Assembly: GCA_009843785.1 (NCBI GenBank)
Contig: VYCT01000369.1
Coordinates: 3,655-67,654 of the forward strand
Reading direction: 5' to 3'
DNA: 64,000 nt
Origin: Candidatus Poribacteria bacterium
GTDB lineage: Bacteria; Poribacteria; WGA-4E; WGA-3G
The position numbers were made by a program, and so were the translations under genes. Under the pieces are notes generated by a model. The model made no database searches. It was not told the origin of the DNA and saw only the letters and a program-made list of their open reading frames with translations. This document shows positions 1-64,000 of this stretch, one piece after another. Positions within the stretch are counted from its first letter, which is position 1. Each line of letters starts with the position of its first letter.

Positions 1-1
1 A

Positions 2-274
2 ACATTTGCCCAACTTGACAAGGCGATGGCGCGCAAATATCAGATGCCCGGCATTATTATTACGCATGTTGATAAAGAGAGCAAATTGACGGACGTGCTT
101 AAGCGCGGGGACCTCATCTATCAAATTGACGACACTCAAATTCATTCGCTTGAGGTTTTTAAAATCGTTGATGAAAATATCCGCTTCCAATACAAGACAC
201 TCCTCTATTTTGAGCGAGACGGTGTCCATCAAGCCATCCCTGTCACTTTTAATAGAAACAATCGGCGGAGATAA
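2..274 (+). CDS. C-terminal end of a PDZ-domain protein (5' end lies outside the window)
   Basis: The frame is open from the window edge to TAA at 272-274. The segment GIIITHVDKESKLTDVLKRGDLIYQIDDTQIHSLEVF resembles a PDZ domain as found in HtrA/Prc/RseP-type proteins. Confidence 0.45.
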   Translation, partial: TFAQLDKAMARKYQMPGIIITHVDKESKLTDVLKRGDLIYQIDDTQIHSLEVFKIVDENIRFQYKTLLYFERDGVHQAIPVTFNRNNRRR

Positions 275-320
275 GTGTTCTTATAGGCATCAGTTTTCAG
301 TTAATCCACTTCACCGAATC

Positions 321-376
321 TTGACCGAAAACGCGCGCCACATCTTTTAAACATCGGAAATCGCGTTTTCGGTCAA
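321..376. repeat. Perfect 15-bp inverted repeat TTGACCGAAAACGCG ... CGCGTTTTCGGTCAA with a 26-nt spacer
   Basis: Read directly: 321-335 is the exact reverse complement of 362-376. It lies 16 nt upstream of the ATG at 392. The arms resemble the CTTAACC-GAAAACC arms of the heptad elements listed below. Confidence 0.85.
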
Positions 377-391
377 AGGAAAATTAAAAAA

Positions 392-1108
392 ATGAAATTG
401 CAACTCCCCACACTTATTGCTGTCTGCCTTGCTATTCTCCTCATTGGCAGCATCTACTTTTTTGTTGGAGACAAATCGGAGTTGGGCATCGCTGTCAACT
501 TGGAAAGTGAAGAGTTCAAACAAATTCGCACGCATGCCACAGATGCCTTCAACGCCGGACAATATCAACAAGCCATTGAACTTTACAGTCAAGCCATGAA
601 GATGCGTCCCGAAAATGCTGAAATCTTTAACGACCTTGGCGCCGTGTACTACCAACAAGGACTTAAATACGCCGGTCCGAAGTGGCCCTCATGGGAAAAA
701 GAATTGATAGACGAGGGACCTGACGCAGCAGTGACAGCACTCAAAGTCGCTATTGATAAAACAACATCAGGCGCGATCATGTTCAAAACACGCGATGAAG
801 CCGTCGCTGACGCTATCGAAAATGAAGCGAAACAACTCGGTGGCGAAGTATACAGGCAACGCTGGGAAAATGAGATTACGCTTAACATCCTCATCGGAGA
901 AACGAAAACCTATCTGTTGCGAGCCAGAGATCACTATATCTATGCCTTAGATTTGAAGCCAACACATAGCGTCGCCTATCGCAACCTCGGTTCGTTCTTT
1001 ATGAAGGTCGGTAAAACCGATACAGCAATCGATTACTTTCAAGAAGCCTACGAATTGGATCCGCGTGATACTGAACTGGAGGAATACCTCAACCAATTCA
1101 GGAAATAA
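392..1108 (+). CDS. TPR-repeat protein with N-terminal signal anchor
   Basis: Hydrophobic N-terminus LPTLIAVCLAILLIGSIYFFV. TPR-like segments are present (YQQAIELYSQAMKMRPENAEIFNDLGAVYY; AYRNLGSFFMKVGKTDTAIDYFQEAYELDP). Confidence 0.7.
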   Translation: MKLQLPTLIAVCLAILLIGSIYFFVGDKSELGIAVNLESEEFKQIRTHATDAFNAGQYQQAIELYSQAMKMRPENAEIFNDLGAVYYQQGLKYAGPKWPSWEKELIDEGPDAAVTALKVAIDKTTSGAIMFKTRDEAVADAIENEAKQLGGEVYRQRWENEITLNILIGETKTYLLRARDHYIYALDLKPTHSVAYRNLGSFFMKVGKTDTAIDYFQEAYELDPRDTELEEYLNQFRK

Positions 1109-1156
1109 AGCACAAAAATTCTCTCTCTACCTCACAGTTTGAGGAAGGCACGGCTT

Positions 1157-4100
1157 ATGCAGCACAAACTCTGCGCAAATTGTGGGTTTCTGAACCCGTC
1201 ATTTAAATTTTGCGGTGAATGCGGTATGCCGCTTGATGGCACCTCGCGTTCGGCTGAACGCCCCGCAGCAGATACGGTTTCTATTGAACAGGCTTTGCCA
1301 CACGGGGCGGAACGCCGCCAGCTAACCGTCCTTTTTTGTGATATTGTTGACTCCACCGCATTCACCGAAAAACTGGATCCTGAAGAACTCCGAAATCTCT
1401 TAGAAGTGTACCGGACATGTATCATGGAGGTGGTTTTAGCACAAAACGGGCATATCGCGCGCTACTTCGGGGACGGGATCCTCGTTTATTTCGGCTATCC
1501 GATCGCACACGAAGACACAGCCCATCGCGCCGTGAGAGCCGCGTTAGGGATCGTCGCCGCTATAGAAACACTGAATCCGTATCTCCATCAAACCTTCGGC
1601 GTAGAGATTAACGTTCGGATTAGCATCGATACAGGACGGGTTGTCGTCTGGCATATCTCAGGACAAGAAGCTCCCGAAGCGATTGACATCGTCGGGAAAA
1701 TGCCGAACGTCGCCGCAAGGATGGAAAAACTCGCGACACCGAACACCGTTGTGATTGGTGATACAACGCATCAATTGGTTGAAGGCTTTTTCAAGTGTGA
1801 GGCACTCGGGGCATCTATACTCCGCGGTATTTCGCAGCCCGTGAACATTTATCAGGTGTCGGGTGAAATCCCAGCGCAAAGCCGACTCGATATCGCCAGT
1901 GAGAGCGGATTGACACCCCTTATCGGACGAGAGCAAGAGGTTGAACTTCTCAAACAAGGGTGGGCACAAGCACTCGCCGCCAACGGACAAGCACTCCTTA
2001 TTCAAGGAGAAGCCGGTATCGGAAAATCGAGATGTGTGCAGCTGATTCAGGAGCATGTTGAGAGCCACCCGGATGCCGTCACCTTAGAAGGTCGATGCTC
2101 GCCGTATTACCAGAATAGTCCGCTGTATCCTATCCTTTCACTGTTCCAAGAACACGTCGTGCAGTTTACAAACACAGATACGGCACAGAGAAGACTCGAA
2201 AAACTTGAAAACTTGCTGCGGGACTATAACGTTTCGACTGTCGGGCAAGCGGTAGAAGCGCAAGCGGATACGCCGGAAACGCTGCCGCTCCTCGCTGAAT
2301 TATTGGACATACCTTTTGAAATACAGCGGCGCACGGAAACCGGTACGGGTGCTGGTTTATATGGTAAACCGGTCAAACAGGATACATATCCCTCCGAATG
2401 GCAACGCAGACAGCGGCGACAACAGACGTTGGAAGTACTCGTCCAAGTATTGCTGAAGATGTCAGAACGGAAACCGATCCTCTTTGTCGTGGAGGACCTC
2501 CACTGGATCGATCCGTCGAGCATAGAATTTCTTACACTCTTAATCGAAAGGATCGAAAACGCCAGAATTTTCACAATCTTGTCCTGGCGATCCGACACAC
2601 ACCGCTCAATCGTATACAAAAGCCGGCACAACGTACAGCCGAATGAAGATGGGAACCCGCAGACTGTTCCTGATGGGAACTTTACAAATCCTGCCATAGA
2701 TAGAGAAATTCTGGAGAAACTCCTGCGACCCACATGGGCGAAGACCCTGCAGTTAGAGGCACTCACACCGCCCGAAGTCGAAACAATGATTCAGCACGTT
2801 GCGGGCGACACACAACTGCCGCCAAACCTATTAACCAAGATCGTCGAAATGACTGAAGGGGTACCTCTGTTTGTTGAGGAACTCACCCAGATGATGCTGT
2901 CTGAAGTGCCCCATCCCGATGATCGGGATCGGTCGCCTTCAGAAGAAGGCGACGCACTGACACTCTCTTCTGATGCCCTGGATGCAACGCGTTCACAGCC
3001 CCAAACAATGCGGGTGCCTGTGACGCTACAAGATTTGTTGACAGCGCGTCTCGACGAACTCGGTCCCGCGAAGGAGATCATCCAACTCGGAGCGACCCTC
3101 GGTAGAGAGTGGACAGCAGAGCTGCTTCACAAGATCGCAGCCGGCGTTGATCTCGGGAATAATATCTTCACTGATTTCTCATCCTTGAAAGATGAATTGG
3201 ACAAATTAGTAAACGGATTCATCCTCAATCGCAATGAAACGACTGACAACCAGTTTCGCTATACCTTTAGGCATCCGCTTCTGCGTGAGACGGCTTATCA
3301 ATCGCTGCTAAAAAGCAGACGCCAGCAGTATCATCAACAGATTGCAGAGGTCTTGGCGCGCGCGGACGGTTTCCAACCGGAAGTCGTCGCGTACCACTAC
3401 ACCGAAGCCGGGCTGCCCGAAAAAGCCGTTGACTATTGGCACAGCGCGGCGCACCGTGCCTTAGAACGCTCCGCAAACGTGGAGGGTGTGCGCCACATCA
3501 TGCAAGGACTCGCGGCACTTGAAACGCTTTCAACAAATATCAACACCCCGGAACTGCGGGAGGCCACCGAACGGCGGGAACTGGAGCTGCAAACGACACT
3601 CGGTACCGCACTGATTGCGACTAAAGGATATGCATCGCCGGAGGTGGAAGTCGCCTATACACGCGCACGCGAACTCCTGGAAACACTTGAAAAAAGCGCG
3701 GAAGCATACCATCATGATGATCACAATCGCATGACTTCCGCAGAGGAGACCGCTTTAGCAGGCAGCTCCAATGTCTCCCTCGATGGAATAAAAGATCTTC
3801 GATTCCCGGTGCTGTTCGGGCTGTGGCTCTCTCATCTCGTCCGCGGACGCCTCCGCTCCGCCCGTGAACTCGGCGAAGCCTGTTATGCCATTGCCAAACA
3901 AGCTGAGAATCAAGCGTTTGAAGTTGAGGCCCATCGTGCCCTCGGTGCGACACTCTACTATTTGAGCGAATTTAATAGCGCATTAGCACACTTGGAGGCA
4001 GGCATTGAACGTTATCAGCCGCAGCAACATCCGGTCCCAGCGTTTCTCCACTACGCGGCAGAACCCGGAATGACACTCCTCGCCTATTCTTCACCGCTCT

Positions 4101-4867
4101 TGTGGTGCATCGGCTATCCGAGCCAAGCGGAAGAACGGATTCATCAGGCTGTGAGCATCGGAAAGGACACGAACCATCCGTTTAGTGAGGCGGTATCACT
4201 TCACTTCAAGACCGTGCTTTATCAGTACCGAGGCGAACCGGCGGAAGTAAACACCTCAGCAACACAGATGTTACAGATATGTCAAGAGCACGGGTTTTCC
4301 GCATGGGAAGCCGCAGCAACGGTACTCAAGGGTTGGGCATTCGCAGCACAGAACTTCCCTGAAGAAGGCATCGCTATAATTCGTGAAGGCATCAACGCTT
4401 GGAAAGAGACAAGAGGTGAATTACTCATGCCGCTCTTTCTCGCGCTTCTTGGACAAGCTTATCAACGCGCAGGGCAATATAATTTAGCCTTGCAGACACT
4501 TGATACTGCTTTGCATGTCATCACACGTACAGGAGAACGTACCTACGCGGCAGAACTCGCGCGACAGAAGGGCGAACTCTGTCTTATATTTGCCGAGGAA
4601 ACTGAGACCGGCAGCAACGAGAATACACAATCAACCGTCGCAGAAGCGGAATCCTATTTTCAGGAAGCGTTAGCGATCGCACGACAACAAGACGCAAAAT
4701 CATGGGAACTCCGAGCTGCACTGAGCTTAAGTGAATTATGGCGGACACAAAATCGTCGTGAAGACGCATACAATTTACTTCAACCGATATATGCATGGTT
4801 CTCAGAAGGGTTGGATACAAGTGACCTTATACGTGCCAAAAACTTCTTAAAGGAATTGGAGGAATAG
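1157..4867 (+). CDS. Class III adenylate/guanylate cyclase fused to a STAND-type P-loop ATPase and a TPR array, with an N-terminal zinc ribbon
   Basis: CANCGFLNPSFKFCGECG zinc ribbon. Cyclase core RRQLTVLFCDIVDSTAFTE...YFGDGILVYFGYP...GKMPNVAARME. Walker A is LIQGEAGIGKSR, followed by a long TPR-like C-terminus. ATG 1157 has GAGGAAGG 8 nt upstream; the ORF-track TTG at 1139 is less likely. Confidence 0.85.
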   Translation: MQHKLCANCGFLNPSFKFCGECGMPLDGTSRSAERPAADTVSIEQALPHGAERRQLTVLFCDIVDSTAFTEKLDPEELRNLLEVYRTCIMEVVLAQNGHIARYFGDGILVYFGYPIAHEDTAHRAVRAALGIVAAIETLNPYLHQTFGVEINVRISIDTGRVVVWHISGQEAPEAIDIVGKMPNVAARMEKLATPNTVVIGDTTHQLVEGFFKCEALGASILRGISQPVNIYQVSGEIPAQSRLDIASESGLTPLIGREQEVELLKQGWAQALAANGQALLIQGEAGIGKSRCVQLIQEHVESHPDAVTLEGRCSPYYQNSPLYPILSLFQEHVVQFTNTDTAQRRLEKLENLLRDYNVSTVGQAVEAQADTPETLPLLAELLDIPFEIQRRTETGTGAGLYGKPVKQDTYPSEWQRRQRRQQTLEVLVQVLLKMSERKPILFVVEDLHWIDPSSIEFLTLLIERIENARIFTILSWRSDTHRSIVYKSRHNVQPNEDGNPQTVPDGNFTNPAIDREILEKLLRPTWAKTLQLEALTPPEVETMIQHVAGDTQLPPNLLTKIVEMTEGVPLFVEELTQMMLSEVPHPDDRDRSPSEEGDALTLSSDALDATRSQPQTMRVPVTLQDLLTARLDELGPAKEIIQLGATLGREWTAELLHKIAAGVDLGNNIFTDFSSLKDELDKLVNGFILNRNETTDNQFRYTFRHPLLRETAYQSLLKSRRQQYHQQIAEVLARADGFQPEVVAYHYTEAGLPEKAVDYWHSAAHRALERSANVEGVRHIMQGLAALETLSTNINTPELREATERRELELQTTLGTALIATKGYASPEVEVAYTRARELLETLEKSAEAYHHDDHNRMTSAEETALAGSSNVSLDGIKDLRFPVLFGLWLSHLVRGRLRSARELGEACYAIAKQAENQAFEVEAHRALGATLYYLSEFNSALAHLEAGIERYQPQQHPVPAFLHYAAEPGMTLLAYSSPLLWCIGYPSQAEERIHQAVSIGKDTNHPFSEAVSLHFKTVLYQYRGEPAEVNTSATQMLQICQEHGFSAWEAAATVLKGWAFAAQNFPEEGIAIIREGINAWKETRGELLMPLFLALLGQAYQRAGQYNLALQTLDTALHVITRTGERTYAAELARQKGELCLIFAEETETGSNENTQSTVAEAESYFQEALAIARQQDAKSWELRAALSLSELWRTQNRREDAYNLLQPIYAWFSEGLDTSDLIRAKNFLKELEE

Positions 4868-5004
4868 TTATCAGTTATCGGTTATCAGTTATCGGTTAAA
4901 GAGGGCTACTCTGGCAGTAACAGAAAATGCACCTGACACAACAAACCTCTTAACCGAAGACTGAAGACCGAAAGGTTTTTTCGCAAGAAAAACCGAACCG
5001 ACAA
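4867..5004. repeat. Heptad-periodic inverted-repeat intergenic element (copy i)
   Basis: Left arm GTTATCA GTTATCG GTTATCA GTTATCG GTTAAAG (4867-4901). Right arm CTTAACC GAAGACT GAAGACC GAAAGGT (4949-4976). An AT-rich hairpin GGTTTTTTC-GCAA-GAAAAACC follows, then ACCGACAAC. Confidence 0.8.
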
Positions 5005-5016
5005 CTATTAAAAAAT

Positions 5017-5877
5017 ATGAGACTTGGCGTTGTTGGACTCTGCGGCGACTTCCGCACACTGACATCAGATGAAATCGCAAACATTAAGGCTTTGGAATTT
5101 ACGGGATTAAGCTTCCATTTCCGCAGCGCGGAAATCCCGTCTGTGCCACCCGATGCTTGTAACCGCTGTGTGCAAATGTTAGAATCAGCGAAACTTGACC
5201 TCGTGCAATTCGGCATAACTTACGACGAGTGTCTTTTTCATCCAGATGCCGCTGTCCGAGAAGCCGCTATTGAAAGCGTCCAACGCGGTATGGCAACGGC
5301 TGTTTCGCTCAACGCACATCACTATCTGTTCCGTCCGGGCAGTCTCAATCCTGATGGGGCTTGGACTTCCCACCGAGATAACCATCTCCCAGAATCGATG
5401 GAACGGTTGATTGAGACCCTGAAACCGATAGCAGCACATGCCGAACGACATGAACTGACGCTTGTCATGGAGACGCACGCCGTTTCTATTATGGGGTCAC
5501 CGGAAATCTGCCGCGAAGTTGTAGAGCAGGTCGGTTCCGATCGACTTCGCATCGTCATGGATTTCGTCAACCACTTTCAAACACTCCGACAGGTCTACGA
5601 CAGCGAAGACCGTCTGAACCACATTTTCGACGTAATGGGTCCCGTGGCACCGATGGCGCATATTAAAGACATCAGCGTTCAGAACGGTTTGGTACTTCAC
5701 CTTAATGAGGAAGTTCCTGGCGAGGGTGAATTGGCACTCGGTGTAGCACTAAAACGTTTCGACGCACTCTATCCAGACGGCTATGGATTAATAGAACATC
5801 TACCCGCGGAGAAAATTCCGCTCGCGAATCGCAACGTCCGGCGAATTGCCGCCGAAAACGGCGTTCATATCTATTGA
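5017..5877 (+). CDS. Sugar phosphate isomerase/epimerase (xylose isomerase-like TIM barrel)
   Basis: The length and the patterns LTLVMETHA and RIVMDFVNH are typical of AP-endonuclease-2/xylose-isomerase-like TIM barrels. Confidence 0.6.
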   Translation: MRLGVVGLCGDFRTLTSDEIANIKALEFTGLSFHFRSAEIPSVPPDACNRCVQMLESAKLDLVQFGITYDECLFHPDAAVREAAIESVQRGMATAVSLNAHHYLFRPGSLNPDGAWTSHRDNHLPESMERLIETLKPIAAHAERHELTLVMETHAVSIMGSPEICREVVEQVGSDRLRIVMDFVNHFQTLRQVYDSEDRLNHIFDVMGPVAPMAHIKDISVQNGLVLHLNEEVPGEGELALGVALKRFDALYPDGYGLIEHLPAEKIPLANRNVRRIAAENGVHIY

Positions 5878-5887
5878 GGATTGACCC

Positions 5888-8431
5888 ATGATTAAAAACA
5901 TTAGGATAACACATCTTCTAAGGCACCTCTTCCAATCCTATATACTGACCACTATTTTTCTGACGTTCACGCTTTTGTCTACGGCATTTGGACAAGACGA
6001 GACGATCACCGAAACTGTCACAGAAAGTGCACGCGGCCTTTGGTCGCAAGTGGAAGTTTACGGCATAGTGATTATAGTCCTCTTTCTTTTTAGTGCCTTC
6101 TTTTATCTCCTCAGACTTTTTCAGAAAGACAAACTCCTGAAGACACTCCTGAACAAATATGTCGTCTTTCAGATGAAGGAGAACAAACGTTACCGAGGCA
6201 CCATGCGGCTTGAATTCACCGGCATGGAAATTATCTCTGAAGAATCGCGACAGCGCGGACACGCCCCCAGTTATATCTTCACAAACGAGGAACGTGATAA
6301 CCAAATCCTCGCATACGTTCGCTATCATGATACAATGAACGAGCGTGAACTTAGGGAACGCGCCTGGGAGCTCGAACGCTTTTACCATCCACCCTTTATC
6401 TACAAGATACGGCGGAAAATCCGAAATATGTTCGTCGCTCTGAGAGAAGCCTCAAAAAATGCGATTAGCATGGTACTGCAAAGCGTTAAGAAAAATGTCG
6501 GTGGACAGTTTCAACGCTACAACACAGTCTACCAAAAAGCTACAGATGGGAAAGGAGATATAACAGGCCTCGATAGGTTAGACCAAACGACTGAACACTT
6601 GGATAAACAAGAGACCTATGAGCGGCTCATTGAACGCCTCGTCGGCACCCGGATCAAAGTCGAGACAGAGACCGGGGTGTATACGGCTATCCTCAAAGAC
6701 TATAATCAAAAGCATATTGCATTAATGGATGTCAAAGATGGAGACAACAATGGCTACAGAGATACTTGGAACTATGTTCACGAATATAAACACGATATTA
6801 ATGCGCTGAACCGCCGCGATGACCGCGGCTTGCGCTGTCGCGCCGAAGGCAACGATGAAAACGGATATTTTCTCGTTTTTGAAAACAATACACCTTACCA
6901 AATTCAACTCGGGCATGTCGTGCTGCACGATGGGGCCCCCGAATGGGCAAGGAACTATGAATTCAAACACCATATTCAAGCCTTCAGTGTTCAAAAACTT
7001 AAAATTGAACCGGTGGCGCAACACAACGTCGGCCCGTTTCAACGGATTAGAGCGCGTGAGCGACTCACGATCAGAAATTATAAAAAAATTAAACTCGATT
7101 TCCGCTCTTTCCGGGACGCTGACATCATTTTCCCGCGAAAATATTGTACTATTGTCGAAAGCGCAGAGAAATATCAACCCGAACTCTTCAGTCTAAGCGG
7201 CTTGACCGACACAATTCTGGACATGAGCGATACCGAGGACATCGCCATCGCAGACAAAGAGGGAAAACCCATCCACGGCATCAATGTCGTCCACGGATAC
7301 GTGACGAACGTCAACGAAGAACGCATTGATTTGAAGACAATCGATACCAGCTACAGTCGGCGCTGGGATGTTGAAAACGCCTTCCGCCGTTTTGATAATA
7401 AATTCCGTCACGGATTTCCTATTCATAAGAGGCTCCTACCGATAAATCGCGCCAAGATTACAGCGCACGCCTCTATCGTCGAGCAGATACACGATAATGC
7501 TGTTCGGCACGAGGCCTTAGCACCGCTCGTTTATCCCGGACGCAGCTTAGATACCGCAGAACAGCGCGCACGCCGCCGAAAGTTGATACGTAACCGCGTC
7601 GTCGGCGGCATCAATGCTCACTTTAACACCAAGTTTTGGAAACCGAATACGGGGGTTCCCAGGACACCCGGTGTCACGCGCGCAGAAGTCCAGATGGCAA
7701 TGCCAATCAAACTTATGGCATTTACGGGGAATACCTCTACAGTCGAATTTCCGGTACTACAACGTTTTGAATATATTCAGGAACATCATATGATTTATAG
7801 GGAGGTCCCGGATCTACGCACCGATCGACTCCCGAAAACCGATATTTTGTGGATCGGCAACGGTGAAATTTACAAAGCCGGCTACCGACTGAACATTGAT
7901 ACTGAACACCGGATCAAAAATTTCGTCAGCCAAGGGGGTGTCGCCATCGTCTCTGGACAAGAGATCACAGCCAGCACGAAACAGCGCCGTGGAACTGGAT
8001 GGATACCGGAACCACTCACCGGCATCGCATGCGACGAAAGTTACGAATTATTCCCCACATTGCGAGGGAAACGTTCACGTATCTTCCAACACCCGAATCC
8101 ACTGAATGGCAACCACCACACCGATCCGGAGGCGATGGAACAACCCCTGATTCGACTCGATGATATGTGGCTCGATCCACTCGGGAAATGGACATCTCTC
8201 GCTAAAACTAATATCGCTGCAGCCGGATTGCCAAACGACGGGCTTGAAAAGGCATCCGCGCTGCTCCTACTCCCCTTCCAGAAGGGTTTATACATCGTTA
8301 CCAGCTTGAAGAATGAGACAGAAGAGGATGTACGCATCAACGACAAAATTATGGAAAACCTGCTCCATTTCTCTGTCAAATGGCTGGATAAGCAACGTTC
8401 CCCGCGCAAGTTAGAGAGACCTATCAGGTGA
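5888..8431 (+). CDS. Large membrane-anchored protein of unknown function (847 aa)
   Basis: Two N-terminal hydrophobic helices (ILTTIFLTFTLLSTAFG; YGIVIIVLFLFSAFFYLL). No recognisable catalytic motif. The C-terminal 200 aa (DILWIGNGE...FVSQGGVAIVSGQE) faintly resemble GATase1-like/DUF4159 folds. Confidence 0.7.
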   Translation: MIKNIRITHLLRHLFQSYILTTIFLTFTLLSTAFGQDETITETVTESARGLWSQVEVYGIVIIVLFLFSAFFYLLRLFQKDKLLKTLLNKYVVFQMKENKRYRGTMRLEFTGMEIISEESRQRGHAPSYIFTNEERDNQILAYVRYHDTMNERELRERAWELERFYHPPFIYKIRRKIRNMFVALREASKNAISMVLQSVKKNVGGQFQRYNTVYQKATDGKGDITGLDRLDQTTEHLDKQETYERLIERLVGTRIKVETETGVYTAILKDYNQKHIALMDVKDGDNNGYRDTWNYVHEYKHDINALNRRDDRGLRCRAEGNDENGYFLVFENNTPYQIQLGHVVLHDGAPEWARNYEFKHHIQAFSVQKLKIEPVAQHNVGPFQRIRARERLTIRNYKKIKLDFRSFRDADIIFPRKYCTIVESAEKYQPELFSLSGLTDTILDMSDTEDIAIADKEGKPIHGINVVHGYVTNVNEERIDLKTIDTSYSRRWDVENAFRRFDNKFRHGFPIHKRLLPINRAKITAHASIVEQIHDNAVRHEALAPLVYPGRSLDTAEQRARRRKLIRNRVVGGINAHFNTKFWKPNTGVPRTPGVTRAEVQMAMPIKLMAFTGNTSTVEFPVLQRFEYIQEHHMIYREVPDLRTDRLPKTDILWIGNGEIYKAGYRLNIDTEHRIKNFVSQGGVAIVSGQEITASTKQRRGTGWIPEPLTGIACDESYELFPTLRGKRSRIFQHPNPLNGNHHTDPEAMEQPLIRLDDMWLDPLGKWTSLAKTNIAAAGLPNDGLEKASALLLLPFQKGLYIVTSLKNETEEDVRINDKIMENLLHFSVKWLDKQRSPRKLERPIR

Positions 8432-9599
8432 TATTTAGGGTTTTCACTAAAACCCTCTTAACCAACAATTCTAAAAGTTTCTCAACGTCTTCGGTGATAA
8501 CCAACGCGACCGCAAGCACAAATATCGGAAGTTCCGGGTCACCCACCAACGCTTCCAATTTTTGCTCATCTTTTTGCGTTGTGACAATTATATCCGCCTG
8601 CGCAGCTTGAAATACAGTGTCAATCCGCACGAAGTCCGCCTCAGTATAAACGTGATGATCCGGATATGCCAATAATTCTACACTTTCTGCGGAACACCGC
8701 ATGAGCGTCGTGGCAAACGCGTCTGGATTCCCTATCCCACAGACTGCAAGGATCCGTTTCCCCTCAAGTGCTTTTTCAGGATCAAGAATATTAGTTTTCT
8801 TCGTGCTTTTATCTCCTGTCAAAGGATAGACACTGACCGGTTGGTGGATACTTTCCAAAATCAGCGCATTCGGTGCTAATCGCTTCACTGTCTCTTTAGC
8901 GTGTAGCGATACGTCAGGTGTATCTGTATGTGTCAATAGGATGATGTCTGCGCGTCGGAGAGCAGTAGGTGTTTCACGTAAGGTCCCTGCGGGCAGCAAT
9001 TTCGCCGAGTTCCCGAGAGGACATCGCGTGGCGACAGTGAGAATATCAACATTACGTGCAAGCTGCCGGTGTTGGAACCCGTCATCCAGAAGTAGGACAT
9101 CTACACCAAAGCGTTTAAGCGCGACCTGTCCTGCCCGATAGCGTTGACGGCTGACAATAATCGGAATACCGCTGAGATGTTTCGCCATCATGTATGCTTC
9201 ATCGCCGCTCTCTTTTAAGGAAGCGCACACCGTTTCACCGTCCGAAACGATTGTTACCTTTTCACGCGATTGGCGCTTATAACCGCGCAACAGAATAGCG
9301 ACGCGTACCTTCTCTGCTTGAAGGTGTTTCGCAAGCGCAATAACAGCAGGTGTTTTCCCCGTTCCACCCACAACAATATTACCGACACTGATGACGCGAC
9401 ACGGCAAAGTCCGCGCTCTAAACACACCAAGGGCATAAAGTCGATTTCGTAGCCATACACTCGCACCGTATAGCCAACTGAGGGGAATTAATAGGAAGCG
9501 TATAGGGCTGAAAAGAAGGCTTTTCTGAAAGGAAGCAAGGTCGCGGGAATATGTGCGTTTCATCAGCAATTGTTCATAAGTGCCGGCAGCACGCAACAA
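8424..9599 (-). CDS. lpxK: Tetraacyldisaccharide 4'-kinase
   Basis: P-loop VISVGNIVVGGTGKTPAVIALAKHL, plus LLRGYKR and LLDDGFQH. Adjacent to lpxB. The start could be the internal MKRTY at 9563. Confidence 0.9.
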   Translation of the reverse strand: MLRAAGTYEQLLMKRTYSRDLASFQKSLLFSPIRFLLIPLSWLYGASVWLRNRLYALGVFRARTLPCRVISVGNIVVGGTGKTPAVIALAKHLQAEKVRVAILLRGYKRQSREKVTIVSDGETVCASLKESGDEAYMMAKHLSGIPIIVSRQRYRAGQVALKRFGVDVLLLDDGFQHRQLARNVDILTVATRCPLGNSAKLLPAGTLRETPTALRRADIILLTHTDTPDVSLHAKETVKRLAPNALILESIHQPVSVYPLTGDKSTKKTNILDPEKALEGKRILAVCGIGNPDAFATTLMRCSAESVELLAYPDHHVYTEADFVRIDTVFQAAQADIIVTTQKDEQKLEALVGDPELPIFVLAVALVITEDVEKLLELLVKRVLVKTLNIT

Positions 9600-9650
9600 C
9601 GGCGCGTGCGAATCTTAAGCGAAAACTGTTATCTTACCAACGGTCTGCAT

Positions 9651-10835
9651 TCACGCCTGGCGAATATTTAAAAATACTAATTCAGCAGTACGTTCAGCGG
9701 CACCGGCTGTGCCGAGCTGCGCATAAACTGCTTGAAGCGCTTCTCGTTGTGTTTCCCGTTTTTGTGGATGCTTCAGAAAATCAAGTGCCAACGCCGTCAA
9801 GGCAGTCGGTGTCAGTTCCGTCTGTAGCAGCTCCGGGACAATGTCCCGTCCAGCGATGAGATTAGGAAGTCCGCTCCGGTTTAAAGGGGTCAACGCCTTG
9901 ATGATATGCCAGTTGAATGCTGCCGTACAAAAGAGGATAATCATCGGTGCACCGATACAGGTTGCTTCAAGCGTCGCCGTGCCGGAAGTAACCAGCAGCA
10001 GGGTTGATGCCCGCATCGCTTGATAGGTCTGATTTTCCACAATCTTAATGGACGGGAGCTGTAGGGGCTGGGTTACCCAGCCCCTACACAGTTCCTGCTG
10101 GTGTTTTGCAATGAGGTCACGTGAAATACCTGGTGCTAACGGGAGAATCCAGTGCGCCTTCGGATAGACCTGAGCGATGTTCGCAGCGGCTTTTAGCATG
10201 ACTGGCAAAATGTGACGGATCTCGGAACGGCGACTCCCTGGCATCAACCCGATAACAGGTGCTTCCAGATCGTCTGCCGTTTCACATATATGAAGGCGTT
10301 CGCGTGCGGCTTGTGCACTGAGGGGTGTCTGTGCGAAATCGACGAGCGGATGTCCTACGAATTCCGCGTTCGCACCTGAGTTTCGGTAAAATTCCGCTTC
10401 AAAAGGGAAGATCGCTGCGACGACGTTTGCCCACTTTGCCAGTTTTCGGGCACGGTTCGCACGCCACGCCCACGCCTTTGGTGGAATGTAATAGACAACC
10501 GAAACACCCTGTCTCCGAGCAAATTTCGCTAACGGCATATTAAACTCAGCAAAATCTACCAGGAGGAGCACATCGGGGTGTTCCTCACGGATACGCCTTT
10601 TCAGATATGCCTGCTTGCGAAGGAACATTGGTAGGACAGTGATGACATCGGCAAAACCCATGACAGCGGAATCTCGGATGTGAAGGTCAAGTTTCACCGA
10701 TGCCGCTTCCATCTGGTCGCCGCCCATCCCGAAAAGTGTTATATCTGGACACAGTGCCTTGAGTTGCCGAGCAACATGAGAAGCGTGCAAGTCACCAGAA
10801 GGTTCCCCAGCAACAATCATAACTTTCGGAGCCAT
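9651..10835 (-). CDS. lpxB: Lipid-A-disaccharide synthase (GT19)
   Basis: N-terminal MIVAGEPSGDLHASHVARQLK and C-terminal VTSGTATLEATCIGAPMII are characteristic of LpxB. Confidence 0.9.
   Translation of the reverse strand: MAPKVMIVAGEPSGDLHASHVARQLKALCPDITLFGMGGDQMEAASVKLDLHIRDSAVMGFADVITVLPMFLRKQAYLKRRIREEHPDVLLLVDFAEFNMPLAKFARRQGVSVVYYIPPKAWAWRANRARKLAKWANVVAAIFPFEAEFYRNSGANAEFVGHPLVDFAQTPLSAQAARERLHICETADDLEAPVIGLMPGSRRSEIRHILPVMLKAAANIAQVYPKAHWILPLAPGISRDLIAKHQQELCRGWVTQPLQLPSIKIVENQTYQAMRASTLLLVTSGTATLEATCIGAPMIILFCTAAFNWHIIKALTPLNRSGLPNLIAGRDIVPELLQTELTPTALTALALDFLKHPQKRETQREALQAVYAQLGTAGAAERTAELVFLNIRQA
10061..10087. repeat. 27-bp palindrome GTAGGGGCTGGGTTACCCAGCCCCTAC inside lpxB (REP-like, in frame)
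   Basis: Read directly as 13+1+13 nt self-complementary. It is identical to 14767-14793 and is translated as (C)RGWVTQPL(Q) within LpxB. Confidence 0.9.
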
Positions 10836-10850
10836 AGTTTTCAGAGAAAG

Positions 10851-10992
10851 GGTTTTCGGTCATCCGAGTCCTGGTTTTCGGTTTTCGGTTAAGACATTGT
10901 GTTGGAAACGTTTCCTATTACTGCCACAAGAAACCTCTTTAACCGATTACTGACTACCGAAAGATTTTTTGAAAAAAATCGTACTGATAACC
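10851..10992. repeat. Heptad-periodic inverted-repeat intergenic element (copy ii)
   Basis: GTTTTCG GTTTTCG GTTAAGA (10874-10894) ... TTTAACC GATTACT GACTACC GAAAGAT (10938-10965). An AT palindrome GATTTTTTGAAAAAAATC follows. The element fills the argC-lpxB spacer. Confidence 0.8.
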
Positions 10993-10994
10993 AC

Positions 10995-12041
10995 TCACGG
11001 CATCATCCCCGGTACCTTCAGCCCATCGGTTTCATTGAAACCGAACATCAGGTTGAGATTCTGCACAACAGCACCGGCAGCACCTTTACCGAGGTTATCA
11101 ATCGCTGCCATTGCGACGACGCGGCGGGTCCGCGTATCAACTTCAAGTCCAACATCGCAATAATTACTGCCGAGCACCGCCTTTGTCTCCGGGTATGTAT
11201 TCGACGGAAGCACCCGAACAAACGGTTCATGCTCATAAAAACCTGAATAGATGCCGAGAGTTTCTTCAGTGGACATCTCCTCGGTGAGCCGCATATAGAC
11301 AGTGCTGAGAATCCCCCGCGTCATTGGAACAAGGTGTGGCGTGAACGTCACACGAACCGGGGTTTCCGATGCAACAGCACTTAATTCCTGTTCAATTTCG
11401 GGTGTATGCCGATGCGAACCGATGTTGTAGGCGACAACGTTAGACTCTCGATTCGGGTAATGTGTATTTTCACGCGGTTTCGGACCGGCACCCGAAATGC
11501 CGGATTTGGCATCAACAATGATGGAGTCCAATTCCACGATGCCTTGCGCGACTAACGGCATCGCTGCAAGTATGGCACTCGTCGGGTAACACCCCGGATT
11601 CGCTACAAGTTGGGCATCCCGAATCTTGGCACGATACCGTTCCGGCAACCCATATATCGCTTGCGGCATGAGTTCCGCGCTTGTATGTTCAGCATGGTAC
11701 CACGCTTCGTAGGTTTCGGCATCTCCGAGTCGATAGTCCGCACTGAAATCCACGACGCGCAGCCCTTGTGCCAGAATTTGTGGCACGAACGCCATCGCAA
11801 CTTTGTGCGGAACTGCAAGCACAACGACATCCACTATCTCTTTAAGGGAGTCAAGGTCTAACGGTTCAAATGCGGACGATAGAAACCCGCGGAGGTTCGG
11901 CAGGACACTCTCAATACACTGCCCCGCATAGGTTTCAGAGGTACAAAGCGCGACCTGTAACCCCCCAGAATGGTTAGCGAGAAACCGTAACAACTCACTC
12001 CCGCTATAGCCTGATGCACCAACAATCCCAACTTTTATCAT
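10995..12041 (-). CDS. argC: N-acetyl-gamma-glutamyl-phosphate reductase
   Basis: MIKVGIVGASGYSGSELLRFL Rossmann N-terminus and the active-site block NPGCYPTS. Confidence 0.9.
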   Translation of the reverse strand: MIKVGIVGASGYSGSELLRFLANHSGGLQVALCTSETYAGQCIESVLPNLRGFLSSAFEPLDLDSLKEIVDVVVLAVPHKVAMAFVPQILAQGLRVVDFSADYRLGDAETYEAWYHAEHTSAELMPQAIYGLPERYRAKIRDAQLVANPGCYPTSAILAAMPLVAQGIVELDSIIVDAKSGISGAGPKPRENTHYPNRESNVVAYNIGSHRHTPEIEQELSAVASETPVRVTFTPHLVPMTRGILSTVYMRLTEEMSTEETLGIYSGFYEHEPFVRVLPSNTYPETKAVLGSNYCDVGLEVDTRTRRVVAMAAIDNLGKGAAGAVVQNLNLMFGFNETDGLKVPGMMP

Positions 12042-12273
12042 ATTTTTAATTTACCTTGCGGAGGAACGACATGCGTCCTATCTATCACGTGCCTTTCTTA
12101 AACCCGCCCTCCACTACGTTACGGGCTTGCGTTTTTGCTTATGCCTTACTGCAGAAAACCAACCGCCACGTACCAAGTGTTATAGATTATGCAAGGAATT
12201 GTAGCACATTTCGAGTGGAATGTCAAATTATGATAGAGACATGCCATTGAACGCACGCTATTCAAGAAATAAA

Positions 12274-12302
12274 TTGACAGACCACCGTATACACGTTAAA
12301 AT
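12274..12302 (+). promoter_or_regulatory. Sigma70-type promoter TTGACA-17 nt-TAAAAT
   Basis: TTGACA at 12274-12279, a 17-nt spacer, and TAAAAT at 12297-12302. It lies about 50 nt upstream of ATG 12354. Confidence 0.6.
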
Positions 12303-12353
12303 ATGACATACCTCGGCTTGCAAACTACGCCGGAAAATCAAAAGGAGACTACT

Positions 12354-13100
12354 ATGAAATTTGCACGCTATGAATTAAATGGCACAATCGGCTACGGCAT
12401 TGTCTCAGGAGAAAATCTGAACGTCCTATCGGGATGCCCGTTTGGTGAATATAGCGAAACAGGCGATACCGTCGCATTAGCGGATGTACAACTCCTCGCA
12501 CCGACAACACCAACAAAGGTGTTGGCTGTCGGATTGAATTATCGGAGCCATTTAGATGGAGCACCGGAGCCAGAAAACCCTGAAATCTTCATCAAAACGC
12601 CTTCCTGCATCAACAACCCAGGTGGCAACATTGAATTGCCGAACGGCGATGATGACGTACACGCCGAAGGCGAACTCGTCGTCATTATGAAGAAACAGAC
12701 ACGGAAGGCAACACCTGAAGAAGCAGCCGCCAATATTTTGGGTGTGACCTGCGGCAATGATGTCAGCGCACGTACATGGCAGAGCGATGATATGCAGTGG
12801 TGGCGCGCCAAAGCATCGGATACCTTCGGACCTATCGGTCCCGTTATCGCGACTGATGTTGACTACACGGACGCACAGTTGGAGACCCGCATCAACGGCG
12901 AAGTCGTTCAGAAACAGACAACCGCAGACCTCATTTTCCCTGTAACAACCATTGTCAGTTTCATCTCACAGGCGATAACCCTGGAACCGGGAGATGCGAT
13001 CTTCACCGGTACACCCGGCACGACAACCGCTTTGAAAGCCGGTGATGTCGTCGAAATTGAGATTGAGGGTATTGGCGTTCTACAAAATAACGTCGTATAA
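12354..13100 (+). CDS. Fumarylacetoacetate hydrolase (FAH) family protein
   Basis: FAH-domain blocks KVLAVGLNYRSH, GELVVIM and FTGTPGT...GDVVEIEIEGIG. AGGAG lies 6 nt upstream of ATG 12354. The ORF-track start at 12303 abuts the -10 box and is rejected. Confidence 0.8.
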   Translation: MKFARYELNGTIGYGIVSGENLNVLSGCPFGEYSETGDTVALADVQLLAPTTPTKVLAVGLNYRSHLDGAPEPENPEIFIKTPSCINNPGGNIELPNGDDDVHAEGELVVIMKKQTRKATPEEAAANILGVTCGNDVSARTWQSDDMQWWRAKASDTFGPIGPVIATDVDYTDAQLETRINGEVVQKQTTADLIFPVTTIVSFISQAITLEPGDAIFTGTPGTTTALKAGDVVEIEIEGIGVLQNNVV

Positions 13101-13143
13101 CAGCAATTTCTGCATAGGCGCGCTCGTTTCCGACCAGTGTACT

Positions 13144-13401
13144 TTGATAAAATTTACAATTTCAGAGACTAACGCTATCACTTTCAATGAAGAGGTAACC
13201 GGAAACATCGCACTTCAAACCGAAGATGAGACTGATGTCGGTTGGATCGCAAACGTTGCTGGCACCAAAGGCACGCTTGAGTTTGTCGAAGGTAAAGAAC
13301 TCACCTACGAAACCGTTTATGTCATTGTTGGTAAAGTCTCTACTACCGATGGCACCGAAACTGAGATCAAAATCACCTTTTCAACCAAGGGTGAAGCGTA
13401 A
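13144..13401 (+). CDS. Small hypothetical protein (T/E/G-rich, beta-rich composition); start uncertain (TTG)
   Basis: This is the only open frame in the 370-nt gap. The ORF-track version starts inside the FAH gene. No ATG or clear RBS; a TTG at 13144 is the first possible start after the FAH stop. Confidence 0.25.
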   Translation: MIKFTISETNAITFNEEVTGNIALQTEDETDVGWIANVAGTKGTLEFVEGKELTYETVYVIVGKVSTTDGTETEIKITFSTKGEA

Positions 13402-13467
13402 ATTCAAATCCTGCTTTGACTCATGTTGGCGAGACTCCAAACCTTGCTGCTTCAATAAGGAGGAAAG

Positions 13468-14247
13468 ATGATTTTCACACATCTATCTCTTTTTCAAGAC
13501 AGACGAATTTTTCTGAAGACAAAATTTGCTCTTAAAATTGTTGTGTTCATACTGTGCATCGGTATAGCAACACAAACATCAGCAGAACTGCTGTTCCACG
13601 ACGACTTTGAAAAGGATAAAATCGGGAGCGAGCCAAGCAAATGGGAAGTTGGCCACGACGGCAGCACGACTGCGGAAGTCGTTGCCGATCCGAAAGACGC
13701 AAGCAATAAGGTCCTTAAAACCTCGGACAAGGCATCTAACGCATCACGGCACGATGTCGGTGGGTCCATCTACGTCGCTGGCGACAAAAACTGGGACGAT
13801 TACGTCGCTGAATGGGATATGATGTTTCCCGACGACTTTTACATGGGTGTCGTCTTTCGCTTCCAAGAGGGCGAAAAGTTCTATTTAAGCGACCGGCGGC
13901 AAGGTGGTAGAGAATACCATTTCTATAAACGCCAAGGCGGTTGGGCACAAGTCCAAGCTGGACTGGTGGAAAACGACCCCGAAGTCTGGTATCGTGCGCA
14001 GCTCATTCTTGATGGGGACAAATTTACCTTCAAGTTGAAAGAGCGGAAAGACAAGCGTTCGTTTGACAAAATCGACCCTGCGACCGAAGGTCAAGATGGA
14101 AACTTCAAAACCGGTCAGTTCGGCAACTACGGACTCGTCTATATCGATAATATCTTTGTTGGCGATTCTGTCGAAGACCTCGTTCTACCGGTCGAACCAC
14201 AGGATAAGTTAAGCACGACATGGGGTGCGATTAAGGATGCCTATTAA
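13468..14247 (+). CDS. Secreted concanavalin-A-like (LamG/DUF1080-type) domain protein
   Basis: AAGGAGG RBS and a signal-like N-terminus (FALKIVVFILCIGIATQTSA). FHDDFE...W start and NWDDY...GVVFRF...Y blocks are typical of ConA-like lectin/glucanase folds. The C-terminal tail is VEPQDKLSTTWGAIK. Confidence 0.65.
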   Translation: MIFTHLSLFQDRRIFLKTKFALKIVVFILCIGIATQTSAELLFHDDFEKDKIGSEPSKWEVGHDGSTTAEVVADPKDASNKVLKTSDKASNASRHDVGGSIYVAGDKNWDDYVAEWDMMFPDDFYMGVVFRFQEGEKFYLSDRRQGGREYHFYKRQGGWAQVQAGLVENDPEVWYRAQLILDGDKFTFKLKERKDKRSFDKIDPATEGQDGNFKTGQFGNYGLVYIDNIFVGDSVEDLVLPVEPQDKLSTTWGAIKDAY

Positions 14248-14257
14248 AGAAAAAGAT

Positions 14258-14315
14258 TGGAAGGATGGAACGGTGGAAGGATAGGTCCCCAACCTTCCAC
14301 CGTTCCATGCTTCCA
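14258..14315 (+). terminator. Long GC-rich hairpin downstream of 13468-14247
   Basis: TGGAAGGATGGAACGGTGGAAGG (14258-14280) pairs with CCTTCCACCGTTCCATGCTTCCA (14293-14315). That is 23 bp with one mismatch and a 12-nt loop. No U-tract follows. Confidence 0.5.
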
Positions 14316-14349
14316 CTTATTCGTACTGAACCGCAAGGAAAATTAAAAA

Positions 14350-15639
14350 ATGGCGACCTATACTGCCCGCGGTGGCAAAGACACCGTCATCACATCCGAC
14401 GAAAAACGCGCACTGCTACACGAAGCACTCCTCAAATTGGGCGGCATCCCGAAAAAGATTTTGGTCATCCCGCCGGATATAACACGCCTCCACTCGAACG
14501 CTGGCGAACTCACCCAAATTCTCTACGAGTTATGGGACACCGCAAACGGCACCACCTTTGATATATTGCCCGCTATCGGCACACATGCGCCGATGACCAA
14601 AGCACAGATTGCTGAAATGTACGGTGATCTATCCAAGGCGACATATCACGTCCACAACTGGCGGACCGGGTTATACCACTTCGGCGAAGTGCCATCTGAA
14701 CTCGTGCAAGAGGTTTCGGGCGGCAAGCTTGATTATAGCATACCTGTTGCCGTAAACCGCCGTATTGTAGGGGCTGGGTTACCCAGCCCCTACGAACTCA
14801 TCATCTCGGTCGGACAGGTAATCCCACACGAGGTTATCGGTATCGCCAACGGATTTAAAAACATCCTCGTCGGTGCAGGCGGGGTTGAGATGATTAACAA
14901 ATCGCACTTCCTCGGTGCCGTAGACGGCATGGAACGCCTGATGGGACGCACCGATACCTCTGTCAGGAGAGTCCTAAATTACGCGCATGCAAACTACCTA
15001 AAACAACTCGGTATTTTATATGTCATGAGCGTCATGGATGCCGATGCCTCTGGAGAACGCGTGATGCGCGGGCTTTACGTCGGCGATGATGCACAGACCT
15101 TTGAAACCGCTGCGGAATTGAGCAGAGCCGTTAATATGACGTTCTTGGACGCTCCTCTATCAAAAGTAGTCGTTTATTTGGATCCGCGGGAGTTTAAAAG
15201 CACATGGCTCGGTAACAAGGCGATCTATCGCACCCGGATGGCAATGGCGGACGACGGTGAGTTGATTATCATCGCTCCCGGACTCCGAGAGTTCGGTGAG
15301 GACGCAGAAATCGATCGTCTCATCCGAAAATACGGCTATCGGGGCACACCTGCGACCCTCAACGCTGTCTCGGAGAACCCGGAGTTGCAAGAGAACCTCT
15401 CCGCCGCTGCACACCTGATTCACGGCAGCACCGAAGGACGTTTCAAGGTTGTCTATGCGACGGAACACCTCACCCAAACCGAAATCGAATCGGTCGGCTA
15501 CCAATGGGCTCCCCTCAACGAAGTGATTGCCGAATACAACCCCGAAACGCTTACCGATGGCTTCAACGACCGTGGCTTCTTCTACATCAGCGAACCCGGA
15601 CAAGGGTTGTGGGCACTCCGCTCTCAGTTCAGTGAGTAA
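14350..15639 (+). CDS. LarA-like (DUF2088, nickel-dependent lactate racemase family) protein
   Basis: Size about 430 aa. The N-terminal pattern KILVIPPDITRLHS ... AIGTHAPM ... VGQVIPHEVIG recalls the LarA N-terminal domain. Confidence 0.6.
   Translation: MATYTARGGKDTVITSDEKRALLHEALLKLGGIPKKILVIPPDITRLHSNAGELTQILYELWDTANGTTFDILPAIGTHAPMTKAQIAEMYGDLSKATYHVHNWRTGLYHFGEVPSELVQEVSGGKLDYSIPVAVNRRIVGAGLPSPYELIISVGQVIPHEVIGIANGFKNILVGAGGVEMINKSHFLGAVDGMERLMGRTDTSVRRVLNYAHANYLKQLGILYVMSVMDADASGERVMRGLYVGDDAQTFETAAELSRAVNMTFLDAPLSKVVVYLDPREFKSTWLGNKAIYRTRMAMADDGELIIIAPGLREFGEDAEIDRLIRKYGYRGTPATLNAVSENPELQENLSAAAHLIHGSTEGRFKVVYATEHLTQTEIESVGYQWAPLNEVIAEYNPETLTDGFNDRGFFYISEPGQGLWALRSQFSE
14767..14793. 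repeat. Second copy of the 27-bp palindrome GTAGGGGCTGGGTTACCCAGCCCCTAC, inside the LarA-like gene
   Basis: Identical 27/27 to 10061-10087. Codon-aligned here and translated VGAGLPSPY. Confidence 0.9.
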
Positions 15640-15662
15640 ATTTGCCACAAGAGGAAATACAG

Positions 15663-16976
15663 ATGAACGCAGATGTCACCACTTGGGCACTTCCAGAAGG
15701 GGCGATTGCCCGATTAGGACGCGGGATAATAAGTTCGCTTGAATTTTCGCCAGATGGAAAATATCTCCTTGTCGGAACAAAGATTGGACTCTGGTGGTAT
15801 GAGCTTGCTACGATGAAACCTGTCGCGTTATGGGAAACAGAACGCGGGATGCTTTCCGCCCTTAAATTTTCATCGGCGGGTGCGCTGCTTGCTACTGGCA
15901 ATTCGGACGGTGAGATTAAAATTTGGGATGTGCAGAATCATCGTTGTCTTGCAAAAATGCAACGGATGGGTCGATTTGACCGAGTTACTGCGCTCGTTTT
16001 TTCACCCGATGGGCAATGCTTAGCCTCTTCTGGCGGAAGATACGATGCCGTTTACGTCTGGAATATCGAAACCGGTGAACAGATCGCAAAGTTCACCGTT
16101 GACGAAGAACTGAAGCCCCGTTATCGCCCTCCTGCTATTCCTCTTGCTTTTTCTCCAGACGGAAGGACCCTCATAGGCGGAACCCCCGAAAGTACCTTTT
16201 CAGTCTGGGATATCGAAACAGGCGAGCGTCGTGCGCACCTCACCGGACATTCGGCTCTGGTGATTTACCTGCTTCTTTCACCGTGCGGCGAGTTCCTAAC
16301 CTCGGTGGATTGGGATGGCGGTCTCCACAAGTGGGAAGTCGACAAACTCACCACTAAAGACCCACAACCTCTTATCACGTCAATGCCAGAGGCGACAAGA
16401 TTAGTGCTGTACACCTATTCAGCTGACGGCATTTTACTTGCTGCGATGGCCTCTGGAGCGACTCTTACCGTTTGGGATGTGGAACGTAGCAGAAAGGTAG
16501 CAACCTTAACGTATAAAGAAACGGTTCGGAGATTCCATTTTTCACAGACGGGTTCGCAGTTAGTTATTGGCGGTACAGATACAATAATGCAAGCTTGGAA
16601 CATTGGGGATCCCGCGCCTCAACCGCCTGCTATCCGGGGTCACCATTCTGTGTGCGGTTCCGTAAAATTCTCACCGGATGGGCAGACACTGGCTGCAGGA
16701 TATTGGTCAGGTGAGGTTCATTTACGGGACGTTCAGGAATTAAAACTGCAAACAACATTCAGGTGTGAAAGTCGTGAGGCGATCCGCTCTATTGATTTTT
16801 CACCGTGTGGCAACAAATTGGCAGCCACCTCTCATGATAAGATTGTGAGAGTCTGGAATCTTGAAGAACCAAAAGCACCACCGGCTGAACTCACAGGACA
16901 TCAAGCGTCCCTTTTTGCCCTCGCGTTTTCTTCAAAAGGGGACCTACTGGTGAGCGCGGATGCTAACGGTGTTTGA
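15663..16976 (+). CDS. WD40-repeat protein, N-terminal part (ends at an in-frame TGA)
   Basis: Repeated x-D-G-x-hydrophobic-x-hydrophobic-W-[DN] units (DGEIKIWDV, AVYVWNI, FSVWDI, LTVWDV, IVRVWNL). ATG 15663 has a GAGGA RBS 7 nt upstream. Confidence 0.8.
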   Translation: MNADVTTWALPEGAIARLGRGIISSLEFSPDGKYLLVGTKIGLWWYELATMKPVALWETERGMLSALKFSSAGALLATGNSDGEIKIWDVQNHRCLAKMQRMGRFDRVTALVFSPDGQCLASSGGRYDAVYVWNIETGEQIAKFTVDEELKPRYRPPAIPLAFSPDGRTLIGGTPESTFSVWDIETGERRAHLTGHSALVIYLLLSPCGEFLTSVDWDGGLHKWEVDKLTTKDPQPLITSMPEATRLVLYTYSADGILLAAMASGATLTVWDVERSRKVATLTYKETVRRFHFSQTGSQLVIGGTDTIMQAWNIGDPAPQPPAIRGHHSVCGSVKFSPDGQTLAAGYWSGEVHLRDVQELKLQTTFRCESREAIRSIDFSPCGNKLAATSHDKIVRVWNLEEPKAPPAELTGHQASLFALAFSSKGDLLVSADANGV

Positions 16977-17012
16977 GGCGTATGGGATGTCGAACACAAT
17001 TATGAACTCCAA

Positions 17013-17642
17013 ATGTTTACGGAAGAAAGCGATTGCAGCTGGTCAATCGCCTTTTCACCGGATGGAAAGCACCTTGTAAGTGCGCATGAGAAAGAAAAAG
17101 CCCAGGTATGGGATATTGAAAACGGTGAGCCAATTGCTGAACTCTCCTCAAACCGCCCCCGAGATGTTACCAAATATAAAGGCGACGACCGCCAAATTCA
17201 AAGGATACTCAAATCATTAGAGAAGGGTTCGGAAGATAAGCGTACCCCAACAAAAGCAATTGCTTTTTCTCCGAATGGCGACCTGATTGCAGGCAATGTG
17301 GGGGGGCAAATTTGGTTGTGGGATACTACGACTTATGAGATCCGTATGGTGATATGTTTGCCACAAGGATGCGGGAGAGCTGAAGCGTTAACCTTTTCTC
17401 CATGTGGACGGTATCTCGTTTCGGGGGCATCGTGGTTAGATAGATTAGGTATTGATAAGGTGTCCATCCGTTTGTGGGATGTTGCTATCGGTGAAAATAT
17501 CGCCACCTTCTGGAGTCATCCCACCGATATTCAGTCACTTGCTTTTTCTCCGGATGGCACCCTGTTAGCGAGTGGCAGCTACGATGGCACTATTCTACTA
17601 TGGGACATGAAGCCTTATTTTCCTCATATTGATACACACTAA
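17013..17642 (+). CDS. WD40-repeat protein, C-terminal part (same frame as 15663-16976)
   Basis: AQVWDI, IWLWDT, IRLWDV and ILLWDM repeats. The frame is continuous with the upstream ORF except for TGA at 16974-16976. Confidence 0.75.
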   Translation: MFTEESDCSWSIAFSPDGKHLVSAHEKEKAQVWDIENGEPIAELSSNRPRDVTKYKGDDRQIQRILKSLEKGSEDKRTPTKAIAFSPNGDLIAGNVGGQIWLWDTTTYEIRMVICLPQGCGRAEALTFSPCGRYLVSGASWLDRLGIDKVSIRLWDVAIGENIATFWSHPTDIQSLAFSPDGTLLASGSYDGTILLWDMKPYFPHIDTH

Positions 17643-17725
17643 GCCTGAGAAGGGTTTGTGGGCGTTACATTCACGATTTGGGAAATAGATTTGCTAAAGC
17701 CTCTGCTTTATGGTACACTATACAC

Positions 17726-17917
17726 ATGAAAGAGCTACTTGAACCACAGACAGATCCTATCCTTGAAGAGTGTTATCGAATGAAAGCAGAATTTGCTGCC
17801 CAATTCAATTCTTTAGAGGAACTCTACGATTACGTGAAAGCCAAAGAGAAAAAGCGCAGAGCCCAAGGTAAGATATATATAGATCCGCCTCCACCTCCCA
17901 CGGAACAGCGCAAGTAG
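17726..17917 (+). CDS. Small hypothetical protein (63 aa, helical, Pro-rich tail)
   Basis: ATG at 17726 (MKELLEPQTD...). No recognisable family. Confidence 0.35.
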   Translation: MKELLEPQTDPILEECYRMKAEFAAQFNSLEELYDYVKAKEKKRRAQGKIYIDPPPPPTEQRK

Positions 17918-18151
17918 GGTTAAAAGGTTTCGTTATGACAAGGCAACACATACCAAAAAAGTGTTGAGGACGTAACCTCTGCAATTCGGTTTTATATTCA
18001 GACTTTGGAAAAAGAAGAACTCGAAGTTGAGGAACCTGCCTTGGACGTTTTTGTAACCGAAGTGAGTATTTGATTGATGCCGCGTTTTCCAACAGATGCC
18101 AAAAAAGGGTTGCAACTCCGAAGTAAATTTCCATAGAAAGAAGGGAACGGC

Positions 18152-18838
18152 ATGCGACTCATCAAAACTATCTGCAACCGGACACCCAAAATATGGCTTC
18201 CGTTGGCAATCGTTCTGTTGAACCGCGTAATTAACGTTTTGAAGAGCCAATATATTCTTGCATATTTGGATTTAGATTTACTTGAAATCTCTCTTAATAT
18301 TCAGGTTATCGGTGGATTTTTCGCTATCGCCACGGCATTGATTGATTGGATGCTGATAAGCGTTCTCCTCTTTTTTGGGTGTCGGTTATTGTGCGGTAGC
18401 AAAGGCGTTTTCCGAAATTTCTTTAAGACTATAGGTTTATGCCATCTCGTTCTCTTGGTAGCCACATTAGCTCAATTCATTTTCATTTTAATCGGTTTGC
18501 CCGGTTTGCCACCTGAACTCACAACGCTCGAATTTAACAACACGACAAGTTTACAAGAGCCATCAGAAGCAACTACTGAGGCGTTGGCTTCAGTCGAACC
18601 GATAGTCCAACGGATTAACATTGCGGGGCAGATCTGTTTCGGTGTTATCCTAATAGCAGTCGTTCAAACCTTTTTCAAAATTAGGTCGGGCCAGGCTCTT
18701 TTTATCACATGTATCTCTTACGCTATCTATTGGGTTTTAAGCGAAGCCTTAGGGTCGGCTTTTTTGCACGTTTTTTTCTTTCTTTTCGGACAATTCTTCG
18801 TTCCGAGTTGGCAGCCAGGCGACCCGATTTCACCATAA
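18152..18838 (+). CDS. Integral membrane protein, unknown function (possibly Yip1-like)
   Basis: Four to five hydrophobic helices. No catalytic motif. Confidence 0.6.
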   Translation: MRLIKTICNRTPKIWLPLAIVLLNRVINVLKSQYILAYLDLDLLEISLNIQVIGGFFAIATALIDWMLISVLLFFGCRLLCGSKGVFRNFFKTIGLCHLVLLVATLAQFIFILIGLPGLPPELTTLEFNNTTSLQEPSEATTEALASVEPIVQRINIAGQICFGVILIAVVQTFFKIRSGQALFITCISYAIYWVLSEALGSAFLHVFFFLFGQFFVPSWQPGDPISP

Positions 18839-18839
18839 C

Positions 18840-19547
18840 CTAATGTGGTATCAACATTTCAGGCAATTCAGCGAGACTCTGAATCGTTTCCTGCCATCTA
18901 CCGGTTTGTGTGTTGGCTCGGTCAAGCAATATCGGACGAATCCCTACTCCCTGTGCGCCGACGATATCCGCCGCATAAGTATCTCCCACATGGACAGCTT
19001 CCTCTGCTGAAACTCCGACTGCTGCGAGCGCGTAGTTGAAGATATGTGGATCCGGCTTTTCGGAACGAACGCGCGCATCATGTGAGGCGACAATGGCATC
19101 AAAATACTCGGCGATCCCCAACCGTTCGGTGAGCGGATCCAACGGCGTATCCCAATTGGAAACAATCGCTAATTTGAAGCCTGCATCTCGGAAACGCTGA
19201 AGTGTCGGAACGACATCTTCGTAGAGGGTAGCACTATTCGCAGCAAAGAGGTAATGCCCAGATTGCAACAACTCCCACGCGATCTGTTCCACGTGCTTCT
19301 CAATGCCGACTTCTCTTATAAATTCGCATTCTCGCGACATCACGGCTACCAACGATTCCAGCAGAGAATGATCGGTAGTAGGGGCGGGTGCTGATGTACT
19401 GGTAAAGAGATTTTTCAACGCTGCGTCACAGCGTTCCCAATTAACCTCAACGCCATATCTTTCAGCAATTCTTTCAAGGTTTTCCTCAAGTGAATGCCTA
19501 TGAAAACACAACGTTTCATAAAAATCAAAGAAAACAGCTTGGACCAT
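18840..19547 (-). CDS. HAD-superfamily hydrolase (paralog A)
   Basis: Motif I is AVFFDFYETL, motif II is IVSNWD, and motif III/IV is KPDPHIF ... HVGDTYAADIVGA. ATG 19547 (MVQAVFFDF) is preferred over the longer ORF-track start. Confidence 0.8.
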   Translation of the reverse strand: MVQAVFFDFYETLCFHRHSLEENLERIAERYGVEVNWERCDAALKNLFTSTSAPAPTTDHSLLESLVAVMSRECEFIREVGIEKHVEQIAWELLQSGHYLFAANSATLYEDVVPTLQRFRDAGFKLAIVSNWDTPLDPLTERLGIAEYFDAIVASHDARVRSEKPDPHIFNYALAAVGVSAEEAVHVGDTYAADIVGAQGVGIRPILLDRANTQTGRWQETIQSLAELPEMLIPH

Positions 19548-19581
19548 AATTTTTTGGTGAACACTCGCGCTTTCAGCTGTC

Positions 19582-20013
19582 CTATTCAAAAAGCACTCCC
19601 GTGAAATCTTCAAGGCTTTTCACGTTAACAGCAATGAAATGCAGCTGCTCAAGACGTTGCAAATCGTCTATATTTTCAAGGGCTGGCGTTAGGGCGCGCA
19701 CTGCTTCTCTGTGGAATTTCGTATTGAGGACTGTCAAAAGGTTTTTGCGAGTAGCCTCTTTCGCACCTTGCTCAATACCTTGTGCCATAAATTTTTCGCG
19801 TTGGTGTTGCCAAACAGAAGATTCTTGCATGAGTTCCTCCGGTATGCGTTCAAATAAACTTCGATCATGGACAAGCCCACCAAAGAGGGAGAGCCCGTAG
19901 AGTAAGTTCCCTTTTGTTGGTGCCTCAATAGATGTGGCCACCGTTGCATCAATGCATTGTTGCACCCACCGGTCAAGGGGCATATCGTCAGGCGGTTTCA
20001 TCAGTTGCGCCAT
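19582..20013 (-). CDS. DUF4351-type protein. It resembles the C-terminal part of Rpn-family recombination-promoting nuclease/transposase-like proteins and lacks the N-terminal nuclease domain.
   Basis: QGIEQGAKEATRKNLLTVLNTKFHREAVRALTPALENIDDLQRLEQLHFIAVNVKSLEDF matches the EG..EG...LL..L..RFG......I..L....LE.L......F.SL.D pattern of DUF4351. Start taken at ATG 20013. Confidence 0.5.
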   Translation of the reverse strand: MAQLMKPPDDMPLDRWVQQCIDATVATSIEAPTKGNLLYGLSLFGGLVHDRSLFERIPEELMQESSVWQHQREKFMAQGIEQGAKEATRKNLLTVLNTKFHREAVRALTPALENIDDLQRLEQLHFIAVNVKSLEDFTGVLFE

Positions 20014-20035
20014 AGAGATATTATATAACAGGTCG

Positions 20036-20746
20036 TTAGCAGATGTCAAGGTCAAGCAACGCTGGCAACTCAGACAAGCTCCGAATTGTCTCCCCCCATC
20101 TGCCTATTTGGGTGCCGTCTCGGTCAATGAGTATTGGACGAATTCCTGCGTTTTTCGCACCGATGATATCCGCTTCGTAGGTATCGCCTACGTGGACGGC
20201 TTCCTCTGCCGAAACACCGACCTGTTTCAGCGTCCACTCGAAAATATGCGGATCCGGCTTCGCAGACCGGACACGTTCATCATGTGAAGAGGTAATCGTG
20301 TCAAAATAGTCGGCAATTCCCAACCGTTCGGTGAGTGGATCCAACGGTGTATCCCAATTGGAAACAATCGCTAACTTGAAACCCTTGTCTCGTAAATGCT
20401 CAAGGGTCGGAACCGTGTCATCGTAGAGCGTTGCAGCATTGGCAGCAAAAAGGGAGTGCTCAGACTGTAGCAACTCCCATGTCATTTGGTCCAAGTAGTC
20501 CCGAACACCGAGCGCCGCCAGAAACTCACGGTAACTATCAATGATCTGCTGCATCGTCTCCAGCAGGTCATGGGTCATCGGATCCGATCCTGATGCATCC
20601 GCATAGAGATTCTCGCGTGCTGTGTCATAGTGTTCCCAATCGACTTCACAAGCATACCGCTCTACGATTTTTTGAACTCTCGGTCTAAGTGATTGTCCCC
20701 AAACCCCTAATGTCTGGTAAAAATCAAAGAAAACAGCTTTTATCAT
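20036..20746 (-). CDS. HAD-superfamily hydrolase (paralog B)
   Basis: MIKAVFFDFYQTLG, IVSNWD, KPDPHIF, HVGDTYEADIIGA. It shares a near-identical 62-nt tract with paralog A. Confidence 0.8.
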   Translation of the reverse strand: MIKAVFFDFYQTLGVWGQSLRPRVQKIVERYACEVDWEHYDTARENLYADASGSDPMTHDLLETMQQIIDSYREFLAALGVRDYLDQMTWELLQSEHSLFAANAATLYDDTVPTLEHLRDKGFKLAIVSNWDTPLDPLTERLGIADYFDTITSSHDERVRSAKPDPHIFEWTLKQVGVSAEEAVHVGDTYEADIIGAKNAGIRPILIDRDGTQIGRWGETIRSLSELPALLDLDIC

Positions 20747-20752
20747 TCTAAT

Positions 20753-20833
20753 GGTTGTCAGTTATCGGCTATCAGTTATCAGTCAGAGAATACTCTTCTT
20801 TCTGACAACCGATAGCTAAGCACTGATAGTGAC
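20753..20833. repeat. Heptad-periodic inverted-repeat intergenic element (copy iii, short)
   Basis: GTTGTCA GTTATCG GCTATCA GTTATCA GTCAGAG (20754-20788) ... CTGACAA CCGATAG CTAAGCA CTGATAG (20802-20829). Confidence 0.75.
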
Positions 20834-20923
20834 TCCTTTTTTATACAGAAATGGCAAGTTAGGCAGTTTTTGTGAGCGTACCGCGCGTCATGCAAAGTTG
20901 AATACCACACCTATTGAAGCATC

Positions 20924-21616
20924 CTAATGACGCATATAGCGGGTCGGATCCGGAATACCGGCATCTTTAAAGCCTTTCTTTCGGAGCAGGCAACTATCAC
21001 AACCACCACACGCTCTACCTTCCGCATCAGGGTCGTAGCAGCTGAAGGTGAGACTATAATCCACACCGAGTGCCGCGCCAATTTGGATAATCTCCGCCTT
21101 CGTTTTATCAATCAGTGGTGAGCGGATTTTCAGCTTTGTTTTCCCTTCAACACCCGCTTGCGTGGCAAAGTTCGCCATCGTTTGATAGGCATTTATATAT
21201 TCGGGACGACAATCCGGATAACCGCTGTAATCCATGGCGTTGACACCGATAAAAATAGTATCCGCGACAAGGACTTCAGCATAAGCGAGGGCGTAGGAGA
21301 GAAAAATTGTGTTTCGGGCGGGGACGTAAGTTATCGGTATGTCATCCTCCATTTCCATATCAGAACGGTTTTTGGGAACAGCTATATCTGCCGTCAATGC
21401 GGATCCGCCAAAGGTCCGAAGGTCGATGTCAACGACTCTATGCTGTTTCACACCCAGCGCCTTTGCGACGTTTTTTGCGCACTGTAGTTCCACAGCGTGT
21501 CGTTGACCATACCGAAAACTCATCGCGTAAGTTTCGTAACCTTCATCGTGCGCGATGGCGAGGGTTGTTGTTGAATCTAAGCCGCCACTTAGTAAGACGA
21601 CTGCCTTTTTAAGCAC
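20924..21616 (-). CDS. queC: 7-cyano-7-deazaguanine synthase
   Basis: [12 protein letters not shown]-loop and the C-terminal zinc cluster [14 protein letters not shown]. Confidence 0.9.
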
Positions 21617-21752
21617 TGATTGCCTTCCGAAAAGAAGCAGAAAGTTGACAAGTTTGAAAGTGTTCTAAAGTTTTGCAAGTTATGTTTGATACACAACCCA
21701 ACTTTAGTTCACTTTAGCTACACTTCACAACTTTCCACCTTTTTAATTTTTT

Positions 21753-22295
21753 CTATTCTCGCTCAAACTCTAATTTCGCGAAACGCAGGAAGATACCGCC
21801 ACCCGGTCTGGCGAGGGGCCCATTGATCGCCAAACACGCGATGACATGTTTCGCACCCGGCTCCGCGCTTTCGGTGACAACGACGCGTTGAGGGGTGTTG
21901 AAACCGGAGGCGGCACCACGCCCCGACTCCCCGAAGGCCAGGTCAATCTCGCCATCGACCCAGACTTCACCGTAGTCGTCAATACACGTGTGGAACCACA
22001 CCTTTGAACCGGCGACCGAAACGCCATCAACTTCTTCAGGAAGTGTCACGGTAATCCGATACCAACCGAAGCAGAGTCCTTCGGAGACGACTGCTTGGAT
22101 GTCTTCACAAGTTCCCCAGTCTGAATCGTCATAATCGGCATGACGGGCGGGACTCTCTTTCATCAGATTAACTAAACCGCCATTGGGTTCACCCGGAACG
22201 AGTCCATCGGCATAACGCCACTCGGAATTGGTGAGTTCACGATGTTCTGCATTTTCTAAATCAAGTTCTGCAATAACCATTATGCTTTCCTTCAT
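21753..22295 (-). CDS. Hypothetical protein, galactose-binding-domain-like (GH2 N-terminal sugar-binding type) fold suspected
   Basis: GWYRITVTLPEEVDGVSVAGSKVWFHTCIDDYGEVWVDGE resembles the WYR..F.lP...g..v.L.F.gvd..a.VwvNG block. ATG 22295 was chosen because the longer ORF-track start runs through a REP-like hairpin. Confidence 0.5.
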   Translation of the reverse strand: MKESIMVIAELDLENAEHRELTNSEWRYADGLVPGEPNGGLVNLMKESPARHADYDDSDWGTCEDIQAVVSEGLCFGWYRITVTLPEEVDGVSVAGSKVWFHTCIDDYGEVWVDGEIDLAFGESGRGAASGFNTPQRVVVTESAEPGAKHVIACLAINGPLARPGGGIFLRFAKLEFERE

Positions 22296-22297
22296 TT

Positions 22298-22321
22298 TGT
22301 AGTCGCGGCTCCTAACCGCGG
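22298..22321 (+). repeat. GTAG-headed REP-like hairpin TGTAG-TCGCGG-CTCCTAA-CCGCGG
   Basis: Read directly. GTAG is at 22299-22302, followed by a short GC stem. It lies immediately 5' of the 21753-22295 start codon. Confidence 0.5.
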
Positions 22322-22427
22322 TTTTTGTGATGCCGTGCACACATATAAAGTGCACCTACCGGTTTATGAAATTAAGTGGTAATCCTCGATAAAAAGGGAA
22401 CGAACAAATGGAAAACCTGGCAAAGAC

Positions 22428-23603
22428 CTAATCGTTAGAGGACCAGAGTCTATAGGCAACGCCCGTTGAAAGAATCAAGGAAATTCCCGCGACAATAAAT
22501 GGCACTTGAACAGAGATATTAATTAGATAGCCGCTTGCGACGTAGCCGAGAAGAAATCCGGTGCTCCATGCTAAATGTGTGAGACCCACACCATGCCCTT
22601 TCTCATGCGGTTCGGTAAATTCATTGATAAACCTCGGAATCGTTGTCGAAAGTGACCACGCTGCACCTGCGCCGAGGACTCCGAAAACTTCCAGAGCGAT
22701 TAATGAGTCGTGAAAGAACGCCACACCAAAAGCGAGGAGTGTAACGATTGCGTTCGCCACGAGCGCGGGCGTGCGATGCCCAATCCTATCGCATATTCTC
22801 CCGACAGCCAGTTGGCACCCAAAAGCGAACAGTAGGCTCACTGCACCGTAATAACCTGTCGCTTTAACGCCAGCGATACGCGCAATCAAGATCGGCATGA
22901 GCAGGTTTACAGAGCCCCAATAATAAGTCGGGAAAACTCGTAAACCGATTAGCATCTGCATGTTTCGCCGCCGACTCAGGTTTAGGTATGCGTCAATATT
23001 AAGGGCTGATTTCCATATCCCACCTTGCCCCTGCTGCCTATTGGAAGACCGCTGCATCAACCGCGGTAAAAAGAGGCAGGCACCGACAAACAGTAAGCCG
23101 GATAGAACGATCGCACCGATCCCGAAAACCCTATAGTCAATACGATCAATGACCTCGCCTGCGATGGCACTGCCAACTGCCCCCCCAACAGTCATGTTGA
23201 TAAAGTACAGTCCCGTCGCCAAACCCAAGCGGTTCGATGGCACAACACTGATAAGATAGGTTTGCCCACCCGCAGTTTTGAACCCAGATGCGATGCCTTC
23301 ATAACAGAGAATGCCCCAGATGAACAGCGGCGTTTCTGTTGTGAAAAGTGCACCTATGACGATCGCGCCTGTCACCCCGATGAGTATCGTCGGTTTCCGT
23401 CCGAACCGGTCGCAGAGTGTTCCGCCAATCAGTGCTGAGATGCCACCGAGTCCGATAGGCAAGGCGCGTAACAACGCTGCGAAGAGCGCAGTCTCTTCTA
23501 AAATCGTCTCCGCGTAGACCGGAAACAGCATCTGTACCGGTCCCGTCACCAAACCGACAACAAACACGATGGCGCAAAGAAGTATAAATCCGCGACTCCA
23601 CAT
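22428..23603 (-). CDS. MFS transporter
   Basis: About 12 hydrophobic helices and the MFS motif A-like GGTLCDRFGRKPTILIG. Confidence 0.8.
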   Translation of the reverse strand: MWSRGFILLCAIVFVVGLVTGPVQMLFPVYAETILEETALFAALLRALPIGLGGISALIGGTLCDRFGRKPTILIGVTGAIVIGALFTTETPLFIWGILCYEGIASGFKTAGGQTYLISVVPSNRLGLATGLYFINMTVGGAVGSAIAGEVIDRIDYRVFGIGAIVLSGLLFVGACLFLPRLMQRSSNRQQGQGGIWKSALNIDAYLNLSRRRNMQMLIGLRVFPTYYWGSVNLLMPILIARIAGVKATGYYGAVSLLFAFGCQLAVGRICDRIGHRTPALVANAIVTLLAFGVAFFHDSLIALEVFGVLGAGAAWSLSTTIPRFINEFTEPHEKGHGVGLTHLAWSTGFLLGYVASGYLINISVQVPFIVAGISLILSTGVAYRLWSSND

Positions 23604-23614
23604 TCTTTTTATTC

Positions 23615-23743
23615 GTTGTCGGTTATCGGTTATCAGTTGTTAGTTAAGGGCGGTTTAGAACAACTTACCCCAATTTGGAGTATTCCAGAAAGTTGTGAAT
23701 TTTACACCAAAATTTCTTAACCGATAACTGACGACTGACACCC
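23615..23743. repeat. Heptad-periodic inverted-repeat intergenic element (copy iv)
   Basis: GTTGTCG GTTATCG GTTATCA GTTGTTA GTTAAGG (23615-23649) ... CTTAACC GATAACT GACGACT GACACCC (23716-23743). It fills the spacer between the NuoEF stop and the MFS start. Confidence 0.8.
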
Positions 23744-23744
23744 C

Positions 23745-25403
23745 TTAGAAATACCTTATCAGACTGTCTGTAATGTTTGGTGCAGCGGTGCCGAGTCCAC
23801 ACGCGCTCGTTGCCTTCATGACTGCTCCAATTTCCGAGATGAGTGTTTCCGAATTCGGGTCCAACGGTGCAGACAAAAGTTCTGTCAATCGCTGTGTACC
23901 GATCCGACATGGGAAACATTTACCGCAGGATTCTTCAGCGAAAAATTCCATCGCATTGCGTGCGACATCAAGCATATCCCGTGTGTCATCAAACACCATA
24001 ATCCCTGCCGCGCCGAGCATCGCGCCCACTTTTTGAAAACTCGGTTCATCAATCGTAATGTCCAGATCGTCGCCAGCAATAAACCCACCAGAAAGACCCG
24101 CTGTCGTAATCGCTTGAATCTCGCGTCCTTCTGTAGCACCCCCTGCCCATTCATAGAGCAGCGTCTTTAATGGCAGCCCAAACGGGACTTCGTAATTCCC
24201 TGGTCTCTGAATGTCGCCAGACAGGCTAATAATCTTTGTGCCTGCTAAATTTTCGTCATAACTGAGATTCTTATACCATGCTGCACCGTGTCGTAGAATT
24301 TGGACAGCAGCGGCGAGTGTCTCCACATTGTTTACAGCAGTAGGTAAGTCCTCAAACCCGTGTGTCACAGGGTAAGGCGGACGGTTCCTTGGAAACGGAT
24401 GTTTCCCTTCCAGACTGTTCAACAGCGAGCCTTCTTCGCCGCAGACGTAAGCACCCGCGCCGCGTCGAATGTAGATGTGGAAATTGAAATCTTCACCCGC
24501 ATGCTTATCTCCAAAGATAGCATCGCCGAGCAATCCCGCTGCTTCTGCCTCCGCAAGTGCCCGTTCGAGTATTTTTACGGTTTCTGGGTACTCATATCGG
24601 AGATAAATAAAGCCGCGTGTTGCGCCTGTCGCGTAGGCGGCGAGTGTCATCCCTTCAATCACAGCGTGTGGGTCATAATCAAGAATAACCCGATCTTTGA
24701 AGCAACCCGGTTCACCCTCATCTGCGTTGCAGACGATAGTTTTCGGTTCACCCGGAGCATTCAAAACCGATTCCCATTTCATACCGGTTGGAAACCCTGC
24801 ACCACCCCTACCTGCAAGTTGACTCTCTTTGAGCGTGTCAATTACATCTGCCGGTGTGAGCGTTGTTACCGCACGCGTTAGTGCTTCATAGCCACCCGTA
24901 CGCTGATAACCTGTCAACGTCCTACGTTCGGGTTCACGTATCTCAGCGAAGATACATTCTTCACCATCACCCGGATATGGCGGGGGTAAAGGGGAGGGCT
25001 GTACAGAGAGCGTGTCTACTTGCTTTCCAACGAATACCTCATGTCCTTTCAGTACGGGTACACAATCGTCGCACCTTCCAGCACACGGCATCTCGGTCGC
25101 GCCTTCAACTTGAAGTGCCTCAAGAATTTCCAAACCGCCTTGCAACCGACAGACAGGGCCGGTACAGACGCGCGGTGCCTTTTGTCCCGGTGCCTCGCTC
25201 GCAAAATGGTGATAGAACGTTAGCGTGCCAAAAAGTTCAGCAAGCGGAATCCGAAGCCCGACAGCAATATCGCGAAGGACTGTCTCCGAAATAAATCCGT
25301 CTCGGTCGTGGAACGCGTGTAACAATGCAAGCAGCGGGGCGGGTTCATCGCGCCACTGGGCAATGACTTCTCGATTTGTCGGGACTGCCATCCATCTCTC
25401 CAA
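23745..25403 (-). CDS. Fused NuoE-like [2Fe-2S] / NuoF-like NAD(H)- and FMN-binding [4Fe-4S] subunit (diaphorase module)
   Basis: N-terminal thioredoxin-like 2Fe-2S region (LLHAFHDRDGFI...VCTGPVCRLQG). NuoF blocks GRGGAGFPTGMKW, ADEGEPG, ESCGKCFPCRIGT and SACGLG. No other complex I genes are nearby. Confidence 0.85.
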   Translation of the reverse strand: MERWMAVPTNREVIAQWRDEPAPLLALLHAFHDRDGFISETVLRDIAVGLRIPLAELFGTLTFYHHFASEAPGQKAPRVCTGPVCRLQGGLEILEALQVEGATEMPCAGRCDDCVPVLKGHEVFVGKQVDTLSVQPSPLPPPYPGDGEECIFAEIREPERRTLTGYQRTGGYEALTRAVTTLTPADVIDTLKESQLAGRGGAGFPTGMKWESVLNAPGEPKTIVCNADEGEPGCFKDRVILDYDPHAVIEGMTLAAYATGATRGFIYLRYEYPETVKILERALAEAEAAGLLGDAIFGDKHAGEDFNFHIYIRRGAGAYVCGEEGSLLNSLEGKHPFPRNRPPYPVTHGFEDLPTAVNNVETLAAAVQILRHGAAWYKNLSYDENLAGTKIISLSGDIQRPGNYEVPFGLPLKTLLYEWAGGATEGREIQAITTAGLSGGFIAGDDLDITIDEPSFQKVGAMLGAAGIMVFDDTRDMLDVARNAMEFFAEESCGKCFPCRIGTQRLTELLSAPLDPNSETLISEIGAVMKATSACGLGTAAPNITDSLIRYF

Positions 25404-25493
25404 TACGGGAAAACAAAGATAATTTCTTTGTGTATCTTATCAATTTTCCGACTTCAGGTCAACGCTTTTCTGAAATTTTGCTGCGTAGATCGC

Positions 25494-26312
25494 TTATTCT
25501 GGCACGTCCACTTTAAACGGAGCTATGAGCTCATTTAACGCCTTCCGCTGTCCATGGTCGCGACTTTCAAGCTCGTGAAGTGCTTCTGGGATTTCGTCTT
25601 TATGGGCATCAAACGGAAACCAGCGAGACGCATCGACGTGATGAAACTGTTTTGAATAGATCCAGCGTAAAAACACCGTCATTCGCGGATAGGCTTCATG
25701 GGTCCAGCGTCGTCCGGCGTGCCGCAGGTTCGGCAGAAACACGATGAAGTCGCCAGCGTTCACTGGAACATTGTGAACTGTCGGCGGCGGATCGTCCATC
25801 GTGATGTGTTCAGGATACTGGAAGTTGGATTTGTGGCTTCCCGGAATACAGGCAAACCCGTTGCCGGGCGGGACATCCACTAACGAAACGGAGAGATTAA
25901 AGAAACTCGCGAAGACCTCATCGTTGGCGACCTGGTATTGGTGGTGCGGACTTCTAAACCAGCCTTTATGTCCACCGTGGAGTTCCAAACCGTCAGCATT
26001 GGGATAGCAAATATTCGCCACGACATCAAAAACGCGTGGATAGTTCCAAGTCAACGCAGTCACAACCCGTAATATCTCTGGGTTCAAAATAAGGCGTTGG
26101 AACGCCTCATGCCCGTAATGCATGTTATAGACCCACCACGGTTTTCCCTCCGGCGTATTGATTCGCATAGGTGGCTTGAAATCTGCCTCGTCCCATTCGT
26201 ACCACGCAAAGATCTGCGCCTTCATCAATTCGACATCCGCCTTCGGTACAGCGTTTCGGACCACAAAATAACCGAGCAGATCAAAACACCATTTTTCTTC
26301 CTGTGTTAGCAT
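25494..26312 (-). CDS. Phytanoyl-CoA dioxygenase (PhyH) family Fe(II)/2-oxoglutarate oxygenase
   Basis: FACIPGSHKS and FLPNLRHAG blocks. Paralogous to 26306-27178. Confidence 0.7.
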   Translation of the reverse strand: MLTQEEKWCFDLLGYFVVRNAVPKADVELMKAQIFAWYEWDEADFKPPMRINTPEGKPWWVYNMHYGHEAFQRLILNPEILRVVTALTWNYPRVFDVVANICYPNADGLELHGGHKGWFRSPHHQYQVANDEVFASFFNLSVSLVDVPPGNGFACIPGSHKSNFQYPEHITMDDPPPTVHNVPVNAGDFIVFLPNLRHAGRRWTHEAYPRMTVFLRWIYSKQFHHVDASRWFPFDAHKDEIPEALHELESRDHGQRKALNELIAPFKVDVPE

Positions 26313-27178
26313 AGTCCCTCTCCCTTCTCGATTTTTTCGAGGATCCGTTTGGCAAACCTCTTTTCGCTTCGTTGGACTGATTCCAATTCGTATTGATCGT
26401 CAGAAATGCAGTGCCGGTGTGCTTCTATAGGGAGGTTATAGTTCTCATTGAAGTAGAAACTAAATTGATACCGATTGAAAACGACGCGACGTGGATAATC
26501 TTCTTTCCAAAACTTTGCGCCGTGCATCAGTCGTGATGAGAAAATGAGGCAATCCCCTGCTTTCAATTCAAACGTAATTGCGGGTGCCCATTCGTTATCA
26601 ATGTCAAGCGTCGTAGGGAGTTTGATCTGCGATTTATGTGTGCCGGGAATGCACATAAAACCGTTATCCTGTGGCACATCAACGAGCGTTATGGCCGTAT
26701 TGACATAATTGCTATAGATCTGACCATTACCAGCTTGATAATCGTTATGCGGGTTCCGGAACCCATCAGGAAAGTCAAAACCGCTTGTGTCGCGGTGAAG
26801 TCTCTCCTTTTCGTCTTCAGGAATAGGACGTTGCTTCTGCAAGACGAGCGCGCAATTGAAAAGTCTCGGACGGTTCCACATCAAGCCCATCACAATCCGT
26901 AAGGCTTTCTCGTTGAGCGATAACCGCTCGAAAATCCGATCCCCGTACTGAACATTGTTTAACACACCGCTATATTCGTCTTGAGTGACATTTACGGGTT
27001 CAGGCACGATTTCAGGGTGCGCAAACCATCTATTTGCAATCTCAAGCATCTGTTCAACTTCTGCTGGTGACACCACCTGCCGAAGCACTAAATAGCCAAA
27101 CAGATCGTAGTGCCATTTCTCTTCTTCTGTTAGCGTAGATGGAAGATCAATCGCACTGTCTTCACCGCGAATTAGCAT
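26306..27178 (-). CDS. Phytanoyl-CoA dioxygenase (PhyH) family protein
   Basis: LHRDTS, FMCIPGTHKS and FSSRLMHGA blocks. Overlaps the downstream paralog by 7 nt. Confidence 0.7.
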   Translation of the reverse strand: MLIRGEDSAIDLPSTLTEEEKWHYDLFGYLVLRQVVSPAEVEQMLEIANRWFAHPEIVPEPVNVTQDEYSGVLNNVQYGDRIFERLSLNEKALRIVMGLMWNRPRLFNCALVLQKQRPIPEDEKERLHRDTSGFDFPDGFRNPHNDYQAGNGQIYSNYVNTAITLVDVPQDNGFMCIPGTHKSQIKLPTTLDIDNEWAPAITFELKAGDCLIFSSRLMHGAKFWKEDYPRRVVFNRYQFSFYFNENYNLPIEAHRHCISDDQYELESVQRSEKRFAKRILEKIEKGEGLC

Positions 27179-27197
27179 ACTCTCTCCTATTCCATAT

Positions 27198-27310
27198 CAA
27201 ATAATCGTAACCACCAGGCCCCCATGACAAAGCACCATGGGTTGTCCAATGCCTTGAATGGCTGTCCAAAGCCGAACACCGTTAATCGGAAGTATCTGTT
27301 CTTGGTACAT
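27198..27310 (-). pseudogene. Short remnant of an alpha/beta-hydrolase N-terminus
   Basis: The reverse strand reads MYQEQILPINGVRLWTAIQGIGQP. After a 1-nt frame slip it reads MVLCHGG, the classic INGxxL...G.G.PxVLLHGG start of alpha/beta hydrolases. A stop follows immediately, and there is no body of the gene. Confidence 0.3.
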
Positions 27311-27481
27311 ATCTCCTCAATTCTAAGCGAGGTTGGTTTATCCTGATTTGACGCAGGCCCAAGTTTCTGTTCACGATTTCATCAAATCGGATAGATTGCA
27401 ATTGGTGTAACTATATTATCTGATTAAATCATTGTCAACTGAAATTTCTGACATCGGGATGGGTCAGTGCAGCCCTACCCC

Positions 27482-27510
27482 TTGACATGAAGACGAAATT
27501 AGTAGATAAT
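27482..27510 (+). promoter_or_regulatory. Sigma70-type promoter TTGACA-17 nt-GATAAT
   Basis: TTGACA at 27482-27487 and GATAAT at 27505-27510, about 85 nt upstream of ATG 27597. Confidence 0.55.
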
Positions 27511-27596
27511 CTAAGCAGCAGTCGGAAGAGTTATGTCCATTAACAACTCGATGAATTCGACGTGAACGGCACGCTTAACTTAAAAGGGGGCTGACA

Positions 27597-28817
27597 ATGA
27601 AGGTAGATCCACAGCAACTTATTGATGATGGCTACATTGTGCTACGGCAGGTCGTTCCACCTGATCAGTTGGAAGAACTGAGGACGAATTTTGAAATCCT
27701 CCTCGAAAAACAAAAAGTCGTCTGGGCAAGAGAACGAAAACCGGACGAACAACCCGGTGGCGTTTGGACAACGAGTGCGCAGCCGAGAGTGTTTTTTGAT
27801 GAGGTTGTTGACACTGCGACCGCCAATACTGTTGAATTTTGTCTGCATGAGAACACCCTCGGTGTGAGCCAACAACTCATGAGGGCACCCGAAGCGGCGA
27901 TAACATTAATGGCATTGATGTGTAATCCTGTGCAAGATCATGGTCCGGCGAGTTGGCATCGTGATATTGATCCCACGGTACAGGCACCGCTCAAGGGCAT
28001 GCAGATGGATTATGTTAAAAACGGACCAGGATATGTCCAATGGAACATTCCACTTTATGACGATAGCGTGTTTTGGCTCGTGCCGAAAAGTTATTGTCGT
28101 CCGAACACACCAGAGGAACACCAACACCTATTGACACGTGCCCAAGAACCGATGCCGGGTGGAATGCCAATCGAACTCTCAGCAGGCGATGGCGTTGTCT
28201 ATAGCCACATGGGTTTGCATTGGGGCAGCAATTACAGCACAAAACTGCGCCGGACTGTTCATCTCGGATATCGCGCCTTCGGTGGGGATTCGTATCCAAT
28301 TGTTGATCACTTTTATTGGAACCTGGAATTCACACAGCACCTTCCGACTGAAGTTCGCACTCAATTTGAACGTTTTTCCCAACTTCACCAACAGCAGTGT
28401 GATGTGATTGAGGCAACCTTTCACGCCATCCGTAACAAGGACGCTAACGGTTTTCGGAATACATTGGCGAAGCTGCACCCGGGTGAAAAGGAACGCATGG
28501 TCGCGGTCATATTCCTTTCAAAATTGGCGGACAAGGTTCGCAAACTCAAAGCTCCTGAAATTAACAAGTTGTCAGTTGAAGCGCGCATCGGGGAAATCTC
28601 TGCACATCGACTCAACTTCCATCTTTATGAGGATTTCGCACACCGTTTCTCTACTAAAGATGCCGAAAGCATTTGGAAAAGGTTCTCGACGCTTTACGAG
28701 AAAATTGAGGCAGAAATTATCCGATCCGTTCCAGAAAGAACATCCCGTGTGATGCGCTATCAACTGACCGATATGCCAGCGAATTTTGAAGTAGAGGACT
28801 TCATTCAGAGTTGGTAG
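27597..28817 (+). CDS. PhyH-like dioxygenase with extended helical C-terminus
   Basis: SWHRDIDP (HxD) and GDGVVYSHMGLHWGS blocks in the first 230 aa. The C-terminal 170 aa have no recognisable motif. Confidence 0.6.
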   Translation: MKVDPQQLIDDGYIVLRQVVPPDQLEELRTNFEILLEKQKVVWARERKPDEQPGGVWTTSAQPRVFFDEVVDTATANTVEFCLHENTLGVSQQLMRAPEAAITLMALMCNPVQDHGPASWHRDIDPTVQAPLKGMQMDYVKNGPGYVQWNIPLYDDSVFWLVPKSYCRPNTPEEHQHLLTRAQEPMPGGMPIELSAGDGVVYSHMGLHWGSNYSTKLRRTVHLGYRAFGGDSYPIVDHFYWNLEFTQHLPTEVRTQFERFSQLHQQQCDVIEATFHAIRNKDANGFRNTLAKLHPGEKERMVAVIFLSKLADKVRKLKAPEINKLSVEARIGEISAHRLNFHLYEDFAHRFSTKDAESIWKRFSTLYEKIEAEIIRSVPERTSRVMRYQLTDMPANFEVEDFIQSW

Positions 28818-28857
28818 AAATGTAGAACAACTTTCAAACAACCTGCGTCAATCAGAT

Positions 28858-30081
28858 ATGTCCATTGCGCAAAAGGTATGCGACTTGCGCTGGACGATTG
28901 AACAATTTCACCGTGAAGCGAACAGGAGGAAACCATTGGCACAAAATCAAAGTGTAATCATCAAAATTGAAGCGGGTTCGGTCAATCGGCACAATGACCT
29001 TGTCCGCTTGCGTTTCAAGCCGAAACGTTATTTTCCCGATTGGCAAGAAGGCACCTCAGCACTTGCGATGTCTATAACGGATGCAGACGGTCATGCTCCC
29101 GGTAAGGATGTCCCCTGTCAATTCGAGCCGACGCTACGCGAGCTCGCATGGCAGACAGGCGAACTTCCGGCGGGGACATCGGCACATTATGCGATCCGAC
29201 ACATCAATAGACCACCGCCAAAAGCGCGTTATCAAATCGAACAGAAACCTGCACATCTGCTCATTTCTGCCGATGACGCGGTATTCGCACGATACAACTT
29301 CCTCGGTGTCTGGAAGCCCTACTTTTGGCCCCTCAACGGGAACCACGGGACTGTAGTCCGAGGCGCAGGCGGCGAGGATCATCCGCATCACACAGGACTT
29401 TACCTTGCCTACGGAGGGCACGGTGAAGGCGGATCTGCAAACATCTGGTCCGATTGGGATGAACCCCCTTATGGTCCCTGCGGGAAGATGTTGCACCAAC
29501 GCTTTGTCCGCATCACTGAAGGAGATGTCTACGCTGAATTTGTCGAAGACCTGATCCATGTCAAGGGAGATGGTGAGGTTATTATGACAGAAACGCGGAC
29601 CGCCCGGGTATGGTATGCGGACGATACGCGACGGTTTCTGGAAATTACGCACGAAACGACACCACCGCTGGACATCGGCGATCGGCAATTCCTCTGTGTC
29701 GCGCGTTTGAATCCGTCAATGGGTATCCCAGAAAAAGGGCATGTTGAAAATTCTGAAGGACAGATCGGCAGAACAGCAGTGCATCACCAACGCGCACGGT
29801 GGTGCGATTTAGGCGGCACGGTGGGAAACGGCGTGAGCGGTATTGCGCTGTTTGATCACCCAGAAAACGCTGAACATCCGGGCTTTTTCGGGGAAATCGC
29901 TGTACCGGAACAGATGAGCATCCTCCACCATCCGCCCGATGAGTTGGAAGATGACCGTTTCCGTCTGCGATTCGGGGTTTATGTCCACGAAGGTGTTACA
30001 CCCGCGGCAGATGTCGAACGGCATTATCAGTGCTACATAAATCCGGTGCAGGCGGAGGTCTTGAGGAACTTAGAACTTTAG
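28858..30081 (+). CDS. DUF6807 (PmoA-like) family protein
   Basis: YFWPLNGNHGTVVRGAGGEDHPHHTGLYLAYGGHGEGGSANIWS matches the P.DHpHHRGl...FW signature of this family. Its usual neighbour, a Gfo/Idh/MocA oxidoreductase, is 1 kb away. The start is uncertain. Confidence 0.6.
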   Translation: MSIAQKVCDLRWTIEQFHREANRRKPLAQNQSVIIKIEAGSVNRHNDLVRLRFKPKRYFPDWQEGTSALAMSITDADGHAPGKDVPCQFEPTLRELAWQTGELPAGTSAHYAIRHINRPPPKARYQIEQKPAHLLISADDAVFARYNFLGVWKPYFWPLNGNHGTVVRGAGGEDHPHHTGLYLAYGGHGEGGSANIWSDWDEPPYGPCGKMLHQRFVRITEGDVYAEFVEDLIHVKGDGEVIMTETRTARVWYADDTRRFLEITHETTPPLDIGDRQFLCVARLNPSMGIPEKGHVENSEGQIGRTAVHHQRARWCDLGGTVGNGVSGIALFDHPENAEHPGFFGEIAVPEQMSILHHPPDELEDDRFRLRFGVYVHEGVTPAADVERHYQCYINPVQAEVLRNLEL

Positions 30082-30113
30082 GCGATAACAGCACCAAGCA
30101 GACCGTCGCCAAT

Positions 30114-30932
30114 TTACTCCGGCCGCTTGCGGTGCTTGACATCGAGTTCGCGAAGGAGCACCAAAGTGTCCTCAAACGACAGTTCACCCGTTGAAGCCGT
30201 GTGTTCGAGGTAGTCGCGCGTTTTGTTGTTGAATACACTATAAAAGGCGCGTGCTTCAGGATCTGGATGGTCTCGCCACAGTGCAACAGGTATGATGGAA
30301 TCCTCGCTCAAGTACCGACGGTTCGGATGCCCATAATAGACTTGCACCGTCTTGCGTTCTGCCTGTGTGGGACGGGTCGTAGCCGTGTGTAAAACACCGA
30401 TGTTGAAGAGTATAGCTGTCCCAGCGGGACCGTACAAATCGACAATTCCGCCACGCGCTAACTGCGCATCTGTTTCGAGAATCTCAGCATCCACCGATTC
30501 TGGTGATAAGGAGAAACAGTGCGTCGTTTCATCAACATCGGTCAGATACAGCATCAACTGGACGAACCCGATGCGCAACGGATGCTCAAGCCAGTGCCTC
30601 GGGCCATCTCGATGCCAGCCGCGATTCAGTTCACCCTCGTATGCTGCCATGTGCCGGATGCAGATTTCCGAAAAGCAAGGGGCATTGCCCATCAGTGCGT
30701 GTAGGCAATCCATGACGATCGGATGCCGAATCACATTGTCGAATTCAGGTGAAGTCAGAAGTGCATCGCAATTCACGGTCTGGTAATGTCCGATACGATA
30801 CCAGTGATCTTCAACGTCAGTCCGGTCCCGGTCAAAGACATGAACAAAATGCGCAACCTCGGCATCGCTGAGAATCTTACCGAGTGAAACGTAGCCATTT
30901 TCTTTAAAAAACGCATAATCCGCTGGTTTCAT
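30114..30932 (-). CDS. Phytanoyl-CoA dioxygenase (PhyH) family protein
   Basis: GWHRDGP and AILFNIGVLHTA blocks. Confidence 0.7.
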   Translation of the reverse strand: MKPADYAFFKENGYVSLGKILSDAEVAHFVHVFDRDRTDVEDHWYRIGHYQTVNCDALLTSPEFDNVIRHPIVMDCLHALMGNAPCFSEICIRHMAAYEGELNRGWHRDGPRHWLEHPLRIGFVQLMLYLTDVDETTHCFSLSPESVDAEILETDAQLARGGIVDLYGPAGTAILFNIGVLHTATTRPTQAERKTVQVYYGHPNRRYLSEDSIIPVALWRDHPDPEARAFYSVFNNKTRDYLEHTASTGELSFEDTLVLLRELDVKHRKRPE

Positions 30933-30960
30933 GTAATTTTCCTCGCCTCGATCCTCTGCG

Positions 30961-30986
30961 GGCGCGGTCGGGAGACCGCGCCTACA
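30961..30986 (-). repeat. GTAG-headed REP-like hairpin (minus strand TGTAG-GCGCGGTC-TCCC-GACCGCGCC)
   Basis: Read directly. A 9-bp perfect GC stem (30961-30969 with 30974-30982) and a 4-nt loop, with CTACA at 30982-30986 on the plus strand. Confidence 0.7.
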
Positions 30987-31035
30987 AGAGTTTGTGGGTT
31001 CACTGTTTTGGGGATTTTTAGTGCATCAATGCTTT

Positions 31036-32142
31036 CTATCGACTCGCTTGTAAGCGTCGAACCCGAGCCGGTGTGTCATCGCCTTGGATCTCCGAGGAAA
31101 GAATGCGGAGGCTCCGATCTTCGACCGGTAACTCAACCTTTACGCAGCCACGGCGATGCGATTCTCGGAGCGCGACGGCTACCTCTAACGCAGCACGACC
31201 ATCTTCACCTGAACACTTCGGCGAAGTCCCGTTCTCAATGGCGTCAATGAGATCTTCAACGATTGTGATGCCCATGCCTTGCATCCGTACAGGGATCGGG
31301 AATGGACATTGTGCAGGCACGCCGCGTCCGCGCCGTCCGCCCGGAATCACACGAATCAACTCAAATGTTTCAGCGTTGTTGACAGAACGGATACGTCCGG
31401 TTGTGCCGATGACATCGACTTCCCACGGTGCCGCGCCACACGACGTGCTGCGGAGATACGCACGCACACCGTTATCAAAAACGAGATAGCCGTTTCCTTG
31501 CAGGTCACTTTCACCTGCAGCGGCTGCATCGGACTGCATCTCACCGAAAACCCACTCAACGTTCCCACCTGCCATATAGCGCAGAATGTCAATCGCATGG
31601 CTGCCGTTATGTGAGAGTCCACACTGGGCATAGACAGTCACCTGCAGCACATCACCGATTTCGCCTTCGTCGATGAGTTTTCGGGCTTCGCTAAAGAACG
31701 GATTCCAGCGTCGCGCACAATTGATTGCCAGCGCGACACCTTCTGTTCGGCAGGTCTCCACTATCTCATCCGCCTCGGCGAGACTGAGCGAAATTGGTTT
31801 CTCTGCCCAGATCGCTTTGACCCTGGAGCGCGCCACATCTTGAACGATAGTTGACCGAATCCGTGCTGTCGTACAGACGCTAACAAGGTCCAGATTTTCC
31901 TTCTCCAGCATCTCACGATAGTCGCTATAGATATGTTCTGCATCCAATCCCCACCGTTCACCGAAAATTGCCCCTTGTTCGGCATGTAGATCAGCCCCGG
32001 CGACCAGTTCTACATTCGGTGCAGCGTGATAAGTTGGACCGTGGCAATACGGTAAAAAGAGCGATCCCCCTTGCGTGATTTCGTCGTCAAAGGTGCTGCC
32101 CATACGTCCTAAACCGATTACACCTGCTCGATAAGTTGTCAT
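31036..32142 (-). CDS. Gfo/Idh/MocA family oxidoreductase
   Basis: N-terminal Rossmann YRAGVIGLGRMGS and the length and architecture typical of the family. Confidence 0.8.
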   Translation of the reverse strand: MTTYRAGVIGLGRMGSTFDDEITQGGSLFLPYCHGPTYHAAPNVELVAGADLHAEQGAIFGERWGLDAEHIYSDYREMLEKENLDLVSVCTTARIRSTIVQDVARSRVKAIWAEKPISLSLAEADEIVETCRTEGVALAINCARRWNPFFSEARKLIDEGEIGDVLQVTVYAQCGLSHNGSHAIDILRYMAGGNVEWVFGEMQSDAAAAGESDLQGNGYLVFDNGVRAYLRSTSCGAAPWEVDVIGTTGRIRSVNNAETFELIRVIPGGRRGRGVPAQCPFPIPVRMQGMGITIVEDLIDAIENGTSPKCSGEDGRAALEVAVALRESHRRGCVKVELPVEDRSLRILSSEIQGDDTPARVRRLQASR

Positions 32143-32166
32143 CTTTTTCTCCTTTTTCGGTAAAAT

Positions 32167-33323
32167 TCAAAGATCACTCTCCCACATAACTTCCGTGACA
32201 ACATCAGCTGTCTTAGTGCTAAATAGTGTAAGACCACCCCAATCCGACACGGCTTCATCTGGATCTTCAGCATCTAAGGTTGAAATGTCTTTGACACCCA
32301 TAACACTCTCCTGACGAGAGAAATAATAGGTTTTGAAAGTTTTTTCATTCAAGATTGTTTCCGAGAGGTTTTTGGAATAGACATTTGCATTCAAATCCAA
32401 CAACTGTCTTAACCGTGCCGGAGCAGTTTTTGATTTAGCAATAAGTCGAATCGCCCAGATAAGTTCTAAGATTTGGGATGAATGCGTAGAAACGATAATT
32501 TTGTAGCCCCGCCGCAAGAGGTCAAAAAGAATAATGAACAAAACCGAAATGGATTGCGGGTGTAATCCCATTTCTGGTTCTTCAATTACAACCCAATTGA
32601 GATTATTTTTTTTCGCGCGCCACCTGAAGGCATTGATTGATACAAGCCCATCAAAAGCGGCACAAATTCTCGCTGCCCCGTGGACCAGGTCATAAAAGGG
32701 AGATGACTACCTGCAACGTCCAAAACGATACGTTTTCGCAAACCGGAACGGTCGAGCTTAACTTGAGCCCCGCCAAAGATATTTTCTCCAATTGTATCTC
32801 GTATGATTTTATTCATACGGCCGGCCTGTGGAAAAATGATGTCCTCACTGGAACCTGAACTCATTTCCAATAGTAAACGCAAATGCTCACTGAATTGCTT
32901 AACAACGTACGGGTCGCCGATAGCGTAGTCAGTAAACGCTCGAGGCCAGCCATCTTTGAGCGTCATCGCCCGATGGGCAGGTATCAGGAACAAGGATTCC
33001 GCTTTTCTCTTTTCTTTTTTCGTTAACACCTCCTCAAGTTCAAATATTTCGTTGTCCACAGTGATTTTTGTTGCTGCGGTGCTCCAAATCTTTTCCATCC
33101 CCTCACCGAAATAGAGGGATAAAAAATGCTCGGTTTTTCCGTGCCAATCAAAGCCGTGCTTCTTAAGAGTCCGAGTAATATCATTTCTATCTAAAATTAA
33201 CTTCACAAGTTGGAGCAGAATGCTTTTCCCACTCGCTTGCTCACCGACAAATACTGTTAAATCGCCAAAGGAAATATCGGCTTCACGAATTTGCCCCAAT
33301 GAAGTTAGTTCAATACGTTCCAT
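32167..33323 (-). pseudogene. ABC/SMC-like AAA ATPase (AAA_15/21-type) split by a frameshift in an A8 run
   Basis: The N-terminal ORF carries Walker A FVGEQASGKS. The C-terminal ORF carries VVIEEPEMGLHP (Walker B/D-loop) and IIVSTHS. The two frames meet at the T8 run 32606-32613, and one extra A would fuse them as ...GGARKKNNLNWVVIEEPEMGLHP. Confidence 0.75.
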
Positions 33324-33366
33324 AATTATCTTGTTCCCCTTTCTAATATGCTAACTGGGTTAATAT

Positions 33367-34005
33367 CTATTTTACTACAATTCGGATTTTTTCATAGACA
33401 AAATCCAGCCACTTGTCTTGTGGTGGTATAATTTTGGGTTTCGGCGAAAGCGGTGTCCAATATGGCTTGAAAATGTGTCCTCTATCGCTCTTTAATTCCC
33501 ATGCATCTTCTGTTTCCTCTTGTGTGCTTAATAGAAAAAAATGCCTCGTTTTCTGCACACCTATGTTTTCATTTGGCACCCATCCGGTAATGTTATAGCA
33601 GATACATGTCGGATTAGGATGTTTGTCGTATTCGATATATGAAATATGCGTAAAATCTGCCCGTATGGAATGGTAATTGACAGTCATCCCCTTTGTGAGT
33701 TTTTCTTTGTAAGGCATCGCGTTTAAATCAGGTTGAATATAAACCTGCGTTGTTTCCACTATTATTCGCTCCCCTTCCGCCAACTCATTCTCAAAACAAC
33801 CCAGATAGCCTTCAATTTCCACAAACTGTAAGCCTGTTTCTTCATAAACTTCTCGCTTTACAGCGGTTTCAAGGTCTTCACTCTTTTCAACAGTCCCTGC
33901 CGGGATCTGGACACCCGCAGTCGGATGTTTGAAAACAAGCAATTCTTTGACACCATTTCTCTCACGTACGATAAAGGCAGTAACCTTTTGGACAACTTCA
34001 TTCAT
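33367..34005 (-). CDS. NUDIX hydrolase with a C-terminal extension
   Basis: Nudix box GTVEKSEDLETAVKREVYEETGL (G-x5-E-x7-REVxEETG). Confidence 0.75.
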   Translation of the reverse strand: MNEVVQKVTAFIVRERNGVKELLVFKHPTAGVQIPAGTVEKSEDLETAVKREVYEETGLQFVEIEGYLGCFENELAEGERIIVETTQVYIQPDLNAMPYKEKLTKGMTVNYHSIRADFTHISYIEYDKHPNPTCICYNITGWVPNENIGVQKTRHFFLLSTQEETEDAWELKSDRGHIFKPYWTPLSPKPKIIPPQDKWLDFVYEKIRIVVK

Positions 34006-34041
34006 TTGTATTTCCCTTAGCTTGTGAAAAGAAAATATCTC

Positions 34042-35187
34042 TTATTTTAACCCTTTAGGTGCCAATTCGCCAATGGAACTTTCCAGAATATCGGAGGCTT
34101 CGGTGGGTATATGCTTAGCCGTTGGCGGAAGCGGTGTATCAAAAAAGTAGTCAGGGTCGGCTTTCTGTCGTTGCCAAGTTTCGCGCATCTCTCGCCAAGC
34201 CCCAAAAAGCGTGCGCGGTTCGGGCATGTCTTCGGCAATTAGATGGTGCAATTTTTTCAAATTGTAGCAGGGCACGCCCGCAAACATGTGATGCTCAATG
34301 TGCCAATTCATACGCCAATACAAAAACTCTGCGACCGGATTCAGCTTGATTGACCGTGCACATTTACGGAAGTCAGGGTCATTTTCCTTTAAACCACAAT
34401 GTTGGGGCATAGAAACGAGGTAGGACCCCCAGTTTGCAATAAATGCGCTGGCAGTGACGATGAGCGGAAACACCCAATAGCCTGTGGCGAGTGAAACGAC
34501 AAACAGTGCACCGTGAAAAAGGAGTAGCATCCGAGACCACCAAATCGAATTTTGATGTTCTTCGGGTTGGTCGGCATGTAGTGATGCCAACCACTCCTGA
34601 CTCGGAATATCTGGCGGTCCTTCTTTGCCAAAGGCACTACGGGTGGTGCAGATAACCGCAGCCATAAGACCGCCTTTGCTAAAGGTGCGACCGGGTTGCG
34701 TGAGCAAATTTATGGTAAACAGTTGAAGCACAAACAGGGAACCCAACTTCGGTTCAAGCGGGAGAAGGTTTTCGCGATCGCCTTCGGGGTATAAGGTGTA
34801 GCGATGATGATAGGTATGGCTACTGGCGTAGTCAAAATGATCCCACCAACTGATGAGGCTAAAGAGATAAAGAAAAAATTTGTTCAACCACTTGGTCCGA
34901 AATACGGTGCCGTGTCCCAATTCGTGATTGGCTGTCCCTTTGAAAAAACTGGCGACCGTGCCATGCACAAATAAGGCAATGCAAAAGCCAAGCCACATCG
35001 CTTGCGACCAAAAGAAGTAGACCCAACTCCCCGTCAATAGCCAGAGGGCAAGATGTCCGCCTGCCTGAAACCAACCTTGCAAATCACTTCGTTTTGATAG
35101 ATCACGTAAGGTGGTGTGGTCTATTCTGCTCCGGTACCATTTTACACGAAGCACTTCGCGTACTTCAGCAAGGGGCTGATAAGTCAT
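34042..35187 (-). CDS. Membrane fatty-acid desaturase family protein
   Basis: Three histidine boxes, HELGHG, HTYHH and HIEHH, interleaved with hydrophobic helices. Confidence 0.8.
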   Translation of the reverse strand: MTYQPLAEVREVLRVKWYRSRIDHTTLRDLSKRSDLQGWFQAGGHLALWLLTGSWVYFFWSQAMWLGFCIALFVHGTVASFFKGTANHELGHGTVFRTKWLNKFFLYLFSLISWWDHFDYASSHTYHHRYTLYPEGDRENLLPLEPKLGSLFVLQLFTINLLTQPGRTFSKGGLMAAVICTTRSAFGKEGPPDIPSQEWLASLHADQPEEHQNSIWWSRMLLLFHGALFVVSLATGYWVFPLIVTASAFIANWGSYLVSMPQHCGLKENDPDFRKCARSIKLNPVAEFLYWRMNWHIEHHMFAGVPCYNLKKLHHLIAEDMPEPRTLFGAWREMRETWQRQKADPDYFFDTPLPPTAKHIPTEASDILESSIGELAPKGLK

Positions 35188-35294
35188 TTGAATCTCCTCT
35201 TTATCGCCAATATTTATTCAACATTTGCCACACTGCCGTCTATTCAACAGCTGCTTTGGAAAATGGTGCCCCTGTATTATACCATTAGGGAAAT

Positions 35295-36533
35295 TTAGTT
35301 TCCATCTTCTGCACTCGGAGATGCTACACCAACAAGTGCGCGTCCGGTCCTTTCCTCAGCACGGAATACAGCGAGGTTATATCCGTTCACGTCTTTGATG
35401 AGCCAGATATGCCCCGCAAACGTGTGCTGATTCACAAAGGTATCAACAGCAACCTTACCATAGTACTTTTCTTCACCGTTACCATCTACCCAATAATAGG
35501 CGATCTCGGTTTCCTTGCCGCCATTCACGAAAATGATTGCGGTTTCGGTGTCGCTGCCTCCTGATCTGAGATTTGGCAGCAGACTCGGATCGTGCTGCTT
35601 TAAGTCTATCCACTTGCCACCGCCATCGCTCTCTGGGTTCTTCAATTGTTGGTGGAATTCTGTCAACTCTATTAACTCGGCAGGCCATTCAAACTTCGGG
35701 GAATCCTCAGGATCGAACCCTTGGAGATGTGAAAGCCTTAAACGTGTCACCGCTCGCGTATATCGCCAGTCCATATCGCCATAAACTTCAGTGAGCAGTG
35801 CTGCAAGCGCGGGGTCGTATTCTTTTAATTTGTCGCGGGTATCAACATGGTTATGTTGGTCGTCGTTTGCCCGGTTCGTGTCAAACCAAGACTGCGTACC
35901 TTCAGCCCAATATTCTGCTCTGTTCGTAATGGCATAGGTATCTTTCCACAACCCTTTTTCAACTGCAGCATCATATAGTACCTTAAGACGGTCATCAAAA
36001 CTCGGATCCACTGTCTTTAATCCCATCTGGTGAATCGCATGCGCGAATTCATGCACCAGAATATTTTCAGTCGAATACGGATCGCCTTCGTAATTAAGCA
36101 AGTTCTCCTCACCACAACTGACAGCGGGTCGGGATGGCGTGGAACCCAAACCGCGTGCGCGCCGGTCCCAATAGTAATCGGGTTGCAGATCGCTGTGTTC
36201 GGGAATCTGCGTCGTCAGTTCGTTATGTGCCATCACAGCAAAACGCACGTTATTTTGTGCGAGTGCCTGTAGTATATCCTGCCGATGCCCGATCATCTGC
36301 TGAATAAGCCAAGCCGCTTCCTTCAGCGCATAAGGACTCACCTTCGCTGATGCGACAACAGGCAACCCCTCCACATCAAGCGACTGCACATAAAACGGAT
36401 CCAAGTTAAAAGTTTCGCGAACATCATTCGGCGGAGGTATAGGTTGAGAAATATTGACGCTTTGCGCTGTTGCAGTTAGTTGAATGGAAAAAAACAGGAC
36501 GTAGATTGTTAAAATGGCAGTCAAATAAAGCAT
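35295..36533 (-). CDS. Secreted HExxH zinc metallopeptidase-like protein with a C-terminal VHL-beta-like domain
   Basis: Signal-like N-terminus and HEFAHAIH. The C-terminal IIFVNGGKETEIAYYWVDGNGEEKYYGKVAVDTFVNQHTFAGHIWLIKD parallels human VHL [48 protein letters not shown] (recalled from memory). Confidence 0.6.
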   Translation of the reverse strand: MLYLTAILTIYVLFFSIQLTATAQSVNISQPIPPPNDVRETFNLDPFYVQSLDVEGLPVVASAKVSPYALKEAAWLIQQMIGHRQDILQALAQNNVRFAVMAHNELTTQIPEHSDLQPDYYWDRRARGLGSTPSRPAVSCGEENLLNYEGDPYSTENILVHEFAHAIHQMGLKTVDPSFDDRLKVLYDAAVEKGLWKDTYAITNRAEYWAEGTQSWFDTNRANDDQHNHVDTRDKLKEYDPALAALLTEVYGDMDWRYTRAVTRLRLSHLQGFDPEDSPKFEWPAELIELTEFHQQLKNPESDGGGKWIDLKQHDPSLLPNLRSGGSDTETAIIFVNGGKETEIAYYWVDGNGEEKYYGKVAVDTFVNQHTFAGHIWLIKDVNGYNLAVFRAEERTGRALVGVASPSAEDGN

Positions 36534-36594
36534 AAGTCAGTCTTCCTTTGGTATTAAGGACTATGTTAAAGTTGAGAGCACATTTGAAAACGTT

Positions 36595-37572
36595 TTATTT
36601 TGATTCTCGAAATAGAAGTAACTGAACAGATTGCTGATCAATTGGATCTAAAGGGTCTTCCTTTTCTGAGATATAGGTGTTAATGCAACGTGCAATATAC
36701 TCTGCCTGTTTCACTGGTACAGCATTCCCAATCATCTGCTCCAAATCGGTTTTCGATCCAGTGAAACAAAAGTCTTTTGGAAAGGTTTGGAGATAACTTC
36801 GTTCTAATGTTGTGAGTGGACGCACTTTTTCTGAAATAAGTGCAGTGTCCTTCGGATGCGCCTTGTATGTTTTTGGAATTGGGCGATTAACGCCTCTTAC
36901 TGTTGGACTCGGTTCATCAATGCTAAAGACAGCGCGGCGGCTATAGTTGCGAGGATGTCGGTAGTAGTGGGCAACGTCAAGACTATCCCCCAAGTAATCA
37001 CGCACTGTCATCGGTTTGGTAATCAGATTGTTATCCAAATAACTCGCGAGAGATCTGCTATCCACAGAGATAGATAGCCCTAATTCACCTATAAGAAAAA
37101 GCCGTTTCCGTCTTTGTGGAACACCACACTGGTTTGCGTCTAAAATTCGCTGTGTTAGTGAATATCCTGCACCTCTTAAAATTTCACCAGCACTACGATA
37201 TCGCTGACTTTTCACAGTTCTATCCACATTTTCCATGACAAACCACTTTGGTTTTGTATGTGCGACAATCTGTGCGAAACTCACAGTCAAATCCGCTCTA
37301 CCTAAATTTTCGTCCCGTTTACCGGCATGCGAAAAATCTTGGCACGGCGGTCCACCAATAATCATATCAAATTGATATGCGTTTAATATTCCTAAACTTT
37401 CTTGCCAATTACCGAGATCTAACTTGTGTATATCATGCGTAAAGTTAGCACGATAAACCTTGATTGCCGGTTCCCAATTATCGAAAGCAGCTACTGCTTC
37501 AAAGCCCGCATTTTGGAATCCGAGTGTCATGCCACCACATCCAGCAAAAAGATCTATAAACTTCATAGACAT
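36595..37572 (-). CDS. dcm: DNA (cytosine-5)-methyltransferase
   Basis: Motif I FIDLFAGCGGMTLGF, motif IV GGPPCQDFS, motif VI ENV, QRRKRLF, and C-terminal GNAVPV. Confidence 0.9.
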   Translation of the reverse strand: MSMKFIDLFAGCGGMTLGFQNAGFEAVAAFDNWEPAIKVYRANFTHDIHKLDLGNWQESLGILNAYQFDMIIGGPPCQDFSHAGKRDENLGRADLTVSFAQIVAHTKPKWFVMENVDRTVKSQRYRSAGEILRGAGYSLTQRILDANQCGVPQRRKRLFLIGELGLSISVDSRSLASYLDNNLITKPMTVRDYLGDSLDVAHYYRHPRNYSRRAVFSIDEPSPTVRGVNRPIPKTYKAHPKDTALISEKVRPLTTLERSYLQTFPKDFCFTGSKTDLEQMIGNAVPVKQAEYIARCINTYISEKEDPLDPIDQQSVQLLLFRESK

Positions 37573-37587
37573 TTGTGTTTTTACCTC

Positions 37588-38688
37588 TTACATGAAAAGT
37601 TCAGGAGAATTAGCCAGAATAGCATCAAATCGTCTTTCTGGACTAAGCATCTTTTCGCCCTGCCCTAAGATAATGTTTTTGATTTCAGTTTTCTTGATTC
37701 TTGGATGTGTGAGTTCTACACAAGACATATAAGGATGAGTCTTTCTTCCACTCAAGGCAAAGGCTTTGTCCGTTTGTCTCGTAAATCCGACACTAACGGT
37801 CTGCGGGTCAATTTTCTCGTCTGTGGCAAAGTCAGAAAGCATTTTCACGATCCACAAAACTGCCCGTTTTGCTCGTGAGAATCCGCGAGTACGTCCTTGT
37901 TCAACTGCATCTAAAAGCAGCTTCGCAAAAGCGAACGTACTCCAGACAAAAACATCCAAACAATTTTCATGAAGTTGAGCAGATTTCCCAACAGTCTTCC
38001 AAATAGGTTGTATAACCAATGGAATCTGATCGTCTATTTTCCCAAGTAACAGAATCTTGATAGTTTGAATAATATGCGGTATCTTCTCCAGCATGCTATC
38101 TTCTGATTCCCAGTCGAAGTTATTCTGAAAGATCGGGCGTAGAGCCTCAGAAAGTTCGTTTTGACGTTCAGCGTACCGCTTAGCAATTTCAAGTGTTAAA
38201 TGGATAATCGTATTCGGACGCACCACAAGTTCACAGCCGTATCCTTCTTCAGGAAAGTTGTAAGTTGAATTATCAGGCAAAGCTGTCAATTTAATCTCCA
38301 ATGCTCGTAGCCAAGGATTTTCAGAATCAGAATTATCCATTACCACTAAATCAATACGAGGTAAAGTTCCTTTGACAAATTGCTGATTTTGTCCATAAGT
38401 ATACTCAAAAGCAAAGTAAATATCTTCAGAATCATACGCATGTCCAAATATAGAGTTCACGTCAATCTTCTCAGGAACGATATTCCAATTCTGATCTAAC
38501 GCCAAGTAAACAGGCGCGATATTTTGACTTTGCATATAACATAATAAGGCGATTGGGAAACAGTTATTAAAGCTGTTTTTGCCCCACGCTTTTGCTTCAC
38601 TGAAGTCCTTGTTTGTGTTAGATGGATTTAACCCAAACAAGGCAGGTCTGTTACCTATTGATGTGAATTTCATCGGATTGGTTACCAT
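37588..38688 (-). CDS. Putative type II restriction endonuclease (PD-(D/E)XK)
   Basis: RIDLVVMD ... ALEIKLTALPD gives a D...ExK signature. It lies 15 nt upstream of the C5 methyltransferase in the same operon. Specificity and family could not be assigned by eye. Confidence 0.55.
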   Translation of the reverse strand: MVTNPMKFTSIGNRPALFGLNPSNTNKDFSEAKAWGKNSFNNCFPIALLCYMQSQNIAPVYLALDQNWNIVPEKIDVNSIFGHAYDSEDIYFAFEYTYGQNQQFVKGTLPRIDLVVMDNSDSENPWLRALEIKLTALPDNSTYNFPEEGYGCELVVRPNTIIHLTLEIAKRYAERQNELSEALRPIFQNNFDWESEDSMLEKIPHIIQTIKILLLGKIDDQIPLVIQPIWKTVGKSAQLHENCLDVFVWSTFAFAKLLLDAVEQGRTRGFSRAKRAVLWIVKMLSDFATDEKIDPQTVSVGFTRQTDKAFALSGRKTHPYMSCVELTHPRIKKTEIKNIILGQGEKMLSPERRFDAILANSPELFM

Positions 38689-38703
38689 TCCTCCAATAGA
38701 ACG

Positions 38704-41700
38704 CTAGACAGGTATTCCATGTGCCGTTATCTCTGAAAGCGGAACCTGATATCTGACATCCTCCATTGGGCTTACCTTATCTGTGGGATTCTGAATGATA
38801 TAGAGTTCTGGTTGCGTTGCGGCGTTAAGGACAATATAAAGAAAATAGTCATCTTTGAGTTCCTGCGCTACGGACCACTCGTTGGATGTGAGGAGGACAG
38901 GATCACGGTAGGCACGGGCTTTTACCTCAATATATCGATTTTTACCATCCGGTGCTGTTGAATGAAGATCGTAACCAAGGTTTTTTGTGGAGACATCTTT
39001 GACAGTACGCTCTCGCTCCTCTTCATACTCGCGAGCATGTTTCATACCGATGTGTTCAATTTCCTTTCTGTCATGCGGAGATGTACTTGTCTCCACCATG
39101 TGTGTATCATCCTCCGTGCCACCACTGCGACCACTACTATGACTGGTGTCTCGATTTCTATTAGGTGTATTGATCCCTTTGCCACCACGCGAGCGTGTTC
39201 TACTTCCACCCGGATGTGATTGACTCGTTGAGGTTTCAAATTCATTCTCCGTTGAATCGTTGTTTTCACTTCCAGTTTCTGGCTCCTCGTGAATTGTTGG
39301 CGTTCCAACATCAGAGTCATTCGGTCTTAAGTCGTCCTCGCTACCAGTCTCACATGAGCATTTCTCATCAACAGATTCTGACGCATTCTCTTCATCTTCT
39401 TTAGAATCTGACTCTGGAGGTAACAGACAGCAATTAGGTTGGAAACCTCTGCGTTTCCAACTCAATAGAGCAGTATTAGACAGATTTACTGCCGATAATA
39501 GATCCTTGACAAACTCGCGGAGTTGGTCAATACGAAAATAATCTTGTAGGGCATCGCCGATTAGATCTGGGTACGCTTTCTCGTCCTCTTCTAATCCTAA
39601 CCAGAGCGTTTGATTCCTCTCATCCAAAAAACTCTGACGCGGGTTTGGATCGGGAGCACGAAATTCTCTCAGTGTGTATTCCACCTCTAATTTTTCGGTT
39701 CGGCAAACTGACATTCGATCCAAAATTTCAGCAGATTTTTTCACTTCGTGCCCTTGGCACAGACGCTGTGAATGGAGGAAATCATGAATGTATGGACGCA
39801 GATTTCGCACCTTTTCAGATAAAATTCTATCTTCTCTTTGCTCACCGGAACAGTTAAATTCAACATCTGATGCTTCACAGCAACCCTCTATCCTTAAATG
39901 CTGCTTCGCAAACTCTAACAAATCACCATCAAACGACCAAAATGGAATGTGTTCCTCCATAAAAAGTCGAGAACGATAATCATCGTCCTTCCAAACCAAT
40001 TCACGCAAACAGAAAAAGTCCCATTTATCTCCCTCTTCGCCAAGCCAACATTTATCTTTAAGCACTTGTCCCCACTCTTTCCACCAATCTTCATTTACCA
40101 GAAAACTTCCGCCTTCTCGCAGTGCCTGCCATAAACGATGGTAAAGGATCTTAACACGTTCACGAACATTCACGTCCTCAGTTTTCCCTACAGATGCAAT
40201 CTTTTGAATGACGCGGACGTAATGTGACGGTGCGGCACCCTCCAAAACCCCCAATCCGATGAAAAACCCTTTCAACGTTTCCTCGTAATCATCTATGAGG
40301 TAACCGCAATGGTTACCAAAGACTGGGCTCTCATCCTTCCAAAACACTTCATGTGCTTTCCACCAATTCGGTTCTGGATTGGAAGTAAAGATAAGTGGTT
40401 TTTGCTTGAATTCCTCGCTTCGACGTGCATCTTGACGCGCAAGAAAACGATAGAGTGGTTCAACCTTTTCAACACTAACTTCCGTGCCACTCAAGGTTTG
40501 AAGATAGTTGAGTACACTATCCGTATTTGCATTCAGATGTATTCCCAATTTCTCAGCCAACCATCGTGCAGCTTCGTTGTCTTGGCTGATATCAAAATCA
40601 GGATGTAGGTAAGCGACACTTTCACCTAACACTCTACGATTCCCATCAGTTGGGGCAAAGCACTTGGAAGGCGTATGAAGCTTGCCGTGTTCATCGGGAA
40701 TCCATGCCGTTTCCTTGAGTTGACAATAGAATGTAGCATCAAAGAGTTTTGATTGATTCTTGCGAAAGTACCAACGATAAATACCTCGAAAGTGGTTATC
40801 AAAGAAAGTTTGGCGGTTCCATTCTCCCGACGGGAGAGGCTTAACCCTTTTAACTAATAGGTGCCAAAGGACATGCGAAAGATTTATTTTTTTATGGTCA
40901 CTAATCTCAACTAACGCCTCCGACAAACCAGGGAAATTGAAGTCTTTAATATTAGTTTGCAGCCCCCACGTAGTTCGTTCCAGTTCAACATTTCGTTTAC
41001 TAAGTTCTTTGTTAAATGCTTGATCGTTTTCGGATTTGGCAGAGATGTTCTTTTCGATAACACACGGAATATCCATAGCCCCAATCGCTTTCAAAAACTG
41101 AAGCCAATCTCTCCGATTGGAATCATTTTCCAGATAGGTATCATCCACAAACCAAATGTCGCTATTGGATACCGAAAAATAGGTTTCCAAATCCGCATTA
41201 CCTGTGTAGGCCTTTGGTAAGTAAATATCACAAGGTTTTACAAAATCATAGGTTTCTGGTTGACGGCTGTTATAAGCCAGCAGGATTGAAACCTTGCTGA
41301 GCTCTTCCCTCAATTGCCTATGCTCATTTCCCGAAAGTTCATTCCAAACTCTGAAAATGTAACGTACATGCAAACGGTTTTGTTCTTTAGAAGGTTTGTC
41401 AGACCAACGATATTGCCGGATAATCCATTTGCTAATCATTTCTTCAGAGTTTGAAATCCTAACGTCCAGCTTCCCGAGGAAAGCTTTGATGTCGTTCCCT
41501 TCTTCTCCTTTAAGAAGAATCGACTGAAGAATAGGTAAATCCATGAGAAACGGTTTGAGATCTTCACGCCCTTCATCGGTATCCGGCGGGAAGAACACCA
41601 ATTTATAATTTGTAGACACATGCCGCCCATTTTCAAGGCGAACCAATGGTAGTCTTTTGATACGACCCAATTCAGAGTTCTGACTATTTAAATAGACATA

Positions 41701-43155
41701 CAAAAAACGCAGCCATTCTTCGCATCTACTCTCAAACCAGTTATTGTCTTGCTTTTCCAGCCAACCCAACACTTGGCTGATCCCTATTTCTCTCACCCCT
41801 GCCTCACGCATTACCTTAAAGCACCGACGAAACTCTTCCGTTTCTCCTATTTCAGGATGTAACCAACCGCTGTTCGGATACAACCAACGACTTTCAACCA
41901 ATTCTCGCAAGGACTCACGGTGTGGATAAAATACGTTCTCAGCTTTTGCATACCCACCGTCTTGTGTTGGTACAAAAACTCTTTCTTGCATTGCTTTTTG
42001 TAATGCGTCAGCAATAGGTTTAAACTCATTTTCCACTTCGCCTTTCAGAGGTAATATATTGAAAAATGCTGGTTCAAGTAAATCGTTTACCTTCAACTGT
42101 TCCAAAATTTTAGGGAGAAATTTAGCCGTTTCCTGCACTAACCATTTATTCCATGGATTTTCACTTGGATCTTGGATATCCGCACGTCCTGATGTTGTCT
42201 GATACCGTGCCTGAATGAGGAATTTCAGGTGTGTCTCTTTCTGCGTAGGAAGATAAGCGAATAGGACAGAGTTATCATCCATTGCTGTGATACTACCGTC
42301 ATGCAGTTTGAACGCGATTTCAATTGGTTGTTGTTTTTTCGCTGATTGCTGAATTTTCTGTCGTTTTTCGTCATGTTTAGTCTGTTTTAAAAGCGCATCA
42401 ATCACATTTTCTGGTGGTTGAACCGCCTTGTGGAAAACGAGGAACATCTCTGATAATTGATTTTCACCATTCAGGGACATTGTCAACTCAACTTCAGACG
42501 CGTCCTGAATCTTACTATGAGGATGATGGATACAAGAACAAATTCCAGTTCGACCCTCACGCTCATCAATCCATCTAATTGTTTTGAAGTCTTTTTTGAA
42601 ATCTCGTTGGAGATCACGTAGGAATAACAAAACATACCTCTCACCTAATTTGCAGAACTGATCTTTCAAGAGCACGATGTCTTCCTGGCTCAGATCATCT
42701 TTAAAAGGCAGGCGGAAGACTGTTCGACCTTGGCTAACTTGTTCTACAATTTGCGGTGTTGTCTTATCAATGCCTTCAGGCTGCGTAAGATCTCGGATAC
42801 GAAAATGTTCATCGTCAGAGTATATTTCTGGGCAATCTGTGTAGTTGTAAACCGACTTGAAACCGATGCCAAAAGTCCCAATTTGCGTTAAGTCTTTACT
42901 ACTTGAACCTAATGAACAGATGCTACGTACATCTTTTTCGCTGAACTGATCCCCATCGTTCCAAACGAATAGTTCATTCTCTCCTAATCGCAGTTCCAAT
43001 TGAGAACTTTTGCTGTCAACAGCGTTCTGGATAAACTCATAGACGAAATGCGTTTTTTCTTTGTAAAGTTGTTCATAGAAGAAGCGACGGTACTCTGGAT
43101 CTGAGCCGTAGCGCACTTGGTTTTCTTCAGCTATCTTTTTGTAATCTGTTGCCAT
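38704..43155 (-). CDS. NO VEIN/sacsin-like GHKL ATPase with C-terminal DUF3883 (NOV_C, restriction-endonuclease-like) domain, 1483 aa
   Basis: N-terminal Bergerat-fold motifs FVYEFIQNAVDS, WNDGDQFSEKD and IGTFGIGFKSVY. C-terminal GMKHAREYEEE...GYDLHS...RYIEVKA...LTSNEW....DYFLYIV is typical of DUF3883. An acidic/Ser-rich linker lies at 39067-39420. Confidence 0.75.
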   Translation of the reverse strand: MATDYKKIAEENQVRYGSDPEYRRFFYEQLYKEKTHFVYEFIQNAVDSKSSQLELRLGENELFVWNDGDQFSEKDVRSICSLGSSSKDLTQIGTFGIGFKSVYNYTDCPEIYSDDEHFRIRDLTQPEGIDKTTPQIVEQVSQGRTVFRLPFKDDLSQEDIVLLKDQFCKLGERYVLLFLRDLQRDFKKDFKTIRWIDEREGRTGICSCIHHPHSKIQDASEVELTMSLNGENQLSEMFLVFHKAVQPPENVIDALLKQTKHDEKRQKIQQSAKKQQPIEIAFKLHDGSITAMDDNSVLFAYLPTQKETHLKFLIQARYQTTSGRADIQDPSENPWNKWLVQETAKFLPKILEQLKVNDLLEPAFFNILPLKGEVENEFKPIADALQKAMQERVFVPTQDGGYAKAENVFYPHRESLRELVESRWLYPNSGWLHPEIGETEEFRRCFKVMREAGVREIGISQVLGWLEKQDNNWFESRCEEWLRFLYVYLNSQNSELGRIKRLPLVRLENGRHVSTNYKLVFFPPDTDEGREDLKPFLMDLPILQSILLKGEEGNDIKAFLGKLDVRISNSEEMISKWIIRQYRWSDKPSKEQNRLHVRYIFRVWNELSGNEHRQLREELSKVSILLAYNSRQPETYDFVKPCDIYLPKAYTGNADLETYFSVSNSDIWFVDDTYLENDSNRRDWLQFLKAIGAMDIPCVIEKNISAKSENDQAFNKELSKRNVELERTTWGLQTNIKDFNFPGLSEALVEISDHKKINLSHVLWHLLVKRVKPLPSGEWNRQTFFDNHFRGIYRWYFRKNQSKLFDATFYCQLKETAWIPDEHGKLHTPSKCFAPTDGNRRVLGESVAYLHPDFDISQDNEAARWLAEKLGIHLNANTDSVLNYLQTLSGTEVSVEKVEPLYRFLARQDARRSEEFKQKPLIFTSNPEPNWWKAHEVFWKDESPVFGNHCGYLIDDYEETLKGFFIGLGVLEGAAPSHYVRVIQKIASVGKTEDVNVRERVKILYHRLWQALREGGSFLVNEDWWKEWGQVLKDKCWLGEEGDKWDFFCLRELVWKDDDYRSRLFMEEHIPFWSFDGDLLEFAKQHLRIEGCCEASDVEFNCSGEQREDRILSEKVRNLRPYIHDFLHSQRLCQGHEVKKSAEILDRMSVCRTEKLEVEYTLREFRAPDPNPRQSFLDERNQTLWLGLEEDEKAYPDLIGDALQDYFRIDQLREFVKDLLSAVNLSNTALLSWKRRGFQPNCCLLPPESDSKEDEENASESVDEKCSCETGSEDDLRPNDSDVGTPTIHEEPETGSENNDSTENEFETSTSQSHPGGSRTRSRGGKGINTPNRNRDTSHSSGRSGGTEDDTHMVETSTSPHDRKEIEHIGMKHAREYEEERERTVKDVSTKNLGYDLHSTAPDGKNRYIEVKARAYRDPVLLTSNEWSVAQELKDDYFLYIVLNAATQPELYIIQNPTDKVSPMEDVRYQVPLSEITAHGIPV

Positions 43156-43207
43156 AATTTGTTTCCTTATAGAATCTGGTTGAAACTTCAGCTAACACCT
43201 TTTACAT

Positions 43208-43423
43208 TCACCGACTCATTGAACGGGAATCAAAACGCATCGGAATTTCTCCTTCTTTAATTGCGTTTAGCAATGCCTCCGCGTCCTCCAGAGTTACATC
43301 ATGTGATTTGTTAATAGCTGCTAAGATCCGCTTGGGTTGGCCTTTTCGTTTAAGTTTGGACAAATCCTGCAGGTTCCCTAAATTTTCTGTTGGAATTTCT
43401 GATTTCCAGACGAGATATTCCAA
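43208..43423 (-). CDS. Small hypothetical protein (71 aa, TTG start), possibly a decayed antitoxin-like gene
   Basis: An open frame with only a TTG start. An ATG-initiated 35-codon ORF in another frame overlaps its 5' end, which suggests decay. Confidence 0.25.
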   Translation of the reverse strand: MEYLVWKSEIPTENLGNLQDLSKLKRKGQPKRILAAINKSHDVTLEDAEALLNAIKEGEIPMRFDSRSMSR

Positions 43424-43784
43424 AGTAACGCTTCAATTCTTCGATCCCAGAAGTAGATAATTTCTCGATGGTATTCAGTATCCATTTTTCCTGTAACTGA
43501 CACGGTTTTTCTCCTTCTTCGCAATGCGGAGATGCTGCTTGCCAATAAACGGATCGCGCAACCCTCTCAGCAAATCTACTATAAGAGCTTATCAGAATTT
43601 ACGACCCGCGTCAAACGCTTCTGCGTTTTCACAAGGCTATTTCCTATCCGGCAAGCACTACGTCCTTTCCTGATACTTCAGTTCTTGCCAGATGGCGCGC
43701 ATCTGCCACACATCCATTAAAACGACCTTTGCCTTCTCACCAATTCGGAGTTCTTCCTATGTATCTGCCATATCAGGTTATCCG

Positions 43785-44483
43785 TTACTTAGAAATTTCT
43801 TTGTAAGTCTTTGATTTTGCGTGGCGGGACTTATTTCTCAGACTCCATACGCTGCCAACAAAATTGCTGTCAATCAGTTGTTGAAAAATTTGATGGCGCG
43901 CGGACGGTTTGAGTTCAAACTGATCTGTTTCCGGTGAAAATGGATAAAGGTCGGCTTCACCCGCCAGCAGAAGAAAATATTTACCGCGGTTATCCGGAAG
44001 GAAAATAGGGCCTTTCCATTCCAAATATTCAACTACCGGTGGTGTCCCCGGGATAGACATTCTCGCGTGGAGGAGAACCTCTGTCCTGTCCTGTAGTTTG
44101 ATAGAAGCAGGGAGTTTGTTTTCGAGTCGGATGTCACCGTGAAAATATGGGGTCCGAAAGAACATCCGCGCCGAGAAAGCCAAAAACTTGGATGAATTAA
44201 ATGCGTACGGCAGATAGTATCCGTCCAAACTCATCTCGTCTTCATTAAGGCAAATCCCAATGGCAATACCAAACTCCCTAAACTTGAATCCCCTCCACTT
44301 CGCATCTATCGCGCTGAGTCGGAGAACCGCCCTACCCGCTTCCTTGTATGGGAGGAGATTCTCCTTGCGCAATACGGCTTCCCAGAACGATAAGTCCGCT
44401 GTGCCGTGAAGGGTTACCTCTTTGACATTATAAAGATCTGCGGCGTATTCGACAGGGGTGTTTGCAGCTGCATTGTTAGGCAT
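43785..44483 (-). CDS. Hypothetical protein (233 aa)
   Basis: ATG 44483 gives an 8-nt overlap with the GH32 stop. The longer ORF-track version overlaps GH32 by 270 nt with an Arg/Cys-rich, non-protein-like N-terminus. Confidence 0.55.
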   Translation of the reverse strand: MPNNAAANTPVEYAADLYNVKEVTLHGTADLSFWEAVLRKENLLPYKEAGRAVLRLSAIDAKWRGFKFREFGIAIGICLNEDEMSLDGYYLPYAFNSSKFLAFSARMFFRTPYFHGDIRLENKLPASIKLQDRTEVLLHARMSIPGTPPVVEYLEWKGPIFLPDNRGKYFLLLAGEADLYPFSPETDQFELKPSARHQIFQQLIDSNFVGSVWSLRNKSRHAKSKTYKEISK

Positions 44484-46032
44484 AGATGTCCTGCATCTGC
44501 CAAGCATCCAGCGATTTGAGTTCACACGCTTGCCCTTGCGAACGCAAAGATACACCAACACTCTCTTCTTTGTCCGGATAGACACGCATTGCGACGCACT
44601 GCTTCCCGTTCGCGAACACCTCCACAACACTTTTGTCAACGAACACCCGCAGCTTGAGGGTTTCGTCTCGCGCGATAGAGACCGCCCCGGTTTCAGGGGC
44701 GCGTGAAAGGACATCTGAGGCAACTGACGAATACGAGGAATCAATCGTTAGCAGACTATCACGTACGTCAACACCAGGATTCAGGTTGCGTAAGCCACGT
44801 TCTCTGAAGAACGCAATACGGGTAAACTCCTCTTTCTGCGGTGAACGGAGCACATTCAGTTCAACCATCGGTGCGAATTTCGGGTCAATTTCGAGTTCAA
44901 GTTCCATCGCATTGCCATTGATGCCTTCCAGTACGACCTCTTCGTTCGCGGGGAGTGTCATCGCATTGACATGCTGATGGTCGGACCGTAACGATTCAAT
45001 ATCACCCGCAGGTTCAATGCCGACTTCATCTCTGGAGAGCAGTGTCAAGCGACGCGGCAGCGTCATGATCTGATTCCAACCCTTGGTAGGCTTCGCCGGA
45101 TTCATGTTATAGATAACGATCAGTCCACCGTTGCCATCAGGTGTTGCCGAGGGCGCGTGAACACCCGCTGGAGATGCTGCCCCGAAATTGTTCTTCGCAC
45201 CTGCTGTCACGACGAACTTGTCGCGTTCGGTGTCATAATCACCGAGCAGATATTGCCCGCCGCTCATGTGACTAAAGAAAAGGAGCATGTGTCGGTCACC
45301 GATAGGCCAGAAATACGGACACGCCCCATCATCGCCTACCAATGTGAACATATCGTCTTCAACGAAGGGGTGTAGATAGACCCAGTTCGCTAAATCGGCT
45401 GAACGGAGCAGGAAGTTGGCGCGAATCGGTTTGCCACCGGGGCCGTGTGGAAGTGTACCACCGGAAAGCGAATAATACATGTCGTCTTTCTTCCAGATAC
45501 ACGGGTCAAAGACGCGGTAGACCGGAGTCGTGCCGTCCGCGTGTTTCGCCGGGATGACCGCTTCGCCGGACACCTTCTCCCAATTCAGGAGCAACGGATC
45601 GCTTGACACGGCAACCATATTGCCGACAACCGTGCCGTGATACATTGCGATCACACGGTCTTCTTCTACAAGCGTCGCCCCGGAGAAACAGCACCTTTCA
45701 GGGTTTGGGTAAATCGCATACGGCAAATCGCGCCAATGGATAAGGTCGTCGCTAATCGCGTGTCCCCAATGTTGTCGTGTATCTTCAGGTGGATACGCCT
45801 GATAGAAGAGATGCCAGCGTCCCTGCCAGAAACAGAGACCGTTCGGATCATTAAGCATCGCTTCGGGGTTGATATAGTGATAAATCGGACGGTGCGGATC
45901 GCCTTCATACGTTTTCCGATAAGCGTTAAGCCGTTGCATCAGTGGATTCGTTTCCAACTCTGCCTCTTGCGCTTCCAGCGTCTCCGCAAACGTATAATAC
46001 GGTACACGCGATGTGTAATCTTCGTTTTCCAT
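44476..46032 (-). CDS. Glycoside hydrolase family 32-like protein (beta-fructofuranosidase/levanase type)
   Basis: MLNDPNGLCFWQGRWHLFYQ, HWGHAISDDLIHW and CFSGATL blocks. The RDP and EC motifs appear as FDP and ACP (see findings). Confidence 0.8.
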   Translation of the reverse strand: MENEDYTSRVPYYTFAETLEAQEAELETNPLMQRLNAYRKTYEGDPHRPIYHYINPEAMLNDPNGLCFWQGRWHLFYQAYPPEDTRQHWGHAISDDLIHWRDLPYAIYPNPERCCFSGATLVEEDRVIAMYHGTVVGNMVAVSSDPLLLNWEKVSGEAVIPAKHADGTTPVYRVFDPCIWKKDDMYYSLSGGTLPHGPGGKPIRANFLLRSADLANWVYLHPFVEDDMFTLVGDDGACPYFWPIGDRHMLLFFSHMSGGQYLLGDYDTERDKFVVTAGAKNNFGAASPAGVHAPSATPDGNGGLIVIYNMNPAKPTKGWNQIMTLPRRLTLLSRDEVGIEPAGDIESLRSDHQHVNAMTLPANEEVVLEGINGNAMELELEIDPKFAPMVELNVLRSPQKEEFTRIAFFRERGLRNLNPGVDVRDSLLTIDSSYSSVASDVLSRAPETGAVSIARDETLKLRVFVDKSVVEVFANGKQCVAMRVYPDKEESVGVSLRSQGQACELKSLDAWQMQDIYA

Positions 46033-46127
46033 CGTTTCTCCTCTGTGTAATTTCTATAAAATTCTATAGTTTCAGCATATCACAGAATTGATCGTATGTC
46101 CAAAAAATTTTCTGTTGATTTTTTGAA

Positions 46128-46156
46128 TTGACACGATTTTTAGCGCATGCTATACT
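46128..46156 (+). promoter_or_regulatory. Sigma70-type promoter TTGACA-17 nt-TATACT
   Basis: TTGACA at 46128-46133 and TATACT at 46151-46156, upstream of uxuA. Confidence 0.6.
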
Positions 46157-46213
46157 GCACAAATCTTTTCTGCTTCAAAAATGATATTGTAATCGTTGAA
46201 GGAGGGTAGAGCG

Positions 46214-47212
46214 ATGAATAAAACTGAGAAACACCGCAGCAAAAAAGCGGAGATGCACGTCGGTGTTCAAGGGATCGGGACATCTTCCAAAGAGTTGGCA
46301 TTCCTCGTTCGCCACGGCGTAACGCACATGGATGCTTCCGTTAAAGACACTGAGACCGAAACATTGATTCGACACAAGGAAGAAGCGGCAGAAACTGGTG
46401 TTAGCCTTGAAATGATTCATATCGGGCTTCCGAGGAGCATCACGCTTGCCCAGGACCCACAGCGAGACAAGGATATTGATGCGGTTTGCAAAATGATTGA
46501 GAATGCCGCTGCTGCAGGATTACGAGGGTTGAATTATAACTTCTGTATCCTCAACCATCAGCGAACCGAGAGCACACCTGGGCGCGGTGGCTCAAACTAC
46601 AGCACCTTCGACTTTTCCAAGTATGATAACGAAACACTTTCAGAGGCGGGTGAGGTGAGTCGCGAAGAGGCGTTTGATCGGATCGCATACTTTCTCGAAC
46701 GGGTCATTCCTGTCGCTGAAGAGAACAAAGTCCAGATGGCGTGTCACCCGAACGATCCGCCCGCGCCTATTTTAAGAGGCGTTGAGCGGTGGAATTACCC
46801 CATCTTTGACGGCTTGAAACGCTTCGCTGAGATTGCAGAGAGTCCGTATCACGGCTTTAACTTCTGCTGTGGGACAGTATCAGAAGGTTTAGAAGATCCG
46901 GGCACCGAATTCTATGAGATTCTTGAATATTTCGGTGAGCGAAAGAAGATTTTCAACATTCACTTCCGCAATATTCGCGGCGGATTGCACAACTTCCAAG
47001 AGGTCTGGCCCGACGAGGGACACCTCGATATGCACAGAGTTGCGCAGGTCCTTCGGGATGTGGAATACCCGTACATGCTAATGCCTGACCACGCGCCAGG
47101 GCATCCAGACGATCCATCGCCGCCGGGTGTTTCCGGCAGAGTCCGACAGGCGTGGGCATTCCAGTTCGGATATATTATCGCCCTAATTCAGGCGGTGAAT
47201 TCGGTAGCGTAG
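46214..47212 (+). CDS. uxuA: Mannonate dehydratase
   Basis: VIPVAEENKVQMACHPNDPPAPILRG and LMPDHAPGH parallel E. coli UxuA [25 protein letters not shown] and MRPDHGH. A GGAGG RBS lies 8 nt upstream of ATG 46214. Confidence 0.8.
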   Translation: MNKTEKHRSKKAEMHVGVQGIGTSSKELAFLVRHGVTHMDASVKDTETETLIRHKEEAAETGVSLEMIHIGLPRSITLAQDPQRDKDIDAVCKMIENAAAAGLRGLNYNFCILNHQRTESTPGRGGSNYSTFDFSKYDNETLSEAGEVSREEAFDRIAYFLERVIPVAEENKVQMACHPNDPPAPILRGVERWNYPIFDGLKRFAEIAESPYHGFNFCCGTVSEGLEDPGTEFYEILEYFGERKKIFNIHFRNIRGGLHNFQEVWPDEGHLDMHRVAQVLRDVEYPYMLMPDHAPGHPDDPSPPGVSGRVRQAWAFQFGYIIALIQAVNSVA

Positions 47213-47227
47213 GTTAATTTAGGAACC

Positions 47228-47293
47228 GTAGGGGTTGGGAATGTAATACAAGGAATGGATTTAGTCTATTCCCAGACTAAATCCCCCAATCCC
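47228..47293 (+). repeat. Composite GTAG-headed hairpin just after the uxuA stop
   Basis: GTAGGGGTTGGG (one mismatch to the first 12 nt of the 27-bp palindrome). The outer stem GGGGTTGGG (47231-47239) pairs with CCCAATCCC (47285-47293). The inner perfect 11-bp stem is GGATTTAGTCT (47257-47267) with AGACTAAATCC (47274-47284). Confidence 0.6.
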
Positions 47294-47447
47294 GACGAGC
47301 AACAGGTGTAAACTTATTTTCGGATTTTACTATAATAACCTAACTTGCTACCTATGTGATTTTAGACGCACGAATACCATTTTTCAGTGAAAATCTGTCA
47401 TTTTTGCGAAAAACTTGGCGTGTTTCTTACCATTTTCGGCACGAAGA

Positions 47448-47473
47448 GGCACAGGCTAACAGCCTATGCTACA
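47448..47473 (-). repeat. GTAG-headed REP-like hairpin (minus strand TGTAG-CATAGGCT-GTT-AGCCTGTGCC)
   Basis: Read directly. A 9-bp stem with one mismatch, a 3-nt loop, and CTACA on the plus strand at 47469-47473. Confidence 0.55.
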
Positions 47474-47522
47474 AAGTGGCAACTTGGGTTATAATAGCAA
47501 ATTCAACCTGTAGGAGAGAAAA

Positions 47523-48308
47523 ATGAAATCCATTATAACGCGATTAGCGATCATCACCATCAGTCTCAGCCTGATCTTCACAGTACATACGTATGCGGAG
47601 ATCGATTTTAGCACTGCAAGAGGCATTTGGCTACTTGATGAAGGTGATGGTAATGTTATCAACGATATGTCTGGAAACGAGAATCACGGTGAACTTCAAG
47701 GCGGAGAATGGGTCGAAGGGCCTGATGGGCCTGCCTTAAGTCTAAATGGACAAAATGACCGGGTGATCATCGCAGACTCCGATAGTTTGTATCTCGAAGA
47801 GGCATGGACGATTACTGCTTGGGCTTTTGTGAATACAACCGAGACCGGTTTTGGACATATTCTCGGCAAAAGACCCGCATCTGGAACCGTGGCGAATTAC
47901 GCGTTCAGGACAAGCGGCAGTGGCACTGGCTGGGAAGCTTACTATGCACGAGACGGTTGGAAAGGTGCCTGGAATCAAGGTTCAGTCAAGAAAGGTGAAT
48001 GGTTGTATATGACGGCAACATACGACGGAACGGATACCATTAAAATCTATGAAAATGGCACTGAAATCGGTTCCGTTGGCGGGATGGGTGCACCGGCTCC
48101 CCGGAATGACACCGAGGTCAACATTGGCGGTTGGACTGACAACACTTCAGAGACACTTGACGGTATGCTCGCTCAGGTCGCGCTTTTCAGTGTCGCCTTG
48201 GCGGAAGAAGATATAAACACCCTGATGGAGGACGGGCTGTCATCCTTAGCGGCTGTTGAGCCTTCTAACAAACTCGCAACGACGTGGGCAAACATCAAAT
48301 CTCAATAA
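47523..48308 (+). CDS. Secreted LamG (laminin-G_3 / ConA-like lectin) domain protein, tandem paralog 1
   Basis: Signal peptide MKSIITRLAIITISLSLIFTVHTYA. GNENHGELQGGEWVEGPDGPALSLNG..DRV, W.ITAW and LDG.LA.VALF are typical of LamG_3. The tail is VEPSNKLATTWANIK. Confidence 0.75.
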   Translation: MKSIITRLAIITISLSLIFTVHTYAEIDFSTARGIWLLDEGDGNVINDMSGNENHGELQGGEWVEGPDGPALSLNGQNDRVIIADSDSLYLEEAWTITAWAFVNTTETGFGHILGKRPASGTVANYAFRTSGSGTGWEAYYARDGWKGAWNQGSVKKGEWLYMTATYDGTDTIKIYENGTEIGSVGGMGAPAPRNDTEVNIGGWTDNTSETLDGMLAQVALFSVALAEEDINTLMEDGLSSLAAVEPSNKLATTWANIKSQ

Positions 48309-48324
48309 TAGATTCGGACCCATC

Positions 48325-48362
48325 ATCGCCCTAATTCAGGCGGTCAATTCGGAACAGTAAGT
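48325..48362 (+). other. Relic copy of the last 38 nt of uxuA (non-coding duplicate)
   Basis: ATCGCCCTAATTCAGGCGGTCAATTCGGAACAGTAAGT versus uxuA 47177-47214 ATCGCCCTAATTCAGGCGGTGAATTCGGTAGCGTAGGT. The first 20 nt are identical and 33 of 38 match overall. Confidence 0.8.
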
Positions 48363-48436
48363 GATTGGTTTCAGTTAAAGTGGCGTATTGAGTCAAAACG
48401 TATCTTAATGGTAAATTCAACCTGTAGGAGGGAAAA

Positions 48437-49219
48437 ATGAAATCCATTATAGTTTGCTTAGCGATCATCACCCTCAGTCTGACCTTCGCCGTACATACTT
48501 ATGCGGAGATCGACTTTGAAACCGCAAGGGGTATTTGGTTACTCGATGAAGGCAAAGGCGATGATATCGAAGATATTTCGGGCAACGACAACCACGGTGA
48601 ACTTCAGGGCGGTGAATGGGTCAAAGGTCCTGATGGGCCTGCCCTCAGTTTAAACGGCGTAAATGATCGGGTTATTATTCCGGACTCCAAGAGTTTGTAT
48701 CTCGAAGATGCGTGGTCAATCACTTCATGGGTATATGTCAACAAATCCGAGAACGGTTACGGACATATCCTCGGCAAAAGACCCGCAGCGGGTACGATAG
48801 CAAATTACGCATTCAGGACAAGCTCCAGCGGCGCCGGCTGGGAAGCTTACTTTGCAAACAACGGTTGGAAAGGTGCCTGGAATCAAGGAAATGTGAAAAA
48901 AGATGTCTGGTTGTATATGACCGCAACTTATGACGCAAAAGACACCATTAAAATCTACGAAAATGGTGTCGAAATCGCGTCTGTTGGCGGGATGGGTAAA
49001 CCGGGTCCCCAAAACGACACGGATGTCAACATCGGCGGTTGGACCAACAACACTTCGGAGACGCTTGACGGTATACTCTATGAAGTCGCACTCTTCGATT
49101 CCGTACTGGCAGAAGACGATATAAATGAGCTGATGGAGAAGGGGCTCGTAACACTCATGCCTGTTGAGCCTTCTGGCAAACTTGCCACGACATGGGCAAG
49201 CATCAAATCTCGGCAATAG
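48437..49219 (+). CDS. Secreted LamG domain protein, tandem paralog 2
   Basis: Collinear with 47523-48308 along the whole length, including the RBS region AATTCAACCTGTAGGAGgGAAAAATG. The tail is VEPSGKLATTWASIK. Confidence 0.75.
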   Translation: MKSIIVCLAIITLSLTFAVHTYAEIDFETARGIWLLDEGKGDDIEDISGNDNHGELQGGEWVKGPDGPALSLNGVNDRVIIPDSKSLYLEDAWSITSWVYVNKSENGYGHILGKRPAAGTIANYAFRTSSSGAGWEAYFANNGWKGAWNQGNVKKDVWLYMTATYDAKDTIKIYENGVEIASVGGMGKPGPQNDTDVNIGGWTNNTSETLDGILYEVALFDSVLAEDDINELMEKGLVTLMPVEPSGKLATTWASIKSRQ

Positions 49220-49297
49220 ATTCGGCAAATCAAGTGCAGCTGGTGTATTCACTGAACGACTGGCTGCACACATTTGATATTTGCTTTAAAAAATAGC

Positions 49298-50446
49298 ATG
49301 ACCGAACATATTGAACGCGCAAGAACATTGAACCGTCAAGCATGTGACGACGTTGACCACGGACGGCTTGATGCGGCGAAAGTTGCCTTAAATGAAGCCA
49401 TTCGTCTCGCACCTGATTTGGCAGCACCGCACACTAATTTGGGTGTCTTGCACTGTTGGGAAGGTGCGTTAGACAAAGCCATCGGTTTACATCTTAAAGC
49501 ACGTCGCCTCGATCCGAACCTCTCAGCACCGCACACGAATCTTGGTGTCGTTTATGCGTGGCAGGGGAAACTTGACGCAGCATTTCAATCGCTTCAGACA
49601 GCACTCGAGTGCAATCCAGACGCCGCTGAGGCATATACGAACTTAGGGTTCGTCTATATCTCTCAGGGGAAGCTTGATGCCGCGATAACCGCATCAAAAA
49701 AGGCAATTCAACTTGGCGATGGTGGAGAAGCACAACTCAACCTCGGATTGATTTATAGTTGGCAAGGACGGTTCGATGAAGCCATTGAACTTTACCAAAA
49801 AGCACTTGATACCGACCCAACGCTGACGGAACCCCACAACAACCTCGGACTCGTTTATCTGTTGCAAGGTGAACTTGCGCGTGCTATTGAGGCATTCAAG
49901 ACTTCAATTAAACTCGATGGCGGTGAAGAACCGCATACAAATCTTGGACTCGTGTACAGCTGGCAAGGAAAACACGACGAGGCAATCGCGTTGCACAAGG
50001 CAGCACTGGATATGGCACCTGATTCAGCAGAAGCGCAGATCAACCTCGGTTTCGTTTACATCTGCCAAAATCGGCTTGATGAAGCAAAGGTTATGTTAGA
50101 AGGCGCACTCCGCAGTGACCCAGATTCCGGAGAAGCACATACCAACCTCGGCATTATCCTTTTCCACGAAGGCAGCATTGAAGCGGCTGTTGCTGCATAC
50201 AAAAAAGCCGGAGCAATGGCTGAAGCGCGCAACAACCTTGGCATCGCCTACTATCAACAAGGCAAACGTGATGCTGCAATCGCTGAGTTCAAAGCGGCGA
50301 TTGCAGCCGAAGATTTACAGGAAGCACATACTAATCTGTCAATCGTGACGGGTAGTGTAGGAAATATAGACACGTCAGAACTCCTGACTTCGCCAATTGG
50401 CGTGCCAGTCGGTGTCCCGGCTGTATGGTGTGAATTCGTCAATTGA
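49298..50446 (+). CDS. TPR-repeat protein (about nine 34-aa repeats)
   Basis: Recurrent HTNLG-hydrophobic-Y..QG+LD.AI..... units. ATG 49298 is preferred to the ORF-track TTG at 49274. Confidence 0.8.
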   Translation: MTEHIERARTLNRQACDDVDHGRLDAAKVALNEAIRLAPDLAAPHTNLGVLHCWEGALDKAIGLHLKARRLDPNLSAPHTNLGVVYAWQGKLDAAFQSLQTALECNPDAAEAYTNLGFVYISQGKLDAAITASKKAIQLGDGGEAQLNLGLIYSWQGRFDEAIELYQKALDTDPTLTEPHNNLGLVYLLQGELARAIEAFKTSIKLDGGEEPHTNLGLVYSWQGKHDEAIALHKAALDMAPDSAEAQINLGFVYICQNRLDEAKVMLEGALRSDPDSGEAHTNLGIILFHEGSIEAAVAAYKKAGAMAEARNNLGIAYYQQGKRDAAIAEFKAAIAAEDLQEAHTNLSIVTGSVGNIDTSELLTSPIGVPVGVPAVWCEFVN

Positions 50447-50501
50447 AAAACTAACGCTATACCAACATGCCTCGCGCGACACTATATTTTTGGAAAGAAC
50501 T

Positions 50502-51785
50502 ATGACACAATTGCCCAACGTCCTTCTTATTCTCGCTGACGACCACGGTTATGGCGATATTTCGGCACACAACGGTCCCGCAATCCAGACCCCGAATATT
50601 GACCGGATCGCTGAACACGGAACACGGTTTACCAGATTTTACGCGAACTCTTCGGTCTGTTCGCCAAGCCGGGCATCTCTCATGACCGGACGCTATCCCG
50701 ATAGGGTCGGAGTGCCAGGTGTGATTCGCACCCATCCAGAAAACAGTTGGGGGTACTTCCGACAGGATGCAGTCACGCTCCCTGCAGCCTTAAAACCCAA
50801 AGATTATCGGACGGCACTCATCGGTAAGTGGCACCTTGGACTCGAACCGGAGAATCACCCTTGCAAACGCGGATTCGATCATTTTCACGGTTTCCTCGGC
50901 GATATGATGGACGACTACTACACACACCGCAGACACGATATCAACTACATGCGGCACGGTTTGGATACCATTGATCCGAGGGGCCACGCGACAGACCTCT
51001 TTACAGAATGGAGTATGGACTTCATTCGCGCAGAAGCACAGTCGTTTGACCCTTTTTTTCTTTATCTTGCCTACAACGCGCCGCATACGCCGATCCAACC
51101 CCCAGATGAATGGATTGCGCGGATCCAGGAACGCGAACCCGATATTTCACCGCAACGCGCAAAATACATCGCGCTTGTCGAGCACATGGACGCTGGCATC
51201 GGACGCGTCCTTGATACGCTTGAAGACACTGATCAATTGTCGAATACGCTCGTTATCTACACATCTGACAACGGCGGTGCAATGAACGTTGGTGCCCACA
51301 ACGGTCCCTTGCGCGGGCAAAAAGGTGAGATGTACGAAGGCGGCATCCGAGTCCCGACGTGCGCGATGTGGCCTGGGTATATCCAAGATGGACATGTTAC
51401 GGATCAGGTTGCGCTGCTCATGGATCTGTTTCCGACAATCTGTGAAGTGGCGGGCGCGTCAATTCCCGAAGGCATCGAAGGACGCTCAATGTGGCAGACG
51501 CTGCAAGGCGAACAGCAGGATTTCTCGGAGCGTATCCTCTATTGGCTACGCAGAGAAGGGGGACAACGCTTTCTCGGACAGTGTCAACATGCCATCCGGC
51601 GTGGAGACACGAAATTGTTGCACAACAGTCCCTTTGAACCCTTGGAGCTCTACAATCTGTCAGACGACCCACTGGAAACAACGGACAACGCACAGACGGA
51701 GACAGCACTCTTCAGAGAAATGAGTCAGCTATTTCAAGCAGAAACACAGAAGGCAGGGAGTGTGCCTTGGCAACGAGGAAATTAG
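50502..51785 (+). CDS. Arylsulfatase (Cys-type, formylglycine-dependent)
   Basis: PNVLLILADDHGYGD, CSPSRASLMTGR (C-x-P-x-R FGly motif), GKWHLG and YTSDNGG. ATG 50502 is preferred because the longer start overlaps the TPR gene. Confidence 0.85.
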   Translation: MTQLPNVLLILADDHGYGDISAHNGPAIQTPNIDRIAEHGTRFTRFYANSSVCSPSRASLMTGRYPDRVGVPGVIRTHPENSWGYFRQDAVTLPAALKPKDYRTALIGKWHLGLEPENHPCKRGFDHFHGFLGDMMDDYYTHRRHDINYMRHGLDTIDPRGHATDLFTEWSMDFIRAEAQSFDPFFLYLAYNAPHTPIQPPDEWIARIQEREPDISPQRAKYIALVEHMDAGIGRVLDTLEDTDQLSNTLVIYTSDNGGAMNVGAHNGPLRGQKGEMYEGGIRVPTCAMWPGYIQDGHVTDQVALLMDLFPTICEVAGASIPEGIEGRSMWQTLQGEQQDFSERILYWLRREGGQRFLGQCQHAIRRGDTKLLHNSPFEPLELYNLSDDPLETTDNAQTETALFREMSQLFQAETQKAGSVPWQRGN

Positions 51786-51797
51786 GAGGATATTATT

Positions 51798-52697
51798 TTG
51801 AAACAACAAAACGGACCTGAAGTATCAGAACCGGACGACACTTTCGGCATGCACATCAACTCGCAGAGCGCAGATACCAACAATACAATTAAACGCGTAC
51901 ACAAACACGGCTATGCTACCCTTCACGATGCTGCGCGAGACAATGCCTATGAAGCAGTGGCAGCGTTGGTAGAAAATGGGGCCGATGTCAACGCAGGCGA
52001 CCAATATGGCTATCCACCTTTGCACTGGGCAGCGTGGCACAACGCTTATGAAGCGGCAGCAGTGTTAATAGAAAATGGGGCCGATGTCAACGCAACGAAT
52101 GATAAGCATTTTGCCCCGTTACACTGGGCAGCGTGGAATAATGGACACGAAACAGCAGCGGTGTTAATGAAAAATGGAGCAGATGTTAGCGCGAGGAACG
52201 CAGATGGAGACACGCCACTGCACTGGGCAGCATGGCGCAATGTCTATGAGGCTGAAGGCGTATCGCTCGAAAGCAACACAAACATCAACCCGAGGGACAA
52301 ATCGGGTTATACCCTTCTGCACTGGGCAGCATGGCGTAACGCCTATAAAACAGCGGAAATCCTCATCGAAAATGGGGCTGATACGAACGCAGCGAATAAC
52401 AGAGGCCTCACGCCGCTGCACATCGCAGCCGAGGATGATACCGCTGAAGTCGCGAGGGTATTGGTAAAAAATAGCGCACAGGTTAACATAAAGGACAAAA
52501 ACGGCGATACACCGCTGCATATCGCAGCAGCACACAATGCATACGAGACAGCCGGAGTCCTGCTTGAAAACGGTGCAGATACCAGCACAGCGAACGATAA
52601 GGGTCATACGCCTTTGCATATCGCAGCAGAAAAGAAGGCACACGAAACGGTCAAGGTACTCTGTGATCACCGAGAGCAAAAGGGCTGGTCATGGTAA
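51798..52697 (+). CDS. Ankyrin-repeat protein (about 7-8 repeats)
   Basis: Repeated G.TPLHWAAW.NA.E.A..L.ENGADVNA units. TTG start with an AGGAGG RBS 8 nt upstream. Confidence 0.85.
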   Translation: MKQQNGPEVSEPDDTFGMHINSQSADTNNTIKRVHKHGYATLHDAARDNAYEAVAALVENGADVNAGDQYGYPPLHWAAWHNAYEAAAVLIENGADVNATNDKHFAPLHWAAWNNGHETAAVLMKNGADVSARNADGDTPLHWAAWRNVYEAEGVSLESNTNINPRDKSGYTLLHWAAWRNAYKTAEILIENGADTNAANNRGLTPLHIAAEDDTAEVARVLVKNSAQVNIKDKNGDTPLHIAAAHNAYETAGVLLENGADTSTANDKGHTPLHIAAEKKAHETVKVLCDHREQKGWSW

Positions 52698-52792
52698 TCG
52701 TCTTTCTATCCAGCAAAAGCATCACACCCAGAAATACTTACCAAAAAGCTGCATATATACACCACCGATGACCGAAGGAGGGAAAGAGACAG

Positions 52793-54388
52793 ATGGGTAA
52801 AGTTGTTGGTATCGATTTGGGAACAACGTTTTCAGCCATCGCACACATTGACGAACATGGAGAGCCAGAGATTATACCGAACGCCGAAAATGATCGGATG
52901 ACCCCTTCGGTGGTTATGTTTGAAGAGGACCTCGTCACGGTTGGGAAAATCGCCAAACAGAACGCCAGGGCAGTCCCCGAACAAATTGTCGAATTCGCCA
53001 AGCGCGAGATGGGAAAATCAAAAGAGACGTTTTTCCGCACCTTTGATGACAAGAACTATTCACCCGAAGAACTCTCCGCGCTGGTTTTGACGAAACTCAA
53101 ACAGGATGCCGAAGCCTATCTCAATACCGAAGTCACCGATGCTGTTATCACTGTTCCCGCCTATTTTCGCGATGCTGAACGTGAAGCCACACGCAACGCC
53201 GGTAAAATTGCTGGGTTGAACGTCTTGCAAGTATTGAACGAACCGACGGCGGCCGCGCTCGCTTACGGAATAGATCAACTCGGCACCGACCAGAACGTAT
53301 TTGTGTTCGACCTTGGCGGTGGCACATTCGATGTCACCCTTATGAGAGTCTCCCAATCCACGATACAGATGCTCGCGACGAACGGTGATCACAGGCTCGG
53401 TGGTAAAGATTGGGACGATAAAATTATTACCTATGTCGCCGAGATGTTTGAGATTGAACACGGCGAAAACCCATTACAGGACCTTCACGCGTACCAAGAC
53501 CTTCAACTTAATGCAATCGGCGCGAAAGAGTCTTTATCAAGGCGAGAAATCGCACGTATTGTTTGTGGATATAACGGTAAAACAACACTTGTAGAATTGA
53601 CGCGTGAAAAATTTCAGGAACTCACTGCAGAACTCCTCGAGAGATGCCGAGTCCTCTGCGACGTAGTCCTCTCTGAAGGCAACATGACATGGACAGATAT
53701 TGACACCGTACTGTTAGTAGGTGGATCCACCCGGATGCCAATGGTGCGAGAGATGATTGCCAACATGAGTGGTAAAGAGATCAACCCCAATGAAATCAAT
53801 CCTGACGAAGCTGTTGCTCTCGGTGCAGCGATTCAGGGGACACTCCGTCAAATCTCTGAAGGCGATGCGGCAACAGCAGATGTGTCTGACGCGGTTATCG
53901 AACGGTTCATCGGACCGGACGGCGCGCCTAAAGTGACCGTGACCGATGGTGCCACGCATAACCTTGGGCTTGTTGTGCTTAACACAGCGCGCGAGTCTAT
54001 TATTCACGTCATGATCCCGAAAATGACCGCCGTCCCCTGTGAGATGGCAGACCAGTTTGGAACAGTAGAAAACAACCAAGGTTCGGTCTTGATTGAGGTT
54101 GTCCAGAGCCTTGAACAGGATCAACGCAAGGCTGAGATAGACCTGTTTGACCAATATAAATTGGGTGAATGTACCCTTGAACTCCCGCCAGGGCTACCAG
54201 AAGGATCGCCGATTCATGTTACTTACAAATACAACTTAGACCAAGTACTTGAGGTGACAGCAAAATCCCTTAGTAGGGCTGGCGCAAGAGCCGTTTATGA
54301 TGTCTTTACCATCATTAAGCGACCGACGCTTGACGATGATAGCGTTGCAAAGGCGCGAACAGATCTACAAGATTTGACAGTTGAGTAA
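52793..54388 (+). CDS. Hsp70-family ATPase lacking the C-terminal helical lid
   Basis: VGIDLGTTFS, VITVPAYF...NEPTAAALAYG, VFDLGGGTFDV and LLVGGSTRMPMV form an intact actin-like NBD. A beta-sandwich SBD-like region follows (NQGSVLIEVVQS...GSPIHVTYKYNLDQVLEVTA). The protein ends at 531 aa, with no SBD-alpha or EEVD. Confidence 0.85.
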   Translation: MGKVVGIDLGTTFSAIAHIDEHGEPEIIPNAENDRMTPSVVMFEEDLVTVGKIAKQNARAVPEQIVEFAKREMGKSKETFFRTFDDKNYSPEELSALVLTKLKQDAEAYLNTEVTDAVITVPAYFRDAEREATRNAGKIAGLNVLQVLNEPTAAALAYGIDQLGTDQNVFVFDLGGGTFDVTLMRVSQSTIQMLATNGDHRLGGKDWDDKIITYVAEMFEIEHGENPLQDLHAYQDLQLNAIGAKESLSRREIARIVCGYNGKTTLVELTREKFQELTAELLERCRVLCDVVLSEGNMTWTDIDTVLLVGGSTRMPMVREMIANMSGKEINPNEINPDEAVALGAAIQGTLRQISEGDAATADVSDAVIERFIGPDGAPKVTVTDGATHNLGLVVLNTARESIIHVMIPKMTAVPCEMADQFGTVENNQGSVLIEVVQSLEQDQRKAEIDLFDQYKLGECTLELPPGLPEGSPIHVTYKYNLDQVLEVTAKSLSRAGARAVYDVFTIIKRPTLDDDSVAKARTDLQDLTVE

Positions 54389-54478
54389 CCCGAATTACTA
54401 ACATATAATAGCGTTTCTGGTAGCAGCAATTTATGATTTCAATTCTCAACACCTTTGCATACACACAAGGACTACAGT

Positions 54479-55699
54479 ATGTCCAAACGCGATGAATTCA
54501 TTACAGTTATCCGCACACTGAAGGCGGCTTCGCCGACCATTACTGACAAACAACGCATCGGGCTTCTCCAACAAGCCACCCAGAATTACGGGCTTTCTGC
54601 TCAGGAAGCCACCGAAATTCTGAAAGATTTAGATTTGGTTGTCGGCGAGGGGGTAAACTACTTTGACGTTTTGGGATTTTCGATTGAAGAGATCCAAAGC
54701 CTCAACGAGAATGCCATCGTCAATCTCGTTGAGGCTGCTCACAAGAAACGCTATAGCGCGTCGTTACGCGCAGGTGGACGCATCCGATCTGATGGCAAAA
54801 CAGAAGAACAGTGGCGGACTCTTTTGAATCGAGCATGCGATACCCTCAAAAATCCTCAACAGAGACGAAAACACATCGATTCACTTAAAAACGAGAGACA
54901 CGCACGACACACTGAATTAACAGGTTCAGTACCTGATGACATGGCACTCATCCCGGCAGGTGAGTTTCTCATGGGCAGCAATGACGACGAAGCCCACAAA
55001 GACGAAAAACCGGTGCATACCGTTTATCTCGATGCATTCTATATGGACATACACCCAGTAACCAATGCACAATACAAGGCATTTGTGGATGCAAATCCAC
55101 AGTGGAGCAAACCGGAGATGCTCACAGAACACATTTGGACAAAATACCACGATGGCTATTACCTACATCATTGGTATACAGATAACTATCCTTTCATAAT
55201 AGGTGACCATCCAGTTGTTCATGTCAGTTGGTATGCGGCGATGGCTTATGCGCAATGGGTAGGTAAACGGCTGCCAACAGAGGCAGAATGGGAGAAGGCA
55301 GCACGTGGTGGGTTAATGAACCAAAAATACGCGTGCGGAAATTCAATAGATGAAAGTAAGGCGAATTATGGTAGAAATGTTGATGAAACTACGCCTATAG
55401 CGAAGTATGCTGAGAACGGCTACGGTTTGTACGATATGACAGGTAACGTATTTGAGTGGTGTTTGGATAAATGGGATAAGAATTTCTATAGGTCTTCGCC
55501 ACGCAACAACCCCGTTTCCGACCATAGCATAATAGGTATCATAAACAATTTCACAAAAACCAAGGCGTTTCGTGTCTTGCGTGGAGGCTCTTGGTATAAT
55601 AAAGTACACAACGTGCGCGTTGCTGCTCGCACCGCGGCACACCCAACGTACGCGAACAGCCACCTCGGTTTTCGTTGTGTGATGGATGTGACACCTTAA
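54479..55699 (+). CDS. J-like domain / FGE-sulfatase-fold (SUMF1/PvdO-type) fusion protein, paralog 1
   Basis: NYFDVLGFS...KKRYSASLRAGGRIRSDGKTEEQWRTLLNRACDTLKNPQQRR is J-like without HPD. PAGEFLMGS, EKPVHTVYLDAFYMD.HPVTNAQYKAF, HPVVHVSWY.AMAYAQW.GKRLPTEAEWEKAARGG, GNVFEW, RVLRGGSW and LGFRCV indicate an FGE-sulfatase fold. Confidence 0.8.
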   Translation: MSKRDEFITVIRTLKAASPTITDKQRIGLLQQATQNYGLSAQEATEILKDLDLVVGEGVNYFDVLGFSIEEIQSLNENAIVNLVEAAHKKRYSASLRAGGRIRSDGKTEEQWRTLLNRACDTLKNPQQRRKHIDSLKNERHARHTELTGSVPDDMALIPAGEFLMGSNDDEAHKDEKPVHTVYLDAFYMDIHPVTNAQYKAFVDANPQWSKPEMLTEHIWTKYHDGYYLHHWYTDNYPFIIGDHPVVHVSWYAAMAYAQWVGKRLPTEAEWEKAARGGLMNQKYACGNSIDESKANYGRNVDETTPIAKYAENGYGLYDMTGNVFEWCLDKWDKNFYRSSPRNNPVSDHSIIGIINNFTKTKAFRVLRGGSWYNKVHNVRVAARTAAHPTYANSHLGFRCVMDVTP

Positions 55700-55775
55700 C
55701 TCTTCATTCATTTACCATTTTTGCCATTTTTGATATGCTCGCAAATCCGAATAATGCTTAGAAAAGGAATAACAC

Positions 55776-57077
55776 GTGTCCAAACGTGAGGAATTTATAG
55801 CATTTATTAACACACTCAAAACGGTTTCACCGGCTATTACGGATGAACAACGGATTGGACTCCTCAGGCAGGCAGGACAACAGTACGGTCTTACTGTAGA
55901 TGCGGCGACTGAAATTTTGAAAGCATCGGGTTTAGTTATTGGTCAAGGTGTAAACTATTTTGAGGTACTCGGGCTTTCAATCGCAGAAATTCAAAACCGA
56001 AGTGAAACGGGCATCACAACTCTCGTTGAGACAGCACACAAAACACGCTATAGCGCATCGTTACGTGCCGGTGCTCGCCTCCGACCAGACGGTAAAACAG
56101 AAGAGCAGTGGCGGATGCTTTTGAATGAAGCACGCGATACCTTGATAGATGCCAAAAGACGACGCGAACACATCAACGCACTCGAACACGATGAAGCCGA
56201 CATATCTGTAGAAGAAAATGTGGATATCCTTCTCAAATCCGCTGACATCCCTGAAACTATGATTCAGGAATTAAGACACAACGGTGTTACAAGTGATGTT
56301 GATGCCCCTGCTGACATGGTATTCATCCCGGCGGGTGAGTTCCAGATGGGAAGTAGGGACGAGAAGGCAAGCGATAGTGAAAAGCCCGTACATACTGTTT
56401 ACGTTGACGCATTTTACATGGATAAATATTTGGTAACCAACGAACAATACAAGGCTTTTCTGGACGAAAACCCGCAATGGCGCAAGCCACAATTGTTCAA
56501 AGATCGTATCCCTACCGAGTATCATGACGGTGCCTATTTGAACCATTGGGACAGAACCACTTATCCAAAAGGGGAAATCTATCATCCCGTTACGAAGGTA
56601 GGCTGGTATGCAGCGATGGCATACGCGCAATGGATAGGCAAACGGCTTCCAACGGAAGCAGAATGGGAAAAAGCTGCACGCGGTGGCTTGGACGGAAAAC
56701 AATACCCTTGGGGCGATGCAGTAGATCTGAACAAGGCAAATTACGCTTATAATGCACATGGAACCACCCCGGTTGGACGCTACCCCGCGAACGGGTACGG
56801 TCTACATGACATGAGTGGCAACGTCTGGGAATGGTGCCTCGATGCGTATGACGCGGACTTCTATATGAATTCGCCGCGTCGGAACCCGTTTTCCGGTACG
56901 AACACCCCGGAATGGGTAACAGCCAATTTTAGAAGCATTCAATCTGCTCGCGTGTTGCGCGGCGGTTCTTGGCTGATGGATCCGCAAGGTATCCGAGTTG
57001 CTTACCGATTTAGAGGGAGTCCATCAGACACACACTCCGCCTTTGGGTTCCGTTGTGTCATCCCCATGAATCCTTAA
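55776..57077 (+). CDS. J-like domain / FGE-sulfatase-fold fusion protein, paralog 2 (GTG start)
   Basis: Same architecture: NYFEVLGLS...KTRYSASLRAGARLRPDGKTEEQWRMLLNEARDTL, PAGEFQMGS, RLPTEAEWEKAARGG, RVLRGGSW, FGFRCV. Confidence 0.8.
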   Translation: MSKREEFIAFINTLKTVSPAITDEQRIGLLRQAGQQYGLTVDAATEILKASGLVIGQGVNYFEVLGLSIAEIQNRSETGITTLVETAHKTRYSASLRAGARLRPDGKTEEQWRMLLNEARDTLIDAKRRREHINALEHDEADISVEENVDILLKSADIPETMIQELRHNGVTSDVDAPADMVFIPAGEFQMGSRDEKASDSEKPVHTVYVDAFYMDKYLVTNEQYKAFLDENPQWRKPQLFKDRIPTEYHDGAYLNHWDRTTYPKGEIYHPVTKVGWYAAMAYAQWIGKRLPTEAEWEKAARGGLDGKQYPWGDAVDLNKANYAYNAHGTTPVGRYPANGYGLHDMSGNVWEWCLDAYDADFYMNSPRRNPFSGTNTPEWVTANFRSIQSARVLRGGSWLMDPQGIRVAYRFRGSPSDTHSAFGFRCVIPMNP

Positions 57078-57145
57078 ATTTCTACTGCTTCATGCCTTCG
57101 GATCCGCTTGCGAATTCAGCATATCACTAAAAGGTAAACAGAGAC

Positions 57146-58483
57146 ATGTCCAGACGCGATGAGTTCATTACAGTCATCAACACATTTAAAACTGTCTCAC
57201 CAACTATTACGGATGAACAACGTATCGGACTCTTGAGACAAGCCGTTCAGAATTATGAACTTTCTATCGAGGAAGCCTCTGAAGTTCTGACGGCTTTGGG
57301 CTTGGTTGTCGGAGAAGAGGTAAACTATTTTGAGGTTTTAGGTTTTTCAATTGAAGTGATTCAGAAGTTAGATGAAGACGCTATTGTGAGTTTAATTGAG
57401 ACGGCTCATAAGAAATTTTATAGCACGTCGTTGCGTGCCGGTGCTCGTGTCCGTCCAGATGGCAGAACAGAAGAACAGTGGCGACACATCCTGAACCAAG
57501 CGCGCGATACTTTGAAAGATCCGGAAAAAAGAGAAGAATACCTCACAACCCTAACATCTCAGGAAGATGTCCATGAGAAGACATCCCTCGACACAGAACC
57601 CATATCGATAAACACACCTGAAACTGATGCAGCGTCAATACTTTCAGTAAACACATTGCAGCATGCGGAGCCGATGGCGCCAGCGACACCTGAGATCATC
57701 TCTGCACCAACACTTTCAAATGTTAATGTACCTGCTGACATGGTCATCATTCCTGCAAGTGAATTTCTGATGGGAAGCAATGACACAGACGCAAATAACA
57801 GTGAAAAGCCTGTCCATCCTGCTTACATTGACGCATTCTTTATCGATAAACATCTGGTGACCAACGCGCAATACAAAGCATTCCTTGATGCCAACCCACA
57901 ATGGCAGAAAGGCAATATGCTGACGGACTATCACAACGGTAATTATCTGAGAACTTGGAATGGAAACAACTATCCTACGGATAAAGCGAATCACCCTGTT
58001 GTGTATGTAAGTTGGTACGCAGCGATGGCTTACGCGCTATGGGTAGAAAAGCGTTTACCAACGGAGGCGGAATGGGAAAAAGCTGCACGTGGTGGCTTAA
58101 CTGGCAAAAAATATCCGTGGGGAGATCAGATTGACACGACAAGAGCAAACTACGGTGAGAACATTGGACAGACAACGCCTATCGGTGAATATCCGCCTAA
58201 TGATTATGGTCTGTATGACATCGTGGGTAACGTGTGGGAATGGTGTATTGATGAACATATTTTGGATTTTTATGCCAATTCACCATACCAAAATCCGATT
58301 GCTGACAATGATATAAACTACGTGCTTACCAATTTTACAACTCTTAAAACTTACCGCGTGTTACGCGGGGGTTCTTGGATGAGCATACCCCGGTACGTAC
58401 GCGTTGCCCCGCGTTTCAGATTTTCGCCCGCACACTCGATTCACAACGTCGGTTTTCGCTGCGTAAGGACTATCTCTCTTTAA
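57146..58483 (+). CDS. J-like domain / FGE-sulfatase-fold fusion protein, paralog 3 (longest linker)
   Basis: NYFEVLGFS...KKFYSTSLRAGARVRPDGRTEEQWRHILNQARDTLKDPEKREEY, then a Pro/Thr/Ser linker, then PASEFLMGS, RLPTEAEWEKAARGG, RVLRGGSW and VGFRCV. Confidence 0.8.
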   Translation: MSRRDEFITVINTFKTVSPTITDEQRIGLLRQAVQNYELSIEEASEVLTALGLVVGEEVNYFEVLGFSIEVIQKLDEDAIVSLIETAHKKFYSTSLRAGARVRPDGRTEEQWRHILNQARDTLKDPEKREEYLTTLTSQEDVHEKTSLDTEPISINTPETDAASILSVNTLQHAEPMAPATPEIISAPTLSNVNVPADMVIIPASEFLMGSNDTDANNSEKPVHPAYIDAFFIDKHLVTNAQYKAFLDANPQWQKGNMLTDYHNGNYLRTWNGNNYPTDKANHPVVYVSWYAAMAYALWVEKRLPTEAEWEKAARGGLTGKKYPWGDQIDTTRANYGENIGQTTPIGEYPPNDYGLYDIVGNVWEWCIDEHILDFYANSPYQNPIADNDINYVLTNFTTLKTYRVLRGGSWMSIPRYVRVAPRFRFSPAHSIHNVGFRCVRTISL

Positions 58484-58543
58484 ATACCTATTCTTCTCCA
58501 TTTTCAATGCGCGATTGCAGACGGAAATTAGCCATCAACTGTT

Positions 58544-58572
58544 TTGACAGTATAATCTTTATCTGGTATAAT
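58544..58572 (+). promoter_or_regulatory. Consensus sigma70-type promoter TTGACA-17 nt-TATAAT
   Basis: TTGACA at 58544-58549 and TATAAT at 58567-58572, about 105 nt upstream of the GH95 start. Confidence 0.65.
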
Positions 58573-58681
58573 GGTTCAGCATCAATATCCAATACATATT
58601 ATTTTCAGAAATCATTTTAGGAAATTCACATTCGGCACAAAACCTCGATCAGAAGCTTGAAACTATTAAAGGGATTTATTA

Positions 58682-60979
58682 ATGACAAACACAGATAATC
58701 TTGTTTTATGGTATCAGAAACCAGCCGAAGCATGGACAGACGCGCTCCCCCTCGGAAATGGGCGGCTCGGTGCTATGGTGTTCGGCGGCGTAGAACGCGA
58801 ACGCATTCAACTCAACGAAGATACCCTTTGGGATGGCGGCCCCCGAGATACCAATAATCCAAAGGCTTTGGCAGCACTCCCGAAGGTGCAACAACTCCTT
58901 TTCGAGGATAAAAATGAAGAAGCAACGCAACTTGCCGGAGAAACGATGCTCGGAGTCCCCGAACGCATCAAATCCTACCAGTCTCTCGGCGATCTGTTCC
59001 TCGAATTCTCACACAAGGGTGCAACACACTATCGCCGCGAACTTGATTTAAACACCGGCATCGCAAAAACAGCATATCGCTGCGGCGATGTCACTTTCAC
59101 AAGAGAAGCCTTCGCGACAGCCGTAGATAACCTCATCGTTATCAGAATCGAAGCTGACGCGACCGAACACATCGGTTTTGATATAACGATGACACGCGAA
59201 CAGGATGCCAGCGTCGAAGCAATCGCCGCCAATATCCTTCGACTTGACGGACAGTGTGGCGATGACGGGGTACGGTTTTCAGCCTATCTACAAGTGCATA
59301 CCGAAGGCGGAAAAGTCGAGTCAACAGGAGATAGCCTGTCTGTCAATGGTGCCGATGCTGTTACGCTCTTTCTCTCCGCGGCAACCAGCTACGTCCATCA
59401 GACGGATACAAGCGGAAATCCACACGCGCTTTGCGAAAATTATCTGACAAATATTGATACAAGACCTTATGCAGATATTCGGGACGATCACATCGCTGAA
59501 CATCAATACTTCTTCCAACGCGTTGATTTAGACCTCGGCTCCACAGAGGCAGTTAATCTCCCGACTGATCAACGGTTAACTGCAGTCAAAGCAGGTGCGT
59601 CAGATCCAGCACTCATCGTACTTTATTTTCAATATGGACGCTATCTGCTGATGGGAAGTTCGCGACCCGGGTGCCTCCCCGCCAATCTGCAAGGCATCTG
59701 GAACGAGCACATGAACGCACCTTGGAACAGCGATTTCCATACCAATATCAACCTCCAAATGAACTATTGGGTCCCCGAAATTTGTAACCTCCCGGAGTGC
59801 CATACCCCCTTGTTTGACTACATGGACACACTCGTTGAACCGGGGAACCGGACAGCCAAAATCCATTACGGTGCTGATGGCTGGGTCGTTCACCATCTCT
59901 CTGATATTTGGGGTTTCACAACGCCCGCTGATGGTATTTGGGGGATTTCGCCTGTCGGTGCTGCATGGTTATGTGAACATGTGTGGGAACACTACCTTTT
60001 CGGCGGTGATAAGGATTTTCTGATTGAACAAGGTTACGCCTTGATGAAAGGTGCCGCTCGCTTCATGCTCGACTTCCTCGTTGAAGCCCCGGAAGGCACA
60101 CCTTTTCCTGGGAAACTCGTCACCAATCCGTCGCACTCACCGGAAAATAGCTTTCTGAAACCAGACGGCACGCGCTCCCTCTTCACCTATGCCGCAACAA
60201 TCGATCTGGAAATTATACATGAACTCTTCACGAACTGCATCGCTTGCATTGATGTCCTCGGAGAAGATGCGGAATTCCGCGCTGAGTTGGTCTCCGCTTT
60301 AGAACGGCTTGCACCGCTCCAGATTAGCGAAAAAACAGGACGACTACAGGAATGGGTGTTCGATTATGACGAACCGGAGCCGGGGCATCGGCACATGTCG
60401 CACATGTATGGCCTCCATCCGAGTTGTCAGATTACACTGCGCGGGACACCTGAACTGGCAGCGGCTGCTAAGAAATCGTTGGAATATCGGCTGGCACACG
60501 GCGGCGGACACACAGGGTGGAGCCGCGCATGGCTCATCAACTTCTGGGCGCGACTTGAAGATGCTGAAGAGGCATACACCCATCTCCAGGCACTTCTCGC
60601 GAAATGCACCTTGACGAACCTGTTTGATACACATCCACCGTTCCAGATTGACGGCAATTTCGGCGGAGTCTCCGGTATCGCGGAGATGCTGCTACACAGC
60701 CACGCCGGTGAGATTCACCTACTCCCCGCACTTCCGAAGGCATGGCGCACCGGACACGTCAAAGGCTTACGCGCCCGCGGCGGCTTTGAAGTGGATATGG
60801 CATGGGAGAATGGACAACTCACTGACGCACGACTTTATTCCACCTTAGGAAATGACTGTACTGTCCGAACAACAACTTCCGTTAGGGTGACATGTGACGG
60901 TCAATCGGTTGACACAGCGCAATCGGATTCGGTTATAACGTTTGGAACCGAGGCAGAGAAAACATATATCTTGGCGTGA
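58682..60979 (+). CDS. Glycoside hydrolase family 95 (alpha-L-fucosidase type)
   Basis: The N-terminal [42 protein letters not shown] is the hallmark GH95 start. The length (765 aa) and the NLQGIWN and [11 protein letters not shown] blocks also fit. Confidence 0.85.
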
Positions 60980-60985
60980 GTCTGT

Positions 60986-61957
60986 TTATATGGATAAACG
61001 GGGTTGATCGCTATACTGTTTAATCCGTTCCTCCGCGAGCGTAATATACTTTTCCTCAATATCGTAACCGATATAATGGCGTCCCGATTTTAACGCACTC
61101 AAACACGTCGTGCCGCTGCCACAGAACGGATCCAAAACGACATCGCCAACGAAGGTATAGAGCTGGATTAACCGATGTGGCAGTGCCTCAGGAAAAGGCG
61201 CGGGATGTCCGATACGTTTCGCTGAAACAGCAGGAAACGTCCAGACGCTTTTTGTCCACTCCAAGAAGTCCTCTTTACAGATTGAATTCTCTTTTCCGTT
61301 GCGTTTTCGAGAGAAGGCATCTTTGGAGAAAACGAGGATGTACTCATGAACGTCTCTCAGCACCGGATTCGCCGCCGATAACCAACTGCCCCACGCCGTT
61401 GAACTCCCGGCACTTGAGGCTTTGTCCCAAATGATTTCACCCCGCATGTGATAGCCTATCGCTAACATGTCTTCTATGATGTAACTATGCAATGGGATGT
61501 AGGGTTTCCGACCTAAGTTGGCAATATTAATGCATGCCCTGCCGCCAGTGACCAATTTCTTATAGGTCTCGGCGAAGACAGCGTATAGAAGCTCTCTATA
61601 TTCCGCGAGCGACAGATCATCGTCATATTCCTTTTTGGCATTGTAAGGCGGGGACGTAACCATCAAGTGGACGCTTGCGTCCGGGATTTCGGACATCTGT
61701 GCGCTGGACGCACAATAGAGTCGATCAAGGTTTTCAGCAGGGATCGGGTTTTCAATCCATTCATCAGGCTCCGGCGGCTCCTGATCAGCGTAGAGCTTGC
61801 TCCCATAAAACGCACTCGCATCGAGATTAATTCTGCCGGATGTTCCAAACGCGCTCGTTTGCGTGCCATCTTTCCTGTTTTTACGATTACGTTCCATACG
61901 CTTTCTACCTGCGTTTGTCTGTTTTTTAATACTGGTCTGGAACCCAGAAGATGACAT
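60986..61957 (-). CDS. Beta-class DNA methyltransferase (N4-cytosine or N6-adenine; SPPY motif)
   Basis: Motif IV MVTSPPYNAKKEYDDD precedes motif I VLDPFCGSGTTCLSA, which is the beta-class order. The start is either 61957 (32-nt overlap with the GNAT gene) or the internal ATG at 61897. Confidence 0.8.
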   Translation of the reverse strand: MSSSGFQTSIKKQTNAGRKRMERNRKNRKDGTQTSAFGTSGRINLDASAFYGSKLYADQEPPEPDEWIENPIPAENLDRLYCASSAQMSEIPDASVHLMVTSPPYNAKKEYDDDLSLAEYRELLYAVFAETYKKLVTGGRACINIANLGRKPYIPLHSYIIEDMLAIGYHMRGEIIWDKASSAGSSTAWGSWLSAANPVLRDVHEYILVFSKDAFSRKRNGKENSICKEDFLEWTKSVWTFPAVSAKRIGHPAPFPEALPHRLIQLYTFVGDVVLDPFCGSGTTCLSALKSGRHYIGYDIEEKYITLAEERIKQYSDQPRLSI

Positions 61958-63158
61958 CGCGTTTGGGAAACAGTGTCTCTAAGAACGCCGAGATTTCAGG
62001 GGATACTGAAGCGTCAGGGCTCACGTGCTCCCACCCGATTTCGCCGAACAGGAGTTGCCAGAAATCTGCTTCGGATAGATCAACGCCTAAGTCAACTGCG
62101 TCGGCATCTTCAGGAACGATTTGCAGCGTGCCATCGGCATTGTGTCGTATCACTATCTGTTGGTTGTTGGGGACAGGTAGTTTGACGGCGAGCGGTGTAA
62201 ATGTTTCTTTGGCATCCGCAATTCGCGATTCCCACCCGACGACAAGGCGACGCAAAAGCACCGATAAGTCCACAGCATAGAGCATCATCTTCGATCGTTC
62301 TGTTGGCGTTACGGGACTGTTACACGCTGCTATCAGGCGTTCCGCAAACGGATGCTGAGACGGAAATTTGACCTCTATCTTCTCAATCTCTTGTGCTGCA
62401 CACGCTTTCAGCAGGTGAGATACGAGCGCATTCAAGACTTCTAACTTGTTAGGGACACATCCTACCTCATGCACTTCCACAGTTTTTTCGTCCATCTCAT
62501 AATTGAGATACCCGCTGATGTGTCCATCTCGGCGTGCAATGACGGTTGGAAGGACACCTCGGATACGGCACGGTGCCATATCCCAATAAGCACGCGTCCT
62601 CGCGATAGTCCCGCTCTGCTGTGCATTAGCGATGTCATATAGTTCGGCTACAGCATCTAAATCTGTCTCCGGATTAAAATCGGTTACCTGCCACTCCGAC
62701 GAGGCTGCCGCCTGTGCTGCTGCATCGCACGCTATACTGAAGCCGTGTAGCGGAAAAGATGTCCATCCGAGTTGCCGATAAAACGCCTCGGGGATGATAG
62801 TGAAAAGCACACCCAGATCACATCCGATTGTCCGTAGATAGTCAATAGTATCCCGCATGAGCGCGGACGCGTAACCAACGCTACGATAGTTCGGATGTGT
62901 GCAGACACCCCCAATACCGCCCATTGTTACGAGGGACGCGCCGACCCACATCCGCCGTTCCCAGACGCGCAAGGTCGAAACAACTCTATCGTTCACGACA
63001 ACAACACGGGTTTGTGAGGGACGATAACTGCTATCGCCTTTTATATACTGCCAATAGCGTTCATGACCCTCTGGGTTAAACGCTACGCAGCTAAGTTCAA
63101 CGACTTGTTCTAATTCTGATTCACGCGCGCCTCTAATTTCCATATTCTGAATAATCAC
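61926..63158 (-). CDS. GNAT N-acetyltransferase, Eis-like (GNAT plus SCP2-like C-terminus)
   Basis: GIGGVCTHPNYRSVGYASALMRD acetyl-CoA motif A. The 410-aa length and two-lobed layout fit the Eis family. Confidence 0.65.
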   Translation of the reverse strand: MIIQNMEIRGARESELEQVVELSCVAFNPEGHERYWQYIKGDSSYRPSQTRVVVVNDRVVSTLRVWERRMWVGASLVTMGGIGGVCTHPNYRSVGYASALMRDTIDYLRTIGCDLGVLFTIIPEAFYRQLGWTSFPLHGFSIACDAAAQAAASSEWQVTDFNPETDLDAVAELYDIANAQQSGTIARTRAYWDMAPCRIRGVLPTVIARRDGHISGYLNYEMDEKTVEVHEVGCVPNKLEVLNALVSHLLKACAAQEIEKIEVKFPSQHPFAERLIAACNSPVTPTERSKMMLYAVDLSVLLRRLVVGWESRIADAKETFTPLAVKLPVPNNQQIVIRHNADGTLQIVPEDADAVDLGVDLSEADFWQLLFGEIGWEHVSPDASVSPEISAFLETLFPKRDVIFWVPDQY

Positions 63159-63303
63159 CTTTCATTAACAAAAAACTCGTTCGTAGTAGCGCAATTCTGC
63201 GGCGTACTCGCCCAAATGCGACGTGCATTATTGCGCCTTGGACATGCGACATTACCTATGCGTTTCAAAATCTCTGAAATGCGATTTTTTTTCAGATTTG
63301 GTA

Positions 63304-64000
63304 TTACATCGAAAAAACAACACCTAACGCTTCATTTGGGGTTTGGATCAATTTCTCACACGCCTCGGAGGCTTGATCAATCGGCACAACATCCGTAATC
63401 AATGGTTGCACCTGAATTTTGCCTTCGGACATCAGCCGCAGCGATAACTCTAAATTGCGCTGTGTCGGCCACGGCACAAACACCGGCGGGTAATCCGCGC
63501 CGTGCTCATAATCTTCGTCGTGGTAGCCGGGTCCGGTACGTGCCGCGCTGATAACATCTACATTGCCGAGGCCTGCCGCAAAGCCGTGCGTAATGCTCGC
63601 ACCACCGACAATAACAATCCGTCCCATCTTGTGCGTATCGGGTGCTGTCTTCAGCATTGCCCGGATCTGCTGAAACGCGCTGGTCGCATCACCACCGAAA
63701 GCGATAATCCCACAATCCATGCCGTAACCATTGGTAAACTCATTTGCGATGGGAATCGGATCCGTTTCCGATACGTTTATTGCGCGGTGTATCCCAGCCC
63801 CATCGTTTAGACAAAAGTCAGCAATCCCTATCCGTAATGGCAATTGGTCTAAACCGATAACGTAAGCACCCGCTGTTTTGGCAATTTGGCACGCAAATTG
63901 CCCAACGATACCCAACCCTGCAACGACAACGTTCTCACCGATACGGATACGCCCGCGTTGTACGGCGTGCAATGCCGTTGCCGCAAGGTGAATAGAAGCA
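63304..64000 (-). CDS. Medium-chain (zinc-type) alcohol dehydrogenase family protein, 5' end outside the window
   Basis: VVVAGLGIVGQFACQIAKTAGAYVIGLD Rossmann GxGxxG. The reading frame stays open up to position 64000, so the ORF-track TTG start at 63972 is probably internal. Confidence 0.7.
   Translation of the reverse strand, partial: ASIHLAATALHAVQRGRIRIGENVVVAGLGIVGQFACQIAKTAGAYVIGLDQLPLRIGIADFCLNDGAGIHRAINVSETDPIPIANEFTNGYGMDCGIIAFGGDATSAFQQIRAMLKTAPDTHKMGRIVIVGGASITHGFAAGLGNVDVISAARTGPGYHDEDYEHGADYPPVFVPWPTQRNLELSLRLMSEGKIQVQPLITDVVPIDQASEACEKLIQTPNEALGVVFSM

Follow-up and report, generated by a model that had tools for sequence, protein, structure and literature searches.

Opposed heptanucleotide arrays in intergenic palindromic elements of sponge-symbiont "Candidatus Poribacteria"

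Four intergenic spacers in a 64,000-nucleotide stretch of a "Candidatus Poribacteria" contig (VYCT01000369.1; here called the window) are occupied by copies of a noncoding palindromic repeat family found in one clade of these sponge symbionts. Copies are approximately 80 to 160 bp in length and behave like fast-turnover selfish DNA, unlike a terminator/promoter cassette. The interpretation that the family is a DNA-level repeat, either selfish or mutational (slippage driven) and resembling MITEs or REPINs, is put forward with about even confidence. A general copy opens at its 5' side with an outer terminus, (A/T)AT(A/G)GT, followed by a 5' array of GTTNTCR heptads (the outermost usually GTTGTCR, the inner ones GTTATCR), an oriented core consisting of GTTAAAGAGG, about 20 nt or more, and CCTCTTAAC, and a 3' array of complementary YGANAAC heptads that read in tandem as TAACTGA. 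The 3' outer terminus ends in GACAACTAT(T). Copies often contain nested small hairpins (17 to 25 nt) as well as other small palindromes.

Architecture of the copies in the window

All four elements proposed in the initial annotation were recovered by direct reading of the sequence (Table 1). The heptad arms that it had described are present in every one of the four spacers, as a GTTNTCR 5' array and a complementary YGANAAC 3' array, and Tandem Repeats Finder returned period-7 arrays at all four sites, with the 5' arm of element i scored at period 14 (2.3 copies, 100% match). The GTTAAG...CTTAACC core attributed to the elements holds as GTTAA(A)G...CTT(T)AAC in three of the four copies and is absent from copy iii. 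Copy ii begins at 10836 and not at 10851, where its start had been placed, and the nested mini-hairpins of copies i (4974 to 4994) and ii (10963 to 10980), which had not been separated out, are distinct components. The mini-hairpin of element i is missing from an otherwise identical element in another genome (L011), and separate metatranscriptome contigs match its region (4967 to 5013) alone. The centres of elements i and ii are homologous in opposite orientation.

TABLE 1 Coordinates of the elements and their components in the window
Feature	Positions	Strand	Composition or location
Element i, whole	4863..5009		Between the stop of gene 1139-4867 (+) and the start of gene 5017-5877 (+); order: AATAG terminus, 4 heptads, core, centre, core', 2 heptads, mini-hairpin, CCGACAACTATT terminus
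Element i, 5' arm	4867..4894	+	(GTTATCA GTTATCG) x2: GTTATCA 4867-4873, GTTATCG 4874-4880, GTTATCA 4881-4887, GTTATCG 4888-4894; then GTTAAAG 4895-4901
Element i, core and centre	4895..4954	+	GTTAAAGAGG 4895-4904, 41-nt centre, CCTCTTAAC 4946-4954
Element i, 3' arm	4955..4972	+	CGAAGAC TGAAGAC CGAA
Element i, nested mini-hairpin insertion (25 nt)	4973..4997		Stem GGTTTTT 4974-4980 / AAAAACC 4988-4994
Element ii, whole	10836..10992		Between lpxB (9651-10835, -) and asd (10995-12041, -); degenerate and perfect GTTTTCG heptads
Element ii, perfect heptads	10874-10880, 10881-10887		GTTTTCG at each; then GTTAAG 10888-10893
Element ii, right core	10934-10943		CCTCTTTAAC, then CGATTAC, TGACTAC
Element ii, nested mini-hairpin	10963-10980		
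Element iii, whole	20750..20833		Between the HAD hydrolase gene (20036-20746, -) and queC (20924-21616, -)
Element iii, heptads	20754-20781		GTTGTCA, GTTATCG, GCTATCA, GTTATCA, preceded by the AATGGT terminus
Element iii, centre			Short GTCAGAG...TTTCTGAC, without GTTAAG core; degenerate 3' arm
Element iv, whole	23610..23744		Between the MFS transporter gene (22428-23603, -) and the nuoF-like gene (23745-25403, -)
Element iv, heptads	23615-23649		GTTGTCG, GTTATCG, GTTATCA, GTTGTTA, GTTAAGG
Element iv, right core	23716-23721		CTTAAC, after a 66-nt centre; then CGATAAC TGACGAC TGACACC
Element iv, motif	23723-23731		GATAACTGA
Degenerate fifth copy	282..307	+	5'-arm remnant only: TATAGGCATCAGTTTTCAGTTAATCC
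Palindrome downstream of fifth copy	321-376		Different nested palindrome

Positions relative to genes agreed with those first reported. In the sense of transcription, copies i, ii, and iv abut the upstream stop codon, beginning 0 to 2 nt after it, and copy iii begins 90 nt after it; the first G of the element i array is itself the last base of a TAG stop codon (4865 to 4867). All four copies end 6 to 15 nt before the next start codon, where the terminal heptad is (C/T)GACAAC, or TGAAAAC in copy ii. Full elements occupy the orthologous spacers of the degenerate fifth copy in five other genomes (L019, L026, L027, L029, and L032).

Distribution, polarity, and turnover

In 1.18 Mb of related Poribacteria, chains of at least four CRGT/ACYG motifs were found 62 times at period 7 and never at periods 5, 6, or 8 to 12, a pattern far above chance expectation. 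No such chains were found in a sister Poribacteria clade (79% identity), where array density was 0.9 per 100 kb compared to 13.6 per 100 kb in the related genomes. At least 74% of arrays were intergenic, although noncoding DNA made up only 12%. Across 229 arms in 2.26 Mb of poribacterial DNA, the outer 6-mers were AATAGT, AATGGT, or TATAGT, GTTGTCR was enriched in the outermost heptad, and TAA(A)GAG ended approximately 65% of arms. TAT was the commonest variable triplet in both arms, and the mini-hairpin family comprised 32 such hairpins. The core GTTAAAGAGG...CCTCTTAAC is specific to Poribacteria: all 8 matches to GGTTAAAGAGG-N14-30-CCTCTTAACC in a 596-Gb collection were poribacterial. Of the 119 matches to GTTATCR-GTTATCR-GTTAARG in a search of the genome collection, 80 were poribacterial. 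About 20 unrelated contigs per metatranscriptome matched an arm only.

The order of the arrays was strictly polar. Poribacterial clusters were arranged as LR (46), LLR (7), or LRLR (1) and never as RL, giving 54 cases of L then R and 0 of R then L; these opposed L...R pairs made up 54 of the 206 array clusters, and the partner of many single arms is degenerate. The same polarity was found in Acidobacteriota, Chloroflexota, Planctomycetota, Cyanobacteria, Bacteroidota, and others, with L then R outnumbering R then L by 39 to 3 in phyla other than Poribacteria. Counts from the syntenic set (L001 to L056) are pseudo-replicated, the same approximately 18 spacers recurring across many genomes, and the strand-bias sample amounts to about 80 independent loci. 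An apparent excess of sense-5' solitary arms in the syntenic set diminished when independent loci were counted (++ spacers, 19 L and 16 R; -- spacers, 12 R and 7 L) and is not claimed, and a bulge-orientation bias (15 versus 7) was a pseudo-replicated count that was not upheld in independent loci.

Orthologous spacers, which the initial annotation had proposed to compare as a check on mobility, revealed gain and loss of copies between related genomes, exchange for other subfamily members, and collapse to a GGTTAACC stub. Orthologues of spacer i in 56 genomes contained different heptad types by genome and nothing in the sister clade. A 10-nt spacer at 5878 to 5887 is empty in the window and contains a full element in L001 and L003 (98% amino acid identity), and a strain whose contig differs at approximately 3.7% of positions carries 159 extra letters there. 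At spacer iv, another, more distant strain has 154 other letters instead of the element, and collapsed stubs were found in L056 and L310. Elements were also observed to supply or replace stop codons and C termini (L001, L003, and L006).

Orthologous arrays differed by whole heptads (five units in L246 versus four in L316, and four in L201 versus three in L238), and the arrays of L044 and L053 differed by 21 nt. Neighboring heptads within one arm agreed at 2.16 of 3 variable-triplet positions, compared to 1.54 of 3 between the arms of one element and 1.63 between arms of different elements. Heptad content is homogenized within arms, for which slipped-strand mispairing in 7-nt steps would be the most likely mechanism. 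Spacer-length differences between species were not enriched for multiples of 7, and close pairs were few, which leaves the direct evidence for slippage anecdotal; slippage otherwise rests on published cyanobacterial comparisons (PMC4679880).

Transcription, structure, and competing explanations

Single metatranscriptome contigs, which may include carried-over DNA and are without strand or depth resolution, span positions 3800 to 5753/5875 (copy i) and 21293 to 24783 (copy iv), which at the contig level shows passive transcription of the elements within polycistronic mRNAs. This read-through and the occurrence of elements inside conserved operons oppose the insulator role offered in the initial annotation, in which the stem would terminate the upstream gene and the element would give the downstream gene a promoter or UTR. 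The location between stop and start codons and the Shine-Dalgarno-like AAAGGAG that often follows the right-hand terminus would suit such a cassette, but no T-run follows the stems, no element has the G+C-rich stem and T-tract on the transcribed strand of an intrinsic terminator, and neither promoter-like sites (26 versus 21.9 expected) nor terminator-like sites (21 versus 22.4 expected) are enriched in elements, the few inside them being weak and mostly on the wrong strand. The insulator is largely refuted and scarcely credible. An RNA-level cis element, although still unlikely, has more to recommend it. It could be a cotranscribed intercistronic stem-loop that, in the manner of REP/BIME, ERIC, or Correia elements, influences mRNA stability, RNase III/E processing, or ribosome stalling just after the stop codon, or a sense-strand (UAACUGA)n array upstream of the ribosome-binding site that acts as a translational leader, the role that MacGregor proposed for the Beggiatoaceae repeats (PMC4679880). 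The contigs crossing copies i and iv are consistent with an RNA element, as are the siting of copies immediately after stop codons and 6 to 15 nt before start codons and the placement of 75 of 83 elements between codirectional genes. Because of the polarity of the palindrome, it is always the TAACTGA-type array that lies toward the downstream start codon, and an AAAGGAG-type Shine-Dalgarno usually follows it, matching the forward-upstream-of-start bias of the BOGUAY repeats (PMC4679880). Both arms are predicted to fold into a long imperfect stem within the polycistronic RNA, and folding was stronger than that of shuffled sequence in copies i (z-scores for + and - strands, -6.3/-8.3), iii (-3.2/-4.9), and iv (-4.1/-2.0); element ii (only -1.8/-1.4) folded no better than shuffled sequence, and the arm pairing put forward in the initial annotation is therefore possible but unequal among copies. 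Fold energy was lower on the sense strand 21 times and on the antisense strand 23 times, without the transcribed-strand preference that G-U pairing would give, and both the core (13 versus 9) and the mini-hairpins (16 versus 9) occur in either orientation relative to transcription. The covariation check suggested for the arms also counts against an RNA element: the variable triplets gave no sign of compensatory change between arms, and RNAalifold on 22 short cores recovered the generic arm pairs only, with the innermost R/Y pair as the one two-sided change (covariation term, -0.46 kcal/mol). Orthologous genes manage without the element, Rfam gave no match at gathering score in the window and none at an E value of ≤1 on the elements, and no signature of selection on an RNA stem or on terminator or promoter function was found. 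The only Rfam matches were sub-threshold, miRNA-like, and located on another palindrome (14258 to 14315).

Two further explanations operate on DNA. In a classical DDE-transposase MITE, the elements would be deletion derivatives of an IS that moved by cut and paste into TAA/TAG with a 3-nt target duplication, and insertion at TAA/TAG would account for their contact with stop codons. The inverted arms, conserved outer termini, and dispersed copies with insertion polymorphism fit this model, as do TAA/TAG...TAA/TAG-like duplications at some filled sites (L012, L018, and L001 versus empty). A systematic comparison of filled versus empty sites nonetheless did not bear out TAA/TAG target duplications: no duplication was consistent across approximately 20 pairs, spacer bases are replaced in several insertions, and the TTA/TAA at the flanks belongs to the palindrome itself. 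No copy has an ORF between its arms, and centres within one genome are strongly diverged. A search of 2.26 Mb for autonomous copies or a full-length IS with the same ends returned nine L...R pairs 0.3 to 4 kb apart that contained housekeeping genes only (for pairs 1 to 3 kb apart, the genes enclosed were ordinary ones, e.g., rpoA-rplQ, asd, and one for a PD40 protein), and no transposase was found among the ORFs examined adjoining elements. A DDE MITE is accordingly judged quite improbable. It is also conceivable, if on balance doubtful, that each heptad is a unit bound by a small protein that coats both converging arrays cooperatively, in which case the elements would help to structure the chromosome or serve a nucleoid-associated protein as REP/BIME-like sites. 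A model is the ribbon-helix-helix omega repressor of plasmid pSM19035, whose binding sites are contiguous 7-bp heptads, either direct or inverted. The poribacterial arrays likewise consist of contiguous 7-bp units in direct and converging orientation, and omega arrays indicate that period-7 arrays can be cooperative protein-binding sites. Binding of one dimer per heptad would be expected to produce a contiguous 7-bp period, and a duplex-DNA site would be expected to have features symmetric to transcription, as all of those found here are; constraint on six of seven heptad positions at hundreds of loci with diverged centres and the strictly convergent polarity (54:0 in Poribacteria and 39:3 in other phyla) point the same way. 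Omega arrays are plasmid promoter operators with the sequence WATCACW, whereas the poribacterial arrays avoid promoter-bearing spacers: divergent spacers contained 3 of 83 elements but represent 15% of intergenic length. The elements are located between stop codons and ribosome-binding sites, including in the rpoA-rplQ region, individual sites appear dispensable because close relatives may have an element, lack it, or have other sequence in its place, and no candidate protein was identified. In Nostoc, reporter data suggest that heptamer repeats modulate access of LexA and NtcA (bioRxiv 10.1101/2022.06.06.494920), which favors protein binding.

A selfish or slippage-driven DNA repeat remains the preferred reading. 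Among the three roles suggested in the initial annotation, the MITE-like one is best supported, by conserved termini and core, dispersed multiple copies, and presence/absence and replacement polymorphism, but it is weakened by the lack of a consistent target-site duplication and of an autonomous, transposase-carrying partner among the copies found. Like MITEs, the elements have terminal inverted repeats, no coding capacity, a length under approximately 400 bp, and multiple copies. Copies would survive only where they are harmless, in the short gap that separates a stop codon from the following ribosome-binding site, and this would account for their contact with stop codons and for spacers being filled by them. 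Other observations fit a selfish repeat less well. Intragenomic copies are not nearly identical, unlike those of recent MITE bursts; GTTNTCR is maintained at six of seven positions although centres have diverged; and the same heptad recurs in distant phyla, where polarity is also near-absolute. Pure neutral slippage does not predict this constraint, recurrence, and polarity, which suggests selection or a sequence-specific machine, and a putative sequence-specific factor (a mobilizing enzyme or a binding protein) may account for the heptad consensus and the strict convergent polarity.

Relation to known repeats and wider meaning

Like STRR, the poribacterial repeats are tandem intergenic heptamers in hundreds of copies, and convergent L...R pairs also occur at cyanobacterial and other loci. 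They differ from STRR in phylum and in dominant heptad, and their Poribacteria-specific core and conserved termini make them discrete elements, unlike bare STRR arrays. STRR heptanucleotide sequences of heterocystous cyanobacteria were reportedly described by Mazel et al. in 1990. Their units have the form NNNCAGT (STRR1 is CCCCAGT and STRR3 is CAACAGT), and NNNCAGT-type examples were found in Dolichospermum (L105) and Microcoleus (L096). Very small hairpins nested in heptamer arrays recall those of Nostoc, in which Elhai et al. are said to have described, in 2008, small dispersed repeats of 21 to 27 nt as tiny hairpin elements within heptamer arrays. Long heptanucleotide SSRs are attributed to Mrazek 2007 as cited in PMC4679880.

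The heptad itself is not new. GTTATCA is a reverse-complement permutation of the TAACTGA direct repeat (MacGregor 2015, PMC4679880), and the heptads belong to a widespread bacterial heptanucleotide class that includes cyanobacterial STRR and the TAACTGA repeats of Beggiatoaceae, Cyanobacteria, and Bacteroidetes. TAACTGA sets contain 2 to 6 tandem copies, are often "split" by related heptads, are almost exclusively intergenic, place the forward array just upstream of start codons, occur in ribosomal-protein operons, and differ between strains in 7-nt steps (PMC4679880). Set size, splitting, intergenic siting, ribosomal-protein operons, and 7-nt steps are common to the poribacterial repeats, which have head-to-tail 7-nt units in at least 2 to 3 copies at all four window sites and are intergenic and numerous (the 229 arms in 2.26 Mb). 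GTTATCA and GTTATCG of copies i, iii, and iv are reverse complements of TGATAAC (in tandem, TAACTGA) and CGATAAC, the TAACTGA unit or a one-base variant of it. As in BOGUAY, the sense-strand TAACTGA-type arm ends just before the start codon in four of four copies (6 to 15 nt), facing it because of the L...R polarity. In BOGUAY, however, 169 of 170 sets are direct repeats and one is inverted (PMC4679880), whereas opposed arrays, a conserved core, defined termini, and nested mini-hairpins characterize the poribacterial elements, with 54 of 206 clusters opposed; a Shine-Dalgarno usually follows the poribacterial array, and BOGUAY repeats replace it. Poribacteria are not listed in MacGregor 2015 (PMC4679880). 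The initial annotation's view of an undescribed class is only half borne out: it does not extend to the heptad, but the literature yielded no account of opposed arrays combined with a Poribacteria-specific core. Four features appear not to have been described before: the two opposed arrays in strictly polar order, the conserved outer termini, the oriented core GTTAAAGAGG...CCTCTTAAC found only in Poribacteria, and nested mini-hairpins whose stems vary from copy to copy yet always pair.

REP/BIME sequences and REPINs of Proteobacteria are short intergenic imperfect palindromes in hundreds of copies, mostly after the 3' ends of genes in codirectional or convergent spacers, cotranscribed, and fast evolving within the genome, and the REPIN replicative unit consists of two inverted modules with fixed polarity and a conserved 5' tetranucleotide (Bertels & Rainey 2011, PMC3116915). 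Size class, copy number, intergenic siting after the 3' ends of genes, cotranscription, fast evolution, and inverted fixed-polarity modules are shared with the poribacterial elements. Only the inverted fixed-polarity doublets are shared from the REP definition itself: in place of a 5' GTAG and a single 20- to 35-nt imperfect palindrome, the poribacterial elements have AATAGT/AATGGT termini followed by 7-nt tandem arrays. Bacterial MITEs (Correia/CREE, ERIC, and cyanobacterial Nezha) are similar in being approximately 100 to 150 bp long, noncoding, dispersed, and cotranscribed, with inverted termini and insertion polymorphism; the poribacterial elements differ in having periodic arms and centres diverged within the genome, and no consistent target-site duplication or parent IS was found for them.

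Heptanucleotide repeats (STRR and TAACTGA), whose origin and function have been a puzzle for 35 years, are common in a number of bacterial phyla, and strain fingerprinting has made use of them since the 1990s. The elements described here add a new phylum, represented by an uncultivated sponge symbiont for which many complete MAGs exist; their discrete boundaries make copies countable, alignable, and datable; and the near-absolute polarity rule extends across several phyla. The contrast between heptad-rich and heptad-poor poribacterial clades allows a straightforward phylogenetic-profile search for the responsible gene. In practical terms, elements that fill operon spacers will break short-read assemblies and confuse gene callers.

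It is possible, although we regard it as speculative, that the poribacterial elements reveal how bacterial heptanucleotide repeats are generally organized, across every phylum sampled. Under this proposed general rule, arrays of NNNCRGT and their complements would converge on a central hairpin, with the CRGT type 5' and the ACYG type 3' on both strands. Hairpin potential alone cannot explain such polarity, since arrays in the opposite order would form pairs just as well. If the rule is true, a conserved, sequence-specific, strand-directed machine, for which an HUH/RAYT-like single-strand DNA enzyme or a heptad-binding protein is a candidate, would build or propagate arrays from the hairpin core. 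Poribacteria, with a defined core and termini, variable mini-hairpins that always pair, and a heptad-poor sister clade, would then be a tractable model for that array-building machine.

Structure of the heptad-repeat elements

Four intergenic spacers carry palindromic elements (i to iv) in which a 5' array of GTTNTCR heptads (L arm) faces a 3' array of YGANAAC heptads (R arm), with a core motif pair between them in i, ii, and iv. The account of these spacers in the initial annotation was borne out on direct reading, and Tandem Repeats Finder (TRF) returned period-7 arrays at all four sites. Its layout held overall but missed nested mini-hairpins in i and ii and a fifth, degenerate copy; the start given for element ii has been corrected, and the GTTAAG/CTTAAC core assigned to element iii is absent there. 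The GACAAC heptad noted at the start-codon end is present and is the conserved outer terminus of the element.

Features of the window discussed here
Feature	Positions	Strand	Remarks
Element i	4863-5009		Starts within the TAG stop of the adenylate-cyclase/AAA/TPR gene 1139-4867; ends 7 nt upstream of the TIM-barrel gene ATG (5017)
Element i mini-hairpin	4973-4997		
Element ii	10836-10992		lpxB/asd spacer, both genes minus strand
Element iii	20750-20833		HAD hydrolase/queC spacer, both genes minus strand
Element iv	23610-23744		MFS transporter/nuoF-like spacer, both genes minus strand
Fifth copy, degenerate	282-307		
Palindrome of a separate family	321-376		TTGACCGA/TCGGTCAA family
Empty spacer	5878-5887		10 nt; next spacer after that of element i
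847-aa protein	5888-8431	+	Conserved and syntenic in the orthologous loci examined; DDE_Tnp_1 match at residues 442-508 is weak and partial (26.6 bits), possibly spurious or else a domesticated fragment
Different near-perfect intergenic palindrome	14248-14349		GGAAGGATGGAACGGTGGAAGG...CCTTCCACCGTTCCATGCTTCC; hairpin 14258-14315; upstream of gene 14350-15639
Leader	14320-14349		
1483-aa protein	38704-43155	-	Sacsin-like N-terminal domain and NOV_C (NO VEIN C-terminal) domain
Sulfatase gene	50397-51785		Adjoins ankyrin-repeat gene
Ankyrin-repeat protein	51798-52697		Eukaryote-like, typical of sponge symbionts
99-nt tandem repeat (TRF)	51940-52186		Ankyrin units

Read directly, element i begins GTTATCA GTTATCG GTTATCA GTTATCG, followed by GTTAAAG AGG, a 41-nt centre, CCTCTTAAC, CGAAGAC TGAAGAC CGAA, a 25-nt hairpin insertion, and a final CCGACAACTATT. 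Elements ii, iii, and iv have the same plus-strand layout despite their minus-strand neighbors; this is possible since the layout reads identically in reverse complement (L 5' and R 3' on either strand). L-type arrays contain CRGT and R-type arrays contain ACYG. Predicted folding was better than that of shuffled sequence on both strands for i, iii, and iv and was not better for ii.

Statistics on 229 arms (161 poribacterial sequences, 2.26 Mb) show a discrete element, more than a tandem repeat. The 6 bases preceding the first heptad were AATAGT in 48 arms, AATGGT in 20, and TATAGT in 17; the outermost heptad was enriched for GTTGTCR, inner heptads were mainly GTTATCR, and about 65% of arms ran into TAAAGAG or TAAGAG. 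The core is oriented, with GTTAAAGAGG on one side and CCTCTTAAC opposite, a difference that leaves one A bulged. Short centres (20 to 26 nt) share the loose consensus nnnYTKRTTnAACmRAnnn, and longer ones hold nested small palindromes, such as TGTAACAAT...ATTGTTACA. In opposite orientation, the centre of i is homologous to that of ii, and both are also homologous to centres in seven other retrieved sequences (L001, L003, L242, L246, L312, L315, and L316). The exact pattern GGTTAAAGAGG-N14-30-CCTCTTAACC had 8 matches in a 596-Gb genome collection, all in Poribacteria.

A mini-hairpin module recurs within arms, reading in L orientation C[AG]GT[AT]C, G, stem (5 to 10 bp), loop (3 to 5 nt), complementary stem, C, and TTTC[AG]G. 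It occurred 32 times, versus 0 to 1 times with scrambled flanks, and the matches included 22 distinct stems (among them GGTTTTTC, GCCTGC, GATTTTTT, GCATTGC, and GGGAAC); stem pairing is no independent evidence, because it was a search criterion. L011 has an element identical to element i except that it lacks the mini-hairpin, and separate metatranscriptome contigs match this segment alone. A second small within-arm insert, (C)TCTCACTGCGAGGCAAAC, was seen in L005 (~9880), L238 (~560), L248 (~3200 and ~850), and L251 (~3250). A separate palindromic family, TTGACCGA(A/G)AACGCG...CGCGTT(T/C)TCGGTCAA, lies nested in or beside heptad elements in the window, L027 (~9900), L033 (~13960), and L302 (~3900).

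Abundance, relatives, and turnover

A protein encoded next to the elements assigns the window to Candidatus Poribacteria, a group of sponge symbionts. Across 80 orthologous 20-kb loci, the closer clade (the window plus L001 to L056; 1.18 Mb) contained 62 chains of at least 4 CRGT/ACYG motifs at period 7 and none at periods 5, 6, or 8 to 12, and no such chains were found in the distant clade (L057 to L080; 0.45 Mb). Array density was 13.6 per 100 kb in the closer clade versus 0.9 per 100 kb in the distant clade, and at least 74% of arrays lay in non-coding DNA, which makes up 12% of closer-clade sequence. These figures show a genuine feature, well in excess of chance and specific to a single poribacterial clade. 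In a genome-collection scan, 80 of 119 matches to the exact junction GTTATCR-GTTATCR-GTTAARG were poribacterial; the junction occurred elsewhere in Cyanobacteria, Beggiatoa-like Gammaproteobacteria, Bacteroidota, Verrucomicrobiota, Deltaproteobacteria, Acidobacteriota, and two Firmicutes, and some of these loci carry a simpler GTTAAGG...CCTTAAC hairpin.

The heptad class itself is already known, published as the TAACTGA repeat. The cyanobacterial STRR sequences of Mazel (1990) are reportedly CCCCAGT and CAACAGT, which have the form NNNCAGT, like the repeats here. Arrays of this form were present in Dolichospermum and Microcoleus in our scan. MacGregor (2015) described 169 intergenic TAACTGA direct-repeat sets in the orange Guaymas "Maribeggiatoa," mostly just upstream of start codons. 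The same study detected the repeats in Thiomargarita, Thiocystis, 15 Cyanobacteria, and 5 Bacteroidetes; the function it suggested was translational, through an unknown RNA-binding protein (PMC4679880). A single inverted set was reported from "Maribeggiatoa" (PMC4679880). The paper also summarizes Mrazek et al. (2007), according to whom the long simple-sequence repeats of many prokaryotes are most often heptanucleotides, with polymerase slippage as the suggested origin (via PMC4679880). Heptamer repeats are reported to modulate reporter expression in Nostoc (preprint, 10.1101/2022.06.06.494920). The literature search found no publication that links heptamer, STRR, or TAACTGA repeats to Poribacteria and no description of the opposed-array architecture, lineage-specific core, or nested mini-hairpins; new here is the known class in a new phylum with these three features.

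Orthologous spacers turn over rapidly in content. Depending on the genome, the spacer i orthologue holds arrays of GTTATCR, GTTATAA, GTAGCCA, GTTACCA, GCTATCG, or GCCNTCA or unrelated palindromes; it is short and plain in L010, L014, L028, and L041, and nothing was found in it in the sister clade. Where the window has its empty spacer, L001 and L003 (98% amino-acid identity) carry a complete element; L018, L019, L020, L026, L027, L032, L034, and L040 carry other subfamily members; and a metatranscriptome strain with ~3.7% of contig positions different from the window has 159 extra letters at exactly this point. A more distant strain has 154 different letters in place of spacer iv, and collapsed stubs alone remain in L056 and L310 (e.g., GGTTAACC). 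Orthologous arrays differ by whole heptads (L246, 5 units, versus L316, 4; L201, 4, versus L238, 3) or by 21 nt (L044 versus L053). Comparison of filled and empty sites revealed no consistent target-site duplication. No ORF enclosed by an element was found, and L...R pairs 1 to 3 kb apart simply flank housekeeping genes, including rpoA-rplQ.

Other local differences and repeats were also observed. In a close strain (metatranscriptome contigs X24 to X26), 600 other letters stand in place of 949 nt of the window (19986 to 20936) that hold the HAD hydrolase gene and element iii, a local gene-content difference ending near element iii. In L004, L007, L008, L016, and L018, the spacer orthologous to window 4868 to 5016 holds a further MITE-like palindrome, GGACTTACGCA...TGCGTAAGTCC, that has a GC-rich hairpin inside it; the L018 copy is nested within a heptad element. 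The hairpin at 14258 had sub-threshold, miRNA-like Rfam matches only and is followed by CGTACTGAACCGCAAGGAAAATTAAAAA. A dispersed ~60-nt leader, GATATACGG...CACCTAACCGAACCGCAAGGAA(A/T)AATTAAAAA, directly precedes the start codon (ATG) in several genes of Poribacteria that are unrelated to one another (the window, L003 3943, L008 19947, L013 20130, L017 9981, L037 9980, L039 20493/20519, and many others). A start codon lay within about 25 nt of 81 of 118 CGCAAGGAR sites, and this leader may represent a promoter or 5'-UTR module common to these genes.

Arm polarity

Counted within 260 nt, the orders of poribacterial arms comprised 46 LR, 7 LLR, and 1 LRLR, with no RL. Outside Poribacteria, adjacent pairs were LR in 30 cases versus RL in 2 (120 loci from many phyla, fetched with the strand-neutral pattern (CRGTNNN)x5), and another scan with 39 non-poribacterial matches gave LR 9 versus RL 1. 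Hairpin potential does not explain this polarity, since RL order would pair equally well. As a consequence of LR polarity, the sense-strand array following a stop codon is of the stop-free TCAGTTA type and that preceding a start codon is of the TAACTGA type, with stops in all three frames, whatever the gene orientation. The stop-free 5' arm is recruited into coding sequence in L001 (9928 to 9960), L003 (8471 to 8491), and L006 (9878 to 9906), where the array supplies the last codons and stop of the upstream gene (...GAG TTA CGA GTT ACC AGT GAC CAG TAA).

RNA-level and DNA-level readings

Sponge metatranscriptome contigs from close strains ran unbroken through element i (3800 to 5753/5875) and element iv (21293 to 24783). 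Co-transcription of the elements with neighboring genes is therefore very probable, although DNA may be present in libraries of this kind. A role as an RNA stem or leader that works in either orientation is a less likely alternative to the reading favored below. Nothing points to selection on RNA: folding showed no strand preference (sense better in 21 and antisense in 23 of 44 elements between co-directional genes), core orientation relative to transcription went either way (13 versus 9 independent loci), and mini-hairpin orientation was unbiased (16 versus 9). Variable triplets agreed between arms of the same element no better (1.54/3) than between different elements (1.63/3), and neighboring heptads of one arm agreed at 2.16/3. 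RNAalifold recovered generic arm pairs only, and the elements had no Rfam matches. The insulator role proposed in the initial annotation was not supported either, given these unbroken contigs and the lack of enrichment of promoter- or terminator-like sites in the elements; its suggestion of a MITE-like element fared better.

The best fit is a DNA-level selfish or slippage repeat family. The element would be a discrete MITE- or REPIN-like palindrome whose arms, STRR/TAACTGA-type heptad arrays, turn over by slippage; it would be tolerated solely in the few nucleotides that separate a stop codon from the ribosome-binding site after it and would travel passively on polycistronic transcripts. Of 83 elements at independent loci, 75 lay between co-directional genes, and divergent, promoter-bearing spacers were under-represented (3 of 83 elements versus 15% of intergenic length). 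Two observations leave room for a trans-acting factor with sequence specificity, namely the tight heptad consensus at loci with diverged centres and a convergent polarity that is nearly absolute across phyla, and the selfish/slippage reading is therefore held at about even probability. A heptad-binding protein is, like the RNA role, a less likely alternative. The elements would be of higher interest if the polarity rule were to reveal the machinery that underlies heptanucleotide repeats in bacteria.

Follow-up and report, generated by a model that had tools for sequence, protein, structure and literature searches.

A 27-bp GTAG...CTAC palindrome that appears to replace native codons at GTAG-bearing sites in Candidatus Poribacteria, and its probable relation to REP elements

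A 64,000-nucleotide stretch of a Candidatus Poribacteria contig (hereafter, the window) raises the question of what a self-complementary 27-mer, GTAGGGGCTGGGTTACCCAGCCCCTAC, is doing in the reading frames of two of its genes, and how it came to be there. One copy of this palindrome (family A, positions 10061–10087, not assigned to a strand) is located in lpxB, the gene for lipid-A-disaccharide synthase (9651–10835, minus strand; Pfam PF02684, 2.7e-83), where it is read on the minus strand as C-RGWVTQPL-Q, approximately 25 residues upstream of TSGTATLE. The other (family A, 14767–14793, likewise without strand) lies in a gene with a DUF2088/lactate-racemase N-terminal domain (14350–15639, plus strand; Pfam PF09861, Lar_N), with the plus-strand reading I-VGAGLPSPY-E. 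An earlier note on this DNA had described both 27/27-identical copies, their hosts (lpxB and a LarA-like gene) and the in-frame reading (C)RGWVTQPL(Q) upstream of SGTATLE, all of which we reproduced: the palindrome is a perfect 13+1+13 inverted repeat, its chance expectation is 0, no match appeared in 100 dinucleotide shuffles of the window, and no third copy was detected in the window with up to 3 mismatches allowed. As DNA, it folds with an energy of −13.9 kcal/mol (z = −4.8). Each of the element's two open frames is used once by these copies, and the third contains TAG.

The note had further proposed a small palindromic mobile element that is tolerated inside coding sequence, a proposal that counts of exact copies bore out. 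Exact copies were present in more than 118 genome stretches among the matches listed, mostly from Candidatus Poribacteria, which are sponge symbionts, as well as in 33 metagenome contigs of 39–69% G+C and in MAGs labelled as several phyla. The draft genome SB0670_bin_33 alone had at least 16 loci, and one spirochaete assembly at least 12. About three quarters of the copies not found in MITEs were outside long ORFs, as is typical of REPs, which are mostly extragenic and near gene 3′ ends; the spirochaete copies were 15–40 nt past stop codons, and an orthologous copy was found just downstream of rplT in several Chloroflexi. Approximately one quarter of the sampled non-MITE copies were in frame in real genes, such as those for MurJ, SufD, an S49 peptidase and LpxB. 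All 10 host ORFs put through Pfam were real genes, unrelated to one another, and independent assemblies (L119, L121, L231 and L237) agreed in the insertions and in their sites. These data show that the 27-mer is a dispersed repeat, which is best read as a hairpin-forming, non-coding mobile element of the REP class.

Several other identities were considered and dropped. The IMG/VR viral collection contained no exact match and PLSDB and INPHARED only chance partial matches, which does not support carriage by viruses or plasmids. A known RNA family was set aside, as no Rfam 15 family matched anywhere in the window at the gathering score. CRISPR repeats, dif/Xer sites, CIRCE, attC and protelomerase sites, as they are generally described, differ in sequence and in lacking the 13+1+13 layout, and the copies are not arrayed; literature on Poribacteria and palindromic sequences yielded CRISPR-related mentions only. 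We also ruled out a longer element with 13-nt TIRs: half-sites were never found as ends of a longer element and occurred only beside full or decayed copies, which suggests that the mobile unit is the 27-mer itself.

All 5 symmetric variants of the 27-mer had perfect Watson-Crick pairing with zero G-T pairs; three of them were GTAGGGGTTGGGT.ACCCAACCCCTAC and two were GTAGGGGCGAGGT.ACCTCGCCCCTAC. Two more 27-nt palindromes had GTAGG...CCTAC ends and interiors unrelated to the 27-mer. The flanks of the 27-mer were biased toward TC|GTAG...CTAC|GA. Loci L001–L118 and L314–L346 had been selected as exact matches, which makes their invariance a product of the selection; in the unbiased orthologue series, decayed copies were frequent. 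Given how common such copies are, there appears to be no sign of selection for the 27-mer sequence.

How the element lands could be examined at five loci for which both filled and empty orthologous states were found, the empty state being the conserved ancestral one. In the Lar_N gene, native GTAGAGGGCGACTAC (V-E-G-D-Y), the ancestral state in approximately 60 of 70 readable orthologous loci, was replaced by the 27-mer, and the protein has 429 aa versus 425 aa in orthologues (+4 residues). In SufD, GTA GAC TAC (GTAG-A-CTAC) was replaced together with the next AGT GAA (452 to 456 aa), and in MurJ, ATTTAGATGCTGTTG was replaced (547 to 551 aa); native target sequences include GTAGAGGGCGACTAC and GTAGACTAC. 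In the spacer between lpxB and lpxK, the 27-mer took the place of TTTAGTACAC or TTCAGCACAC. In lpxB itself, native TAGGTACTG was replaced; three orthologues (L122, L123 and L164) had TAGGTACTG or TGGGTATTG, and not the 27-mer, at this position, around which the alignment with E. coli LpxB (PDB 5W8S) is variable and has gaps. An alignment of 80 orthologues revealed a gain of 6 residues with about 3 replaced, and not the clean 9-residue insertion that the earlier note had anticipated.

In the orthologue series, whose comparator genomes were 86–96% identical and did not include the true pre-insertion alleles, 9–15 native nt were overwritten per event, with a net gain of 12–18 nt. No target-site duplication was observed at the five sites; native bases were lost instead. 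The left junction was at, or within about 2 nt of, a native (G/T)TAG, and the right junction coincided with a native CTAC only at the Lar_N site. The motif GTAG-N0-9-CTAC occurred only twice in the 64-kb window (9.4 expected), so the finding of two empty sites with exactly this motif is far beyond chance; its depletion was not used as a sign of site consumption because general avoidance of TAG is a confounder. Gain of the 27-mer is accordingly best described, from these alignments, as replacement at a GTAG-bearing site rather than clean 27-nt insertion. Close relatives were mosaic: lpxB was filled and Lar_N empty in CAZQIP01, and the reverse was true of OZ220722. The series indicates that gains are derived, mosaic and polymorphic. 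Build-up by point mutation, in the manner of uptake signals, was dropped as an explanation because the gains were abrupt 27-nt replacements. Five alternative cassettes were found at the single Lar_N site, i.e., the 27-mer, a 33-nt palindrome (L232), two reciprocal hybrids (L240 and L257) and a 69-nt composite (L350).

Of 121 copies sampled, 41 or more (about one third) were at the center of a MITE of approximately 130 bp. The same MITE frame was also seen with other central hairpins, suggesting that the 27-mer is a module within it. The 27-mer itself differs from a MITE, which has IS-like TIRs and a target-site duplication: no duplication was seen at the five filled/empty sites, and no longer element with these ends was found. 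An additional family member in the window, overlooked in the earlier note, is an intergenic, partly decayed composite (47228–47297, no strand assigned) that consists of GTAGGGGTTGGG, a 45-nt insert nested in the loop, and CCCAATCCCGAC; an identical 45-nt insert was present in the loop of the 27-mer within the Lar_N gene of L350. The composite is followed by the right half of the ~130-bp MITE (47298–47335, no strand assigned; ...GTGTAAACTTATTTTCGGATTTTACTATA), which was matched to an alignment of the MITE in which the 27-mer is central in many Poribacteria loci.

We then consider which enzyme could mobilize such a repeat. TnpA-REP binds folded single-stranded REPs, uses GTAG in recognition and in the choice of cleavage site, and joins the cleaved end to any 3′-OH (PMC8266576). 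Making the bulged stem regular abolished activity of the E. coli enzyme (PMC8266576); Group 3 enzymes, though, use perfect palindromes. Poribacteria encode bona fide RAYT transposases, which scored 97 bits against the NCBIfam model of REP-associated tyrosine transposases (cut-off 80) and also passed Pfam Y1_Tnp. The flanking REPs at 32 Poribacteria-type RAYT loci were different, GTTCGTAGTAG[GT]GC[GA]ATT..., and none of these loci contained the 27-mer. The window has one classical Poribacteria REP of this RAYT-flanking type (GTTCGTAGTAGCGCAATT...ATTGCGCC, with an insert of about 33 nt in the loop; 63179–63238, plus strand), a member of a related family and not a 27-mer; the same composite adjoins RAYT genes in L201, L202, L219 and L225. 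The TC|GTAG head in the flanks of the 27-mer matches the GTTCGTAGTAG... head of these REPs. In the approximately 150 fetched 27-mer loci, no RAYT or other transposase gene adjoined the 27-mer. The ORFs lying up to 3 kb from a copy, clustered all against all, included no recurrent transposase, and phmmer searches near 27-mers, for which the queries were the RAYT of E. coli, the TnpA of IS200 and RAYTs of Poribacteria, detected only a truncated remnant in L003, 5 kb away. The arrangement of a REPtron, a RAYT flanked by the same REP, was not found for the 27-mer among the loci examined. The RAYT genes found carry a different flanking REP, so that a RAYT is no more than the putative mobilizing enzyme of the 27-mer.

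With this qualification, we consider it somewhat probable that the 27-mer is a micro-palindrome of the REP class moved as a single-stranded DNA hairpin by a RAYT-like enzyme, both the route and the enzyme being inferred. The element would in effect be a minimal REPIN, with two 13-nt arms that start with (TC)GTAGGGGC and end with GCCCCTAC(GA), copied or moved by a tyrosine transposase (HUH/Y1) of RAYT, or TnpA-REP, type; GTAG is the guide and recognition motif of such enzymes. One junction would form at a GTAG-like tetranucleotide pre-existing in the target, for which a resident family member would be the best possible substrate, and the other would be resolved less precisely; because of this imprecision, a few native nt would be overwritten and no target-site duplication would arise. 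Survival in genes may be favored by two of the three frames being open in both orientations and by the Gly/Pro-rich loops they encode (VGAGLPSPY or RGWVTQPL), and events would be retained only if they fall in tolerant surface segments and alter the length by a net multiple of 3. The 27-mer would also hitch-hike at the apex of the ~130-bp MITE, and a resident copy would presumably decay as neutral sequence. A bolder version, possible but in our opinion rather doubtful, is that GTAG...CTAC palindromes form a cross-phylum cassette family in which a hairpin-specific HUH enzyme swaps the interval between GTAG and a nearby CTAC-like site for another cassette by cut-and-replace, and, equally doubtfully, that the swapped-out content is either native codons or a resident family member. 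If true, this would be a mode of REP dissemination so far undescribed, and would cover the overwriting of native bases, the inserts nested at the tips of hairpins, the fact that a single codon position has five alternative cassettes and reciprocal half-hybrids, and the sharing of an identical sequence by distant taxa.

Several rival explanations dispense with a transposase or with mobility of the 27-mer. Transposase-free copying, by template switching during replication or microhomology-mediated gene conversion, is unlikely in our judgment, yet it would account for junctions with 3–4 nt of microhomology, loss of native nt without target-site duplication, hybrid arms at one site, and the lack of a dedicated enzyme found beside any 27-mer copy. 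In a detailed form, which is unlikely to a similar degree, a nascent strand ending in ...TAG would jump to a hairpin-exposed copy, copy it and return, and fold-back synthesis would keep or extend the palindromy. Palindromy does often extend past the 27-mer by copy-specific flanks, e.g., ATCACCT before and AGGTGAT after it, or GTCATCCC and GGGATGAC in a marine-sediment spirochaete. At the lpxB copy of the window, the extension was just 1 nt, so the fold-back idea is unsupported there. Microhomology of 3–4 nt is unspecific, yet the same 27 nt recur in dozens of loci and taxa that are unrelated to one another. Nor would this route explain why RAYT-associated REPs have the same strong TCGTAG head, and hybrids persist in many lineages, uncorrected to perfect palindromes. 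An artefact of assembly or sequencing (an adapter or chimeric junction, for example) we regard as practically negligible: nothing but the oddness of an exact 27-mer in many assemblies speaks for it, and the same insert is present at the same codon in independent assemblies, from different assemblers and in long-read chromosomes, with intact reading frames in real genes, with decayed and variant copies, and with no match in plasmid, phage and viral collections.

The location of many intergenic copies 15–40 nt after stop codons, the shared rplT site in Chloroflexi, the exact sequence common to taxa of 39–69% G+C and a very stable RNA hairpin would also fit a functional hairpin selected by the hosts (a terminator, mRNA stabilizer or protein-binding palindrome) and recognized by a conserved factor, with genic copies as by-products. 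This is decidedly unlikely, as most copies have no following T-tract, no Rfam family matches, and orthologous copies at genic sites decay, hybridize or are absent in close relatives; moreover, the symmetry of the variant families is strictly Watson-Crick, where RNA pairing would tolerate G-U, and a regulatory role would not explain in-frame copies in 10 mutually unrelated scanned genes. Very improbable is the idea that solo 27-mers have no mobility of their own and are leftovers (excision footprints or internal fragments) of the ~130-bp MITE with TATAGTAAAGC TIRs. The one third or more of sampled copies that are central in the MITE and the half MITE adjoining the window copy at 47228 favor it, but solo copies in genes, and most of those between genes, are flanked by MITE sequence on neither side, the MITE frame exists with other central hairpins, which makes the 27-mer a module, and in other phyla the surroundings of the copies are different.

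Mechanisms of REP dissemination are poorly understood (PMC8266576). The 27-mer family provides, in conserved genes, natural alleles from before and after a gain, resolved to the single nucleotide. In these alleles the element lands on GTAG-bearing microsites, native bases are overwritten and cassettes turn over at one site, which makes the mechanism directly testable by assaying cleavage and strand transfer by a RAYT. In uncultivated sponge symbionts, essential proteins (LpxB, MurJ and SufD) gain new Gly/Pro-rich loop segments from selfish DNA, and the occurrence of one 27-nt sequence in bacteria of 39–69% G+C bears on horizontal spread of REP-type repeats. The element can also mislead gene callers and alignment-based phylogenies, and could act as a strain marker.

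Among known systems, the 27-mer is most readily compared with REPs and REPINs. Like these, it is a short G+C-rich palindrome with a GTAG head (27 nt, within the 20–40 bp of REP stem-loops), occurs at dispersed sites, most of them shortly after the 3′ ends of genes, lacks target-site duplications, forms subfamilies that differ by compensatory arm changes, and co-occurs in the same genomes with RAYT genes, with whose flanking REPs it has the TCGTAG head in common. REPs are defined by an unpaired GTAG-type tag at one end of the stem-loop (PMC3733652). The REP-like GTAG head seen in the earlier note is indeed present, but it is mirrored by CTAC, and both ends are base-paired, unlike a single unpaired tag. 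The 27-mer is one perfect 13-bp stem with a 1-nt center, whereas a REPIN has two REP hairpins and a spacer; a spacer is absent, neither arm has a REP hairpin within it, and only the outer ends, CGTAGGGGC/GCCCCTACG, resemble those of classical REP doublets, CGTAGTAGGGC/GCCCTACTACG. Also unlike REPs and REPINs, it was found flanking no RAYT gene among the loci examined, and the exact sequence recurs in MAGs that carry different phylum labels. REPIN-RAYT systems, by contrast, have been characterized as specific to a lineage and passed on vertically (bioRxiv 10.1101/2022.05.22.493013).

REPs with GTAG tags inside genes are known elsewhere, and Di Nocera et al. 2013 (PMC3733652) describe GTAG/CGTC-tagged elements that, like the 27-mer, are wholly inside ORFs and translated, at times at the same site in related species, and present in deep-branching phyla. 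However, the tag is defined there as unpaired and at one end only, and in the sections consulted the phyla named do not include Poribacteria, and neither replacement of native GTAG...CTAC codons nor alternative cassettes at one site are described. IS200/IS605 elements (IS608, ISDra2) are similar in that a hairpin is recognized in ssDNA, a tetranucleotide beside it guides cleavage, the target has a specific short motif, and no target duplication is made (PMC8266576). Unlike the 27-mer, these IS carry their own tnpA and two different ends, and insert 3′ of the target motif with native bases not overwritten. Cyanobacterial small dispersed repeats are reportedly approximately 21–27 nt long and mobile, and occur within genes as well as nested in MITE-like elements; they are said to differ from the 27-mer in sequence and structure and to have no GTAG/CTAC ends. 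Rickettsia palindromic elements, to which the earlier note had likened the 27-mer, of which RPE-1 is approximately 100–150 bp, are unrelated in sequence and limited to Rickettsia, and the net addition by the 27-mer is only 4–6 residues. The likeness is functional only, and in this sense the comparison holds: in both cases, palindromic repeats persist in frame in conserved protein genes and the added peptide is tolerated.

The 27-mer GTAGGGGCTGGGTTACCCAGCCCCTAC, an inverted repeat without mismatch (13+1+13), is a dispersed repeat able to form a hairpin. Where it is gained, at sites bearing GTAG, it overwrites short stretches of native sequence; it is tolerated in frame in real genes, and cassettes turn over at one site. 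Two exact copies were present in the window, at 10061-10087 inside the minus-strand ORF 9651-10835 and at 14767-14793 inside ORF 14350-15639. The first ORF matched Pfam LpxB (2.7e-83) and could be aligned from end to end with E. coli LpxB (PDB 5W8S), with a gap at the site of the 27-mer; the second matched Pfam Lar_N. Exact matching at both coordinates bore out the earlier note, which had reported an identical palindrome in these two genes. Its count of two holds for exact copies but missed a third, composite and partly decayed family member at 47228-47335, in which GTAGGGGTTGGG is followed by a nested insert of 45 nt, which contains a separate hairpin (GGATTTAGTCT/AGACTAAATCC), and by a decayed arm, CCCAATCCCGAC, the whole being fused to the right half of a TATAGTAAAGC-TIR MITE. 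No third match with up to 3 mismatches was detected in the whole window, none of 100 dinucleotide-preserving shuffles gave such a match, and no part of the window matched Rfam. Two of the three frames of the 27-mer are open and one contains TAG, and the same rule applies in both orientations because the sequence is its own reverse complement except for the centre base. Both open frames are used in the window, giving C-RGWVTQPL-Q in lpxB and I-VGAGLPSPY-E in the Lar_N gene. A hairpin at 30955-30985 (GCGCGGTC-GGGA-GACCGCGC, then CTAC) may belong to the GTAGGCGCGGTT...AACCGCGCCTAC subfamily as a decayed copy. Positions 32001-44000 had a G+C content of 0.42-0.45, compared to about 0.49-0.52 elsewhere, and may represent an acquired island.

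We compared filled and empty states (orthologous sites with and without the palindrome) at five sites, using 80 lpxB and 80 Lar_N orthologues collected without regard to the repeat, together with MurJ and SufD homologues (with DNA for selected members). In the Lar_N gene, the empty ctc GTAGAGGGCGACTAC gaa (L-V-E-G-D-Y-E) corresponded to the filled GTAG-GGGCTGGGTTACCCAGCCC-CTAC (425 to 429 aa). In SufD, gat GTA GAC TAC agc... (GTAG-A-CTAC) or GTT GAC TAC AGT GAA corresponded to gat [27-mer] gcc gaa (452 to 456 aa), and in MurJ, aga aAT TTA GAT GCT GTT Gaa cac to aat a[27-mer]aa cac (547 to 551 aa). In the lpxB-lpxK spacer, caac TTTAGTACAC ttgc or caac TTCAGCACAC ttgc corresponded to caac GTAGGGGTTGGGTTACCCAACCCCTAC tggc (about +17 nt). 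The earlier note had expected a clean 9-residue insertion in LpxB; orthologue alignment contradicted this, as native nucleotides were replaced (empty ctgt TAGGTACTG agatccc, filled ctgt [27-mer] agatccc) with a net gain of 6 aa. At all five sites, 9-15 native nucleotides were overwritten, no target-site duplication was present, and a native (G/T)TAG was no more than about 2 nt from the left junction; the right junction coincided with a native CTAC at the Lar_N site only. Two of the five empty sites carried a complete native GTAG...CTAC, which cannot be attributed to chance, since GTAG-N0-9-CTAC occurred only twice in the 64-kb window. Shuffles gave 9.4 of this motif, and GTAG (131) and CTAC (152) were themselves well below the roughly 250 expected in the whole window; both deficits probably reflect general TAG avoidance.

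Gains of the 27-mer are derived, polymorphic and by replacement. The Lar_N site was empty in about 60 of 70 readable orthologous loci and in roughly 90 of the 120 homologous proteins listed, and close relatives were mosaic at the lpxB and Lar_N sites. Among these relatives, CAZQIP01 was filled in lpxB and empty in Lar_N, OZ220722 showed the reverse, and OX639973 had a different 27-nt palindrome (GTAGGGGCGAGGTGACCTCGCCCCTAC) in lpxB and a 33-nt relative in Lar_N. At this Lar_N codon position, five cassettes were found among closely related genomes: the 27-mer, a 33-nt palindrome (aTAGGGGAAACCGGGTTACCCGGTTCCCCCTAC), a hybrid of the 33-mer left arm and the 27-mer right arm (L240; L numbers denote database loci), the reciprocal hybrid (L257), and a 69-nt composite (L350), in which the 45-nt insert of the window composite sits in frame in the loop of the 27-mer. 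Further perfect 27-nt palindromes included GTAGGGGTTGGGT.ACCCAACCCCTAC (n=3) and GTAGGGGCGAGGT.ACCTCGCCCCTAC (n=2). These five symmetric variants differed from the main 27-mer by matching changes in both arms, with no G-T pairs seen among them, which favours constraint or generation acting on DNA over an RNA hairpin. Two others, GTAGGTGCGGTTTGAAACCGCACCTAC and GTAGGCGCGCTTTTAAAGCGCGCCTAC, shared the GTAGG...CCTAC ends but had unrelated interiors.

Copies elsewhere, which the earlier note had anticipated, were abundant. A scan with the exact pattern (centre base N, one genome per species) found the 27-mer in at least 118 genome stretches, and SB0670_bin_33, a single draft genome and the window's closest relative, had at least 16 loci. 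Among the matches listed, nearly all were Candidatus Poribacteria MAGs or chromosomes from sponges, a few were in MAGs labelled Chloroflexi (including an 891-kb Villigracilis contig), Spirochaetia, Desulfobacca, Nitrospirae, Omnitrophota and Latescibacterota, and the centre base was T/A in 99 copies and C/G in 22. A metagenome scan added 33 contigs with G+C from 39% to 69%. IMG/VR contained no exact 27-mer, and plasmid and phage collections gave chance partial matches only. Invariance among these loci is uninformative on conservation, since exact matching was used to retrieve them. An artefact was rejected because the assemblies are independent.

At least 41 of 121 copies were central in a MITE-like unit of about 130 bp whose terminal inverted repeats are TATAGTAAAGC...GCTTTACTATA and which appears to be flanked by TA (e.g., L009, L018, L024, L032, L050, L061 and about 35 more loci). 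The same frame occurred with other central palindromes, such as GGCGAGGATACAATCCTCGCC, and the 27-mer is therefore a module within the MITE. Solo 27-mers as MITE leftovers were rejected, as MITE flanks were absent. Half-sites were never seen as termini of a longer element. About 20 of 80 non-MITE copies were inside long ORFs (300-2282 aa) and invariably used one or the other open frame; the remainder were intergenic. All ten host ORFs scanned with Pfam were real genes (LpxB, Lar_N, BatA, a CarboxypepD_reg protein, S49 peptidase, an HHH_3/T2SSK protein, GT1 glycosyltransferase, MurJ, SufB/D and an FAD oxidoreductase). In Chloroflexi (L002:1626, L100:4955, L318, L325), the exact 27-mer occupied an orthologous site directly downstream of rplT, at the end of the infC-rpmI-rplT operon and ahead of a macro-domain gene. 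In a marine-sediment spirochaete, every copy checked was 15-40 nt past a stop codon. Each 27-mer in spirochaete contigs L316, L317, L324, L326, L328, L338 and L346 was extended by a copy-specific, perfectly inverted flank of 4-9 bp, such as ATCACCT[27]AGGTGAT and CACTTAGCC[27]GGCTAAGTG, where [27] is the 27-mer; these may reflect either insertion into pre-existing hairpins or fold-back extension. One-arm tandem partial duplications adjoined full 27-mers at L012:4907-4950, L064:1183-1280 (within a 404-aa ORF), L020:2234 and L083:5573.

RAYT (TnpA-REP, Y1 transposase) genes, for which the earlier note had suggested a search, were found in Poribacteria. Their products, about 200 aa long, contain LPNHYHLL and YIHYNPTKH motifs; at 97 bits they exceed the cut-off of 80 for the NCBIfam REP-associated tyrosine transposase equivalog, and they also pass Pfam Y1_Tnp. 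The flanks of the genes contained classical REPs and inverted REP pairs, GTTCGTAGTAG[GT]GC[GA]ATT[CT]AT... / ...GGGCAATGAATTGCCCTACTACGAAC; the 27-mer was not found flanking them. The RAYT loci L199-L230 formed two clades, several genes being truncated or frameshifted, and lay within arrays of classical REP doublets; close homologues occurred in contigs labelled Aquidulcis, Halotia and Verrucomicrobiia. A classical RAYT-type REP at 63179-63238 of the window (GTTCGTAGTAGCGCAATT...ATTGCGCC) had an insert of about 33 nt, CTGCGGCGTACTCGCCCAAATGCGACGTGCATT, exactly in its hairpin loop, as did REPs near RAYT genes at L201, L202, L219 and L225; this looks like a second small element targeting hairpin tips.

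The 27-mer is very probably a mobile repeat and likely belongs to the REP class, and a RAYT is tentatively proposed as its mobilising enzyme. Its flank preference, TC|GTAG...CTAC|GA, makes its ends (CGTAGGGGC/GCCCCTACG) resemble the outer ends of the classical REP doublet. TnpA-REP binds REPs as folded ssDNA, uses GTAG for recognition and choice of cleavage site, can join the cleaved 5' end to any 3'-OH, and in one group uses perfect palindromes (PMC8266576). The 27-mer may thus move as ssDNA via a RAYT-type HUH enzyme, with one junction precise at a GTAG-like motif and the second resolved imprecisely; selection would then retain an event only if it lay in a tolerant segment and changed the length by a multiple of three. 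Template switching without a transposase is a rival that fits the junction microhomology, the lost native bases and the copy-specific palindromic flank extensions (4-9 bp) of the spirochaete, but leaves the specificity unexplained. A host-selected hairpin is disfavoured by mosaic absence, in-frame copies in unrelated genes and decay: decayed copies were frequent in the orthologue series fetched independently of the repeat, giving no sign of host need for the sequence at those sites.

No description of such a repeat for Poribacteria was found in the searchable literature. REPINs are regarded as the mobilised unit, with mostly vertical inheritance (PMC3116915; bioRxiv 10.1101/2022.05.22.493013), and GTAG-tagged intragenic REPs are documented in other phyla (PMC3733652). 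As a REP-like palindrome, the 27-mer represents a known kind of phenomenon, intragenic copies included; what is apparently undescribed is that native GTAG...(CTAC) microsites are replaced and that cassettes turn over at a single site. The 27-mer differs from REPs as defined in that no cognate REPtron was found for it, GTAG and CTAC are base-paired at both ends, it forms a single perfect stem, and the exact 27-mer is common to distant taxa.

Follow-up and report, generated by a model that had tools for sequence, protein, structure and literature searches.

Tiamat is a single-gene anti-phage system with models in PADLOC and DefenseFinder, credited in the review passages that mention it to Millman et al. 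2022, and is also found in defence islands and hotspots of Pseudomonas (PMC12629846). Searches of the phage defence literature for Tiamat, TmtA, DUF3883 or sacsin returned no mechanistic studies. A separate, well-defined kind of defence is the type II restriction-modification (R-M) family of BsaHI, HgiDI and HgiGI (site GRCGYC), which includes the putative HindVP. The family motifs WGKNxF, (Q/K)(T/N)DKAF(A/S) and SPERRFD were defined for active BsaHI; HindVP, in which ExK is absent, was inactive in that study (PMC2413257).

We analyzed a 64,000-nucleotide stretch of DNA (the window) from a Candidatus Poribacteria chromosome. We think it probable that the locus described here consists of two separate, known kinds of defence, a single-gene Tiamat and a BsaHI-type R-M pair, side by side in a variable hotspot. 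The arrangement would be one of layered, additive defence and not one machine. The locus holds little that is new in kind and follows the usual pattern of a defence island.

Other described systems share parts of this layout. BREX, DISARM and MADS combine methyltransferase, ATPase and nuclease components, as the earlier note on this DNA had proposed for the locus. However, their conserved multi-gene cores travel together, whereas the components here separate freely, and PADLOC matched none of the BREX, DISARM or MADS core genes at the locus, generic methyltransferase similarity aside. Sacsin, plant NO VEIN and SMCHD1 have a homologous GHKL ATPase module, and NO VEIN also has NOV_C. These are eukaryotic chaperone, developmental and chromatin proteins, and the likeness points to common ancestry of the ATPase and nuclease fold and says nothing about shared function. 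Iyer, Abhiman and Aravind reportedly described, in 2008, prokaryotic GHKL ATPases of the MORC/paraMORC type that lie within R-M-like operons, an analogy on which the earlier note drew. There, as here, a GHKL ATPase adjoins genes for restriction and modification in a conflict locus. In contrast to those proteins, the ATPase in the window is sacsin/Hsp90-like and carries its own nuclease, and its linkage to R-M is confined to one syntenic site.

Layout and base composition of the locus

We found three packed genes on the minus strand (Table 1): tmtA (T), the restriction endonuclease gene (R) and the methyltransferase gene (M). In the ORF list the T-R and R-M spacers are 15 nt each, and a 71-aa ORF on the same strand lies 52 nt upstream of T. 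All of these coordinates are exactly as described in the earlier note. A gene caller run on the source contig places the start of R five codons downstream, giving a T-R spacer of 30 nt. Neither the T-R nor the R-M spacer contained a terminator-like site. The promoter and terminator scan was judged against shuffled sequence; its overall counts were no higher than those of the shuffled sequence, and it is informative solely on the absence of terminator-like sites in the spacers. Because the spacers are 15 nt and no terminator-like site separates the genes, tmtA, R and M are likely co-transcribed in this genome.

Table 1. Features of the tmtA-R-M locus (positions in the window).
Feature	Position	Strand	Basis
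Cognate C5 cytosine DNA methyltransferase (M), 325 aa	36595..37572	-	PF00145 1e-68
Type II restriction endonuclease (R), BsaHI/HgiDI/HindVP family, 366 aa, predicted site GRCGYC	37588..38688	-	PF09519
tmtA (Tiamat), 1483 aa	38704..43155	-	GHKL ATPase, long middle region, acidic linker, NOV_C nuclease domain; intact ORF
TmtA C-terminal NOV_C (DUF3883) PD-(D/E)XK nuclease domain, residues 1366-1454	38794..39060	-	Pfam PF13020 5e-23
TmtA acidic/Ser/Gly-rich low-complexity linker, about residues 1240-1350	39106..39438	-	Read from sequence
TmtA N-terminal sacsin/Hsp90-type GHKL (Bergerat) ATPase, about residues 28-300	42256..43074	-	Profile and fold matches
Frameshifted remnant of ~98-aa gene (71-aa ORF 43208-43423 is its 3' part)	43208..43490	-	tblastn

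The locus is poor in G+C (41.9% across 36595-43423 vs 49.0% in the rest of the 64-kb window), and it is the lowest-GC 6.8-kb stretch of the 64 kb (sliding mean 0.480, sd 0.021). A low-GC island had been proposed earlier from spot counts of single lines. We recomputed these counts (0.367, 0.517 and 0.550) and obtained the same values; the island is real, but the spot counts overstate the contrast. Horizontal acquisition, which had been read from the low G+C, is plausible. Recent arrival does not hold up: since R and M match the flanking core genes in conservation across species, any acquisition would be old. An enterobacterial island was excluded, as megablast of positions 36000-44000 against complete E. 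coli genomes gave no matches.

The 1483-aa protein is a Tiamat

We found that the 1483-aa protein is a Tiamat, with intact ATPase and nuclease motifs. The assignment is based on a near-full-length match to the PADLOC TmtA model PDLC03972 (2.3e-128; residues 28-1461 against profile positions 35-1288 of 1302). Seven more TmtA models in PADLOC matched as well (2e-91 to 7e-31), and there were 1363 homologues at E<=1e-10. The NOV-like GHKL-DUF3883 protein, a form on which the earlier note was aware of no experimental work, is therefore Tiamat and does not belong to an uncharacterised class. The architecture given there, a GHKL ATPase with a C-terminal endonuclease-fold domain, was borne out by Pfam matches to NOV_C (Table 1) and SACS (5.5e-15).

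Further matches of the N-terminus were to the NCBIfam sacsin N-terminal ATP-binding domain (1.1e-23), to the sacsin SR1 structures 5V44-5V47 in a profile comparison (E 3.5e-9) and, weakly, to HATPase_c_3. Foldseek matched it to Hsp90, GRP94, TRAP1, sacsin and SMCHD1 (E about 5e-6); the query was a low-confidence AF2 model of residues 1-1200 (pLDDT 62.5, pTM 0.40), of which the N-terminal GHKL matches alone were used. TmtA of the window has the Bergerat residues E40, N44, D47, D67, G68, G93, G96 and G98, which do not vary among 31 relatives. In the NOV_C domain, D1396 and E1410-V-K1412 are invariant, within GYD...IEVKAR. Some relatives carry a NucS-type domain instead, and their identity to the window protein collapses past about residue 1300. 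The linker is the boundary at which C-terminal domains are swapped.

TmtA shares with Tiamat its size, an Hsp90/sacsin-type ATPase and a C-terminal PD-(D/E)XK nuclease, and its relatives likewise occur alone at many sites and in defence hotspots. It differs in belonging to a Poribacteria-specific, highly mosaic clade in which NOV_C and NucS domains are exchanged, and in being probably co-transcribed, in this genome, with an R-M pair. The Tiamat tested by Millman and colleagues in 2022 is said to have come from another phylum.

We found that T has diverged far more than its neighbours. The median identity of T to the window was 54%, compared with 85.5% (R), 89% (M) and 93% (GH32 and GFO). TmtA is a segmental recombination mosaic (43–81% identity) with NOV_C/NucS swaps of the C-terminal domain, and IS elements or split ORFs often disrupt it. 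With divergence rates this different and T a mosaic, the three genes do not evolve together as a unit. TmtA changes through recombination of segments and exchange of its nuclease domain while its neighbours remain constant, and this marks the parts of the protein that are likely to be sensor and effector.

R and M form a BsaHI-type R-M pair

By its motifs, the R-M pair is of the BsaHI/HgiDI type and has every motif of the active enzymes. R matched PF09519 (RE_HindVP) over its full length (1.4e-126, positions 1-332 of 332) and PADLOC REase_II (5.6e-120). It contains WGKNSF35, PRID110, E131-I-K133, QTDKAFA305 and SPERRFD349, and P110-R-I-D113 and E131-I-K133 are invariant across 26 homologues. 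R thus has the motifs of BsaHI, HgiDI and HgiGI along with a C5 methyltransferase partner and depletion of GRCGYC, and it keeps the catalytic ExK that HindVP is without (PMC2413257). Members of the homologue list from Bacillaceae and cyanobacteria are ~50% identical to R. Scanning metagenome contigs with R gave 347 pattern matches, of which 0 were confirmed.

The AF2 model of R was confident (pLDDT 88.4, pTM 0.90) and places the PRID and EIK motifs in consecutive beta-strands (112-118 and 126-132). Foldseek of this model against the PDB gave no match at E<1; NotI appeared at E 2.7. The predicted nuclease fold of R rests on the motifs and on the placement of these strands. The earlier description of the 366-aa protein as nuclease-like understates a full-length match to a restriction enzyme family.

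M matched PADLOC MTase_II (PDLC03270, 7.5e-147). [quoted passage not shown] In the TRD, a residue R lies 11 residues ahead of the TV motif, and position -9 is V, not G/A; the TL-motif specificity rule (PMC2413257) fits this spacing partly. The label "Dcm" given to M earlier is correct in that M is a C5 methyltransferase, but M is not a Dcm orthologue (NF007772, 42 bits vs a cut-off of 710). M was downstream of R in every R-anchored context, these contexts being taken from contigs that encode R homologues. The type II R-M pair recognized in the earlier note was confirmed by the PF09519 and PF00145 matches of the two adjacent genes.

The R-M-bearing clade avoids GRCGYC

We found that GRCGYC is depleted in the window, with 8 sites observed and 42.5 expected (ratio 0.19; control ratios 0.76-0.87). 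The ratio was 0.03-0.23 in the clade carrying the R-M pair. A more distant Poribacteria clade that lacks the pair had a ratio of 0.66, and outside the phylum it was 0.85. The depletion tracks the R-M-bearing clade, and this clade-specific, five-fold depletion is a clear genomic trace of a restriction enzyme that has long been resident. GRCGYC specificity of R and M is predicted from family membership and from the avoidance of the site.

T, R and M separate at a variable hotspot

The locus occupies a variable defence hotspot in the Candidatus Poribacteria chromosome, flanked by a GH32 gene on one side and NUDIX/GFO genes on the other. The order T-R-M was present at this site in nine other genomes (L003-6, L013, L019, L020, L032 and L047). 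In these 10 genomes the order is fixed and the spacing tight (15-30 nt or overlap). Where R followed TmtA, the TmtA was always of the NOV_C type and never of the NucS type. Eleven hotspot loci had T only (L007, L009, L018, L021, L022, L025, L028, L034, L041, L048 and L050), and those of L048 and L050 have an intact, NOV_C-type TmtA. Complete Poribacteria chromosomes with T only at this site include OZ242310.1 and OY761015.1. Four had T and M without R (L008, L017, L023 and L030); in these genomes, which have lost R, M is intact and lies 9-12 nt downstream of TmtA. In L056, L057 and L058, R-M had no T upstream of it, and in L016 the pair adjoins a 158-aa remnant of T.

Elsewhere the genes were found apart. 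R-M alone was present outside the hotspot in L052 and in Niallia circulans L054. No M adjoined TmtA at 19 or more Poribacteria loci, nor in any other phylum sampled. Among the 79 proteins flanking TmtA in 20 non-hotspot loci there were no DNA methylase or restriction families, and no partner gene of TmtA was conserved across these 20 loci. T-R-M is confined to one syntenic site in one Poribacteria clade, and the cases are therefore inherited and not independent recurrences.

The earlier note had proposed a tight coupling of the three genes and had named occurrence of the large gene away from R-M as evidence against it. TmtA stood without R-M in 11 hotspot instances and in 20 loci elsewhere. 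The coupling is thus not conserved: the hotspot has loci with T alone, with R-M alone and with T-M, and the linkage is absent elsewhere. Some functional interplay of TmtA with R-M, or at least shared transcription, may nevertheless exist, because the order is fixed, the spacing is tight, R is limited to NOV_C-type TmtA and M is kept after loss of R.

Alternative explanations and proposed function

The linkage results bear directly on the idea of an integrated three-gene system, in which TmtA would be an ATP-dependent, methylation-gated effector, the m5C made by M would mark self and R would be a second nuclease. The order and spacing shared by 10 genomes, the presence of R only behind NOV_C-type TmtA and the persistence of intact M straight after TmtA in four genomes without R are what such a system would lead one to expect. 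However, all of the T-R-M cases are from one syntenic site in one clade, intact NOV_C-type TmtA is found without R-M, at least 19 Poribacteria loci and all other phyla sampled have TmtA with no M beside it, R-M is found without TmtA, and T has not evolved in step with R and M. The literature, in the passages that mention Tiamat, also treats it as a single-gene system. We consider an integrated system quite unlikely. A more specific proposal is that, in this clade of Poribacteria, Tiamat is wired functionally to the GRCGYC m5C methyltransferase. "NOV_C plus R" and "NucS" would then be alternative effector cassettes swapped between the TmtA linker and the M leader, and M would be kept after loss of R since its mark spares host DNA from TmtA. 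We hold this to be very unlikely; if M did gate TmtA, it would provide a self/non-self rule and a first mechanistic handle on Tiamat.

Addiction behaviour is well established for type II R-M systems. The R-M pair could be mainly a selfish addiction module, whose post-segregational killing stabilises hotspot cargo including tmtA, so that the adjacency reflects stabilisation or hitch-hiking. R and M have stayed as similar across species as core genes do while the cargo around them changes, and the strong clade-wide avoidance of GRCGYC indicates long-term restriction pressure on the host genome itself, both as this explanation predicts. Addiction would not be absolute, however, because R was cleanly lost at least 4 times with M surviving, and both were lost in many genomes. 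It is also compatible with a defence role, and as the main explanation we regard it as unlikely. The likeness of TmtA to the SMCHD1 and Hsp90 ATPase modules in Foldseek, and its relatives with a NucS-type domain, a mismatch-repair nuclease family, might instead suggest a chromosome-maintenance or DNA-repair factor, with a GHKL clamp and a NucS/NOV-type repair nuclease, that lies beside R-M by chance. We find this extremely improbable, given the full-length match to defence-system HMMs and the location in a variable hotspot, with R-M, remnants of toxin-antitoxin genes and a decayed PDC-M56 candidate system as its neighbours. Rapid mosaic diversification and repeated inactivation by IS elements or split ORFs are also those of a dispensable immune gene, not of housekeeping repair.

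We therefore favor two separate defences. The modules sit head-to-tail between the GH32 and NUDIX/GFO genes. In TmtA, ATP binding would cause the N-terminus to dimerise or clamp, by analogy with other GHKL proteins; the middle region, which evolves fast, may sense a phage cue, and the nuclease domain would then cut DNA. M would be expected from its family to methylate host DNA at the inner cytosine of GRCGYC, and R to cut incoming unmethylated DNA at GRCGYC. The defence role suggested in the earlier note agrees with the TmtA HMM match and the R-M pair in a variable defence hotspot, and is predicted from sequence. The GH32 to NUDIX/GFO hotspot is hereby documented in an uncultured phylum that includes sponge symbionts, and its cargo combinations are a natural experiment.

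Neighbouring genes

The gene p412 is present with the locus in most genomes and missing from some hotspot variants. Its product has a signal-like N-terminus, a HEFAH zinc-peptidase motif and a VHL-beta-like domain, and it had no defence HMM match in PADLOC. Based on the zinc-peptidase features, the lack of a defence HMM match and its absence from some variants, p412 is unlikely to be a component of the system.

The 71-aa ORF was ruled out as a regulator of the operon: it is part of a frameshifted remnant, the intact homologues of which are partnered by a PIN toxin gene. In tblastn with the L004 and L050 homologues, the gene was split into two frames at about 43422. In L050 and L051, a homologue of the 98-aa gene is followed by a PIN gene (PF01850, 3.5e-14); a match to DUF2281 was weak and below the cut-off. 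The ~98-aa gene is probably the antitoxin-like member of a VapBC-type pair and lies outside the Tiamat and R-M modules. The neighbours at the hotspot include the decayed PDC-M56 candidate system and remnants of toxin-antitoxin genes.

Identity of the three proteins

We found that the locus is a Tiamat gene and a BsaHI-type restriction-modification (R-M) pair in a defence hotspot, both of known kinds. The features described in the earlier note were confirmed, and its interpretation was borne out in part. PADLOC TmtA model PDLC03972 matched the 1483-aa protein nearly end to end (2.3e-128, residues 28-1461), and this match decisively identifies the protein, by sequence, as TmtA, which by itself makes up the Tiamat defence system. 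In reviews as recent as 2026, Tiamat appears with the systems of Millman et al. 2022 and its mechanism is given as unknown; one survey places it with single-gene PD-(D/E)XK systems. TmtA matched Pfam NOV_C (residues 1366-1454, 5e-23), the Pfam sacsin ATPase domain and the NCBIfam sacsin N-terminal ATP-binding domain (1.1e-23). A profile built from 18 homologues matched the sacsin SR1 ATPase domain of known structure (5V44-5V47, E 3.5e-9). The N-terminal domain of an AF2 model covering residues 1-1200, of low overall confidence (pLDDT 62.5), matched ATPase modules of Hsp90, GRP94, TRAP1, sacsin and SMCHD1 (E ~5e-6). The window protein keeps every Bergerat-fold residue (E40, N44, D47, D67, G68, G93, G96, G98) as well as the three nuclease residues D1396, E1410 and K1412; all of them are invariant among relatives.

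The 366-aa protein, R, is a full-length member of PF09519 (RE_HindVP; Pfam, 1.4e-126) with all the family motifs. Experimental work on this family (PMC2413257) found that BsaHI, HgiDI and HgiGI cleave GRCGYC and that activity requires SPERRFD; it put forward E130-V-K132 as the catalytic motif and found HindVP, which has no ExK, to be inactive. R carries WGKNSF, P-R-I-D113, E131-I-K133, QTDKAFA and SPERRFD, invariant in 26 homologues. In its AF2 model, which was confident (pLDDT 88.4), the strand bearing D113 is followed directly by the one bearing ExK. A Foldseek comparison of this model with the PDB gave nothing significant, so it is the motifs that argue for a nuclease fold. M, labelled Dcm in the earlier note, indeed belongs to the C5 methyltransferases and has every canonical motif, but by NCBIfam comparison it is not a Dcm orthologue. 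Catalytic motifs are intact in all three proteins.

Gene layout and base composition

The three minus-strand genes are packed as previously described, with 15 nt between TmtA and R and 15 nt between R and M. A scan of these tight spacers found no terminator-like site, and a Shine-Dalgarno-like GAGG lies ~10 nt 5' of M. The spot counts behind the claim of low G+C (0.367, 0.517, 0.550) were reproduced exactly, but they overstate the difference, which is 41.9% over 36595-43423 compared with 49.0% in the remainder of the window. Among 6.8-kb stretches this one still has the lowest G+C in the 64 kb, and GC3 was 0.33-0.39 in TmtA, R and M compared with 0.50-0.57 in flanking genes (e.g., GH32, sulfatase).

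Features of the locus and of other genes in the window
Feature	Size	Position	Strand	Remarks
Cyclase-AAA_16-TPR protein	1242 aa	1139-4867	plus	adenylate/guanylate cyclase; PADLOC PycC-like match via cyclase domain
ORF	847 aa	5888-8431	plus	weak DDE transposase domain
PDC-M56A		32170-33323	minus	PADLOC candidate-system AAA_15/AAA_21 ATPase; frameshift near 32610
p412	412 aa	35295-36533	minus	just downstream of M
M	325 aa	36595-37572	minus	ORF list
R	366 aa	37588-38688	minus	ORF list
TmtA	1483 aa	38704-43155	minus	ORF list
ORF	71 aa	43208-43423		52 nt upstream of TmtA; ORF list
Frameshifted gene	~98 aa	43208-43490	minus	
N6_N4 DNA methyltransferase	323 aa	60986-61957	minus	PF01555, 2.4e-46; PADLOC MTase_II, 3.8e-125

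Linkage of TmtA and the R-M pair

The source of the window is a metagenome scaffold, and nearly all of its relatives are MAGs of Candidatus Poribacteria. We compared gene-order maps of 59 loci (handles such as L003 refer to these). There is a single chromosomal hotspot of variable cargo, which lies between GH32, accompanied by a 232-aa gene, and NUDIX/GFO_IDH. TmtA-R-M was present there in nine other genomes. Eleven carried TmtA alone, and in two of these, L048 and L050, it was an intact NOV_C-type TmtA. The hotspot also held R-M without upstream TmtA (L056, L057, L058), R-M next to a TmtA remnant of 158 aa (L016), an arrangement lacking R in which M comes straight after TmtA (L008, L017, L023, L030) and two TmtA paralogues (L003). 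At 20 loci from other Poribacteria sites and other phyla, none of the 79 TmtA-flanking proteins belonged to a DNA methylase or restriction family. R-M pairs of the family found here stand alone at another site in L052 and in Niallia circulans (L054), the latter on an element bearing integrase/resolvase. Based on this survey, all TmtA-R-M cases represent a single arrangement, inherited at a single site. Conserved linkage did not hold: the large gene adjoins unrelated genes elsewhere, the outcome that the earlier note had named as refuting its proposal.

The genes also differ in rate, measured as median protein identity to the window protein across hotspot loci: 54% for TmtA, 85.5% for R and 89% for M, with 93% for GH32 and GFO, 81% for p412 and 77% for NUDIX. 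By these figures R and M behave like vertically inherited core genes of the clade, despite their low G+C. TmtA identity in 100-residue bins ranged from 13% to 96% within single relatives. L003 carries a NOV_C-type copy before R-M-p412 (1943-6535) and a NucS-type copy after it (10001-14395). Against window TmtA, the second copy showed 88-96% identity in residues 1-400 and 700-1300, 62-67% in residues 401-700, and an unrelated NucS-type C-terminus. Window TmtA was 81% identical to this copy compared with 51% to the first, which occupies the equivalent slot. This indicates exchange between the two slots. The C-terminal domain of close homologues is either NOV_C or NucS_C. In four relatives (L012, L027, L028, L030) transposase genes of the IS4/5, IS3 and other DDE types break up TmtA, and it lies in two ORFs in four others (L025, L026, L032, L033), although some splits could be assembly errors. 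Mosaic diversification, effector-domain exchange and frequent decay are to be expected of a free-standing immune gene but not of one whose product is a subunit tied to R and M.

The four loci with M and no R might instead indicate a functional link between TmtA and M. In these, 9-12 nt separate the end of a NucS-type TmtA from M, which is intact, keeps all motifs and is 88-95% identical to window M. However, many TmtA genes have no adjacent M, and we consider such a link very improbable; on the ordinary reading, M is an orphan methyltransferase remaining after loss of R. The leader ACACAAATG is common to the TmtA-M and R-M junctions, so that "NOV_C domain + R" and "NucS domain" look like alternative cassettes, apparently swapped between the TmtA linker and the M leader. 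We conclude that TmtA and R-M are probably two independent modules. Judging from its family, M would methylate GRCGYC at its inner C, like M.BsaHI (PMC2413257), and R would cleave unmethylated GRCGYC sites. TmtA may act through ATP-driven GHKL dimerisation, with its variable middle region as a putative sensor and its C-terminal nuclease predicted to cleave DNA.

Restriction footprint in host DNA

GRCGYC is depleted in the window: a maximal-order Markov model predicts 42.5 occurrences and 8 were observed, a ratio of 0.19. For three controls, words from the same class of composition, the ratios were 0.76-0.87. The ratio was 0.17 in TmtA-R-M loci, 0.03 in R-M-only loci, 0.23 in TmtA-M loci, and 0.21 in closely related TmtA-only loci. 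It rose to 0.66 in a Poribacteria clade that is more distant and lacks this R-M, and to 0.85 outside the phylum. Depletion thus tracks the clade carrying this R-M. This is independent, if indirect, evidence of long-standing activity of a GRCGYC-specific nuclease in this lineage.

GGCC was also strongly depleted in the window (44 observed compared with 174 expected, ratio 0.25), with ratios of 0.26-0.38 in all Poribacteria loci and 0.63 outside the phylum (L003-L059). This points to pressure from a HaeIII-like restriction activity encoded somewhere in these genomes; the window itself yielded no R-M of that kind.

Neighbouring genes

The 71-aa ORF is present as reported, but is the 3' part of the frameshifted gene. 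Intact homologues (97-101 aa, weak DUF2281 match) precede a 138-aa PIN-domain gene in L050, L051, L006, L007 and L028, suggesting a VapBC-like toxin-antitoxin pair. The ORF is therefore probably an antitoxin remnant; the window contains no PIN gene. Downstream, the PDC-M56A locus is a decayed candidate defence system, and the ~153-aa partner present in relatives had no match in the window. p412 looks like a secreted zinc metallopeptidase: its N-terminus is signal-like, the zinc-peptidase motif HEFAH lies at residue 161, and there is a VHL-beta-like domain (a homologue matched PF01847 at 1.7e-9). It occurs in most hotspot genomes, on either side of TmtA, and did not match defence models. No tRNA was found in the window.

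The N6_N4 methyltransferase lies between GH95 glycosidase and GNAT acetyltransferase genes; it appears to be an orphan, since no restriction gene is evident beside it. Distant GHKL relatives (~1,000-1,200 aa, 26-29% identity over the N-terminal part) occur in L036 (Pseudomonadales), L042 (Methanocorpusculum) and L044 (Crenothrix). Each is preceded by a large SNF2-family helicase gene (1,015-1,206 aa), and the two probably form a different two-gene system.
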